From positions 806,001 to 870,000 of the forward strand of contig OY253678.1 in NCBI GenBank assembly GCA_958009085.1: 64,000 nucleotides of DNA, given 5' to 3'. This document shows, one piece after another, positions 1 to 64,000 of this stretch. The stretch's first letter is position 1, and every line of letters starts with the position of its first letter. This DNA comes from Protoeuglena noctilucae. Its lineage: Eukaryota. Position numbers and translations under genes: made by a program. Under the pieces are notes generated by a model. The model made no database searches and was not told the origin of the DNA. It saw nothing but the letters and a program-made list of their open reading frames with translations.

Positions 1-77
1 TTTGGCCGCGCCCACAGCTGCTGCCCCCACCCGCGATTCGACTCAATGGCTGTCGCTACCTCCCCACGGCTGCAGGA

Positions 78-1112
78 ATGGAGATTGCGCGGCAGGTGCT
101 TGGCGGGGATTCGGCGTCCCCGCGAGGAGAGGCGATGGCAGGGGGGCCCTCGATCCGTGAGGCGAGCCCAGACCGGTCGTCCAGCACCGGCGAGGACTCC
201 GCAGCGTCCCCGAAGCGCGCGCTTGCCCTGGCGCCCCTGAGTCTCCCCGATTTGGACCTGTCGGTGGCAGCGTCTCCCCGGTCGGGTGCCCCGACCCTGT
301 CGCGTGGCGTGGGCGAGGGGCGGGGGCCTGGCGGGGCGGGCAGGTGCTTTGAGGGCGCAACGCCTTCTGCAGGGACCTCGCCCGGCGCGGGGGCCGCCAA
401 CGCCAGCCGCAGCTCCCCACGTGGGTCCTGCCCGCTGGACCTCTACCCTGGGGACGCTGCCTCGCCACCCATGACGCCCACCATGTTCGGGGCCACGAGT
501 GCTGCTGCGAGGTGGGCGCTGGGGTCGCGAGGGGAGGGCTTTCCGTGTCCCGCGATGCGCTGTGCTGCAGACCGAGGCTGAGCTTCATGCCTGCTCTCGT
601 CTGCCTGGGAGGGAGCTGCCAGGCCTCGCTCGCAGGTCAGCCGCTCTGGTCTCGTCGGGCGATACATGCTACAAGAGCAGCACGGTCTGTTCGTCACCCC
701 GGGCGTCTCCGGGCATCGCGGCGGCCCACAGTCCAACTTCGGGCACCACCGCCGGCAAGCCCCTCTCCACCGCGACCTTTCAAAACGCGGCTGCAAGCCG
801 GCACTCACCGACGGCTTCGCCCGCGTCGGCCCAGCGGCTGGCCGGCGGGTCTGGGGTCAAGCGCAAGGCTGAGGTGCGTCCGTGCACGCTGGCGCGGCCC
901 CTGGGTAGCAGACGAAGTTGTGATGATAAATCTCTGCTTTTACTAGTCTCACATGTCCCGCTGCGCCTTCGTCCCAGGACGCCCTCACCGACGAGGAGGT
1001 GGACGAGCACGAGCACCGCGATCACCGCCTCATCCGCAAGGCCATGCGCTTCTCGACGTCGTTCTCCGTCGCCCTCAAGGATGCGACAAATGACAGGCTT
1101 TTAGGAGTTTGA
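78..1112 (+). CDS. Hypothetical Ser/Pro/Ala-rich protein (multi-exon, possibly 5'-partial)
   Basis: ORF 78-~511, putative GT-AG introns (~512-635, ~874-977) and a last exon reading DALTDEEVDEHEHRDHRLIRKAMRFSTSFSVALKDATNDRLLGV*. No recognisable domain. Confidence 0.4.
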
Positions 1113-1788
1113 GATAGACTCCTAAGACGTGGTGGCAGCTCGCAGACTCTTGGACACGTCTTCCTGCCCTCGTTCCTCGCTCTCGGGACGGGCACTTCGA
1201 TGCACATGCATAGCACATTCCAGTGCTTGAATTCCGCATGAGATTGCTGAGCTGCGCGATCCCGGCAGCCCAGCAAACGCCAGACATGTCGTGCTGCAGG
1301 AAGCGAACCGGCGGGGAAAGCTCAGCTGTTGGGGTCCTCAGCCAAGCCACATTTCTTGATGACCATCTAGTAAGCAACTCCTCGTGTGGCGCGGGCCTTC
1401 TCGGCCACGTCTGGCTGCCAACTGCATGGCATGCGTCACCGTGGTGCCCTGTCATTGTCTCAACTGTAGGTGTGCGTGGAGCGGGACCAGGCAGGATGGC
1501 GCCCCCTCAAGGCCGGGAGCCGCTCCAGCTGAGCGATGCAGGGATGAAGACGCTTTCTGAAGCGAGTGAGTGCGGGGGGTCGAAATCGACGGATGGAAAC
1601 TTTTGACAGAGCAATACGGGGCGAAAGGGCCGATTGTGCACTTGTAGGGACGGCGGCGACGTCCGTGCTCGCGGCGCACTCGCTCACTCGCGCCAACCCT
1701 ATGCCGCGCAGGGGCGAAGATTGCCGCACAGGTCGGCGGTGCCTACGGTGACATCGGCTTCTATGGCTCTGCTGCGCACCTCAACCCC

Positions 1789-4700
1789 ATGGCGCGCTAC
1801 GACGCTCCTCCTCCATGGGTGCCGGCGGAAGCAACCGTTGGGCAGGTGAGCACACAGCTCAGGGAAAGGCTTTTGTTATCCCAAAACGTCCATTCATCGC
1901 CGCGAATGAACATTCCCTATCGATTCGCTGCTCCGCGACGCCGTCGCAAGCGCCGCGCGATGCGTGACGGACCCCATGCTTGTCAACAACGCATCTCACG
2001 AGGCGGGCGCGCACGACGGCCTCTCCCGCAGAGCCTCCGGTCGTCCCATGACATGTATCATCCAAGTATCCATCCGGACTACTCGTACCTGGGGCTCACC
2101 AACCACTCCGGGTCGCTGCTGGGCACTGCGGATGGCTCCCTGCGCCCCTACACCGCGTCCGGGGAGCTCGCCGGCTCCATGATGTCGTCTCACGGCATGT
2201 CGTTTCCAGTCCCGTTCTATAACTCCCCCGAGCAGGTGCATGCGCGGTGCTTTTGGCCGCCGCGCTTCCGGCCAACGTCCCCGTCTGCACTCTCCACCCC
2301 CGCGCCCGCTCTCCCGCAGAGCCTCCGCGCGAAGGAGACGGCGGAGCTCGCCGACCGCGTCGCGCATCTCAAGCGGAAGCTGTCCGTGGAGAGCCGCGTC
2401 CTGGAGGAGGACATCCGGCTCCTGGCGCGGGGGCAGGTGGCCACGTCTGCCGTCCGCAAGCAGGTCGAGGAGCTCCTGGCGCTGGCGCGGTCGCTAGAGA
2501 TGCTCGTCCCCGGCCGCGGGAGCACCGGCTCGCTGTCCGCGCCCGTGGGAGGACCCCTCAAGGCGAGGCCAGGGGCACCCACGCTTGACACTTCGCTGTC
2601 GCATGCTCGCACCGAGTCTCCGCACCCCATGTCCGCCCCCTTTCGTCCCCAACGACGCCCGCTTGCGTCCCTGTACCCGCAGACGCTCTCCGATGCTTTG
2701 TCAGGGATCCTCTCCTTCTTGAACCAAGTCGACACGGGCGGCGTCGCTGGCCACCGCGCCCGCGCCGAAGCTTCCCTGGTGGCCAACCAGCTCAGCACCG
2801 CCGCCAGTCGGTTTGGGCCCAAGTGACGCGCGCCGGGTTTCGACGGACCTGGGGTGCTGCGGAGAGCAATCCTTCAGTCAGTGCCTATTTGACAGCACAT
2901 GGGCATGTGGCCCTGCCCAGCCACAACATGCCCTTCTCCCTCGCCTTCGACCCAGGTCGCGAAACACTCTGCGCGTCCGCACCGGACCCAGTGCGTCTGA
3001 CCGGGCAGAGGCGTCGCCGTGGAGGTACCGCAGCACCGATGTCGACCACGCCCGCTTCGCAGGTGGGTGCGGTGTTCGTGATGTTCGCTCTGAGCGCTGT
3101 TGCGCAGCGAGTCAGTGCTGACGTATTAGGTTTCCCATTCCTTCGATTCCAGAGGCCTCAGCGCCCAGAGCCTCGCCTGGCCATGTTCCCCGGGGGGGTG
3201 GCTTCGTGCAAGCGGACCCGGCAGAGCACGAGGCAGTGATGGAAGACATGTGGGTGGAAATCGAGGACATCATCCGAGAGATCGTGGAGACGACGCGCGG
3301 GGCGGCGGCGCACGTGATGGAAATCCTCGAGGTGACGCTCGGCAGGGCACGATGGCACGGAGTGAGGGAGCTTGGCAAGCAAGCTGATTGAAATTCCTCC
3401 ATGTCCTTGCGATGCAGGGATGCGGGAAGCCTTTCATGGACAGCATCGAGCTCGATGGTCAAGGTGCGGTCACATGGGATGCCAGTCACATGCATATGCC
3501 ATGGTTGTGCGACGTGCTGCTGAGCTGAGCCGCTCCTGGGCGTCTGCAGAGGCCCAGGGCGCCCTGGACGCAATGGCGGCGTGCCTGACGTCGCTGACCG
3601 ACTGCCTCAACCACGAGCTTCTGGCACCGCTGTCGGGGGACGGCGGCCTGTCAGACCAGACGCTGAACGTGCTGGAGGCCGCGGGGCAGTCGTGGGGAGA
3701 CGTGAAGGACCCAATGGAGGCGGTGCAGTCGGCACTGGTCATGGAGACGCGGGCTCTCATCGACGAGGGCATCTCCCTGTGCAGGGCCCTGCTGGCCCAG
3801 GGCCAAGAGACCCAGAAGAAGCTCAAGATCCGGGACGGGCCCCAGGTGAACGAGAAGATGGGCTGACGGGGCCGCGCCATCTCTCACGCCGCGTGCATGG
3901 CGACGGCGCTTGCGTGTGTGGGGGGCCGTCGCAAGGCTTGAGCTCCGTGGGCGTGCCAAGCCCGGCTGTCATGAGCTGCGTCGCCGTTGCCTTCGTATAC
4001 GCAGATCGACGAGGCGTACGGCCTCCTGGGCAGCATGGAGCGCGCGCTGGCGGATGCGGAGGCTGCGACCGAGGCCGCGGTGGAGGCGATGCCGGCGCAG
4101 CTGCCACCCGGCATGCGGCCCAGGGGCAACGCCCGGGGCAACAACCCGCGCCTGCGAGCCTCGGGCGATCGCAGCCCCGCCCGCGGCGCCATGGCTCTCC
4201 CCGCGCCCTCGCCCTCGCCCCACTCCCGCCTCAGCCCCGGCCGCCGTGGCGTGTCGTGGGGCCAGGGCGGGGCCCGCGCGGGCGACCGGCACACCTCGCG
4301 CGGCGCCGCGTTCGGGGCCGCGGCCCCTCGCCCTCGCGTGGAGCTGCCCAAGAGCTCCATGACCCGAGACTACGTTGTGCGGGGCGAGCGGGGGTATGCC
4401 AGCCCGTCGCCCCGGCGCCGATCCAAGTCCCGCAGCCGCAAGAAGCGGGACGAGTCGACGACAGAGGGACTCTCGACGGGTCAGGAGGATCGGGAGGACC
4501 GGGAGCGGCGGCGATCCAAGTCCCGGCCTCGGTCGCGGTCCGCAGACAAGAAGGGCGGCCACGGGACGACCACGGGGGTGAGGGAGGATGCGGGGGGATG
4601 CGGGACGGTAGCAGTGGCGTCATAGGTACGAACGATGAGTGTTTGTGCGCTGTGCTTGTGCGCTGGCAGCAGATGGGTTCCACGCATGTCTGAGGGGCCC

Positions 4701-7700
4701 CCAGTGCCAGTCACTCTGCCATGGCGTGCCTTGTGACTGCGCCGGTCCCGCATGCCGCAGACGACGAGCGATTCGAGTCACCGCGACAAGCGCCGGAGTC
4801 GGAGCCACGGCCGGTCTCACTCCAAGAAGCGCTCAGAGTCCAAGAGCCGGGGCCACGGTCACAAGTCACGGGGGCGGCACCGGCACAGCAGCTCGGGATC
4901 CACGTCGAGTGCACTCTTGCGAGGGTACGCCCCCAAGAACCACATGGACCTGCCGGCGAAGCTCGTGGTGGCTGCCGACTCGGGCGCGCTGAACATCCGG
5001 GGCTACGAGGGCGACAGCTGGGCCAGCCGGCCGTGGAAGGAGGTGAGAGCTGGGATGGCTGCTGCGATGGGAACTGAAACTGCTGGAATGGTATGATGGC
5101 TGGGGCGCATGTCTCACGTCCTGTCACTCCCATCGACGATGGTGGGCTCGACAAAGCGCTTGATGCATGCACCAGTCTAGCGCTTCTGGAGTGTGGGTGG
5201 AGGTTGGAAGATACAAGAGCGGAGTTGTTAGTGCTCGCAGGTGAAGGAGGCGCAGCTGGGGGAGTACAAGAAGGAGCTGCGGGCGTGGAAGGAGCGCAAG
5301 GCCCAGAGGGACAAGGAGAAGGAGCATTTGAAAGAGCAGGGGCTCACGTGGGTGTCGGACGAGGACGACTACGCCCCGCCCCCGCCGCCGCCCCTCTTCC
5401 ACGCCCGAGGGGGCAGCGTGCACCACGACAAGCCCTGGGTGAGTGTGCGTGTGTCCCTGCATGGCATCCGCTCCACGCTATCCACCTCCTTCTCACCTGC
5501 CTCAATGCCACGCTCTCATCTTTCTTATAAATGAGTAACTAACCCTCACTCGTCCCGCATCCTCGCAGGCTCCCGCGCCCCTCGGCCTTCCCCACGAGCG
5601 GGAGGAGCGGCACGCCCCGCCCGCCTACACGATCCACAACACCCGGCTGCTGCAGATCCAGCGCAAGGTGGCTCTCACCCTGCAGCGCGCGGCCGAGTTT
5701 AAGCAGCAACTGGAGCGCATGCCCTCGGTGCAGCAGCTGAGGGACCGTGTGCAGGGTCTGAAGGAGCACCTGCGCTCGGTGGGCGGCTCGCCAAACAGGC
5801 GCGGCACGTCGCCGGAGATCGTGAACGAGCTCGCCAAGGCAGAAAAGAAACTGAAGGCGAGGCGATGAGGGATGCGCAGTGCTTGGCGGGGCTGAGGGTG
5901 GCAAGGGGCGACAGTGGGTTGGTAACTGTGAAGGGTGCGTCGGCGACGTGCCTTAGCCACTGCTCGCTCGGCCGCAGGAGGTGGAGGGCCTGGAGAACAT
6001 GGTGGGTCCGCGGGACGGCGCGAGCGACGCTTCTGACCCCCAGCGGGTGCCAGAGATCCATCGGGTGCTGCAGAAGCATCGCGAGGAGTTAACCAAGGTG
6101 GCCAGGGCCGAGCTGGCGCGAATCTGGGAGGCGGAGATGGGGCAGTTCGCGGAGAAGATGCGGGAGATTCAGGTGTGTGCCGGTTGACAAGCGTGCTGTG
6201 GCCGCAGCATGCATGGATGCCAGCCTAGCCACACCGTCTCTTGCCCACAAGCACACCCACCCAGCCCTCTACCTGTACCGCCGCTGTCGTCAACCTGCAA
6301 CACATCCACGTGCTTCAGACCCATTCACTCACCCTCCCACCCATCGCGTGCGCGCAGGTGGAGCTGCGCCGGTTGCCGACGGTGCGGGCGATCGAGCAGC
6401 AACGCGAGGCGGCCCGCGCCGTGCACAGTCGGCTGGCGGGCAACGACCGGGACGGCCTGGCCAAGGTCAAGCGTGTGCTGGAGAAGTGCAAGGTCGCGGA
6501 GGAGCGGAGGCAGGAGATGGAGGGCAAGGCGCGACGCCTGCGACTGGCAGTCCTCAAGCGGGTACAGCCCTACCTGACCGAGGTTGCCAGAATCGCTAAG
6601 TCCGTGGGGTTCCCGGACCCCCTCGCGGGGGCGCTGAAGGCGCTGGGCGTGGAGGAGGGGTCCGAGGAGGCAGACAGCGATGCCGTCATGGACGTCCTTG
6701 GGGGCGTGCCCAGGGGCCGCTACCACAACCCCATTCTCAGAGAGGACGTCCTGCGAGGCCAGCCGGACGAGTCGCCCCGGCGGGCGCGGGGCAGGCGAGA
6801 CACCGGCTGGGATGGGGGTGCGGGGGGGATTGCTTGGGGGCTGTGTTTTCACGCTCTCGGCACTGCCCTGCCAGACCTGGTGCCGCGCAGGTCGCAGTCG
6901 CAGTCGTAGCTTACAACACCGCTGCTCCCTTCGCCTCCCAGGGCCAAGGACGGTCTCCAAGACTTGGACTGGCTGCACAGCAAGCACCGTGCCGGCGACC
7001 TGGCGGGGGTGTGGGACTCACGCAGCGAGCAGGAGGCATACACGCGGGACATGCTCGGCGCGATGCTCGACCCGGGTAAGCCGCCTTGCTATCTTGCAAG
7101 CGCTGGGTGACCAGGGCAGGCACGGAGGGCATCGCGGCACTGTGCTAAGCAAAGGCGCTTCAGTGACCATCTGGGTACCCTGGCGAGCATCTTTGCGCGC
7201 AAAATGCGCCGCGGCTCTTGTTCTGTGTCGCAGAGGCAGCGCAGTTGGAGGAGGACGTTTGGACGGCCCGGCTGCTCGAGCGCAGTCAGCGCCCGCCCAA
7301 GCACCGTGCCACCAACGCAGAGGCCGCACGCAGGGCGCTAGGCAACCTCAGCTACACCCCCAAGGCCATGGGGCTCTTCGACGACGACGACGCGCTCCTC
7401 GGGTGAGGCTGGAACCCTCGACGCAGCGGGTGCAGGTCGCCATGAGATGGGCCCGGCCTGGCCAAACACAGCGTGTGGCATGCCTGGTTGCACCCAAGCC
7501 GGAGTAACTAGATGCCTGCGCATGCGACCGTTCCTGCGAGCGTGTCCGCTACCCGGTCTGCAACATTTTTCTGTCTGCGACCATATTGGCGACTGTATCT
7601 GCAACGGCGCCCCTTTCGCACCGCACGCAGGTCGCGTCGAAGGCGCGGCGGCCGTGGCGACGACTTCAGCGTGGCGCCCATCACGGCTGCCAACATCTGG

Positions 7701-10700
7701 AAGACGCTCGACGACAACCTGGAGAAGATGCAGCGGGGCCTGGCGGGCGACGACGCGGGGGCGGCGCTTGAGGACGACGACGACCCTCTGGCCGCCCTGC
7801 GCCGTAACCAGACGGACACGGGCGGGCAGCGCGAGAGGGGCGCGGAGAAGAAGGGCCAGAAGCCGGTGGTGCGCGAGGGGACGCTGCTGAGCGCCGTGGA
7901 GGCGCTGGCGGAGTGGAAGGGCGTGGGGCTGGAGGAGCTGTGGCGCGAGTACGGCGCGCGGGGCGCGTCCGGGGGCATTACCCTGGAGAAGCTGCAGCGT
8001 CTGCTCGAGGAAGTGGTGCCTCACGCGCCGCTGTCGAGCGAGGTGCGGTACGTGGCGGTGCTGATGGACACGAGCGGGGAGGGCCGGGTGGCGCTGCGGG
8101 AGTTCGAGGAGGTGGCGGAGATGGTGCAGATCCGGGACGGCCACCTGGTGGTGCCGCGGGACGGCGTCAGCGCCGACGAGTTCCTCGTGCTCATGGCCAA
8201 GCGGGCGCGGTCCATGCCCGGGGGCCTGCCCGTGCTATTCGACACGTTCGATCGTGATATGTCCGGGGACATTGACATGCTGGAGGCCACGCAGATGGTC
8301 GGCACCAGTGAGTAAAGCGACGCGGATGGACTCACAGGGTTCATTTTAAGCGAGCATGGCAATTTGCCTTGTTTCTGTACGTTCGCACCTCGCCGTCTCA
8401 CCTCAAAACGCCCCACCCTCACCTGCGACCAGCGCACCCTGCTCTCCCTCGTTGGTTTGCTAGACTAACAAGCGACACTCTCTGCCTCGCTTCCCGCAGT
8501 GCTCCCCGGCCTTCGCGACAAGGAGAAGCGCCGCGTCCTCATCCACCTCATGGGCGGGCAGCAGGGCACGAGCCGCGCGGGGCGCATCACCCTGCGCGAC
8601 CTTGAAGCCCTCCTGCAGCCTTACATGGATCGGCTGGCCAGGGGCAGCGGCATGGAGGGCTTCTCCAGCAGGTGAGGGACACAGGGCTGGTGTAAGGTGG
8701 CATGGTAGCAGGCAAGCATCCGCTGGGCTCGTCGTGCAAGGGCAGTGGCAGCAAACAGCAGCCGAGGACGCTTGGTTGGTTAACCTCTCGTGCCATTCTG
8801 ATGGCGCCCACCTTCAGCAAACTCACTCGCCTCGCTCGTGTCGCAGTGATCGCGGCCTGCGAGCCCAGGAGGCCCTGGGCGAGGTGCTGGGGACGCTGGG
8901 GGACTACGCGCAGCGGGAGCAGCGCCGCGGGGGCCGCAAGGGCGCGCTGGTCGATTTCCTGTGGGCCAAGTTCTGCCGGTCCGGCACGGGCAAGCTCACG
9001 CTCACGGAGCTGGAGAGCATGCTGCGCGCGGCTGGGCGCGAGGCGTTCCGAGACGAGGCGCGGTCGCTGTGGCTGCTGATGGACCTGAACGGGGACAAGG
9101 TCATTTCCAAGGAGGAGTTCCGGGAGGGTATCGGGGCCGCGCAGGTGCTGATGCGGCGCGGGGGCGGCGGGGAGCGCGGGGGCGCGGATGACGATAATGC
9201 GGGGCAGCTGCCCAAGGGCCTGCTGCTGCGGCTGGCGAGGGCGGCTAAGGAGCGCGGGGGCGTGTCGAGACTTATGGAGGTGAGGGCGGGTCTCTGGGAC
9301 CATTGCGCGCCTGCCTCGCAGCGGGGAGATAAGTGTTGGCCCTCACCTGGCCCGTACTGCCCCAACCACCCCTCGCTCTGTCTCTCTCTCACCACTCCCT
9401 GTGCTGCATCTCTCGACACCACCTTGTCCACCCCACGCCTGTCTCTACACCACCCCGCCCACTCCTCCCTCGTAACATCGCAGGAGTTTGACGTCAACCA
9501 CAATGGCGTCCTAGAGTCCTCCGAGCTCGCGCGGCTGTTCCGGCGCATCATGCCCGGCCTCCGCGACGACGAGGTCCGCGTCCTGCTGCTGCGACTGGGC
9601 GCCCTGGATCCCTCCGGGCGGGGCCGCGTGGACGTCCACGAACTGCGACAGGCGTTGGAGCCGTACCTGGAGGGCGCGGAGGCCACGAGCGGGGACCTGT
9701 TTAAGATGGTGGACGAGTACCTGCGGTCCACGGGAGAGGCCTTCCAGGTGCATGTGATTGTGGCGACAGCAGCGCTTGGTCAGGAGCGACGCATGTCGCC
9801 ACGCCCGCCGACGCATCTGGTGCCTGTCCCTCTCCGCAGACGATGTGGCAGCGATACGAAGCGCAGTACAATGGGTCCAGTGCGGCGGGGCTCCGGCGGG
9901 ACGCGCTGGCTACGATGCTCCGGGAGGTGGCCCAGGGTCTGTCGCGCAGCCGGGGGCGGGCGGTGCGCATCAGCGAGGCCCAGATCGACTACGTCTGGAA
10001 GGTGAGATGGAGATGGCAGGCAATTCTGCCTGGCCGTATTGTTGCTCGCGCTCGATGCGATTGTTGATGCCGTGTTGACAGTGACCGCATCAGGCTGGCC
10101 GATCCATCCCCCCTGACCATTTCTCCTTTGCCCCCAGATCCTCGACATCAACGGCGACGGGCGCGTGCAGATGGACGAGTTCCTGCAGGTCTACCAGTAC
10201 GCCACGCAGACGGGGAGGGGCCTGGTGAGTCGCGGCAGCGATGAGGCCATTTGAGATGAGCAGACGAACTGGCAGAGCAAGCAACATCCAACCTTTCGGT
10301 CGCCAATCGACGACTGCTCTTCTGACCCCGCCTTATCCTCTTGACACAGTCGCAAACGTGCTGTGCTATCCTGCTATCCCCCCAGGCATTCAAGGACCGT
10401 GTGACGGTCGAGGACGTGCTGCAGCGCATCGCGCAGACGCTCAAGGATGCACGCCAGATCGCCACGCTGTACAAGGCGTATGACAAAGACGGCGACGGGA
10501 CCCTGGGCCCGCGGGAGCTGGCCAAGCTGTTCCAGGACTCAGTCCCGGGCATCACGCCTGAGGAGCTGCAAGTGCTGCTGCTGCACCTGGGCAACCTCGA
10601 CGCCTCCCGCGACGGCCAGGTGTCGGTGGCGGAGATAACGCAGGCGCTCGGGCCCTACTTCGCGGCGGCCGCCGCCACGCCTCACGCCGCCCACGCGGCG

Positions 10701-13382
10701 CAGCAGGGACCGGCGGACCCCCGCAAGACGCGGCTGGTGCAGGGGCTGGCCAGTGTGCCCCGGGAGACGCTCATCGACTGCTTCCGGTGAGAGGGGCGGG
10801 TTGGATTTCAAGTAAAGCGTAAGGCGTCCTGTTTCCAAAGTTTTGACTGCTTCACCGACACGCAAGCCATGATATGATGCGCCGGCGGTCATATGCACAC
10901 ATCCGTCCACCATGCCAGGCTCCCTCTGCTTGACTGCTTAATCCCTCTCTCTCCTCCCAGGCGCCTGGATATGCGCGGCCACGGTCTGGTCCGCGCCGAC
11001 GTGAATGAGCTGGTGCGGATGTTGCTCCCGGGGGTGCCGGTTGACGAGGGCAAGGTGCGATATCTGTCGGTGGTGCTGGACCTGGACGGCGACGGCAGGA
11101 TCACGCAGAGGGAGCTTCTGGAGGTCCTCGACATGGCGCACAGGCTGGGATCCGACATGGTGCTCAGGTGAGGCCGGGGCTGGGGGTGTATTTGACGGTG
11201 GTTGTCAATGGCCAGGGCTGGGTGCATTCATGACCCACAGCAACCAGCCGTCAAGTGCGGCGAGCTGACCACCCGCTCCTCCATCACTATGCCACCTCTC
11301 GCCCCAATTGGCCCGCCTGCAGGGACAACGTGACGGTGCGGGACGTGCTGCAGCGTTTGGGGACCAAGGTCGGGAGCCTGGAGCGGGCCAAGGAGCTCTT
11401 CTATCAGTTCGACCGCAACAAGAGCGGCACGCTGGACGGGCAGGAGCTGGCGCGGTTGTTCCGGTTCGCCCTCCCGGCCCTGACCACTCGCGACGTGCAG
11501 ATGCTGCTCTTGGCCCTCCAGAACCTCGACGCCGACGGCAACGGCCTCGTGTCCTTCGCCGAGTTCATCGACGCCGTGGCGCCTTACCTCCCCGACCGCC
11601 ACGCGGCCCCGGCCGTCGCGGCCGTGCAGGCCCACGCCTACAGCCGCCCGGGGTCCCCGGCGGTGCAGGGCGGGGCGCACGCACACGCGCACGCGGCATC
11701 GCCGCACCACGCGGCGTACGGGGGCTACCCTCCCGCGCAGGGCCACCCGACCGTGGTGCCCCCGAGCCCGGCGGGGCGCCCCGGCAGCGCGCACGGCTCT
11801 GTGCACGGTGGCGCGGGGGCGTCACCGCGTGAGGTGGACTTCTTCGGTCGCCTGGAGTCCCATTTGCTGGGCCGGCGGCAGGAGCTGGACGACCTCTGGA
11901 AGAAGTACGACCGCACCGGGCGCGGGCTCGACCGGGTCACGCTGGCGGCGCTGGTGCGGGAGGTGGTGCCCGAGATGGAGCTGAGTCAGGAGCAGCTGCG
12001 GCTGCTGGCGTGCATGCTGGACATCGACGGGGACGGACAGATCACCAAGCAGGAGCTGCTGGACAACTTCACGATGATGAACAAGATGGGCAAGAAGCTG
12101 GTCGTGACGGACGACGTGAGTGCGGTCCCTGACGCCCGCGATCCCCGTGCTGTGTCTGTACAGACTAGATAGAACAGCCTTTGTTCTATCTTAAGCTTTT
12201 GCGCATTTGTGCAGACCCTCCGTTACATCTCAAGCTCTCTCACTTCTCATGACACCTCATCACAACCCTCCTCGCACACGCAGGGCCTCACGGGCCACCA
12301 GCTCATGGTGCGGCTGGCGACGCTGCTCCAGAGCCCCGAGGCCGTGGCGGTGGCGTTCAAGAAATACGACAAGGACGGCACGGGGTTCCTGGACGCCTCC
12401 GAGGTGCTCCAGATGGTGTCGGACGCCTTCCCAGGGGCCACGGCCGACGAGAAGCGTGCGCTGCTGTACCACGTGGTGGCCTACGACCTCAATATGGACG
12501 GCTTCATCTCCCTCGACGAGCTCCAGCGCGCCCTGGCGCCCTACTTCGGGACGGTCGCGCAGGGCCCGGCCACTGCGCACGGCCACGGGACCCAGGGGGC
12601 GCAGGCGGCGCAGGGCTACGGGGCGCAGGCGCCCTCGGGCAGCGCGAGCTTCCGCCTGCTGGACAAAGTCGTGCACACGGTGCGGGCCAACCCGAACGTG
12701 CTGAGCAGCGCAGCCATGGGGCGCGGGTGGAACGGCCTGGTCCCGAGCAGCCACTACCACGTGATGCTGGCGGACGCGCTGCCGATGCTGAGCCCGGCCG
12801 AGGCGGCGCTGCTGGGGGCCGTGATGCGTCTCGAGATCCGCACCGAGGATGGCCGCGCGCCCATGACGGGTGCCTCGGCGACCAAGGTGTCCACGCATTT
12901 GGAGAAAGCCTTGACGGCGGCCCAGCTCCTGCTGACCCCCTCGCGGTGCCAGGCGCTCCTGGACTTCAAGACGTGGGCGGGGAGGAACGGGGAGAACTTG
13001 CTGGCCAAGTGAGCGGCCGCGCGCATGCCGGGCTTGGGCAGCTGAGGTGGCATCAGCACGACAAGTAGACTTATCGCTGTGTGTTTCGTCCCCGCAGCGT
13101 CCACCACCTGACGCAGGGGCAGGTGCACGCCGAGCTCCCGATGGAGTACCTGGAGAGGATCGTGGAAATGTGGGGCCAGCACACGCCGCCCATGCACCGG
13201 TCGTCCGTGCTCCTGTGGCTGCACGACATCGACCTGACAGGTAAGCCAGCCTTTGATTGGGTGTGTTGAACGATGCGCCAGCCACTGGCTCGCTCCTCAA
13301 CCGACATGTGCAATGCGGTGCAGGGATGATGAAAATGCGGGCATCGCATATCGTCGAGAGGCTCGCCCACGTCGTGCACTGA
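1789..13382 (+). CDS. Giant multi-exon protein: N-terminal coiled-coil and Arg/Ser-rich low-complexity half, C-terminal array of about 20 EF-hands (Ca2+-binding)
   Basis: Exons can be chained by splice signals from MARYDAPPPW (1789) to ...HIVERLAHVVH* (TGA 13380-13382). EF loops seen include DRDMSGDIDMLE, DLNGDKVISKEE, DVNHNGVLESSE, DINGDGRVQMDE, DKDGDGTLGPRE, DLDGDGRITQRE, DRNKSGTLDGQE, DADGNGLVSFAE, DIDGDGQITKQE, DKDGTGFLDASE and DLNMDGFISLDE. The EF part (7631-13382) is secure; its fusion with 1789-7400 is inferred. Confidence 0.7.
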
Positions 13383-13513
13383 ACGAGAGTCTCTTGCCCC
13401 AATAGCATCATCTGGCCAAATGGATTAGCCTATCTGTGTGCAAGCAGCTACATTTGCGGAGTAGTTGTGAAACAGATGTCTTGCATGGGCGTATCTGGCA
13501 TCCTGGACCCTTC

Positions 13514-14082
13514 AACAGCTGAACGACCCCGCATCCCACACCATACCGCACGACCCTGCGCTGCCCACCGCGATCAGCACCGCAGACCCCGCGACTCGTC
13601 GCATCGACCGGCAGACACTCCAGAGGCCCCCTGCGGGCGCCGGGTGGCTCCCGCTCCGCGCTGGCACAGCGTGCTTCGCCGGACAGCGTCACGTGACACG
13701 GGGTGAGGACGGCGGCCTTCCGTAGAAGCGCGCGGCGCGCGGCGGGGCCCGGAAAGGGAGGGGCGGACTCGGCGCCCGGGCCGGCGCTCTGACGCCGCGC
13801 CAAGCCCCGCGCGGTCGTGCGTGGGTCGGATTTACCGCGATGAGAGCACCGGGCGAGCCGATGTGCGCCAGGGACGCCCGGCCTGCGCCGCCGCGGGGCG
13901 CGGTCGAGTACTGTGCTCTCGGGGATTGCCGCGGCATGCGGGGTGCTGGGGGCCTGCAGCCTCGGCAACGCGCTCATGAGAGCTGAGAGAGGAGCGGAGA
14001 TCCTGCGGGGAGCCGCAAGCAATCTTCTATGCGACTGGAGCACAGTGACGGTTTCTCCGCTGGGATTCCCGCCAGCTCGGAC
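13514..14082 (+). repeat. 569-bp direct repeat, copy 1 (upstream of NYN-vWA-alpha-kinase gene A)
   Basis: Runs from aacagctgaacgacccc to gccagctcggac and appears identical to 19531-20099 (offset 6017). The ORF track gives identical translations over both copies. Confidence 0.95.
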
Positions 14083-14192
14083 AGCGGACGCCGCTGGCTT
14101 ACCTGCTCTGGCTTTGCTGGTTTAGAGGACGAGACGCTTTCCGCACCTCAATGTCTGCAGGCGACGCTCAGTGGCGAGCGGCACCAGGACTC

Positions 14193-17100
14193 ATGGCTCC
14201 CGGGCAGGTGGAGAGAGCGCCCTGGAGAGGCCGAGGCCGAGGCCGCGGCAGGGGGCGGAACGGCGGCCATGACATGCCGTTCCCGCCCTCTCCCGGGTCC
14301 CCGCCGCCGCCCCCGCCAGGGCCTCCGCCCCCGCCCCCGCCAAGTCGGCCCTTCATACGCGACAAGCAGAACTGGCCAGACAGGACGTTTGGCCCGGAGA
14401 AGATGGTGCTCTGGAAGTCGAACAACAACGAGCAGAAATGGCCGGCGCCGGAGGGCGCCCTGGCCGGCAACGTCACCATTTTTTGGGACATGGACAACGT
14501 GAGCTGGGCCGCGCACACATGGCATGGCATGGCATGCTTAGCCCAGCACCTGCATGGGGCCTCACCTTATCCTTGCTTGCCCTGCGCAGGTCCCGCTGTA
14601 CGCCCCCTACGACAGGAGCGGCCTCTTTCCACACGACCAGTTCGACGTGCTGCTTAGGGTGTTTGGCAAGGACCTGGGCCACAAGGTGCACATCCGGATG
14701 AACGTGGTGATTGCGGAGGACAAATTCAACTGGTACCCGGCAGACATCAGGAGGCGCATTAAGTCCGTGCACAGCCAGGTCACGTTTCAGTGTGTCGCGG
14801 GCCGCTTCAACGGCGGCAAGAGAGACAGTGAGAGCGAGCTTAGAGGCAGTGACGTCAGTGCGTGCTTCATGGGACTGTTCGTGGGCTCAAACCTGCAGCT
14901 CCGTCTGCGCGCAGTCTCGGACAACGTGATTAAGCCCCTCATCGCCGATGCTGTGCACAAAGGACACCGTGGGGACGCCATCGTTCTGATCAGCGGCGAC
15001 GGAGACTTCGTGCCAGAGGTCCGGGCGGCCAAGAACGCCGGTACGGGGATGGCCTTGCAGGGTTAGAGCAGGGTCGCGCAGATCCATGAGTGGTGTCACA
15101 GCGATGGCCTGACCCACCCCACCACCTTGGTTGCCATGCAGGGATCAACGTGTACCTGCTGACGCCGGAAGTCGTGTCCACCAGCACAGAGCTCTCCCAC
15201 CTCGCGCACTGGCAGCAGGTGCGCATGCATGCCCCACACGCCCACATCGCTGTGCCGTGCTGGCTGCCAGTTTGGCTTGTTGGCATACACCGCTTCACCC
15301 ACTGCACCAAGATCAGTCTTTGGTCGCATCGTGCCGCAGTACTTCAACCGCTTCATGGAGCTCCACCGGCTGGACTATTTTCCGCACCTGAAGCAGAAGT
15401 ACGACGCACTGAAGCAGCAGCCCAAGCCGCCGATGAGACCCAAGCCGGGCAAGATGACGCCCGAGCAGATCGAGCAAGCGAAGCCCATGGGGGAGATCCT
15501 CGAGAAGGGCGAACTGGAGGCGCACTTGAAGGAAGAACAGGAGCAGACGCAGGTGCGGATGGGCAGCTTGATCGGTGGCGGCACATCCCAGCACGGCGAC
15601 AGAGTGTGCTGACAACTGAAGCTCACTTATGCCCTAAATTGCATTGCCTGCAGCTCGACATCCTGATCATGATCGACGGAACCAACAGCATGCAGCCCTA
15701 CATCGACAGGTGGGGAGCGCGGCATCCGGTCTGTGTTCGGTGCACGTATTGCAGCCTAGCCTCGCTGGCCTCCTTGACGTCGATGGCCTTGAAACTGGCC
15801 TCGGACCCGCATTGATGTGCATTGGGTGTTGCAGAGCACCTGGTTGCATGGATGCCCGCAGCATCAAGGACGCTATCAGTTCCGAGCTCATCAAGGAGAT
15901 CCAGAGGAGGTACTCCAAGGCGGCTGGGAATGTGCGGTACGGTGTCCTGGTCTACCGCGACATCGTGCGCGGACCGGGGGATCCTCAGCAGTTCGAGCGC
16001 CTGGACTTCACGACAGACCCGGAAAAGGTCGTCGAGTTCCTGAGCAACGTCAAGGCCATGGGTGGCCGTGATTACACGGAGGACGTCACGGGCGCGATGC
16101 TGGAGGCCGTAAACATGGGATGGCAGCGCAAGAACAAGGTGGGCACAAGAGCAAGCACTGATGAGCGCGCGAGGCACGTGGAGCATTTGCTGGCATGGAT
16201 GAGCATCTGCAGGCGCGATCTGGTCTGCCCGGCCCCCACACTCTGGCAAGAGAGGGCGTCGGCATGCATGTGTGACCTTGCCCGGCTATGCGTGATGCAC
16301 TGGACGTGGTCGCCCCCACGCAGGCAATCTTCCACGTCCTGGACGCGCCTTCGCATGGCCAAGAAATGCATGACCTGGGGGAGCGGAACGATGACTACCT
16401 CCGCAGCCCGCCCGAGGGCCGCGACCGGCCGGAGGTGGAGGCGCGGAGGGCCATGCAGAAGCTGCACAGCCTGGGGTTGCAGCGGTACATGCTGTGCCAC
16501 CTGGAGAAGGGTCATTGTGCCAAGATGGCGGCCAAGTTCCAGGAGATCCTGCGCGAGGACGGCATCGACAAGACCGAAGAGGAGAGCAACTGGCTCGCAG
16601 AGACGGAGGTCAAATATGAAGGTCAGGCTGCCGGATGCGCATGGCCTGGTTGGCATGTGTGCTGCATGGCAGTTATAAGCGAAGTTGTTGTGGCACCTGC
16701 AGCTGGGGCGCCGTCCAAGCTGCGCCTGGCGGACCTGGTGGGCAAGCTCATCGGGGAGACCGTGGGCACCATCTCTGCGAGCTTGTCCCGGGCGTCCCTG
16801 GCGAGGAAGCTGCCGCACACGAGGGTGAGGGCCAAGGTCCACGAGCCCGATGTGGAGATGGCGCCGGTGGCGGAGGGCGAGGAGGGCGACGGCAGCACCA
16901 GCGACACCGCGTCAGTCGAGGAGGTCCAGAAGATGCTTGAGGAGTGGAGCCTGGAGGGCAAGACCGAGAAGGCATGGGAAGCCACGCTGGCCAAGTACAA
17001 GAAAGCGTTCAAAGTCATGAGGAAAAACCAAGCGGCAACGCAGGTCGAGATCACGATGCCTCCGGACTACCAGGGCGACCTGAAGAGGCTGCTTGAGGAC

Positions 17101-18312
17101 GTCGATGACCACTTCGTTGCCCACGGGACGAAGCCTACGGACCCCTACCGGAACTACCTCATCCGCCATGCTCCTCCGCCGGGCTTCGAGGGAACGCACA
17201 AGGTCGCCTTCCTGGCCCAGGAGCAGATCAAGAACAACAACCGCAGGGTCGAGCGCAAGGCAGCCGATGGCACAATGGTCGTCTACACCAACAGCGTGGA
17301 CTACCCCATCGTGGTCCTGAAGGAGTACAACGTGCGTGCTTTCACAGAGCTCAGCTGCGATGTTGTGTTTGGGCAGTTGGTGCCCAAACCTTGAGTGGCT
17401 TGATCTGTCATGGCATAACTGCATTACAATGTGCCTGCTCCCCACCTGCAGACTGCTGGCAAGGGTCAGAATACCGCTCAGAGATATAAAAAGGAGGTAC
17501 AAGCGAACGGGGTCGCCGCCTTGCTAGCCAGCCTCTTCAATGAGCGCGTCAAGGAGGTGGGAGGCGGACAGTGGGGCTGTCAGGCGTGTGCACTTGGCAC
17601 GGCATCGAGGCCCAGAGTGTGACACATGTTCTTTGTGGACCATCTGCAGGTTGAGAGCAAGCTGTCCGCCCCGCCCAAGACCCTGAGCTACCTGGAGACA
17701 TGCCTGGTTTCGTACCAAGGCATTCCGTCAGGGACGGTGTCTGGCACTGCCCAAAGGGAGCCATCGACCATGTTCAGATTGCAGGAGCCGCTCGTGATGG
17801 GCAACTTCGTCAAGTGGTCGTCCAATGCCGGTGAGGCCCTGGCGCAGTGCGTGCGCTGCATCAGCAGGGTGCAGTGATCTGAGGGGCACGCAAAGGTCTC
17901 GGGTCTAAGCGTGGTGCCTGTCACAGCTCAAGCGATCCTGGCCCTCTCCTGGTGTCTCACAGGGTACGTGAACATGGAGGTCTGGGACGAGGTCGCGCAC
18001 GCCTTCACGCACTGGACTTACCACGCCACGGAGGGCCGGCTGATGGTGGCGGACATCCAGGGCGTGCGCGTGGGCAAGACGGCCATCAAGCTGACGGACC
18101 CCCAGATCCACTGCGTGCACCCCACGCTGCTGACGGATGACGCGAGCAGCTTCGGGAGGGTGGGCATGCTCAGGTTCTTCCAGAGCCACCGGTGCGGGGA
18201 GACGTGCAAGGCGCTGGGACTCAATGACTCCCTGGACGAGCTGGACAAGCTGCGTGCGGAGCTCGGGTCGCTTGGAGAGGAGGCGGCCGTCATCGGGGAT
18301 GCCCAGGCTTGA
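14193..18312 (+). CDS. NYN (PIN-like/LabA-DUF88) ribonuclease + vWA + alpha-kinase (eEF2K/MHCK family) fusion protein, paralog A
   Basis: N-terminal [10 protein letters not shown] and poly-Pro. NYN motifs IFWDMDNV, KRDISD (across intron 14828-14914) and IVLISGDGDF. vWA motifs LDILIMIDGTNSM, YGVLVYRD, GGRDYTEDV and HVLDAPSHG. Alpha-kinase motifs VVLKEY, EPLVMGNFVKWSSNAGYV, AFTHWTY..TEGRLMVADIQGV, LTDPQIH and FFQSHRCGETC. The start codon is uncertain and may lie in the upstream repeat. Confidence 0.85.
17782..18115 (+). repeat. Near-identical tract shared with 23247-23580 (kinase core, including a whole intron)
   Basis: 334 bp with 3 mismatches seen (18018, 18069, 18072), all synonymous. Intron 17831-17962 is identical to 23296-23427. 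Confidence 0.9.
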
Positions 18313-19077
18313 GCCAGAGTGGCGAGGTAACACTTCGAGGGCCAGAGCGGCGTTTCCCTTGCAACGAGCGGTCAGCCCCCTTTTGGGTTTCTTGCACAGC
18401 TCGCAGCCTGGACCCTGATTAGCGAGCTGCACTTGAAAGGCACCCGGTTGTGACCGAGGGTGGACTGCCGCAGCAGAAAAGGGTGCCTGAGCTCTCAGGC
18501 CCCCCGTGAACCGGCCCTCAAAGAATTGGCTGATGATAACCTGGACCAGCGCGCGGTGGAACTCACCCAGATAAATCGGCAAGGCATTGACTGCATTGGA
18601 AGGTGTGCGCAAGCGATCGCAAGGGGTGCACCCTTGCCCACAGCAGCTCAGTATGGCTGCTTGAGACCACCCTGGCCCAGCTCGCAGTGTCAATGACCAT
18701 GAACGTGCCGTGGGTGTGATCAGCCGTCTGAGGTCTGACTGAGGCTGAGTCAGCCTGACGCTGCGAGAGCCTAGTTAAAAAGGCCGGCAATGTCGGCAGC
18801 TGTTGCATTGGACGACCACAGATTGACCCACACAGCGTCCGAGCTCATTTACCAACGCTTCACGAACGCAAGCGGTGAGTTTGCTGACCAGGGCTGCCTG
18901 CTCCGCAGTTGGGCCGGATGTGGTCGTCTCGGGGACCCAGAGACGCTGCGCCTGTGCACCCACGCGACGATACTTGCGATGTGGCGGCAGATGGGGGGGA
19001 AGGTTCATCAGATGGCCGTCGTGAGGGGCATCGCCCTGTGTGCTTCATGTTTGTGCTTCAACGCCCGCAGCGCCACG

Positions 19078-19254
19078 ATGCCGCCCAAGGGCTCATCGGG
19101 AGGGGGAGGCTACAAATGCGCAACCGATAACAAGTCCTTCGGCAGCTACCCCGCCGCCGTGCAGCATCAGCATGCCATGGGCCACGGGCCCATCCAAAAG
19201 GGCGGCGGCGGCGGCGGCGGCGGTGCTGGCGGGGGCGGGAAGGGCGGGAAATGA
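19078..19254 (+). CDS. 58-aa Gly/Lys-rich microprotein with one variant C2H2-like zinc finger
   Basis: [58 protein letters not shown], with spacing C-x2-D-x3-F-x5-A-x2-H-x5-H. Preceded by a GTGAGG...CGCAG intron-like segment (19021-19070). An upstream in-frame ATG at 18790 is possible. Confidence 0.6.
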   Translation: MPPKGSSGGGGYKCATDNKSFGSYPAAVQHQHAMGHGPIQKGGGGGGGGAGGGGKGGK

Positions 19255-19530
19255 GACTGCAACGAGGGCCCCCGACGCATTGCTGCGCGTCATGAGCTGC
19301 GCGTCGTCATGAGCTCGCTGTGCCATGCGGAGCTTGCATGCGACCCTTGCGCCCTGGCCTTGCCCACGCGCCGGCATGAATGACAGGCATTGCCGGGCTC
19401 GATCGTCAAAGCCGTGGTAGCAGCAGTTCTCGCAGGCAGCAGTGAACTTGTGCTCCGATAGAGCCTTGCTTGGGCAGCAATTGTGCTTCAAACAGTTCTT
19501 GCACGCGCACACCTGGCATCGGGACTCTTT

Positions 19531-20099
19531 AACAGCTGAACGACCCCGCATCCCACACCATACCGCACGACCCTGCGCTGCCCACCGCGATCAGCACCGC
19601 AGACCCCGCGACTCGTCGCATCGACCGGCAGACACTCCAGAGGCCCCCTGCGGGCGCCGGGTGGCTCCCGCTCCGCGCTGGCACAGCGTGCTTCGCCGGA
19701 CAGCGTCACGTGACACGGGGTGAGGACGGCGGCCTTCCGTAGAAGCGCGCGGCGCGCGGCGGGGCCCGGAAAGGGAGGGGCGGACTCGGCGCCCGGGCCG
19801 GCGCTCTGACGCCGCGCCAAGCCCCGCGCGGTCGTGCGTGGGTCGGATTTACCGCGATGAGAGCACCGGGCGAGCCGATGTGCGCCAGGGACGCCCGGCC
19901 TGCGCCGCCGCGGGGCGCGGTCGAGTACTGTGCTCTCGGGGATTGCCGCGGCATGCGGGGTGCTGGGGGCCTGCAGCCTCGGCAACGCGCTCATGAGAGC
20001 TGAGAGAGGAGCGGAGATCCTGCGGGGAGCCGCAAGCAATCTTCTATGCGACTGGAGCACAGTGACGGTTTCTCCGCTGGGATTCCCGCCAGCTCGGAC
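19531..20099 (+). repeat. 569-bp direct repeat, copy 2 (upstream / 5' end of paralog B)
   Basis: Identical to 13514-14082 by visual comparison. Confidence 0.95.
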
Positions 20100-23000
20100 C
20101 GCGATTCATCATGCAACGTTGGCCCCTGCAGCGACGCAGGAGAACGGACGACAGGGCGGACGTCCTCAGGGAAGGCCAGCGAACGTCATGCCCGGGAAGG
20201 TGCAACGTGACGACCAGATCTGGCTGAGCCCGACCTTCAGCGAGAGCCAGCTGGAGGAGTGGACGCGACGCTCGTCGCACTTGGTCCCCTGCCCCGAGGG
20301 GGCGCTTACGGGAACAAGTGTCAGCATTTTCTGGGACCTGGACTCTGTTCCCCTGTTCGCCCCATACGACCTCCCCAACCTGCGCCCCCACGACCAGTTC
20401 GACCTAATGCTGAAGGTCTTTGGTGTCGACACGGGCGCCCAGGACGTCAGCATGATGGCCGTGGTGTCGGAGAAGGCTTTCCTTTTGTACGACTCGGACA
20501 CCCAGGCGCGCCTCACCAGGAAGCACATCGAGGTGGAGCTGGTCAAGATGGCAGGGGGTGCCAACTATGAGAGTGAGTGCTGTGAAAGTTTACTGCAACT
20601 GCGAGAGCCCCTTGGAGCATGCGCATCATGGGCCCATCTCATCCCTGCCCCAGGCACGGAGAGCAAGCTCGGGGCGGAGATCAGCACGGCGGTGGCGCGA
20701 GGGAGGAAGGGCGACACGATCGTGCTCATCAGCGGCGACAACGAGCTGGAGCAGGAGGTGCGGCGGGCCAAGGTCCGTTCCATGAACGTGCTGCTCCTGG
20801 CACCTGGGAAGCGAGACATGAGCGGGGACGACCTGTACCTGCTCGCCCACTGGGCGGCGCGGTTCAAGGTGTTTGTGCAGCTGCACAAGGCCAAGCACGT
20901 GCCCAAGCCCGTCGTGGACAAACTCAAGAAAAAGAACAAGGCCATGAACAAGGGAAAGGAGAAGGTCGTGACGTTCAAGAGGCCGTCACCAAAGGACATC
21001 GAGCGCGCACAGGCGCTTGCTCACCAGAAGGACGAGCGGGAGCAGACGGAGGTGTGAGGGTGCACGTGACTGGGTGCCTGTCCCACCTGGGTGGACCTCA
21101 GCCTGCCGTGACGTGGCTACGTTGACCCCTACCGCAGTTGGACTTGCTTATCATCATCGACGGCACCGCGAGCATGCAGCGATACATCGACAAGTGAGTG
21201 GGTCGCTGTGTTGTGCCCTGCCTGCACCACCGGCCAAAGGGCTCCACTGCTCTCTGGCACTCTTGACCCGGAACCAGAAACAGCCTGACAGGCCAGCTAG
21301 GGTGTGAGTGAGTCCGTGAGCGTGCATCTTGTTCTCAGAGTCAAGGAGGCCATCGCCAACGAGGTGGTTACTGAAGTCGTTCGCCGCTACCCATCCGCCG
21401 CGGGCCGGGTCCGGTACGGTGTGCTGATCTACCGCGACTTTTGCGACAAGGACAGGCAGTTCGAGCGGCTGGACTTCACCACGGACGTCAGCCGGGTCGT
21501 CGCGTTCCTGGACACGGTCAAGGCGACCGGGGGCGGTGACCCGGCCGAGGACGTCGTGGGCGCCATGATGGAGGCCCTCCGCATGGATTGGAAGCAGCGC
21601 AACAAGGTAAGCGCCAATGTGGCTGCCGCAGGTATCTTCGTGACTACATGCCGCCAAGCCCCGTGGGCCACTCCCCTACATGTCTCGTACAGACTACGCT
21701 CCAGCCTAAAGCACCGTCCCTGATGGCGCGCAGGCCATCTTCCACATCCTGGACGCCCCTGCCCACGGGCAGTGCATGCACGACATGGGGATGAAGCACG
21801 ACGACTTCCACAGCAAGCCACCGCCCGGCCGTAAGGAGCCCGAGGAGGAGGCCAAGGAGGCTCTGCGCGCTCTCTACGACATTGGCGTGCACCGTTACGT
21901 CATGTGCCACCTGGACCTAAAGCACTGCACCAAGATGGCGCGCACGCTGCATGGGCTGCTCCGGCAGGAGGGCATCCGCGTCACGCAGCAGGGCTCCAAG
22001 TGGCTCGTGGAGCACGAGGTCACGAAGGACCCGACCGGTGAGTTCCATGGCGTGGCTACCGCATGACAGTCGAGGCTGCTAGCGTGGCTAGTACGAGCCA
22101 ACCCGTCGCCTGGCGCATGCGTCACCCACAGGCTCGGCCCATGCCGAGCCCTCCCAGCTTCGCCTGGCGGACCTGGTGGGCAAGCTGATTGGCGCGACCT
22201 TGAGCACGCTGTCGGCGGCGCTGTCGAGCATGACGCTCGCCCGGATGGTGGGGTCCATGCCGCCCCTGGAGCGAGACTACGAGCCCGACATCGAGATGCC
22301 CACGTGGGAGGAGGTGGATGAGGAGGAGGACGAGGCAGACGACCCCAAGGCGGGCCGAGAGGGCCTCGCACCCATCGGCCCCATCCCTCACGAGATTGAG
22401 ATCGAGCTGGAGGAGTGGGACATGTCGGCCAAGGCCAAGCAGCGGTGGTCGCACCGGCTGATGGCGTACAAAGACGTCTTCAAGCGCATGAGGAGGCAGC
22501 AGCCGGCGACGCGCGTCGAGGTGATCCTGCCCCCCGACTACGGCCGGGACCTGGAGAGCCTGCTGCGCGACGTCGACAGGGGGATCATCGCCGAGGGCAA
22601 GCTGCCGGACAAGCCCTACCGCGACTACCTCGTCCGCCCCAACCCGCCCCCCGGGTTCCGCGGCTCCAACAAGGTGGCCTTCCTGGCCCAGGAGCTGGCG
22701 AAGGGCGACCGCGTGGAGCACGTGGGTGCGGACGGGACCAAGACGCACTCGTACAAGGGAGATTACCCCATCGTGGTGCTCAAGGAGTACCTGGTGAGAT
22801 GCAGCATTCATGGACTCAGATCACACCTGTGCAGCTGGGGTATAATGTGACTGATGGATGATGCAGCTTCGTGGGGGAGCTGCAAGGGGCCTGACTGATG
22901 CTATCCATGCAGGCCATCGGGAGGGGGATGAACAGCGAGGAGCGCTACATGCGGGAGCTTCAGGCAGCCGGGGTGGCCATGACGCTGGCCAACATCTTCA

Positions 23001-23858
23001 ACGACCGCGTCGCACAGGTGAGCGCACAGCGCACGAGAGTGCGAGTACCCGGAATGGCGGCGGCTGGGGTAGGGTCGCAGCCAGCAACAGCTGTCTATGG
23101 TGCATGTGCAGGTCAAGGATAAGCTGAGCGCCGAACCCAAGCGGCTTTCGTACCTGCCCACGTGCCTGGTCAAGTACCAGAGCTTCGCTTCCGGCCACGT
23201 CAACGGCGTCAGCGTGGGGACCAAGCCCATCACCATCTTCCGCCTCCAGGAGCCGCTCGTGATGGGCAACTTCGTCAAGTGGTCGTCCAATGCCGGTGAG
23301 GCCCTGGCGCAGTGCGTGCGCTGCATCAGCAGGGTGCAGTGATCTGAGGGGCACGCAAAGGTCTCGGGTCTAAGCGTGGTGCCTGTCACAGCTCAAGCGA
23401 TCCTGGCCCTCTCCTGGTGTCTCACAGGGTACGTGAACATGGAGGTCTGGGACGAGGTCGCGCACGCCTTCACGCACTGGACCTACCACGCCACGGAGGG
23501 CCGGCTGATGGTGGCGGACATCCAGGGCGTGCGTGTCGGCAAGACGGCCATCAAGCTGACGGACCCCCAGATCCACTGCGCCGTGGACCCCACGCTTTTG
23601 ACGACGACCAAGGAGAGCAGCCTGGGCAGGGTGGGCATGCTGAAGTTCTTCCAGAGCCACCGGTGCGGGGAGACGTGCAAGGCGCTGGGGCTGAGCGGGG
23701 CCCTGGAGGAGCTGGATAAGCTGCACAGCGTCTGCATGGACATCTCGTCGGACATCAACAGCGTTGGTGATGACGCGGACGGTGCTGGCGACGACCGGGA
23801 CGGCACTGAGTCGCCGGGGGCATCTGAGGAGTCGAGCGAGGACAACGTGTTGGTGTAA
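19993..23858 (+). CDS. NYN-like (degenerate) + vWA + alpha-kinase fusion protein, paralog B
   Basis: NYN-like IFWDLDSV and IVLISGDNEL. vWA LDLLIIIDGTASM, YGVLIYRD, GGGDPAEDV and HILDAPAHG. Kinase IVVLKEY, AFTHWTYHATEGRLMVADIQGV, LTDPQIH and FFQSHRCGETC. Acidic tail, TAA at 23856-23858. Start is ATG 19993 or 20188 (uncertain). Confidence 0.85.
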
Positions 23859-24407
23859 ACCTGGCGCAGATGGCAGAGCTGGCACAGTTGAGCTGAGGAA
23901 ATGTGTCGGCATGGCTGGGCGTGGCTTGGCGAGACTCCTTTTAGCTTAGTGGTGGTCGTACGACGCGGTGTGTCGTGGCCTTTTGATTATGTGGCTCGTG
24001 CGCAGTCCGTGACGTTCAATCATTGCCGGCGCGTGGATGGATGGAAAAGGAAAGCGCGTGGTGGGAAAGAAAAGGACAACCAATGCGCGGCAGCGGCGAC
24101 AGGCGCGGAATCAAACGCAAACGAGCCAGGCGCGCTAACGGCACGCAGCCCTGATACGACGTGACAGCAGAATGCTGGCACCGGTGCTGCCTCAGTGTAC
24201 GCAGCGGACGCAGTGATGACCCGGGCACTCCTACAACCGACGTTGCAAGCCCCGGGCTCTCTGCTCATGCCCAAACCCCGATCCCCGACCTAACAGGGCG
24301 TTTCCGAGCAAACCCCGACCCTCCAATCCCACCCCAACTGGCAGGGCGCTTCAAGGCAAACCGCAACCCCAGAACCCCAACCCCACCCCAAGCTGACAGG
24401 CCGCCTC

Positions 24408-27400
24408 TCATGCGAACCCGAACCCCTCCGACCCCTCGTGGATTGCCTTGAGGAGCCTCTCCCGCAGCTGCTCCTTGCTGTCGTACTCGATGAGGTCGAG
24501 CTGGTTGAAGCACGTGTGTGCCTGGGGGAGGCGGTCCTTGTGGCCATACGCCTTCTGGATCTGGAAGCGCTGCGGCCCTCCCACGCCCTGCAGGCCCTTG
24601 AAACCCTCCAGGGGCACCTGAGGGGGAGAACATGGTGAAAGGGAGATCGAGGTCGGGGGAAGGTTGGTGGGGGCGGGAGGGTCGTGGCTAAGCGACGCTA
24701 ACGAGGCAGCTGCCCCCCACCCACTCATGCCATGCCCATAGCTGCACAGCTGCGCCCCACCCACCCCCAGTCCCGCCACACCCCAAAGCTGCACATCTGC
24801 ACCCCACGCAGTCCCGCCACACCCCACAGCCGCACATCTGCACCGCACCCACTCGTGCCACGACCCCTCCCACCTTGGACGTCCTCGTGACGAACTGCAC
24901 CCCACCTCATCTATATGCACATCCACTCCCGTCATGCTGCCACGTCCTCTCTCACCTTGGACGTCCCCGTGACAAACTGCACGAGCCTGGCGCGGTCCTC
25001 GCGGTCCATCACCCGCAGAATCTCCCAGAACCACTGAATGACGGGGGTGGCCGCGGAGAAGCCCGAGTACTCCGTGTTGGCCCTCAGGTCGTCGATGTCG
25101 ATGTCGGGAAGGCCAGAGATGAGGAGCTCCAGCTCTCCCTCATTGAAAACGGAGACCAGCTCCCGGGGCACCACCTCCCAGAACCCGTCCTGGAAGGCCT
25201 GGATCTGGTCCTTGATCGAGTTGGTCATGATGTGCTTGGCCATCTGGGGCGGATAGGAGAGGGGGTATGAGGGATGGGGCGGGGTGCGTGTGGCGGGGGG
25301 TGCAGCTGCGATGGTCACTGCAGTGCCGTTCCCGATTACCACCCTGCATGCGCGCCCACCACATCCCTGCATGCTACGCATGTCATGCTCACCAAGCTGA
25401 CGCACTCTATGCCCCCCACATCCCTGCACGCATGTCGCTCTCACCACGCTGACGTACTCTACGCCCACCACCCACACCCCTACACGCTATGCATGTGCCT
25501 CTCACCAGGCTGACGTACTCGACGACGTTCTGGTTGGTGACCTGGATGTCCTTGCCCCCCGGCTTGAGCTCGATGACCTCCTTGCGACCAAAGTAGTCCT
25601 GCTCTGCCGTGAAGGTGAGGTCCACCACGTCGGTGATGTCGTTCTCCAGCATCCACTGCGGGAGGAGGGAGAGGGGTGATGGGGATGAGAAAGAGGGGAC
25701 GGGGAGGGGCAGGCTGTGGGGCGAGGTGCAAGCGTATGGGACAGGTGGTAGGGTTTTCAGGGTTGCTGTCATTGAGCGGCAGCTGATGGCCGTGCCAAGC
25801 CATTGACCATGACTGTGTTCACCTTGAGGTTCTTGTAATACTCTGCTATTACACCAATAGCAATAGTCACCTTGAGGTTCTTGTAGTACTCTGGCTCGAC
25901 TGCCTCGACGTCCTCGAAGGAGATGGGCATGCCGATGATGTGCTTGTAGAAGGAGCGCGTGAAGTGCGCGTCCAGCAGCTGGCCGTCCCACAGGGCCTTG
26001 GCTGCGGGAGAGGGGCAGGGGGACGGGTGAGGGAGGGAGGGAGAGTGTGACTGAGAAAGTGAGGGACGGAGTCAGTGATGAGTGAATGAGTGAGTGAGTG
26101 AGGGAGGGAGGGAGGGAGATGTGAGGGACTGAGTGGATAAGTGAGGGAGGGAGGGAGTGAATGAGCAAGGCGGTGCATGAAATGGAATTGCAAAGGCAAA
26201 GCAGCATGCGACACGCCCGTCGCCGCCCTCGCTGCGTCACCCATGCTCATGCTTTCACCATCAAAGCCTCATCCGCAAGCATCTGCAAGCACAACGCACC
26301 CACGATGCGCCCGCAGAACTTGAAGTAGTCGAGGTGCGTGGTCCCCCGCGATGGGTCGTTCTGGACCATCGAATTGGGGTTGGGCTGGAAGGTGGTGCCG
26401 CCCTCAGGGACGTTCACGAAGAGCGAATATGCCGGGTTGAACATCTCCCGCGCCATCACCGTGTACCACTCGCGGGTGAGGCCGCCTGCGTCAATGCCCT
26501 CTTCTCCCACGAACGAGACGTGGAGCTTGCCGCGGAACTGCGCGCCGTCCTTCATGCGCAGCTGCGGGGGGTGAGGGATGGGGGTGGGTGGGGTGGGTGG
26601 ACGAGGGTGGGTGCGAGTCGGAAGGGTGGGTGCGGGTTGCGTGTGGTGCTGTTGGCATGGGGCTTGGGGAAGGGTGGCATGCGTCGCAACGCGTGGTTGC
26701 GCGTGCATGCATGCGGGTGCATATGCAAGCATGTAATTGTGTGTGTGTGTGCAAACTCCACCCCGTCTTCCCTCACCTGCTGGAAGGAGTCCTCGAATGC
26801 CCGGGCGCGGCTGAGTGCGATGCGGAGGGATGCGCCGTACGAGGTGCGGGGGGTGAGCTGGCGTGTCTTGTAGGTGAAGAAGGCGCGCTTGTTGTCGAAG
26901 TCCACCAGGCGAGGGAACTTGAGGAGGGGCGACAGGGCCCGGTCCAGCAGGGCCACGTCCTGCCGAAGGAAGGCGTTGAGGATGCGGCGGTGTCGCTCTG
27001 CCAGGGACGCGAGGTCGGCCTCCTGCCGAGAGGGCGGCAGCGAGAGGGACAGCGGCGCGGCCAGGCGGCTGCCGGGGCGCTCGAGTAACGCCCCGATCTG
27101 CGCCGCCGTGCCGTGCTGGGAGAGCGCGGGGCTGGGGCGGTCCAGGGCGACGCCGGCGGACGACGCTGCAGTGGGGTGGGGTGGGGGTGAGGTGGGTGAG
27201 ACATGAGCGGGGAGAGTAGCATAGAGGTGTTGCGCACAGAGCGCCCCAAGCAACATCAGCGAGTCTCCACAGCCGGCAAATGCCCTCGCCATGCTAACAG
27301 CTGCCCTCGCCAAGCCAGCGAGCGCCAACCTCACCCGTGCCCGCGCCCATCGTGACGCCCTGCATCTGCCGCCGCGAGGCCTTGCGCTCGTGCAGCCCGC

Positions 27401-30400
27401 CCGCCTGGCCCCCGTGCAGCGCCTGCGCCACGCCCATCGCCGTGCTCGCCAGCACCGCCACCGCCTCCACCAGCGGCTGCACCTGGGGGGCACCCCGGGG
27501 CAGCACCCTTGACGCGGCCGTCACCTCCATCCGCACCCGCTTGTCCTCCAGGCCCAGCCCGGCCTCCACGCGCGTCAGGCACTCGTCCAGTGCCGCACGC
27601 AGAGGGGACAGGTCGGACCACGCCGCCTCGAGCGCGGCTGCCGTTTCCTGCGCCCGGGCCTGCACGGCCGCATGCAACGACTGCAGGTGCCGGCGAATGA
27701 CCTCCTCGGGAGCTCCCGCGGGGGCGGGAGTGGGGGACGACGGCCCGGCCCCAGCGGAGGGGCCCTGGCTGGGCAGCCGTGCCGCGGCGGGCGAGGGTGC
27801 GGGGTCGGTGGCGCCACGCAGCTGCTCGGTGTACGAGCCGCCCAGGGCGCGCTCGAGGGTGGGGAAGGTGGCGAAGAGGGCGCGCTCGCGCAGCTGGTCG
27901 GTGTGCAGCCCCGCCCAGGCGACGAGCTGCAGGGCCTTGGTGAGCCGCTGCATGCTGCCGCCCACGACCATGGTGAGGGGCATGGACGCCTCGGAGCCCT
28001 CCAGGGACGCGGCCACGGCGCGGAGGCTCTCCTTCTGCGCGCGAAAGGGGTCGGTACAGGGTCGCACTGGTGGGTAACACGAGTGGGTCACACTCAAGAC
28101 AGCGGCAGTCGTCTCAACGCACAGCGTGAGGGCAAGCGCCCCAACAGTACTGCCGAAGGCGCAGCGCCAAAGGCAGCGCTGGACACGGAGCTGGGTGTTA
28201 CAGTATACTGGGTATTGAGTACTGAACTGCACTGCCCATGTCTCGCCGCTCGCCCCTCGCCGCTCACCACGTCGTCCTGGGCTTTGACGAGCATGGCGCA
28301 GAGGGCCTGCACGAGGGTCAGCTGGTACGCGGGGTCCATCTCCGCGAGGAGGAAGAGGACGCGGATGGCGCGGCTGTACGTCTGCTGGGAGAGGCCCTGG
28401 ATGGCCACCACGTCACTGACGCTCTCCAAGATCTGCGGACCCATCTGCCGCAGCGCCTCCGCCGTCGCCTCCACCGCAGCCTCCGCCTCCGCAGCAAGGG
28501 CCGTCGTGGGAGCCGAACCCGACCCCTTCGCCTCTCCCTCCTCGTCACCCGCGCCATCCTTCTTGTCACCCGCACCCTCCTTCTTGTCGTCGCCCTTCTT
28601 GTCACCACCATCACCCTTCTCATCACCCGTATCCCCCTTCTTGTCCTCTGCCTTGGCCGCCTCCAGGGCCGCCCGGTACGCCGCCTCCTCCCGCTGCATG
28701 CTCTGCGCCGTCACACGCCGCGTCGCCTCCGTCAACATGAGCTCCAGCAGGTGAAGGCTCTTCTCCAGCACCGCGGGGCGGGAACGGGCCTCCGAGGATC
28801 CCACCAGGCTCAGCAGCACCGCAAAGGCCGGGAGCGCCTCGGCATCCCCGGCCGGCGCGGGCGTAGGCGTGGGTGCGGGGGCGGGCGTGGTTGTGGCGTG
28901 GCGAGGAGCGGCGATGTCCGCGACCCCCACGTCCTCCGGCCGGCGCACGGGGGCGCTGAGCAGGGCCAGCGCGGCGTCGCTGTTCTTGCGGGCCAAGTGC
29001 ACGAGGAGGTCCAAAGCGCGCGGCACCACCGTGGCACCCGCACCCACCCCCGCGTCGGGCTCCGACGACGGCGGCGGCGCTGCTCCGGCCGCGGCGACCA
29101 CCTCGGCGATGGTCCGCGCCGCGGCGGGCGGGGCCGGGGCCGGCGCGGGCGTGGATGAGGGAGCGTTGTCCATCCCCGCCCCGGCTGCTAGGGCCAGGGC
29201 CGAGGGCTGGCCCCGGACAGGGCGCAGAAGGCTCATCAGCATCCCCATCAGCTGCTCTCTCGTCTGCGGGTGCGGGGGAGGCGTGTCTTGTACGGGAGTG
29301 CTCATGCAAGCGACTCGTGCCTAGCGAAGCGCGTGCCAGGTCAAGCCCAGGACCCCTGTGCCGGTCCGCCCCGCACCTGGTGGTGTGCGCAGAGGTTCCC
29401 GAAGACGCGCTCGATGGAGGTGCGGCCGAGGGGCTGCCCCATGGCCAGCAGCCGCACGAACGCATGCAGCTGCTTCCCGTGCACAAACGGCGGCCCCTGC
29501 AGCGCCGCGCTGCTGGACGCCGACCGGCCCGACGGCGGCTGCATGAGCGACTGCTCGACGTCGTGGAGCATCCGCGTGGCCGTGTCCGCCAGCCGCCACG
29601 GCTCGGGCTGGCGCGGGGGTGCCGGCCGTCGGGGCGCCACCCCCGTGGTCATACGCGCCCGCACGGTGCCACCCCCGACCGTGGGCATGTCCAGCACCAC
29701 CCCCGCGGCCTCCTGGAATCGCCGGAAGAGCCCCGCGTTCTGCTCCCGCAGAGACCGCGCCTCTTCCCGGAACTGCGGCTGCAGCGCCGCCAGCATGGCG
29801 TCGTCCAACGACAGCAGCACGTCGTGGCGCACGTCGGCGGGGAACGTCGCGAGGATCGCGTTCATGTCCGCCGCCTGCCCGGCCAGATCCGCGTCTGCGC
29901 CAGCGCCCTCTCCGCCAGCCGCTGCTGTCGCCCCCGCCTCCCCCGATGGGCCTGCCCCAGTACCCGCACCCGCACTCGCCCCCGCGCCAGAGCCCGGCTG
30001 CCCCTGCCCCTCCTGGCCCCGCTGCTGCGTCTGCCGCTGCTGCTGCTGGAGGAGGCGCTGTGCCAGACGCATCTGACGTGCGATGCGCTGCTCCTCCAAC
30101 ACCTCTGCTTGGATGTCGGGTGGCAGCGCCGCCAGCACCTCCGGATCGATTGCGTCGCCCTCGTCGTCGTCGGTATCCGCCGCGCCGCCTCCCGTTGCGG
30201 CAGCGGCTGCGCCCGTCGCCCCACCGGTTGCGCCGGTTGCTGCATCGCCCGCACCCGCCGCATCCGATGCCGGCTGCCCCTCCGGCTGCGAGGGGGCAGC
30301 GGCCGCGCCAGGAGCTGCGAGGGAGAAAGAAGAACGCGCGTCCACGCCAGCTTGTTCGCTTTTGCTAGCAAAACACACCTCCTGCCCCACCCCACACACT

Positions 30401-33400
30401 CCGCCCCGCCCTGCACTCACCTTCCCCGCCACCCGACCCCGGCGCTTCCTGCCTCTCCCTGGCGGCGCGCTCACTGCGCCTCTGCAGCGCGTCCGTGGCC
30501 CGCATGGCCGCCATTTGCAGCCGGTGGGTCGCAAGCACCTCTGCCCTCAGATCCGGGGGCAGCGCGTCCAAGAAAGCAGGGTCAATCGCATCCCCGCCCT
30601 CCCCGTCCTCCTCCTCCTCGCTCTCCTCCTCATCCCCGGCGTCCATGGGACCCCCCACCCTAGCCCTAGCCCCAGCGGCAGGCTCGGTGGCGGTGGCGGT
30701 GGCGGTGGCAGCGCGAGCCTCTGCGCCACCCTCGGCCGCCTCCGCAGGTCGCTGGGACGGCGCAGACGCCTGCCCCGGCTGCTCCGGCTCCTCAGCCTGC
30801 CCCTGTGCCCCCGCCTGCTCTGGCACCTGCTGTGGCTGTGATGGTGGCGTCGCCCCTCCCGCTGCCGCAGCTGGCTCCGCAGGCGCCGCGTCCGTCGTCT
30901 CCCCCGACGACCCGCCCTGCGCCTGCCCCGGTGCCGCACCGCCACCCTCCGCCTGCCCAGGCCGGGGCGCATCCCCCGCACCCGCCCCCGACGCTCCGGC
31001 ACCCTCGCCCTCCCTGCCCCGCTCCCCGCGCACCCTCCCGCTCAAGGCCGCCCGCTCCCTGTCCCGGAAGAGTTCCCGTAACTCCATCATCTCCCTGCGA
31101 GCCTCTCCTGCATCCCACGACCACCCCTCGGGGACCCGACCCGCCCCCGCCTGCCGTGCCGGGGCCGGGGCAGGGGCCGGGAGGTTGCTGTCCGCCAGGA
31201 TGCGGGACTCGAGGCCGGAGATCAAGTTCCGGATCGCATCGACCGGCTCCGCGGTCGACAGCACCTGCCGCAGACTACGGCCGCCCGTCGACGGGGGCGG
31301 TCCCAAGTCCTCGAAACCACCCGACGGCTCCGCGTAGCCCGGGGGCCCCCGCAGGCGCTGCATCCATCGCTGCGCGGCGTCGCCCTCGGCCCCCGCGTTT
31401 CCGGCCGGCCCCTGGCCCCTCACTGGCATCCGTGCCAGGAGGTGGTGCATGGCGGGGATGCGTGCCACCAGCTGCCCCATCCGACGCATCGCCTCGTCGG
31501 AAGGGGCACCGTCGCCCGTGCCACGGTCCAGGTACACCTCGTAGTAGAGGTTGGGCCGGCCGGGGATGCCGCCGCGCGCCTGCGGGCGAAAAGGGAGACG
31601 CGCGTTGCATTGCGGGGAGCAACAAGGCAGCGCATGGGGCTGGCGCAGGAACAAGGGGCCAAACACGACGCGCTCTTCTCTTCGCTTCATATCACAAACG
31701 TTATCGCCAGTCATTGCTCGCCGCCAGCCGCCCTCACCAGGACCGGCAGGAGCGCAGCATCGGTGAGCTGCAGTGTCACGCTCTGGGATCGCCCGCCCCC
31801 GGGCCACCCCGGCGCCCTGGGGCTCCCCAGCCTGAGCATCTCCTCCTCGTCGAGCATGCGCAGGTGCTCTGACCCCATCAGCAGCGCCGCCGGCTGCCGC
31901 CCGCGCCCCGCCATCCGCGGCACGTCGCGGAAGACCCGGTGGAGCGCCCCGCGGCCCATCCCCGGCATGCGCGCGATCGCGTGCAGCATCCCGCCCATGT
32001 CCGGCGCCCTGTCCCGCTCCTCCCCCAGCAGCTCTTCGAGGGCCTGGCCCATGGTACCCATGGGGTCGCCCCACCCGCCCATGCCCATCCGCACCAGCCG
32101 CGGCACGCCGTCGCCCCTCTCCCCCTCCACGAGCGCGGGCAGCCCGTCTCCGTCCGCATCCCCGTCCCCGTCCCCGTCCCCGTCCCCCTCCCCACCCTCC
32201 TCCTCCGTCCCCACGTCCATCCCGTCCTCCAACCCCAGCAGCTCCCGCTCCTGCGCCGACAGCCCCTGCCCCATCATCTCCATCAACTCCTCGTCGTCCT
32301 CATCATCCTCCTCATCCCCGTCATCCTCTCCCTCGTCCCCCTCTTCCCCCTCATCGCCCTCCATCAGCTCCGCACCCAGCCCCGCCGCCGCTCCCGCCAC
32401 CGCCTCGACCGCCGCCTCCACCCCCGCAGCATCCACGCCCTCCCCGTGCGCCCCCTCCTCACTGGAGCTCGACTCGCTGCTGCTGATCACGTCCCCGCCG
32501 TAATGGTCCCCGTCTGACCCCATCCCATCGTCCTCCGAGTCGCCAGAACCACCCCCGTGCTGCTCCTCCCCCTCGCTGAACATCTCCTCGTCATCCTCGC
32601 CCTCCCCGCCCTCGTCCGCCGCCGCGTGCACCGGGCCCTCCACGCCCATCAGCACGTCCCCGGCCAGCGGAGAGTGTGGCACCGCGTCGCCAGACACCGA
32701 ACGCAGCCGGGGGCTACGGTCTCGGTCCTCAGACGTGTGAGACGGCGAGCGGGAGCGGGAGCGGGAGCGCGACCGGGAGCGGATGCGGTGACCCAAGAGG
32801 CCGCTTCCCTCCTCCTCGCTCTCCTCCTCTCCCCCGACTGCCCCCATGAAGTCCCGAACGAGCATGCGCAAGAAACCCGACACGGACGGCATCCCGTCCG
32901 GCGCGCCGGGCGCAGGCACGCCCATCAGGCGCTGAGCCATCGCGGCCGCCTCCGGGCCCGCCCGCGCGCCTAACCACGTCCCGGNNNNNNNNNNNNNNNN
33001 NNNNNNNNNNNNNNNNNNNNNNNNNNNNNNNNNNNNNNNNNNNNNNNNNNNNNNNNNNNNNNNNNNNNNNNNNNNNNNNNNNNNNNNNNNNNNNNNNNNN
33101 NNNNNNNNNNNNNNNNNNNNNNNNNNNNNNNNNNNNNNNNNNNNNNNNNNNNNNNNNNNNNNNNNNNNNNNNNNNNNNNNNNNNTTACGATGCGCCCCCT
33201 GCTGCTCGCCTGCGCCGCCAGCTCCTCGGCGCGTGGGTTGTACGTCTCCCTAACGTGCTGCAGCCGCCGCTCGAGCTCGCCCTCGCCCAGAGCCCTGTCG
33301 ACGCTGGCGGCGAAGGCCGAGCGTTGCTCCCGCACCCTCTGCGCCTCTCCCTCGCCCTGGTTGGCCTGCTGCACGAGGTACTGGATGGCGGCATCGACGC

Positions 33401-36400
33401 GGCCGTCCACGGCCGCCAACGCCGCCCTGGCCTCTTCCTCGGTGAACCCCATGTCCCGCAGCTGACGGATCTTGGACGCCGAGGGAGGGCCCGACGCGGT
33501 GCCGGACCCTGACCCTCGCAGGCGCCCGTTACGCCGCAGCGTCATGCCCACGCGCGCCGTCCCGGCCATGCACCGCACGATCATCCCAGACAGCAGGGCC
33601 GAGACGGCGGGGCCACCGTGGCGCGTCAGGCGCAGGTTGGCCCACACGGGCGCCAGCGCCGCCAGGCACTGCTCTTGCAGGACCTGGACGAAGCTCTCCC
33701 CCGTGCCGCTGATGGCAGGGGCGGTGGGCAGGGGCAAGGGCACTGCGGGGGTGGGGCGGGGGGCAGGGCGCGCGTCGGTCCAGAGAAGTGACGCCGATCA
33801 AGATTTGCCTCTTGAAATCGTGCGTTTTCAAAGTGGCGGAAGTGATGCTGGGTGATGGGGAGAGGCAGCTCACCCGTGAGGAGCTGGAGGGCGTTGGGGC
33901 TCTGCAGGACGTGCGACGGGGAGGTGCACCAGTCCAGGACGACCAGGCAGTTCATCAGGGCCTTCCTCGCGCTCTCCATCAGCAGCTCCACCCGCTGCTC
34001 CTCCTCCCCGGGGGGCGACGGCTCCGTGCCAGAAACGCCAGACGATGGCGTCGGCGCTGCCCTGTCCACCTCCTCCTTCAGCGCCGCCAAGCGGTCCAAG
34101 ACATCTCCTGCGAAAAACACGCGATGCCTCGTCATGTCATATGACCACAAGATACAAATATGACATGTCCTATCTGCATCAACCCTAGCCCATGCATCCG
34201 GCCGTGCCCTGGCCAAAGCGACTCACCGGCGCGCTTGGCCGCCTCGAGGAGCTTCGCGGGTCCGTTGAGCTGGCCGAAGTAGTTAAGGATGAGCGCGTGG
34301 CTGTGGTTGCGCCGCGAGTCCACCAGCACCGCCATGCCGCTGTCGGCCACCATGCCCGTGCACCCCAGGCGCCCCACGAGCTCCAGCTCCTTGCTGGCCT
34401 CGAGCGTCACCTCCCCCGGCGACGGCAGGAGCGTCCACATCTGCCCCGCCTGCTCCACGGCCAGCAATGCCAGGAACGCACTCACCGACTTGACCGCCTC
34501 CGGGGGCGCCTCCGATGGGGCCTCCCGCTTCCGCATCGGCTGGTGCGAGGCCTTCGCCAGGCTGCTGAACAGCAGCGTGAGCGCCCGCGTGACCTGCCCC
34601 AGCACCTCGTGCGTGACCTCCACAGGTGTCCGGTGGCGACCCCCAGACCCAGGGACCGTCGCCCCCACACCGGGCGCCTGGCCCAGACGGGGGAAGTCCC
34701 GCCCATCCCCGGGCAGGTCTCCGTCCTCCACCAGCGGCCGCGCCAGCGATGGCACGTCCAGGCGAGCCATGCGGGACATAGATGCCGGGCCACCCGCGTC
34801 ATCGTCGTCGTCATCGCCACCCCGCCCCTCGTCCGCCGCAGCGCCGCCCGCCGCGCCCGCCGCCTCCTGCGGGTCCTGCTGCCGCCGCTTCTCCTCGGCA
34901 GCCAGGTGCTGGGCCAGCACCGCCGTCTGGTAGTTGACGTACCGCTCGATCCGCGCCAGCGTGGGCAGCAGCGGGGCACCCGAGCCGGGCGGCTCGAGGG
35001 CCGCGATCCCGAGCAGCACGGCAGGGCGGGCGTTGCGCGCCACCACGGCCGTCGCCGCCATCGCCGCCTCGAGCGCGGCCATCTCGCGCACCATGCGTGC
35101 CAGCTCCTCGCCCTCCATCGCCGTCACGGGCTGGGGGAGGGGCGCCCCCCGCGCCGCCGCCGCGTCCATCTCCGGATAGATGCGGGCCACCGCGTCGCCC
35201 ACCTGCTGCAGCAGCACCTGCCGCGCGGCCTGGGTCGCCCGGTCCGCCTGGGTGTGCTGCAGCACCTTCACCAGCAGCACCAGCGCGCGCCCCGGAGCGA
35301 ACTGCGTCGTCGTCCACAGCGCCCCGGCCGTCAGCTGCAGGCACGGCAGCTTGATGAGCGCCACCAGCAGCCGCAGCGCCCCCGCTTCGATCAGCTTCTC
35401 GCAAAGGGGCGAGTTGCTCATGACCGTCTCCATCATCTTCGAAACGTTGATCAGCAACTGTGGGAGGCGCTCCCGGTCCTCCGCCGTCCAGGGCTCCTGC
35501 TCCCACACGGCACGCAGGTGCCCAGGGGAATGGTCCACCCCATCGTCCGCCTCCGCGTCCGGCGACCCAGGCGTTGCAGGAGACGGGGAGGCCGACCCCT
35601 CCCCGCTCGCGCCCGTCGTACCCGCACCCGCGCCAGCGCCGCCACCCTCCGCGCCCCGCATCTCAGCGTCCCCAGCTGCCCCGCCCGACGGCCCCGCCCC
35701 AGCAGCAGCCGCCGTCCCAGCACCCGCATCGGCTGTGCCGGCACTTGCAGCGGCCGTGCCAGCACCCGCGGCGGCCGTGCCAGCGTCGGGCACCTCTGCG
35801 GTGGCCATCTCCGCGTCCCCCGACTCCGCACCTGGCCCTTCTCCGCCCAGCCCCTCCATGGCAGCCTCGGGGCACCCCGCAATGAGGCACAGGCGGCGGA
35901 AGATTCCCATCAGCGCCTCCACCCCGTGCGCCTGCAGCGTCGGCTGGTGGCGGATCAGCTCGTCGATGGCTGATCCAACCTGCAGCGGCGTCTCACCCTG
36001 CGAGCGATGTAACGACACGAGTGCATCGTTGAGGTCACATCGGACGCCGGCCCAACTTCTATAACATACTATGAAGGGCTTGCAAACCCATTTTGTACTA
36101 AGCAAAGCTTGCTGTCTTTGCCCCGTGACACGTGCGATGGAGCACCCGGCTGGCTGCGCCCCAGCCACCGCGCTGCGTCACTGCTCTCGGCTCTCACCTG
36201 GAGCGACTTGAGGTGCCGGGCGCTGGTGAGGACGCGGATGAGGGACGCCAGGGGGTTGGCCTGGCGTGCCAGCTTGAGCCCCTCCAGATTGAGGCAGATG
36301 GCATAGAGAGCCTGGGGAATGCTGACCACGGCGTCCTGCGCGGTGGTGGGCACCGGGAGACGCGACAGGCCTTCCAGGAACGTCTGCGAAGACGGGAGGA

Positions 36401-39400
36401 CAACGACATCAGTCGCACGCCCACGCGAGCGCGGCGGTCGGCGCCCATGCATCGTACGCATAGTACGCATGTTGAGCAAGTGTCAGGAACAAAGCATAGC
36501 GTGCAGGAGCGCTCCTGCTTCTCTCTGGCTGGCTTCAGCACCTGGGGCAGGTTGCACTCCAGCATGAGCCGGAAGCACAGGGGGTCCTCGTGGATGAGGT
36601 CGGTCATGGTGTTGGCCGCCGTGCCCACCAAGTCGCCCCCGTAGGCCGCCGGGTGGCGCAGGATGTGCACGAGGCAGGTGTAGAGGTCCCGGAGCTCCGG
36701 CTCGGCCAGCACGCGCACCGACGTACCCGTGGAGGTCGAGAAGCTGGACGCGACCGCCAGGCGCATGCAGTAGCGCATGAGCTGGCAGCGGTCCGCGGAC
36801 ACGGACGCGGACGGGTCGTTCGCGAGCGTCTCTTCGCTCCTCTCGACCTCCCACTTGAACCTGCAGAGCGTGGGATACAGCGGTGTGCAAGCAGTGCCGG
36901 ACACTGCCTGTGGCATACCGAGGTAGCTGCCCTCTGACTGAACATGTCAGAGACGCCGGCCTCACCTCTGCACGACGAGGTGGAACCCTCGCAGGTCCGC
37001 GAACAGCGAGTGGGCCTGGGCCTCCTCATCCAGGCTCATGTCGATCAGCTGGAGGCACTGTGACACGACCGCCACGTGTGCGGGGTCGTGGTCTCCAATC
37101 TGCGGGGGCAGTGGCGGATACGAACGGTCACCCGGCGCTACTCTGCGTTCGCGGGTGCCTTGCTGGCCGACGCGGGCGGCAGCGGGCGAGGTTGCGAGGG
37201 CAGGCTTGGGCTTGCTGCAGTGGCCAACGGCAGGAAGCTCACCAGGGGCAGGATGGAAGGGACGACGCCGATCTGAATGAAGGCGGAGGTGCCGCTGGCG
37301 CTGAGGGGAGCAATGGCGGACAGCAGCGCCTCGACCAGAGGCGCCGTGTAGTAGGCGTGGCTGGGGCTCGAGGGGTCCGTGAAGGCAGCCACGGCCTTGC
37401 GGGTCACGGCGGCGAGCACGGAGCTCTGGCCGCCGACCGTGAGGATTTCGGTGGTGCCTGAGCGCGTCTGCGCCTCGGACAGCATCAGAGACAGCACCCT
37501 GCAGAGCACGGGGCACGCCGGGTGTCGGTCAGAGGTGACAAGCGTGTGTGCAGCAAGCATTGCTGCATCTGGCACCCGCGCACGCCACGCTGCGGCTCGG
37601 CATCTCACCGCAGCGCCATGGTGCGCAGCTCGACGGGGCACTCGTGCTCTGCCGCGAGCAGCGACACCAGCTCCGTGGCAAAGTCGGGGTCCTCGATCGT
37701 GAAGGCCGCCACGCCCTCGTAGTTCATCGGGGAGCACGCCAGGAGGACGAAGATGGCGCAGAGCTTCCCGTGGACGAGCGCCCGCCGGTCCGCCAGCGTG
37801 CCCATCATCTTGGCCTGCCGCACGGCACAGAAGAGATCGTACCGTTCGTCGGCGGGCACGGTGAAGGTCCGGCAGAGGTGCGCGACGATCTGGTGCACGC
37901 CCTCCCGCAACGCGTGCAGCTGCGGGAGGCGGATGGCCGGCGGCTCCTCGGCGCCCCTCTCGGCGTCGAGGGCCTCTGGGGCCGGGCGCCAATCGAGGTC
38001 GCACGCGCGCTCGCCCCCCGGGGCCACGCCGGGGTGCTCCTGCGCCACGGCCGTCTTGAGTCCCAGGCGGGGACACTGCTTGCGCCAGCCGGTGCACAGC
38101 GACAGCATCCTGCGACAGTCGGGGCACCAGGCGTGTTCGGAAGGCCTTCGGATATCGATATCGTGAAAAGCACAAGCCGGCCGGCGCCGGGAGCAGCTAG
38201 CGTTCGACACGCTGGAGCAGCGCGCACCTGTCCAGCAGTGCCTCGGTCCCGAAACGCGGCGATGACGACCCCATCTTGCGACGTGCCAGGGCCACCAGGG
38301 CAGCGAGGGACGCCTGAATGACTGACTCCTCAGGAGCCGCCAGGAGGGCGACCAGGTGCTCGAGCGAGTTGTACCCCGACTTGGCATTGTTGCAGCGCTC
38401 CAGGATGACCGCTGCGTGGGGGCCGGGCGGGCCAGCTCAGGAATCGGGCATCCAGGAGCGCGGCGCGTGGGGCTGCCCCCGGCGGACGCAGGAGGTGCGC
38501 TCGCCTGTGACCCGCAGGACCGCGATCGTCTCTACGACGGGGAAGGGCGGGTCCTCGTGCCCCGGGTCGAACTCAAGCTTGAGGTCCCTGCGTTTCCCCA
38601 CATGCTCCTCCAGCCACGCATCGAGGTGGTCGAAGAGCGCCGTCTGCGCACGGGGGAGCGACGCAAGCGATGGAATGCGCGAACACGCCCTGGCACCTCG
38701 CATCGAGCACACGGGCGCGATGCCGAGAGCTGGCGGGCCGCCTCGACGCACCCAGTGGAAAAAGTCGCCCTTGCCGAACGTCCAGGTGAAGCGGTCGAGG
38801 GCGCTCACGAAGTCCGAGGAGTCCGCCGACAGAATGGACTTGATCGCGGCGTCCACGGCCTCCGGCTGCGGAGGAGGCGGGCCGTTGCCTTTCACCAGGG
38901 TGCGTGCGCCCCCTGGCTCACCCCCGCCCAGAAAACCGAGCGCACTTGCCGCTCACAGCAGCGTTACAGCAACAGCAATGCGACGGGGACCAATTCTAGG
39001 CGCCCCGCGGACAGCTCATGCAGCAGGGGGGCCGGCCGCACGTCTCCGCTGGACGCAGCCCCCCGTGCCGCGCCAGGGCCATCCTCGGAAAACCCAGGTC
39101 CCGTACGATGAAATGAAAGGGGAAGTCTACAGCTCGCGCGCATGACCGTCCCCGGAAACGGCGGGGAGAGGCGGTGCGGGCCCCGACACGGCGCATCGCG
39201 CCCAAGTGACCCAGACCGCTGCGCCGCTGCTCTCCGGAAACGCAGGCCAGTCCCGCGTGACCAAACAAGGCCGACGTGCGCAGTGGGGAGGAGAATACCA
39301 GGCTTGGTGCGGCGAGGCGGGCACACGAGGCGGCCACCAGCCTGCCTTCGTCTCCTCGCCATCGCCGTGACTCTCGGCCCGTGCGATCAAGCCCCACGAT

Positions 39401-39525
39401 TCTTCGATGTAGAGAAATACCATCCGCATACTCCGAGGCATCCAACACGGCCCCGATGCAGAAAATCGCGGCAAAAGGCAGCTGGGACTCACCACCTCCA
39501 CGGCCCTCTTCCCCTTGATCTTCAT
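24408..39525 (-). CDS. UPL1: HECT E3 ubiquitin-protein ligase, UPL1/2 - HUWE1/Tom1 type (DUF908/DUF913 region, UBA, 3 UBM-like motifs, HECT)
   Basis: Start [11 protein letters not shown] (39525), then [29 protein letters not shown] (~33380-33470). UBM-like [36 protein letters not shown] and [49 protein letters not shown], catalytic [13 protein letters not shown] and terminal EGSEGFGFA*. Confidence 0.93.
24741..24850. repeat. Intronic minisatellite, ~41-bp unit, ~2.5 copies
   Basis: Repeated gctgcacatctgcaccccacgcagtcccgccacacccca-like unit in the last UPL1 intron. Confidence 0.75.
26027..26165. repeat. Intronic low-complexity (GAGT)n/(GAGG)n tract
   Basis: gagtgagtgagtgagggagggagggag runs. 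Confidence 0.8.
32985..33184. other. Assembly gap (200 N) inside the HECT ligase gene
   Basis: Run of N. Confidence 0.99.
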
Positions 39526-40245
39526 GGCCGGCACCAATCCATCCGCCGCGACAGGGATCGGCGCGCGCCAACTGCCGGGCGCGCTGGATCTGCCTTGCCC
39601 AGCCCTCCCTGCCTACCCGCTCAACCCCTCAAGAAACCCGCCCTAGCGAGCGGGTACAATTTCTGCAAGCCCAGCAGGGCGCTGCGGCGAGGCACGGGGA
39701 CCCAGCAGGGCCTCAGCCACGCGCGCACTGCGCAACTGTGCTTCTCGCGTTTTGCGAGCCCTGCAGAGACGGCTTCGACCAAACCAGTCTCTACCGCTGC
39801 AGGATGAATGCGAGGGCCAGGCCAGCGGGACCCAATTTACCACGGGCCGGGCTCTGGGCTCGTGTTTCGCTGGCACGCGGACCAGCGGGCGGGACTACGG
39901 TCATCCCGACAGCAGGTGCGGCGAAAGCATGTATATTAGCCAGTGGGATGCCTTGCTCGGCCGCGTGGTGGCCGTGATTTCGTCTGTCGGGGCCGAAGGG
40001 CTGCCGAAGGGGGCGATTTCCTCGCGTCGACTTGAGACATTGGCTGACGCGATAGTTTGGATTGCCGGTGTGGCGACGCGACCCCTGCCAGCGGCGGGAT
40101 TCGACAATTCGTCCGACCCCACTGCAATCCCCGGCCTGGGCCGCGAGGCGACATCTTTTGCGGGACCCGAGCACAGCAGCGCTTCTTTACGAGCACCTCG
40201 TGCGACTGGCATCCACGCGCTCGGCCATCGGTGGCTGGACGCGCG

Positions 40246-43200
40246 ATGCAACGGCCGTGCGCGGAGGCCGCTCCGGCGCCCCTGTGCGCGCCGAGCGCGT
40301 CCCACAATTTAGGGGCCCCATCGAGGAGGCCGGTCTGGCGTCTTCGTGCGAACCTATCGGGACGCCTCCGCAGGGCCACGGGAGGCCCCCCTGCGCTCTC
40401 CCGGGCCATGGCTAAGCCAACCATCATCATCCCTCCGGGCCCGGCGGGAGAGGCACAGGCGGCCGCCGACCGGCCGAGCGACAGAGAGACGACGTTATCT
40501 CAGCATCCGGGGCCCCATAGCGCGGCTGGCGCATCGACACACGCACCCAGGTGGGCTCTTCGCATCCCTCGCGTGGCCCCTTGCTGACGGGAGCCGCCGC
40601 GTCGAGCTGCGCCGCCGCACCTGATCCATGCAGGCGTCCCTCGTTGGAAACCCGCGTTCTGCTCCGACTCGGACCCCGCGGCTCCTTGCACGAGGCGGCG
40701 GAGGCCATCCTTGCGACGTTGGCGGCCGAACGGGATCGCCACGCGACCTCCCTGAGCGGCGTTGTCCGCATCGAAGTGCCGCTACCGTCGAGCTTCACGG
40801 CTCTGACGTGGCTGCAGGTGCCCAAGCGATCCCACTCTGCCTGCCATGGCACGGCTGCGCATGCGTGACCGAACGCTCTGCGTCTCTTTGGCTTGCAGGG
40901 CCAGGCGCGGTGCTGTGCGGACGAGCCCCGCGTCTACTTCTCTCCCCGCCGCCACGCCACCCCCGGGGGCGTGGGCACGCATGCAGCTGAGCACGCCACC
41001 TCAGGCGTGCTGGCCCTGGCCGGCGTGGGTGCCGCGTGGTGCTGGCGCGGGGGCGCAGGGGTGCCGTTCGGCCCCGCGCAGCACTCGGCGCTCTCCCGGC
41101 TCCTGTCCCCCGCCATGCCGTCCCTCCGTGCCTTTGGCGGGATGCGCTTCAGCTCGGCCCGGCCCCAGGCCCCTGAATGGGAGGCCTTCGGGGCGTTCCT
41201 CTTCCTCCTCCCTCGCCTCGAGCTCGTCGAGGGCGCGACGTCCGCGGCGCTATGCTGCAACGTGGTGTGGGACGCGGGGGCGGGGCAGGACCTGACGTGG
41301 GAGGAGGGGGCGTGGGGTTCCATGGGCAGCTGCGTCACTGCCCGCGAGGCGTTCGACGCAGCGGCGGCCGCGGCGCGCGCCCTGGGCACCCCCCAGCTGG
41401 TGTCCCCGGGCGTGCGCGTCACGTCACGCGCGTCGTCCCACGTCCCAGATCTCCAGGCGTGGTCCGGCCTCATGGAGCCCCTGCACTCGACGCTCCAGCC
41501 CGCCAGCTGCGCGCTGCACAGCCCCGCGCCTGCCTCCTCGTCCCCGAGCTGCGAGGCCGGGTCCCTGACCAAGGTGGTTTTGGCACGCCGCACTGACGTG
41601 CGCGTCCGTGGCGACGTCGACCCGCTGGCGCTGCTCTCCGCTTTGGAGGACAAGGACCCGCGGGCGTACCAAGTGCTGCTGCAGGCGAGGCGCCGAAGCC
41701 ATGGTTGATGCTTATAAATCAGCCATTAACATGCACGGGCGCATGTGTCGGTCCCACCTGGGTGTTGACGTGAGCGTGGGGCTTCGCTGGAGTGAGTTGC
41801 GTTTCTCCACCCACCCCACGCAGCTCCCGACGGGAGAGGCGTTCCTGGGCGCCCCGCCCGAGCGGCTGTACGTGCGGACCCACGGCGCGGTGGCGTCAGA
41901 GGCAGTGGCAGGGACACGGCCCAGGGGCCCGGTGGGGGACGAGGCGGAGGACGCGAGGCTGGCGGAGGAGCTTTTGTCGAGTCCGAAGGAGAACACGGAG
42001 TTTACGGTGGTGCGGGAGTGGGTGCAGGAGGTGAGGGGCGATGGGGGTGATGCGGGCGCAGGGCATGGGAGGCGCACCCTGGTGCAAAAGTTGAGATGCA
42101 GGACACATTTTGTGTGAAATGCAAGCGCATGCTATGCGAAGAGCAGCTGGCTGTGGTGGTGCCGCTTAGCGCTCATGGCAGCTTCATTGTTACTCATAAT
42201 CACAGGCCCTTGGGAGCGTCTGCGATGACGTAATGGTGGAGCTGCCCAAGGCGCTGCTCCGGCAGCAGAGCATCCAGCACCTGTACGGCAGGCTCAGCGG
42301 GCGGCTGCGGCCAGGCATGACGGATGCGGACATCATCCGCGCACTCCACCCGACCCCGGTGAGTGACACTGCGTGATGTGATTGCTCACGTGGTCCATGA
42401 CTCGATTGCAACCATCGCCGATGGCATTGGCGCGGTCAGCGACAGTCATCCATGCAATGATGGCACCACGGTTGGGCTTGCATGGTGCAACCTCGCCTGC
42501 GTGAGCCACGCCCGACACACTGGGCTGCCACGCCCTCGACGCAGGCGGTGTGCGGGCAGCCCCAGGACAAGGCGATGGCCCTGCTGGACGAGTCGGAGCA
42601 TTTCGACAGGGGCTGGTACTCGGGGCCCTTCGGCTGGGTGTCTGGCATTGGAGCAGAGTTCGTGGTGGCCATCCGCTCGGCCCTCATCCAAGGCCCGGCC
42701 GCAGGGGCGGCTGGGTCAGCGAAGAGTGCGACGGCCGGAGGCGAGGCGGGGGTGGTCGGCGGGGACGACAGGGACGGGCGGGTTGTGGCTCTGTACGCGG
42801 GGGTGGGCATCGTGCGTGGGGCAGACGTGCTGGCCGAGTGGAACGAGCTCGAGCTCAAGACGCAGGCGCTGAACGCGCTTCTCACGCCCCAGCCCCCCAT
42901 CACGACGGGTGAGAGAGCACGTGCCGCGGCCAGGACTGCAGGCCCAGCGTAGCAGCCGCCTGTGCTGTAGCTCGCGAATGTCCCCTCGCCATCCGCGCTG
43001 ACCGCAACCTGCCACGCGCCCCCGGCATCTCCGCGACGCAGAGCCGACCCTGAACGCCATGTGGGCGCGCCTCCTGGTCGATGAGCTCTGCAGGCTGGGC
43101 GTCACGACTTTCTGCGTGGCGCCCGGCAGCCGCAGCTCCCCGCTCTCCATCGCCGCCGCCGCGCACCCCCGCGCCCGCGTCGTCACCTGCATCGACGAGC

Positions 43201-46200
43201 GCTCCCTGGGCTTCTACGCCGTGGGGTTCGCCAAGGGGCGCAGTCGCCCGGCCGCCGTCATCACATCGTCGGGCACGGCCGTTGCCAACCTCCTCCCCGC
43301 CGTCGTCGAGGCCTCCCAGAGCCACACCCCCGTCGTCGTCCTCACTGCCGACCGCCCCGCGGAGCTGCGGGACACAGGCGAGCCCACGCGACCCACGCAT
43401 CCGCTGCATATGCCATGGGCCACACCCCCACATCCCCATACCCACCTGTGCATCTGAGCAACGTGGTGACTCAGATACCCCACACTTTTTCTCCCCTTAT
43501 CCCAGGCGCTAACCAGACGATCGACCAGGTCCGCATGTTCGGCTCCTACACGCGCTGCTTCGCCGACGTCCCTCCGCCCTCTGCCGACATCCCCGCACGG
43601 TCCGTCCTCACCACCGCGTCCATGGCCGTCCGCCGCGCCCTCGGGCCCAGCCCGGGCCCCGTGCACCTCAACCTGCAGTTCCGTGAGCCGCTTGCGCCCG
43701 TGGAGACCCCCGGGCAGGACGCCTGGCCGGCGAGGGTGCTGGAGGGCTTGGACCGATGGATGCGGTCCCCCGCGCCCTTCACGACGCCCGTCCTGCCGCC
43801 CGCCGCGCCCTCCGCCGCCGGCCCGCGCTCCCGCGCCCTCGACGACCTCCTGGCCGACCTCGCCTCCGCCCGCCGCGGTTTGGTCGTTGCGTCGGGGCTG
43901 AGCGACGCCGAGGAGGTGGCGGCAGCCGCGCGTCTGGCCGCTGCGCTGGGGTGGCCGCTGGCCGCGGACGCGACGAGCGGCCTGCGCGTGGCGGGGCGGG
44001 GAGGCCGGTCCGCCGCCCTGGTCCTGCACCATTTGGACCACGCGTTGCTAGCGGGCGAGGACGCCTGGCACGCCATGCGGCCGGACGTGGTGCTGGACGT
44101 GGGGTGTCACTTGGTGTCCAAGCGCGTCGCGCAGTTCCTCGAGTGGGCCACGCTTCGGCAGTGGCAGGGCCGCAGGGCCGGCGAGGGCAGCGAGCGCCCA
44201 ACGCAGTGGGTGCGGGTGTTCCCGCACCTGAGCCGCCACGACCCCAGCCACGCCGTGTCGCACGCCGCGGAGATGCGCTGCGCGACGCTGGCGGAGCTCG
44301 CGGAGGCGGCGGCACGGGGCCGCGAGCCGGGGGTGGCGGTGGAACAGGCCCGATACACGGCGGCGATGCTGGCATTGGACGACGTGGTGGCAGCGGCGGT
44401 GCGGGAGGGCATGGAGGCCGCGGAGGAGGCCGCGGGGGGTGCCGTCATCGAGGTGAGGCGTGCTGTGGGTTCAAAGGGCTGGCAGGGTGGTTGGGAGGCC
44501 ACAGCACGGCAGCGCTGTGGGCCGGCAGTTAGCTGACCGTTATATGTTGCAGTGACGCTGTCTACACGCAACCTGCCCCACGTCAAGCCTTCTGGCCTTG
44601 ACCTTTTCTGCAACAGTGCCCTCTCTCCTGTGCCGCAGCCCCGCGTGGCTCGCGCTGTGGCGACGCGACTGCCCCCCGGGTGGGGCCTCTTCCTGGGCAA
44701 CTCCATGCCTATTCGCGACATGGACATGTACGCATGGGCCCCACGGGACGATTCCGCGACATCCCCGGGCGCCTCCCTGACGGCCTCGGGCCCGGGCGTA
44801 CCCGTGGCGGCCAACCGTGGCGCGAGTGGCATCGACGGGGTGCTGTCGACTGCTGTGGGGTACGCCCAGGGCCTCGGCCGCGGCGTGACGCTCGTCGTCG
44901 GGGACGTCAGTGCTTTACATGACACGAACGGCCTGGCCTTGCTCCAGGAGGCCCGGGGCCGACCTCCGGTCGTGGTCGTCTTGGTCAACAATGGCGGCGG
45001 AGCCATCTTCTCCTTCCTGCCCGTCGCCGGCGCCATTCCCCGTGATGTCTTCGAGACGGTGTTCGCCACGCCGCCCAACACGCGCTTCGCCGACCTCCTG
45101 AAAGCCCACGGCGTGGCGCACCGCCTGGTGGCGCACGCTGACGCCCTCCCCGCCGTGCTCGATGAGGCGTGGAGCCTCGGCGCTCACTGCGTCGTCGAGG
45201 TCCTCACCGATCGGGAGTCGAACCTCGACATCCACCGCGCCATTCAGGACAGGGCGAGGGCCACGGCCAGGGCGGCGTGCGCGCACCTCTTCCCACCACA
45301 TGCGCCGGCAACCCACTCGCTGGTTCCCACGGCACTCCCGCTTGCCGTGGGCCCAGCTCCAGGCTTGGCCGGGACGATGGCTGGAGGAATGGGCATTGGC
45401 ACCTCCCTGGGCCAGCTGCGGCTGCGGTGTTTGCGGTACAGCGTGCCCCTGGCCCGTCCCGTGACGACGGGGGCCAAGGACAGTCAGAGGACGGGCGTCC
45501 TGATCGAGTGCACTATCGGCGATGCAGAACACAGCACGGGTGCCGGTGCCGGGGGGAACGCGGATGTGGGTGGGCGAGGTGTCGAGGGTCTTGCATCCAA
45601 GGCAGGGCCTCACTGGAACGGAAGCAGCAAGGCCGGCGCCGCAACTGCCGCTGTCGATGGCGGGAAGCCGACCCTGTCCGGCGCTGCCACTGCAGCTGGC
45701 CTGGGTGAGGTGTCGCCACTTCCCGGTCTTCACCAGGAGACATGGGCAGAGGCGGCGGCTCAGTCAGAGCTCGTGTGCCGCTTGCTGGACGGCAAGCACC
45801 TGCCGGCGTCGGCCGTCCTGTCGCTCCACGGCCCCCTGCGGTGGGTCGAGGACGCCTCGGGGGTGCGGGTGGCAGACCTGGCACCGTCGGTGCGGTGTGG
45901 CCTCGAGGCAGCTCTCTTGACGGCGGCGGCCAACCGGCTGGGGACCACCGTGGCAGCGCTGCTGGGGGCCGCCGCGGGGGTCAGCGGGGTGCAGGGCTAC
46001 GAGGACGTGAGGGTGAATGGCCTGGTGAGCGAGGCAGATCCGGACAAAGCAGCCCAGGCGGCACTGGACCTGGCAGAGCGGGGCTTCCAGTGCATCAAAG
46101 TCAAGGTCGGGCGCGGGGACGTGGCCAGTGACGTGGCGGCGGTGCATGCGGTGCGGGCTGCGGTCCCGGCGGGGGTGGCGTTGCGTGCGGACGCCAATCG

Positions 46201-48855
46201 GGCCTGGGGGAGGGACGAGGCAGAGGCGTTCATGCGGGGAGTGGCGGATGTGGGGCTGGAGTATCTCGAGGAACCCACGCAGGTGCGCCACTGCACAATG
46301 CTATTTGGTCCATGCACCGCGCCTGCTTTGCGCCTAATCGTCTCTATCCACCTTTCCGCCCGCTTTTGCATGGCGTGCAGCGCTGCACGACATAGTGACA
46401 CATCTCCCCCCTTGCTGTTCGCAGGACCCAGAGCTGACCCAGGGCCTGGCGAGGGACACGGGCGTCCCTGTGGCGCTCGACGAGACGGTGGACGGCGCCG
46501 TGCGGGATGCCGAGCGGGACGCCTCTGCGGGGCGGTCAGGGAGCGGAGCAGAGGGGCCGTGGGGCTCAGGCGCATCGCGGGCACCGTCGACGGCGTCGGC
46601 AGCAAAGGAGCTCGCCCGCCACGCCCCGTCTGCGTTGGTGCTGAAACCGAGCGTGCTGGGCGGCCTCCACGCTGCTATGGACGTGGCTCTTCGCACAAAG
46701 CGGCTGTCGGCGGCCCCTGTGCGCGCGGTCGTGAGCGCGGCGTTTGAGACGAGCGTTGGCCTCGCTGCCTATGCGGCATTGGCACAGGTGCTCGACAGGG
46801 CAGCGGGGGCCGAGGGCGCCGGGGCTGCGCACGGCCTGGCGACGGGGGCGTGGCTGGGAGGGGACGTGGTGGCAGAGCGGCTGGCGGTTGTCGAGGACGA
46901 AGGCAAGATGCGGGGCAGCGACGTGGCTCGCATCCTTCGCGAGGGTCCTACGGCGCTGCGGGGCCGGGCGGAGGGTGACCGGGCCGGCAGTGGCTCTGCA
47001 ACGGGGCTGCTTGGCGCTGCGGGGTTGCACGAGGTGGTTCGAGAGACCCGGTGAGCACGAGGCAGCACACATGACGGCTGTGCCATTGCTGCAGCTGCCG
47101 TACCCCACAGCAGTTGTCATCGCTATAATCCACATGCGACCGTGTGTGCCGTTTTCTCATAGGTTCACTTGCTGACCCGCCCGTCATCGGCCTCCCACGC
47201 AGGGTGCGGCTGTCGGTGCACATGGCGGACGGCCTGTGCCGCATCGGTGGCGTCCGAGTGCGCCCGGCCCACCAGGCCTCCCAGCGACTCCGCCCCGTGC
47301 TGCTCCTCCACGGCTTCATGGGTGAGAAGACGCGAGATGGATTGCACGTTAGATGCACGCCGGGCATTCAGAGTTCAGAGAACAGCGCACCTCACGCACC
47401 TCGCCTGACCAATGCATGCGCACGCCATCTTCCCCTCGCTTACCTCTGACCCTCTGACCAGTCCGTGTCCAGCTTGTCACTTCATAATCGCTAATCACTA
47501 CTTCCATCATCCCGCAGGCTCCTCGTCAGACATGCTCCCCATCGCCCGCGCGCTCGGGTCCACTCGCCACGTCGTGGCCCTCGACCTGCCCGGCCATGGC
47601 GACAGTTCCTGGGAGCCGACGCAGCGCGCGGGGTCGCTTAACGAAGCTGCTCCGCTTCCGGCAGAGACCCCGACCGTCGAGCAGACGGCGGCAGCGGTGG
47701 CGGCCGCCATCCGCGCGGTGAGTGGTTCCAACAGTAATGTATGATTGGGGACTCCAGGCTGACGCTGGCAACAGCTGAATTGCTTATCTGTGTGTTCCAC
47801 TAGTCCCACTCGTTTCGACCACGTTGTCACTGACAACAGACGACAGCTACATGTGTTGTCATGTGAGCGCTCGCGACGCCCCCAAGCACCGCCTCGCTCG
47901 TGTCTCGCTGCAGCTGGACCTGCACGACCCCATCTTGGTCGGCTACTCCCTGGGCGCCCGCGTGGCCCTTCACGTGGCCGACGCCAGCGCCAACCAAGAC
48001 GCGCCAAAGCTGGGGGGCGTGCTGTGCGTCTCTGGCAGCCCCGGCATCGAGCAAGGTGAGCAGCCATGCAGCCCCTGCATGTAGCGAGAAGCCATACCGG
48101 CAGCACGCAGCTATGGCGAGCAGCACGATGCCTCATCGAGCACCCGACATGCAACGTGCCGTGCACTCGTCTCATGTCCCGCAGCTTCCGAGCGTGCTGC
48201 GCGGCTGGAGGTCGACGGCGCCCTGGCGGACCAGATGCGTCGGAATGGCCTCGAAGCCTTCGCTCACACCTGGTACCAGAGCCCCATGTGGGGTGACCTG
48301 AGGGCCCACCCGCGCTTCCCAGAGATGGTGAGGCGACGACGCTGTGTGTGTGTGTTGGCAACGATGCACAATGAGAAGACCCAATGCATTATATGGCGCC
48401 CTTTGAGAGACCTCAATTGCGATGCCGAATGCTCCTCGGCACCTCTCACCATCGCTTGCTGTCGATCCTTCAGACCAAGAGTGCCACCTCACACGCACCC
48501 GCAGGTGGCCCTGCGCACGCGAGGCTCCCAGGAGGCCCTGGCTGCTGCCCTCCAGTCCCTCTCCGTGGGCCGGCAGCGGAGCCTGTGGCCGTCTTTGCCA
48601 GCCATGGCCCGAACAGCGCCCGTTGTCTTTGTCGCGGGGTCACGCGATGACAAATACGTGGCCATGGTCAGGCGGGCGGCGGGGGAGGGTCAGACGGCAT
48701 TTGCAAAGACGCAAGCGGAGGCGCGGGCGCTGGCGGCCGCGGCTGGGGATGCGGGCGTCACTGGCGTAATCGTGGAGGGCTCTGGCCATGCGCTGCATTG
48801 GGAGAGGCCTGAGGTGGTCGTGGGGCTGATTGAGGGCATGCGGGGTGGGAAATGA
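40246..48855 (+). CDS. PHYLLO: PHYLLO multifunctional phylloquinone-biosynthesis protein: isochorismate synthase (MenF) + SEPHCHC synthase (MenD) + o-succinylbenzoate synthase (MenC) + SHCHC synthase (MenH)
   Basis: MenF: KVVLARR, SEAVAGTRPRG, LHPTP|AVCG, RGWYSGPFGW, YAGVGIV..EWNELELK. MenD: APGSRSSPL, DERSLGFYAVG, TSSGTAVANLLPAVVEA, NRGASGIDG, GDVSALHDTNG, NNGGGAIF. MenC: IKVKVG, RADAN, LEEP, ALDE, LKPS. MenH: LLLHGFMG, GYSLG, GSRDDKY, SGHALH. N-terminus is transit-peptide-like and the start is approximate. Confidence 0.93.
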
Positions 48856-49143
48856 GGGGCAGCATAGGCGGTGCATGGAGGAATGAGAGGATGCGATCTG
48901 CCAGTGCTGATTTGTGCCATCGCCATGCGGCTGGGACAGATGCGCGTGCTTGACATGCGCGCCTCGCAGCTCCGTGGCGCCTAGCTTTTCCGCGATCGTG
49001 TCATGCCGTTGAATATGCGCAGACAGCGTGTCCGTGACATGACTAGCACCTAGGGAGCAACCAAAAGCAAAGAGTCGAGCACAGCACAAGGCACGTGCGA
49101 CCTACTGTCAGCACTCTCTGCAACCCACACAGACACTCCCCCT

Positions 49144-52100
49144 TCACTGCGCGGCCTTGATCAGCTCCCTCAGCTCCGCCGCGGACGGCCTCGCTGCCTC
49201 CCCATAACAGGCTGAGCAGAGCTGCTCTAGCCGGGCATATCGCGCCACCAGGTGCGACTGAAAGGCGTCCCACACCCGCGCCTGCAGGCCCGGGCTGCTC
49301 CGGCCCTTGTGCCGAGCCAGCTTGTTGCGGACCGTCGCCAGTCGAGCGTCCAGGCCCTTGAACACCCCCGCAACCACCACGCGCGTGTCTTCCCTGGATG
49401 TTCCCAAATGATACCGCACCTCCTCCTCGCCCACTTTCGGAACCAGAGACTCAATGGCGTCCACGTGAGAGTCCAAGGCGTCCAGGCCAGCACGCGACAT
49501 CTGCAAATGGCGACGCTATGACTCATCGCGTGGCTGGCACCCACAGCAGGCCCGCTCTCGCACCGCCGTCCGTGCCATGCTCTGCGCCTATCAGCCAACG
49601 CAGCAGACGCAGCGAAATGACACCACGCCAATGCCAAACGCTCACCAGCACCCCCACGTAGGCCTTGACGCCCATGCCCACGGCTGACGTGGTCAACCCC
49701 GCCACCTTGCCCACCACCGGGACGTCCCCACGACCAATCGCGCGCATCAGCGCAGCGAGGCCGTCCGCCACCGCCGCGTAGTTCTCCACCCGGACGCGCA
49801 TGGCGTGCACCCCGTGATCGGCGCCCCTTGACGCGGCCTCCACCGCGTTGAGGCATGCAGCAGACAGCCGCGCCACCAGGCAGTCCCGCACCCGCTCCCA
49901 CGACGTCGTCGCCGCCAGCGTCGCGAGAGACGAGGCCAGCGCCGCCCCCGGCCCCGCCCCAGCCCCCGCCGCAGCTGCGGCACGCGCCCCGACCGACAGT
50001 GGCACGCTCGCATCCACCGCCGTCCAGGACAGGCGCACGGGACCGTCCGGGCCCCCCGCGTCCGAGTAAAGCACCGCGCTGAGCAGACCCCTCGAGGCTT
50101 TCCCTGGTGGTGGCTGCAGCAGCGACGCCGCCATCGCCGCCAACTCGCCCAGCCCCACCTCCGCCCCATTCTGCGTGCCAATCAAAGTCACGAGGTTGAC
50201 GACTCAAATCATAGCCTCTCGATCGTTCTGCGACTGCCATGTGCAACTCAGACGCAACCATCCCTGAGATTAAGCATCCCTCATATGTGACCTATTGAGC
50301 ATGCTAATATGTATTGGTGCTTTGCTTGCCTGTGTGTCCGGTTCCGCCTCCGACGCGGCTTTCTGGCCCAGCAGTTGCCCCTGAGTGCTCGTAGACACGG
50401 CCCGCACCACCACCTGTGGCCTGGGGCCCCTGGCCGGGTGACCCGGGGCAGGCGAGGCGCGGCGAAGGTGCGGAGGCGGGCGCAGGGTGGACAGGACCTC
50501 GGCTGCGCGCTGCGAGGCGACGTGCGCGGCGTGGAGCACCTGCGGGAGGGCCTGCGTGGCGTAGAGCACGTGCACGGACTTGACGGCCTTGCTTGTCGGA
50601 GAACGTAGCACGTTCGCCTCGTGGGCCTGCAGCTGCGCCTCCACGGCACCCGCCACCGCCTCCGCCGTCCGCGCCAGGAGCGCCACGATGCCAGAAACGC
50701 CAGGATCCTCCGCCCCCGCAACCCCGGCGCCCTCGGACCCCGCCGAAGCCACGTCGGCCGCCCACGCCCCCAAAACCGCCAGCATCCCCGGGCCCGTCAT
50801 GAAGTCGACCTCGGCTATCTCACGCACGCACTGGGCGAGCACCGCGTCGAGGCCTTTTAAAAGGAAATTCTGCCGCAACATCCCCGCGCTGGTAGCCGCC
50901 ACCGCCGCCGTCGCCCCCGCTGCCCCGTCACCCTCCGTTGCACCCCCCGTCCCCGTCGCCCCTCCCTCCTGCCCCGGGGCTTTGTTCTGTGGCTAATGAA
51001 TGTATGCTACATGAGGTGGCGATGAGATATGGTGCTGATGCAATTGCCACCCTCGCAGCCACACCCCACAGCCCAGCAGCCTCACCTCCGCGCCTGCCCC
51101 CGGCCCCCTGGCCTCCGCGGCGCCGGCGGCCGGCTGGCGATCAAAGGCGGCGGTGAGCTCGAGGTAGGCGACGCGCGCCATGGGTATGACCTTGCGCAGG
51201 CAATCGTACAGCAGACGGACGGGTGCAGCCGAGGCGAGGGCGGCGCGGGCCTGGTCCCCGGCTGGCTGCCCATTGGCCCCACTGACCCCGGCGTCGCTGC
51301 CTAAGGAGGCGCCCGACAGCGACGAGCCGCTCCGGGACGGCGAGGGGCGGTCGGGTGCTGGGAGTAGCGACGCCCCGACCGGCTGCCCTGGAGCGCGGAG
51401 TTCAGCCGCGAGGGCGAGGAGCGGCGCCGCGGCCTCCTGCGCGGCGGCCAGCAGCAGCGCGTTCATCTGCTGTAGGCACAGCCCCTCGAGCTGCCGCGCC
51501 TGGGCGGGGCTCATCGCGCCCATCACATCGACAGCGTCCTTGAATGATCCAAGCACGGCCACCAGGCGCGGCAGGCGTGCGCCCGCGGGGCCCTGGACCT
51601 GCGCCACGCCACGCACGGCCGCGTCGACGGCCACCGTGGTTCGTTCCAGGAACTCTTGTTGCAGAGCACGGAAGCGAAGGCGGGCCTCCTGAGCCACCCG
51701 CATGGAGAGCAGCGACGCGGGGAGTGCGGGGGCGTCGGGACCCGAGGGACCAGGCGCGGGCGCGGGGGTGGTCTCGTTGGGCGGGAGGAGCTGCGAGAGG
51801 CGGCGGTGGAGGGTCCAGGCCGCGGAGACCGTGCCAGTGGCCGCGGGGCCCTGGAGCGGCCCCGCCCGGATGAGCTGCACGGTGGCCTCGTCGAGGGACG
51901 TGGCGCGCAGCAGCTCCTCGGTTCGCTGCAGGAGTCGCCGGTTGTTGGTCGACTGCACCTCCAGAAGGTTGTTCCACGCCTCAATCGTCGACACGTCGCC
52001 TCGCATCTTCTGCAAGCGCGCGTGGAAGGCCTCCAGCCAGTCGTAGAGGCTGTCCAGGCCATTCGATGCCCGCGAGAGCATGTCCATCACGCTGTTGATC

Positions 52101-52650
52101 AGGCCCGTCCCGCCCAGAACCTGGAAAGGCGTGGGAGCGGCCAGCTGTGAGCGTCTGCAGGGTTTCAAGGCTCGCGACGCGGCCCAGAGGTGATGCAGTA
52201 TGGAGACGATGCAACGGAGGTACGTTTTTGGCCCAACAAGCTCACCGCGTACACGTTGGCTGCTTCCAGCGCCTCGAGCTCCCTCGCCAGCTTGGAGTGC
52301 ACCGCCTCCAGCGACTCTTGAGACGTCCCGAGACCCGTCAGCAACTCCTCAAGCTGCTTCTCTTCGGCAAGCGCCTGCGAGGCGGTCGGTGCGCGGCGCG
52401 AGTGAAAGGAACCCTTGCTTCCATGAGCGAGCCAAGCTCCGTGCGCATCCCGACTGAAAACTGCAATGAAACTCGTATATTCGAGGCAGCAGCAGTGACG
52501 CGACGACTGAAGGCCCAGAGCGTCACGCGAGGCAATCCAACGGGAGGGCTACGCCCCCTGTCCCGGAGGTGCGCATTACTGCCCCTCGCGCACCTGCTGC
52601 GCAGCGCCAGTGGCCGGCGGCCGCTGGCCAGCTGCTTCTTTGGGTGCCAT
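49144..52650 (-). CDS. SEC3: Exocyst complex component SEC3 (EXOC1)-like
   Basis: ELEALEAANVYA...DWLEAFHARLQKMRGDVSTIEAWNNLLEVQSTNNRRLL resembles the Sec3 coiled coil. The C-terminus EEEVRYHLGTSRED...VWDAFQSHLVARYARLEQLCSACY resembles the Sec3 C-terminus (both from recall). Putative first exon 52594-52650 (MAPKEAAGQRPPATGAAQQ). Confidence 0.8.
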
Positions 52651-52924
52651 CGCGATCGCTGCTGCCAGCCTCCTTCCGCGTCTCGTTGCCGGGCAGCCCT
52701 TGCTACAAGTGCGACATCATGACCCCGTTTGAGCGCTTTGCTGAGCCTAGCTGCTTGCCACGGCAGTGTCACTGCACTCAAGAGCGTTCGCATCCGGATA
52801 TCTTCTCACAGCAAGAACCGAGTGCTTGAAAACCGAGTGTGCCAGTCAACCAGCATGCACAGCACGGACGGCCATTGCGTCTATAACTCGGCTACCTATC
52901 TAGAATGGTCACAACGCGGGTCTG

Positions 52925-54568
52925 TCAGCCGCTGTGGGAGCCACGAATGCGGAAAATCCCTCTCCCAGGCACGGCACAGAGCACAGTGAGCGGCGGGCGC
53001 TCGATGACCTCACGACTGGGCCACAGACTTGAGCCCCGGGGTCTGCGGGAAACGATACCAGTGCAAGCAACGTCTGCCTCCATGGGGACGGCCCACAAGG
53101 AGCATCACGAAGCAAGCCAAAGACCCTCAGGCACTCACCATGATCGCGGTGACCTTGGCCCCCTTGTCCGTTTCGCTAATGTAGAAGTAGAAGGTGGAGG
53201 AGGTGGACATGGACTGCCCGCGGGTCAGCGTCTTGCTGAAGGAGCAACCCCACTTGATCCAGAAGGCCGATGAAGTGTACGACCGCCCCGATGCGAACGT
53301 GTCACACCGAGCGCCCCGGGGGCCGTAGGCAGCCTGCACCGCTTGCAGGGCTGCGGGGGAGACACGCGTGCGCGGGTGCTGGGCGGTGATTTAGCACTAG
53401 GCGTGTAACTGAGCGTGGCATGCCGGCACTTTTGCGCCTCCTGCCGCCCCTCACCGGCCTTGACATCCTTGGGCCCCTTGTGTGTGGCGGGGCACCCCCC
53501 GGCCCACCACGGCAGCATGCCGCACTCGTACAACGCCGCGCCCTCCGACAGGTTGCCCGTAAACTCGTTCCACCGCGTCACGCTGGGCGTCTCGAAGTCA
53601 TGGAAAAGGCCCTGCGTCAAGTCCGCACATGCTATATGTTGCAGCGCCAGTCCGGCCCCCTTGGCATGGAAATGTCGAGACACAGGCGAGGGCGGATGGT
53701 CCGTCCTGGACTCACCACGAGGTCAGCCTCGACCGCCGCGCGGCTCTTCTTACCGGCGCCGAGGGACAGGCCGAAGGGCAGTCCAAAGGGCAGGGCGAAG
53801 GGGAGGGAGAAGGGCAGGGAGGGCAGGGAGAACGGGAGGGAGAACGGGAGGGCCAGCGAGAATGGCAGGTGGATGTGGTAAGGGAGCGGCAGGAGCGTCG
53901 GGAACAGCACGTCGACCTGCGGGGGGCCGCGGAGAGGGTGGGTTACGCCGCCTGTCCCGCAGTGCGACCGAGGCGCCGTCCTGGACGCGAAACTCGCCGC
54001 GAGAGCAACATCAGGGCTATCTGAGACGAAAAATGCGCATTTGTCTGAAAGATATCCCCAGAAGCCGGCGCCCAGAGCGCTGGCGGAGCCGCCAAATGTG
54101 AGCAGCGCTGCCAGGGCGTGACGGGCCCTCGGGGGGCGATGCCGGGACGAAAGTTCAACCAGCTCGTGCATGATCAGCAAAGGAACTTGTTGCCCACTTG
54201 GAGCGGGGGCCTGGAGCCGCCGGCTCTCCAAGCCTGGCGTTCCAACTCCCCAACGGCAGTGGGGCCGGGACACGCGCTGCGGAGCTGGGGCGTCGCGGCG
54301 CCGGGCCGACTCGCGTGAATTTGAAATCACACGCATCTGACTCGCCCCGGACCTCTGGCGGCGGGCCAGCGAGTGCGACGGGGGTAAGCGAAAAGGGGCG
54401 AGCACGGTGTGGGCCCATCGAGCCTCCGGGACCCTCCAGACTCACCGCCACGATGGAGACGACGACAAGAAGCACCGCAGTCACCACGGTGCCGGCCACG
54501 CCCCGCTTGGGCGCGGGCGCGGGGACCTTCTTTGCCGAGGCCGCCTTGTCGGCCATCTTCGCAGACAT
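52925..54568 (-). CDS. Hypothetical membrane-anchored protein (multi-exon; 3' end uncertain)
   Basis: MADKAASAKKVPAPAPKRGVAGTVVTAVLLVVVSIVA (basic stretch then a TM helix) followed by a GTGAGT donor. Downstream Cys/Trp-containing exons ~53455-53640 and ~53138-53333 are bounded by splice signals. Confidence 0.5.
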
Positions 54569-54911
54569 ATCGGCGCAGGGATGGGTGTGATGCGCGATTT
54601 CCTAGGTTCTGTCGCGAGGGGAGCACGCAACGACCGTCTCTATCGCGAAACACCAGACTGGCGGGAGTGGAACCGGCCCGACGCGGCCAATTGCGCGCCT
54701 AACGACGTTTCTTTGGCTTCAATTGGTCCCGTGGATACCCGTTCCAGCTATCGCGCGCTAGCAGGCTGGGCGACTCCTGAGCTCTTTGCCCCAGGCGGAA
54801 CGTGACGGCCCGGACGCATCCTGGCGTCCGCCGTGGCCACCGGGTGCTTGCAGCGGAGCACGAAGCGGCGCGAGGCCCGCCCCGGCGCGCGCGGCGTCGC
54901 TCGCCATCGGG

Positions 54912-56700
54912 ATGGCAAGCGCGTACTCGGCCGCGAACGCCAAGAACGCGGTCAGCGACGCGCAGCACCGGGAGAACCTCCGCGTGTTGAAGGAGTTCCT
55001 TCAGGAGGAGGGAAACCGCACATGCGCCGACTGCCAGACCAAGGGGCCGCGCTGGGCGTCCGTCAACCTGGGCGTCTTCATGTGCCTCGAGGTGTGTGCG
55101 CGTCCCCGCGTCGCGCTCGAGCGACAACACGGGTGTGCGACGCGCCTTGGAGGGACTGACCGCGGCGTGGACCGCCCGGCCGGCGGCACCTGGTGGCAAA
55201 ACTCGTGGCTAACGCCTGCGCCTCTGCCCTGTGTCCCCGCCGCGCGATCCCCGCTCCTCCGAGCCCCCCGACCCTTCCCCGCGTTGCAGTGTGCCGGCGT
55301 GCACCGTAACATGGGCGTCCACATATCCAAGGTCCGCTCCACGGACATGGACAAGTGGCTCCCGGAGCAGATGCTGTTCATCCAGGCCGTGGGCAACACT
55401 AAGGCCAATCGCTACTGGGAGGCGCGATACACGGGTCCGAAGCCGCGCCAGTGCGACAAGAAGTTCATCGAGGCGAGCCGCGTGTCTCCGCAGCAGGCTC
55501 GCCAGCTGCCTGTGCTGCTGGGGCAGCCCTCGCGAGCCGCCATCGCCGCCGCGCGCAGGACAAATACATCTTCAAAAAGTACATCGACACGAGCGCCACG
55601 GCCCCCGTGTTCGAGAACTTCGCGGCGGGGAAGCTGGGCCCCGCCAACCTGGCAGTGCCCGCTGTGGCGGCCCCCACCGCTGCCCCGGTGGCCCCCGTGG
55701 CAGCCGCGGCCGCTGCGATGGACCTGCTCGGCCTCGATGCGTCCCCGACCGAGTCGACCCGCAGCGCCCCCGCAGCGACCGAGAAGGTGCGACCTCGGGT
55801 GCGTGCATGGACGTCCCCATACCACCGTTGACTAAATGCTCACCGATGCCCGCCCGGGCCACGACCCCGCCCCCATCCTCGCGACACCCGCAGCCCTCCG
55901 CGCACGCGCACGACTGGGCCGCGTTCCACGCCCCGGCCCCTGCCAACCACACCAGCCACGCCCACCACCCCCCTGCCGAGGCACACAAGGGTGGCAACAC
56001 GGTCACGGAGAACCTGGACGCCGACTGGGCGCCCTTTGAGGCCCCGGCCGCCGCGCACTCGCACACCAAGAGCGTCGGCAACAACTCTGAGGTGAAAGGG
56101 CGGGCCGTGACTCACCCACCCCGTTGTACGCATGCATGAGGTGGCGGCGATGGTGCGGGCCCGTCAGCGCACGGCTGCTAACACCGCGGCTCCCTGTCAC
56201 ATATGCAGGCGGACGGCTTCGTGGCATCCCCCGCCCCGCACGTCCCCGCGGGGGTGGCGCACCGGCACACGGCGAGCCTGCCCCAGATGCCGAACGCGGC
56301 TGGCACCCCTGCCAAGAAGCCAACCACGGCGGACATCCTGAGCCTGTTCGACAGCACGCCCCAGCAGCCTGAGTTCGGCACCGGGGCGGCGGCGGCGGCT
56401 CCTGGCTGGGGGCAGCCTGCGCCGATGCACCACCCGTCTCCTCTGGGCAAGGGCGCGGGGGTGGGGCACATGCAGGGTGGCATGCACGGCCACGGACACG
56501 CGCACGGGTCGGGGGTGCACATGTCGTCGCCGCTGGGTGCTGGCGGCATGGGGGGCATGGGCATGGGGATGGGGATGGGCATGGGTGTGGGCGCAGGGCA
56601 GTCGCCAATGCAGCCGATGGGCCAGGGGACCGCCAACGGTGCTTACCACAACCAAGGCGCCAACAACTCCGTCCGTGACCACTTCCAGGGCCTCCTCTGA
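54912..56700 (+). CDS. ADP-ribosylation factor GTPase-activating protein (ArfGAP, SMAP/AGD5-like)
   Basis: NRTCADCQTKGPRWASVNLGVFMCLE|CAGVHRNMGVHISKVRS gives the C-x2-C-x16-C-x2-C-x4-R motif. Low-complexity tail contains DLLGL, DWAAF, DILSLF and an MG-rich segment. Confidence 0.92.
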
Positions 56701-57071
56701 ACCGCTGCCGGTCTCCGAGCCACATTAGTCTGAGCCTCACCGGCCTACCAACCTGAGCCTCACGGGTCAGCGTCTCGTTGCCCATCGCGCAGGGTCGCAT
56801 GCATGGGGACTCCCTCGCATGGTTTTCTTGGATAAGTGCTCCTGTAGCTGCGCCGTAGAAGTGGCTTTCCTTGCGCCGTCCCGGGCGGCAGGTTTGCAGG
56901 GGGGGCCTTGCAGAGGCCGTTCCTCGAGCCATGGTTGCCGGCTTCTTCTCGCTAGGTGCTGCTGCGTAGCCATTTACGCACGTTTCGATGGGGCATGAAT
57001 CGCATAGCCGCACCAAAGCGTGACAGCTCCAGAGAAGCGGGTGGCACGAGCACGGCATCACAGGTGTGGCA

Positions 57072-58342
57072 TCATTGGCAAACCACCTTGGAGAACATCC
57101 CCGACTGCACCCTCTCGCACGTCTGCGAGAAAGGAGCAGGTGTGATGACAGACCGTGTCGAGAACGATGACGTCGGCTTGTCCCTCAGCAAGGCACGAGG
57201 GCTCCCACCTGTGGTGGCATGCACATTGGACAGCCCATCTCATCACTCGCCTTGACGTCGAGGAGCTCGATATCGAAAACCTCGAACTGCTTGGCGGAGA
57301 AGAACGTGGACGGCCCCACGGGGGGACCCAGAGATGGGGGCACGATGATGCGACGCCGCCCACCAACGTTCATCGTGGCCAGCCCTTCCTCAAAGCCGGG
57401 CTGCAGGGGTGGGACAGAGACCTAAGTCTGCTCAGTGTTGATGGAAGAAGCTAGGAGAAGTTTCGGGTGTAGCTGAGCATTCGTAATGGGTAGGCTACCC
57501 ATAATGAGTATGAGTGCGTCGCAAGCCCAGGCTGCTCACGATGAGGACGCCGTTGCCCAGGCGCGTCTGTCCGGGCTGGCCCTGGCGGTAGGAGGAGTCG
57601 ATGACGCGGCCGGACTCGTTGAACGCGATGTAGTTGAACGTGACCTGCTGGCCGGACTGGGGCCGCGGGCCCGCGCCTGCACATCCGCGGGTGGTGCAGT
57701 TGCACTCTGGTCGCCCTGTAGGGCGGCAGGCGAGTGCCAGCGAGGTTCTCAAAAGCCGACTCACCGCTCTCGAAATCCTGCACGAAGAGACCGGTCTCGG
57801 TGCGCGAGTAGCCGTCCGCGATGATCGTCATGTCGTACCCCTCCCGCACGAACGTGGGGAACCCCTGGGGCGCGTTGTTTCCCGCCTGCACCCTGAGATT
57901 GTTGTCGTATACCTGCTTCTGTGTCCGAGACAGCTGCTGCGCAGCGTCGCGGGGGATCATCTCGATCTTGCCGTCGACCTCTTTCGGAGCGGTGGGGTCC
58001 TGCGGCCAGGACGGGGGCCAGCGGGGTGATTCTCCCAGGTGCTGACACAGGCATACGTTTAGAGTCTGCATCGCGCAGGGATCGGCCGAAAGCTTGCCCC
58101 GGGGCGCCCCTCACAATTCCGATCGGGTTGTCCTTCGCTGGTGCCGGTCGCGGAGCCGTGAGCAGCGCCGCAAGTGCGATAAGCGACGACAGAATTCCCC
58201 TGCGACTGATGCTCAAGTCGGCTGGCGCGGCCGCTGCCCGGCACGTGCGCAGGGGTGCGCGAATGCGCGCATTGGGGCGCCGGGTCGCGCTGGCGTAGCG
58301 CCCCTGCGGAACGACCGCGGTGGTGAGTGACTCGGCTCTCAT
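57072..58342 (-). CDS. FKBP20-2: Thylakoid-lumen FKBP-type peptidyl-prolyl isomerase FKBP20-2
   Basis: Transit peptide plus twin-Arg signal (SRRGIL...APA-KD). Motifs NNAPQGFPTFVREG, GQQVTFNYIAFNESGRVIDSSY and GGRRRIIVPPSLGPPVGPSTFFSAKQFEVFDIEL. Last exon TCERVQSGMFSKVVCQ* keeps the characteristic C-terminal Cys pair. Confidence 0.9.
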
Positions 58343-58729
58343 TGATCGTCAAGACGCGGGCGTTGCAAAGGAAATTGTCTAGATGTGCCAGGCAGGGCGT
58401 CGCCCTGAACAGGTGACGTTATTTGCAACAGCTGACGAACGATTTGCATGTAAAAGCAAGGACCACGCAGTCGAGAACACATACAGCGAGTCAGGAGCCT
58501 GGAGAGGCCTGTTAGAGCGGCCAGGGAACGCACGGGCAGTGCCAGTGTTGTGTCTGCCAGGATATCTACGTCAGCGGGGAACTGCCTTGCCCATCAGTAC
58601 TCGCTTGCGACTTCTGCCCCTGTTCGACAGTCAACAGTAGCAGTTGCGCTCACATCTAGGGCCCCTATCAATTGTGGAAAAAGTGGAATTGCTTGCTCCT
58701 GGGTTTGATTGCATATCTGGGGCTCCAAC

Positions 58730-59712
58730 ATGAGCATTGACGCGGATGAAGAGCGCCGGGACCGGGAAGGGCAGAATGGCGCGGCGGCCAGCACCTCGGG
58801 GAGCTCGAAACGTCCCCACTTCCCTGGCTGGAGCGTGGCGTGGGCGCGGTGGAAGGCGACGGTGGAGCCATTGACGCGAAAGCTAGATCCGGGAGAGCTG
58901 GCGAGTCGGCCGTCCGTGGCGCCCTGCATCTGCGATGAACATCCCACGAAGAGGGTGTCGTCTTTAATGCCACACTTGGCTTGTCCACGCAGCCTCCCCC
59001 ACCCCCACCGGGCCTGACGGATTGGTTCCTCGCCACATGCTGGGCTGCTGGGGTCGGAATGCTGTTCGGGGTCATGAACGAGTCGCGGCGGATCCGCACG
59101 ATGGAGGGCCCCACCAGGTTCGTCGCAGCCCCTCCCGCGTTCCTCTCAGGCGCCTAGGCACCCGTCGCCGTACTTATTGACATCGTGTCTATTTCTTCCC
59201 ATTGGCTCGCCGGGTGTCGACTCACCCATCGCGTCGCCCTGCCCCGCAGCAGCACCATCGCGTCGCTGATGCGCAGCGGGGGCAAGAGCGCCCGCGACGT
59301 GGCGCTCGAGGTCAACCGCGAACGTTTCGCGCGAATTGTGCGCGCCTGCAACCGCGGCGGGTACTTCTTCGGCACCGTTGCGGGGGCGTTCGGCCTCTAC
59401 CGAGTCCTCGAGGTCATGTGGGGCGGGTTTGCCCCAGAGCTGTTCGCGGTGGGTGGAGTCCTGTCGGCCTCGACGGCGGCTCTTCTGCGGGGCGTGCCCG
59501 GGCGGCGTCTGCGCAGCGCCCTGGCCCTGTCTGCGCTGGCGGGGCCCGCAGGGCTGGCGGCGGGGCACGCGCGGGTGTGGTTGGAGGAGGTGGAAAGGGA
59601 TCTGAGAGAGCAGAGCGAGCGGGAGAAGCGCGGGGCACACGGGGGCGCGGGAGACGGAGACATGCAGCGCGGGGCGGAGGAGGAGGCGCCCCAGCCGTTA
59701 CAGCTCAAGTAG
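58730..59712 (+). CDS. Hypothetical multi-pass membrane protein (possibly Tim17/22/23-like)
   Basis: ATG 58730. Hydrophobic Gly-rich segments CWAAGVGMLFGV, GGYFFGTVAGAFGL, FAVGGVLSASTAALL and ALALSALAGPAGLAAG, then a charged tail. The family assignment is speculative. Confidence 0.5.
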
Positions 59713-60133
59713 GGCTACGGCCCATGTCCCCGGTGGCCGTTGACGTCGCTCGTAGCACACATGTTCACAATTTGTTCAGATAGAGAGGGCATGTCGTTGC
59801 ATAGGCGCCTGTGCTGGGCTGGCAAACACGCCCAGACTTTGTCAAACAAGGCAGGTGGTCACGAAACAAGCTGACGGGCATCGGATGCAAGTACATGCGG
59901 CTTGCCTAAGGAAAGGTGCGGATAGGTAAAGCCAAGCGTGACTGAAAACAGCAACCACCGTGCGGGTCAGGCGCGTGCTCGCCCCTACACAGTCGAGAAC
60001 ATAAGTAGGCAGACTGAAAAGTGGTCGTGAACAATGCTGCATGCCCTGCACACCAGCGTGCGTCTACACTGTTGCGACGCACGCGCTCTCTGCGCCAGCT
60101 GCGCCCATCTTTCACCATCACTCTGGCACTGAC

Positions 60134-63100
60134 TCAGCCGGGGGTCGTGTGGGTGCGGCGGATGCGCGGTGCATCCCCGCCCTGCCCCACCATTGCTGGG
60201 GTCCTGGTCCCCCGCCGCTGCACGGCACCACTGCTTTCGCTGAGGTACTTCTGGGGTCGCGGCCGGACACCCTCTGCGTCTACACCCCGCGCCCGCCCCG
60301 CCGCCTTGGCACGCCAGTGGATCTGCCCCAGCTGCTGCACGGCCTCCACCATTCGTCGGATCGCCTTGCGCTGCGCCACCATCTGCTTGAGCTGTACCTC
60401 AAGGCCCGGCACGGACGCCAGCAGCGCTCGGAACACGGCGCCCTCGATGCACACCACTTGCACTGGACCTGCAGCGCGCACCGAGCATGTGCGCACGCCA
60501 CGCCGCCCCATGACCGCCGTCTCGCCCACGAGGGTCCCGGGGCCCCGACGAGCCACCAGGTGCTGACTGCAAGACATGAACAGGGGCTTCAGGTCACACA
60601 GAGGTACCCTACATGCACCGCATCCAGCCATGCGTACCTACATCGCTCGTTGTGATCTACACTCCATTCCTCTCACCGCTCGCGCCCGTTGGCTTTGAAC
60701 GACGACAGCGTCGCCAGTTGCGCCGCCTCCTGCGTGGTGCTGCTCACGAGCTCCTCTAGAGCCTCCACATCGCCCTCCCACACTGACCCGATGCCCTGCG
60801 GTGGGGCGTAGCGAAGCAAGTGAGCTCAGATCGACCCCAGCCCGGCCCATGGATGTGCAGGATCGACATATCAACATCCCCGCACGCACCGGGCCGCTCG
60901 GCCTGCTGCGGGTCTTGGCGCTGTCGTTGAAGAAGCGGCGGGGGCGAGCACTGTCGGACGCCATCGTGAAGAGAGGACCCTGCGAGCGCGGGCAAGGAAA
61001 GGGATGCCGTTGCAGGTGCCATGATGGTGCTTTTACATTATGCAGGGCATAGTTGTCATACCCATGGTTGCACTGCATGGCTCCCCTCCCACATAAACAG
61101 CTCACCTCGGGAGTCCCGCCCTCAGGCACCCCCTCCAGTATGCGCAGGGAGCGCCCTGCAGTCCCGTTCTCGCTTCGGTGCCAGCCCCGCGTCGCACCCC
61201 ACGCGTCGTCCACTCCGTCGGGGCCACCCATGCTGTCCACGTGCGCAAGTGCCCTCTTAGGGGCCATCCCCACACCGTCCGACTGGGGCGCCCCACCACC
61301 GCGCTCCATGCCAGACTCCGTCGGAGCCCCCTCAGGACCCCCGAGATCGACCAGATTTGCAATCCTAAACGCCTCTTCATGCATCGATTTCGACTCCTCT
61401 CTCACCACCAGCTCCTCTGGCACCGCCACCAGACCCCCCAACAGGCGCCTGGCGTCAAAGCCCGCCGGCACCCTCCGTGCTCGGGCGGAGCCCCACCCGT
61501 GGCCGCCGCCCCTGCCTGCGCGCGGCGGCCCAACCCCGGCCGCGCGAGCCGCGTCTGCGCGGCCCTGGGCCGTGCCAGCGGGGGACCGACGATCCCCATG
61601 GTGCTGTGCGAGCGCACTGTTGCCCCCCAACACCTCAACTTCTGACGCTGCGGGTCCCACTCTGCTATCAGTCTCCTCAACGACCACGGCGTCCGCAACG
61701 GCGTTCCTTCCCCGCTGCCCGCGCACCCCCAACACCGCTTTCCTCGCCCACGCGCCCCTCTGGCGCAGGCCCCGCCACACGCGGCGCAGAGCCTGGCCCA
61801 GAGGCCATCCCGGTCGCCCTGTTGCAGCGCCACCCTCCGCAGCAGTGCTTTCTGCAGCCTCGGCTCTAGGCACTGCCTCTGCCCCAGCAGCCACAGCAAT
61901 GTCGCCACCGTCAGCCGACACCAAAGCGTCTGTCGGGTGCGAAGCCTCCCCGGTTTCACCCTGTCCCGCCACTCCACTCACTTCTGCCTCACTCTGGCTC
62001 CCAGTGCCGTCCACCTTGGCCATCGCCGTCACTTCGCCCCCTCCCTCCCCATCAGCCGTCACCACGCCTGATGGGTCGCCCTGTGCCCTCTCCCCCGCAG
62101 CCCTGCTTGTCGACGCGTCGTGCAGGAGAGGACCGACGACTGCATCCCTGGCCTCTCCAGCATCCGCCCCTGCCTGAGACCGAGACTGAGCCTGTTAGGC
62201 CCATCGCTCCAATGCGCCTCGCACCCGAGGCTCCCTTGCGAAGGGCGACGCGCTGGGCGTGCCGTCGACGCATGACGGTGCGGCGATCGCGCTTGTCGAA
62301 GGGCCTGGAGCAACCAGGGATGTCGCGGTGGCTTGGGGCCCCAGGACAGGACCGTCGATACGTGGGAGGGCGATTGGCAGGAGCGATGCAGGGGTGTGGA
62401 GGAGCGCGGGGAGAGGGGAGGAGGCCGGCGGGGTGCGGTGGGGAGGGCGGGCGTCCGGGGCGGGGGAGGTGCTGAGGCGGTGGCTCGGGGTCGTGGGAGG
62501 GAGGGGTGGCAGCGCGGCGACGGGGCCGGGGGTGGTGGCGGGGGTGAATAGCAGCGCGACATGCGCGGTTGGGGCTGAGGCAGGGCCCATGGGGGTCGGG
62601 GTGGAGGCGTCGTACGCAGCTGGCGATGCGGACGATGTCACGACTGCTCCTGGGGTTTGACTGGCGGCGCTGTCGGAGGGCGTGGTGGCGGACGGCGTAA
62701 AGGACGGGGAAGGCGCGGCACTCCTGGCTGCAACGACGTCCTTGGATGCTGCGGGGGCCAAGTGGGCTGTGAAACAGCACGAGGCAGGGGAGGCAAGCCA
62801 TGGCGTCCCTAAAATCACCGCATTGCAAATGAGTGTATCTTTTTCCCACGTCCCTCACCTCGGGAAGAGGCGTGCGACGTCTTGGTGGGTGCGGAGCGGC
62901 TCGCCCGCCACGCCCGGCAGCTGCTCCGGCGCACGGCCGTCGCAAACCGGCTGGCCGAGGTGGCCAGCAAATCTGAGTGGCGGAACACGGTCCCCAAAGC
63001 ATTCGGCTCGTCGTCTGGCAAGAATGCGTCTGCGGCAACCGCAGCTGCCGGACGCCCGAGGCCGGGCGGGGCCACCTGCGGGTGTCCAGACAAGCAGCAG

Positions 63101-64000
63101 AGCGTGTCAGAGGTGGCGCTGTTGCATGAGCCGATCTATGCAGCCATCGTTTGGCCAACCCCGCCTTCCCAGCCACCGCCACACCGCCCCGGGCGACAGC
63201 GCGACCCTGCCGTTCGCCTCGCCTGATGCAAGCTGCGTCGGCCTGGGATGCGCGCCTCGGTCGCCGTCTTGCTGAAGCTCCTGCTCACATGGCTGCGGTC
63301 GTGGCTGCTTCGAGGGGCTTTGGACCCCGTCTCTGAGGGGCCGTCGTGGGTACCGTCGTTGTCCATCAGCTGCAGCATCGGCGACATGGTCACTGCGTGG
63401 TGGCGCAAGGGGGACGGAGGGGTTGGTAAGAAATGCACGGACGGGCGACGTTGAGCTGCAACGGAACGTTACCATCAAAGTCACACCCAGTAACACCCTT
63501 AGGATGCTGGGATGCTGGCCCAGGGCAAGGCACGAAGCGTGTCTGCTCGCGCGCCACCGCCACTCACGCAGGCCGCTCATGTACTTGGTCGGGCGGATGC
63601 TCTGCTGCGTGAAGAGCACCATCAGCGGCCTGCGCGACGGCTCTGACGACAACGTGCCCCCGGACACCGCATCTGACCCGGGCAGGGAGTCGTGCAGGGC
63701 TCCCCTGGTACCTGTCGCAGGCCTGCTGGACCCACCAGACCCACTGCCGTGCTCTCCGCTGCCTCGTTCTACGCTATCCGAGCCACTTGCGGCCTGTCCC
63801 TCCGCGCAAGTCACTGCGCTGTTGGTGCTGCTCGGAGAGGTCCCACTCGCGCCCCCACGGCCCTCGTCATCACCGCCTTCGAGCACAGCCACTGGGCTCC
63901 CCCTGCCGCTTCCCTCGTGCCTGTCGCACCCCATGTCCAGCTGCCGCGCTACGTGGCACTCGTGGTCCCCCTCAGCAGCTCCCAAACCACCCCGATGCCC
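60134..64000 (-). CDS. Large low-complexity protein with a C-terminal cyclic-nucleotide-binding (cNMP) domain; 5' part lies beyond the window
   Basis: LVARRGPGTLVGETAVMGRRGVRTCSVRAAGPVQVVCIEGAVFRALL (~60420-60562) has the phosphate-binding cassette GE-x-A...R-x-x-SV. Long Ala/Ser/Gly-rich minus-strand exons lie upstream. The exact 3' end is uncertain. Confidence 0.65.

Follow-up and report, generated by a model that had tools for sequence, protein, structure and literature searches.

A tandem pair of Protoeuglena noctilucae genes joining an NYN domain to a VwkA-type vWA–alpha-kinase

Two adjoining paralogous genes of Protoeuglena noctilucae, on the same strand, each encode an NYN domain, a von Willebrand factor A (vWA) domain and an alpha-kinase domain. 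They lie in the window analysed here, a 64,000-nucleotide stretch of contig OY253678.1 (assembly GCA_958009085.1, forward-strand positions 806,001–870,000). We read them, with a probability of roughly 0.5, as tandem paralogs of a green-algal, VwkA-type branch that would have gained an N-terminal, MARF1-like NYN endoribonuclease, coupled to a docking and kinase module for RNA control. The architecture is real and transcribed; it is not a demonstrated system.

Results

The pair is flanked by ordinary nuclear, housekeeping genes. Its features, numbered from the first letter of the window, are as follows.

13505–14085, + strand: duplicated 5′ tract, copy 1 (100%/99.7% identity to 19522–20099)
14193–18312, + strand: gene 1 coding region; P0001 mapped exactly; stop codon 18310–18312
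14403–14501, 14593–14826, 14917–15042, 15144–15218, 15340–15552, 15654–15707, + strand: gene 1 exons 1–6 (whole codons, boundaries ±2 nt)
15860–16138, 16324–16620, 16702–17331, 17452–17559, 17653–17832, 17965–18309, + strand: gene 1 exons 7–12 (whole codons, boundaries ±2 nt)
14472–15206, + strand: gene 1 NYN domain (MARF1-like PIN fold, predicted), P0001 residues 24–175, three introns inside
15654–16560, + strand: gene 1 vWA domain, about residues 251–440
17257–18207, + strand: gene 1 alpha-kinase domain, Pfam residues 646–847; fold match from about residue 570
17765–18250, + strand: putative gene-conversion tract, copy 1 (kinase C-lobe exons and the entire intron 17833–17964)
19078–19254, + strand: open reading frame of 58 codons plus stop, predicted earlier as a zinc-finger microgene; unsupported as a gene
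19522–20099, + strand: duplicated 5′ tract, copy 2, upstream of gene 2 (99.7% identity to 13505–14082)
20188–23861, + strand: gene 2 coding region (model, 931 aa); stop codon 23859–23861
20188–20572, 20654–21051, 21138–21193, 21339–21606, 21734–22037, 22132–22793, 22913–23017, 23112–23295, 23428–23858, + strand: gene 2 exons
20320–20840 (NYN), 21138–21970 (vWA), 22725–23680 (kinase), + strand: gene 2 domains, approximate
23230–23720, + strand: putative gene-conversion tract, copy 2 (kinase C-lobe of gene 2)

The original prediction had opened the locus at 13514, a position that marks the duplicated non-coding 5′ tract and not coding sequence. It had also described a zinc-finger microgene between the two genes; the peptide of 19078–19254 has one Cys only, in the spacing C-x2-D-x12-H-x5-H, and had no Pfam match, whether the threshold was E ≤ 0.01 or E ≤ 10.

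The 12 coding exons of gene 1 reproduce, letter for letter, a public protein of 881 aa (P0001, 100% identical), whose source contig, at 3,175 nt, is shorter than the genomic span of 3,910 nt and has no room for the introns. All 11 coding GT..AG joints were found in RNA contigs from marine metatranscriptomes (run X1), and none of them in run X5. Eight of the 11 occur at the depth of one 1,676-nt X1 contig (listed pieces 14590–16996), which bridges the NYN exons, runs through the vWA domain and enters the linker. These RNA contigs come from a single study, and neither strand nor transcript ends nor expression level can be read from them. As had been predicted, all three gene 1 domains lie on one mRNA and in one reading frame.

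Upstream, copy 1 of the duplicated 5′ tract covers the non-coding first exon of gene 1, which ends at about 13702, and the beginning of the 5′UTR intron (13703–14160); an X1 RNA contig joins 19718, the equivalent of 13701, to 14160, with a GT donor and a CAG acceptor. The segment 13505–13702 contains no ATG. We infer that translation starts at 14193 (P0001 begins at 14403), the first ATG past the 5′UTR intron, which is in frame and begins an RG-repeat/Pro-rich stretch. Homology of gene 1 to gene 2 and to the relative P0004 continues upstream of 14403, and an RG-repeat N-terminus is also found in the relative P0007.

The gene 2 model comprises nine exons and eight GT..AG introns, encodes 931 aa with no internal stop, and aligns from end to end with gene 1 as well as relatives. 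RNA contigs contain two of its joints, 22792/22912 and 23014/23109 (X1, X4), both in the kinase part, and one X1 contig enters the linker exon (22131–22792) from upstream; none bridged the NYN to the vWA part or crossed the intron 20573–20653. Scanned exon by exon, gene 2 gave an Alpha_kinase score of 80.3 bits from the last exon alone, and its unspliced NYN and VWA_4 fragments (17.1 and 17.5 bits) fell below the Pfam cut-offs. The claim of a single spliced frame with three domains accordingly holds for gene 1 from protein and RNA joints, and for gene 2 by model, with the NYN-to-vWA link missing from the RNA contigs.

The gene models and their full-length alignment bear out two adjacent same-strand paralogs, and an overall protein identity of 54% agrees with the local duplication and strong divergence originally proposed. 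Identity is uneven, at 45% in the NYN domain, 57% in the vWA domain and 91% in the kinase C-lobe. The C-lobe tract reaches 82–100% identity per 100-nt block, compared with 40–65% in adjoining blocks, and its intron is identical too. The 5′ exon/intron tract is present exactly twice in the window, and the X5 contig across its second copy is about 1.5–2 times as deep as its neighbours, which fits two copies collapsed into one. Both tracts look like products of gene conversion, and the pattern of identity shows an old duplication in which two tracts were homogenised recently. Co-regulation of the two genes is suggested by their common 5′ exon and promoter tract.

On P0001, each of the three domains proposed for the locus had a Pfam family scoring above its cut-off. 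The NYN family (PF01936) gave 43.8 bits (cut-off 24.2), with 42.5, 31.9 and 29.8 bits for the relatives P0004, P0006 and P0007. The anticipated NYN fold was recovered in the gene 1 structure model (pLDDT 77.9, pTM 0.68; predicted, not solved), in which residues 21–187 aligned with the mouse MARF1 NYN domain (5yaa_A) at Z 15.1 and rmsd 2.8, over 145 of 150 residues at 15% identity; this was the best NYN match among the matches listed. The predicted fold is PIN-like, with no helical insert after strand 2. Matched by motif and predicted secondary structure rather than by superposition, with residue numbers counted by hand, D29, N32, E75/D76, D114 and S138-G-D140 of gene 1 correspond to D178, N181, D215, D246 and S270/D272 of MARF1 (PMC6217404). 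The acidic residues follow strand 1, strand 2 and strand 4 and stand at the start of helix 3, in the arrangement reported for MARF1 (PMC6217404).

Gene 1, P0004, P0006 and P0007 retain every NYN motif position (D..N; an acidic residue following strand 2; D where helix 3 begins; S-G-D-x-D-F), and gene 1 carries the four acidic residues of one putative metal site. Gene 2 is acidic at the same four positions (D, E, E, D), with the substitutions N to S, D to E and D-F to E-L at clade-conserved positions, so that neither the conserved N nor the second D-F is retained. These three differences suggest that gene 2 may be a weakened or retuned partner. In a survey of the PIN superfamily, NYN clusters have a variable count of conserved acidic residues, marked '+/-' (PMC5499597).

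Assignment of the vWA domain rests on a marginal VWA_4 (PF25106) score, 27.9 bits against a cut-off of 27 and so a pass by 0.9 bits, with VWA_2 (23.7 bits) and VWA (15.8 bits) below theirs, and on a Rossmann-like predicted fold matching the integrin beta-8 I-like domain (8tcf_B) at Z 18.2, followed by many vWA chains. The MIDAS-like DGTxS motif is confirmed: across 42 family sequences D258, T260 and S262 do not vary, nor do D339, E342, D343, P370, H372 and G373. The canonical D-x-S-x-S is absent, Thr replacing the first Ser in 42/42 members; the family-wide D-x-T-x-S variant could still bind metal.

The alpha-kinase domain (PF02816) scored 128.4 bits against a cut-off of 21.3, and its predicted fold aligned with MHCK-A (3lkm_A) over 218 residues at Z 22.6 and rmsd 2.3, with 4kuj, eEF2K and TRPM7 structures close behind. 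The entry 4kuj was likewise found by a PDB sequence search with P0001 (1.1e-18) and by Foldseek of the model (E 4e-15). K667, H782, D796, Q798, G799, D811 and P812 are invariant in the 42 sequences, and H841, C843 and C847 are conserved in at least 90% of them. Both paralogs carry what we take, from the TRPM7 and MHCK-A literature, to be the catalytic Lys, the D-x-Q-G loop, the metal-binding D-P and the H/H/C/C zinc ligands.

Among the relatives, 138 of the best 150 representatives were scanned with Pfam, and 3/138 carried an NYN domain at E ≤ 0.001 (P0006, P0007 and P0008), so the architecture is not widespread. Alignment added P0003, with an NYN part 390 nt upstream of its reading frame (locus L002), and Dunaliella P0012, in which Pfam did not recognise the NYN part at that threshold. 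NYN-bearing proteins come from P. noctilucae, Pedinophyceae, Dunaliella and further contigs, and full-length single proteins occur in Pedinophyceae, Dunaliella and the P0006 cluster (11 members). Where the genome is readable, one or two gene copies were seen: two in this alga and, for Pedinophyceae sp. YPF-701, two proteins; six Dunaliella sequences, which form one 90% cluster on one 66-kb contig, may be isoforms. In a tree rooted at midpoint only, the 8 of 41 rows bearing NYN all fell on one side of a branch with SH-aLRT 99, and a tree built without the converted kinase C-lobe gave the same split (7/16 rows, support 99). In these trees, the NYN-bearing proteins form one branch among VwkA-type vWA–alpha-kinases. 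The fusion is retained, catalytic residues intact, across distant chlorophyte lineages.

The pairing of vWA with alpha-kinase was previously known, as the original prediction had stated: Dictyostelium VwkA and eight such genes in Tetrahymena have been reported (PMC2827801). VwkA and the protist vWA–alpha-kinases share with the algal proteins an N-terminal vWA domain and a C-terminal alpha-kinase, the invariant D-x-T-x-S variant, a D-A-P-x-H-G motif and the kinase catalytic residues; the algal proteins differ in their extra N-terminal NYN nuclease domain. The published work connects VwkA with myosin II levels and the contractile vacuole rather than with RNA (PMC2827801), and nothing in the present data links the algal genes to either. 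MARF1 shares with the algal proteins family PF01936 and corresponding acidic, N and S positions. Its NYN domain works with RRM and LOTUS/OST-HTH RNA-binding domains that are required for activity (PMC6217404), whereas P0001 matched neither in Pfam even at E ≤ 1; in the algae the partners are a vWA domain and an alpha-kinase, plus the RG-repeat N-terminus of gene 1. eEF2 kinase has a related catalytic domain (PDB 7shq, 1.9e-11; Z 21.6 to 9ocw) but itself lacks vWA and NYN, and a Pfam scan of P0001 found no calmodulin-binding or SEL1-repeat parts.

The earlier impression that no NYN–vWA–alpha-kinase protein had been characterised agrees with our literature search, which found no paper naming both 'NYN domain' and 'alpha-kinase', and none combining alpha-kinase, NYN and von Willebrand among the 20 of 75 matches listed. 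The words 'kinase' and 'vWA' never occur in the main text of the PIN-superfamily classification (PMC5499597). The architecture is rare, and catalogued but uncharacterised.

Discussion

In the reading that we prefer, the vWA domain would use its metal site to dock the protein to a partner, either a single protein or a complex, and the alpha-kinase would phosphorylate that partner or else the acidic, disordered linker of its own polypeptide. Phosphorylation would then gate or localise the NYN domain, which would cut single-stranded RNA by MARF1-like metal-ion catalysis, the net outcome being cytoplasmic mRNA decay or translational control that depends on a signal. The RG-repeat N-terminus of gene 1 may add RNA affinity, and gene 2 could act as the weakened or retuned member of a co-regulated pair. 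We infer this chain from the roles of such domains elsewhere.

The original prediction had proposed a candidate sensing or defence system, an antiviral or stress-triggered shut-off. In such a module the vWA domain would detect a ligand derived from virus or damage, and the kinase and RNase would together halt translation and destroy RNA, like RNase L, IRE1 and bacterial abortive infection. Tandem duplication, strong divergence and patchy gene conversion would suit such a module, as would duplications that look lineage-specific here and in Pedinophyceae, and two strains that are identical across 276 residues and diverge at 14 of the 71 that follow. Alpha-kinases include the translation brake eEF2K and the innate immune sensor ALPK1, and a LabA-like NYN model exists in PADLOC-DB (22.7 bits, residues 112–175). 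That match, to a generic model, is the sole one in a library that is prokaryotic only. The gene neighbourhood is not defence-like, none of 40 pattern matches on viral contigs was confirmed as a relative, and only one or two copies were seen where the genome is readable. Conservation of the catalytic residues in distant chlorophytes, and transcripts in ordinary marine metatranscriptomes (contigs without expression level), also speak against a defence role, which we consider unlikely; if it were true, marine algae of ecological importance would carry a previously unknown eukaryotic immune effector. The proposed kinase–RNase logic of IRE1 and RNase L survives as a concept only, one polypeptide that combines an RNase with a nucleotide-binding kinase module. 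Those proteins have a kinase or pseudokinase of the eukaryotic protein kinase fold and a C-terminal KEN RNase, neither of which the Pfam scan found in P0001, whereas the algal fusion has an alpha-kinase and an N-terminal NYN/PIN domain, in reversed order and with a vWA domain in between; there is no homology. A convergent counterpart, in which a vWA ligand would switch the alpha-kinase on, autophosphorylation would free the NYN RNase, and mRNA or rRNA would be degraded and translation shut off in virus attack or acute stress, the diverged copy serving as second sensor or brake, seems to us distinctly improbable.

The proteins could also be ordinary VwkA-like signalling kinases whose NYN domain is a non-cutting binding or regulatory module, above all in gene 2, where three conserved positions are altered and the fragment scores below the Pfam cut-off. 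The Dunaliella NYN part missed by Pfam and the varying acidic residue counts among NYN clusters lean the same way, but gene 1, P0004, P0006 and P0007 keep every motif position and exceed the NYN cut-off, and even gene 2 is acidic at 4/4 positions; we doubt that cutting has been lost. A gene-model artefact, with the NYN and vWA–kinase parts being separate neighbouring genes, would agree with the absence of an RNA contig bridging these parts in gene 2 and with colinear unspliced X3 pieces over 20546–21059 and 15410–15668. For gene 1 it is refuted by the RNA contig that crosses eight joints between the NYN exons and the linker, and by P0001, which holds all three domains in one frame. Relatives with full-length single proteins, and the lack of any stop codon or start signal between domains in either model, leave it a very slight chance overall.

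Alpha-kinases are a small, atypical kinase family, some with large physiological roles (eEF2K, TRPM6/7, ALPK1), and NYN domains are established mRNA-decay nucleases (MARF1 and, reportedly, plant DNE1). Joined naturally, and with neither active site lost, the two predict that phosphorylation signalling and RNA cleavage are directly linked, and the fusion gives a handle on the function of the widespread vWA–alpha-kinase family. The wider family appears to have a modest RNA link of its own, with CCCH zinc fingers in 6/138 relatives and an RRM joined to an alpha-kinase in P0005.

Gene models and transcripts

The anatomy of the two NYN-vWA-alpha-kinase genes is settled. The window has a GC content of 62–73%, and short GT..AG introns interrupt its reading frames in eukaryote-like fashion. 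A public protein of 881 aa (P0001) is 100% identical to the query exon of gene 1, and 12 exons from 14403 to 18309 accommodate it letter for letter. The source contig of P0001 measures 3,175 nt against a genomic span of 3,910 nt, leaving no room for introns, and it therefore represents a spliced transcript. The model of gene 2, built from GT..AG introns under the guidance of its paralog, comprises nine exons (20188–23858) encoding 931 residues with no internal stops, and its full length aligns with gene 1 and relatives. Among the search matches, P0155 and P0190 derive from unspliced frames of the window itself and do not count as independent relatives.

Four marine metatranscriptome runs of a single study each contain 21–44% of the region's sampled words; four further runs, from one organism, contain 97% of these words. 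Contigs from three RNA sets (X1, X3 and X4) and from X5, a set whose kind is not on record and which is presumably genomic and perhaps the source of the window, were compared with positions 13000–24500. All 11 coding joints of gene 1 were present in X1 contigs, each of them GT..AG and each at exon ends of P0001, and none was present in X5. Eight joints (14498/14590 to 16619/16701) share the depth of 29.9 of one 1,676-nt X1 contig, whose listed pieces cover 14590 to 16996 and so lead from the NYN exons across the vWA domain into the linker; X4 also has joints 17331/17452 and 17554/17648. For gene 1, the expectation that one transcript spans the domains was thus confirmed. For gene 2, the joints listed for X1 and X4 include 22792/22912 and 23014/23109, and one X1 contig enters exon 22131–22792 from upstream. 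No contig bridging NYN to vWA was seen for this gene in X1, X3 or X4, and X3 holds unspliced pieces, making it uninformative on intron 20573–20653. In the acidic linker of gene 1 (16914–16998), an RNA contig of X3 differs from the window by a 3-nt deletion and four substitutions in 85 nt, and looks like a variant from a related strain (95–99% class).

At the 5' end, one X1 contig links 19718 to 14160, backward by 5559. Because 19522–20099 is 99.7% identical to 13505–14082, position 19718 equates to 13701, and the joint is most simply explained by a 458-nt GT..AG intron (13703–14160) in the 5'UTR of gene 1; the contigs, taken alone, would also be compatible with a true joint leaving the first exon of gene 2. 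There is no ATG in 13505–13702. The first ATG past the acceptor, at 14193, is in frame with gene 1, and a start there would add 70 residues including an RG repeat and a proline-rich run. Upstream of the first Met of P0001 there is still homology to gene 2 and to the relative P0004, and an RG-rich N-terminus is also found in the Pedinophyceae protein P0007.

Domains, predicted folds and catalytic residues

The three domains originally proposed all scored above Pfam cut-offs on P0001: Alpha_kinase with 128.4 bits (residues 646–847), NYN with 43.8 bits (residues 24–175; cut-off 24.2) and VWA_4, marginally, with 27.9 bits (residues 255–375; cut-off 27). Gene 2, scanned as unspliced frames only, gave 80.3 bits for Alpha_kinase, 17.1 for NYN and 17.5 for VWA_4. 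The best solved alpha-kinase by sequence for P0001 was 4kuj (1.1e-18), followed by eEF2K, ALPK1, MHCK-A and TRPM7. An AlphaFold2 model of gene 1, computed from a 42-sequence alignment (mean pLDDT 77.9, pTM 0.68), was submitted to fold comparison (VIA) against about 48,000 representative solved chains. Residues 570–854 matched MHCK-A (Z 22.6, rmsd 2.3, 218 residues), residues 244–486 an integrin beta I-like vWA domain (Z 18.2), and residues 21–187 the NYN domain of mouse MARF1 (5yaa_A; Z 15.1, rmsd 2.8, 145/150 residues). Taken together, the Pfam and fold matches indicate that all three named folds are present in gene 1 as modelled. The tandem three-domain pair of the original prediction stands, for gene 1 by Pfam and predicted folds, and for gene 2 mainly by alignment to gene 1. 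The rows listed for a Foldseek search of the same model against the PDB held kinase and vWA chains only and no NYN chain, because these two domains swamp the NYN part. In the ESM Atlas, residues 1–185 found NYN clusters at 0.88–0.89, below the 0.9 line and hence a lead only.

Across 42 vWA-alpha-kinase sequences, the MIDAS variant D258-x-T260-x-S262 is invariant, as are D339, E342, D343, P370, H372 and G373 of the vWA domain and K667, H782, D796, Q798, G799, D811 and P812 of the kinase; H841, C843 and C847 reach at least 90% conservation. All the listed MIDAS/vWA and kinase residues occur in both genes. Four aspartates are described as essential for MARF1 (D178 and D215 following strands 1 and 2, D246 where helix 3 begins and D272 following strand 4), alongside conserved N181 and S270 (PMC6217404). 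Placed by predicted secondary structure and numbered by hand, the NYN domain of gene 1 has D29, N32, E75/D76, D114 and S138-G-D140-G-D142-F at the equivalent places, and the relatives P0004, P0006 and P0007 share these motif residues. Gene 2 retains an acidic residue at all four places. Three of its NYN positions depart from what the other clade members have (N to S after strand 1, D to E at helix 3, and D-F to E-L after S-G-D), which suggests that its nuclease may be weakened or retuned.

Distribution and phylogeny

Searched exhaustively and without a profile, 1.84 billion representatives yielded 5,436 matches at E ≤ 0.001, 75 of them at E ≤ 1e-30. Pfam scanning covered 138 of the best 150 relatives, the 12 omitted being fragments of 108–267 aa that include unspliced frames of the window itself. 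Alpha_kinase was detected in 136 of the 138 (the exceptions being P0008 and the NYN fragment P0045) and NYN, at E ≤ 0.001, in three (P0006, P0007 and P0008), with P0004 as a fourth NYN match outside this count; CCCH zinc fingers occurred in 6/138, FYVE in 3/138, SAM in 3/138 and RING in 1/138. P0003 has an N-terminus cut short. In metagenome locus L002, sequence coding for NYN lies 390 nt upstream of the P0003 reading frame and in the same orientation (tblastn 2e-26). Dunaliella P0012 aligns across the NYN part, though Pfam missed it there. The named carriers of the fusion are Pedinophyceae sp. YPF-701, with two paralogs whose records both give a contig of 2,046,420 nt, and Dunaliella salina, whose locus DUNSADRAFT_1113 is annotated only as 'alpha-kinase family domain-containing'. 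Metagenome loci L001–L004 are contigs of 4–6 kb with a single gene each, and L052 and L054 gave short kinase matches only. Viral contigs gave 40 pattern matches, none of which was confirmed as a relative.

Two relatives show other arrangements. In the environmental cluster of P0008 (19 members, each of 1025 aa), NYN is preceded by an additional N-terminal region of about 220 residues, and at the kinase's expected place the C-terminal part resembles a Gly/Arg-rich translation in the wrong frame, with no Alpha_kinase match in Pfam. P0005 (1346 aa) combines RRM domains (PF00076) with a C-terminal alpha-kinase and lacks vWA, making it another RNA-binding/alpha-kinase pairing.

A tree was built from 41 rows (the two window models, six clade members and 33 hand-picked vWA-alpha-kinases) with LG+G4 and a quick search, and was rooted only at its midpoint. 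It used the 560 columns with an occupancy of at least 60%, which excludes the NYN part. Omitted from it were P0008, whose C-terminus looks frameshifted, a further 15 proteins and short fragments. The eight NYN-bearing rows fell together to one side of a branch supported at SH-aLRT 99, and the two window genes (98) and the two Pedinophyceae genes (100) formed sister pairs. Without the converted C-lobe (16 rows), clade support stayed at 99 and that of the window pair fell to 80. A single fusion origin, with lineage-specific duplications thereafter, would fit these midpoint-rooted trees.

Duplication and probable exchange between the paralogs

The proteins of gene 1 and gene 2 are 54% identical overall, at 45% in NYN, 57% in vWA, 47% in the linker, 55% in the kinase N-lobe and 91% in the kinase C-lobe. 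With protein identity near 50%, their synonymous sites are saturated. DNA comparison revealed two near-identical tracts:

about 13500–14085 versus 19517–20105: 5' tract
about 17765–18250 versus 23230–23720: kinase C-lobe tract, including one whole intron

Identity within both tracts is 82–100% per 100 nt versus 40–65% elsewhere between the paralogs. X5 contigs over them have about 1.5–2 times the depth of their neighbours, as expected if two copies collapsed. We read this pattern as an old duplication probably followed by recent gene conversion at two places, the promoter/5'UTR and the kinase C-lobe. The fragment P0002, which comes from a related strain, agrees with the window frame P0155 (16276–17394) at each of the first 276 residues, including a read-through intron; of the 71 residues that follow, where the kinase N-lobe begins, 14 are different. 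This sharp boundary looks like recombination between strains.

Possible functions

No paper uniting alpha-kinase, NYN and von Willebrand was found among those listed in our literature search, nor one with both 'NYN domain' and 'alpha-kinase'; judged by titles, none retrieved for alpha-kinase and Chlamydomonas concerned an algal alpha-kinase. A review of alpha-kinases from 2009 covers the vWA-alpha-kinases of Dictyostelium and Tetrahymena, and the words 'alga', 'plant' and 'Chlamydomonas' are absent from it (PMC2827801). Likewise, 'kinase' and 'vWA' are absent from the main text of a 2017 PIN-superfamily classification (PMC5499597).

We favour, with a probability of about one half, a MARF1-like endoribonuclease coupled to signalling: the vWA domain would dock, the alpha-kinase would gate and the NYN domain would cut. 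This reading draws on the conservation of both catalytic centres across distant algae, and on the RNA-binding modules that the wider family now and then carries. The antiviral or stress-related defence role put forward originally appears unlikely; the strongest hints of it are the divergence of the tandem genes and the strain mosaic, with its step from 0 to 14 differences.

Genomic neighbourhood

The neighbouring genes also include Sec3 and ArfGAP, in addition to the following:

8464–10005 and 12173–13499, plus strand: two genes for EF-hand proteins, immediately 5' of gene 1
24408–36200, minus strand: very large HUWE1-like E3 ligase gene with DUF913, UBM and HECT matches, directly downstream of gene 2
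43085–46747, plus strand: PHYLLO-type multi-enzyme fusion (TPP enzyme, MenC/enolase-like)

The second EF-hand gene has an 83-nt intron (13238–13320) confirmed by X1 and X4 RNA contigs. PHYLLO-type fusions are typical of green plants and algae, and the best named matches of the PHYLLO exon, 43–45% identical, come from the chlorophytes Parachlorella kessleri and Pedinophyceae sp. YPF-701. These matches place the source organism among the green algae, and none of the named ones is a close relative.

A zinc-finger microgene had been proposed between the paralogs, at 19078–19254. It matched no Pfam family at E ≤ 0.01 or even at E ≤ 10 and was not accepted as a gene. In 18760–19527, neither X1 nor X3 nor X4 has an RNA contig, which is no proof of silence. 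The spacer contains a G-rich simple repeat (19194–19239) that codes for a Gly run in one frame and was skipped as a repeat in contig placement.
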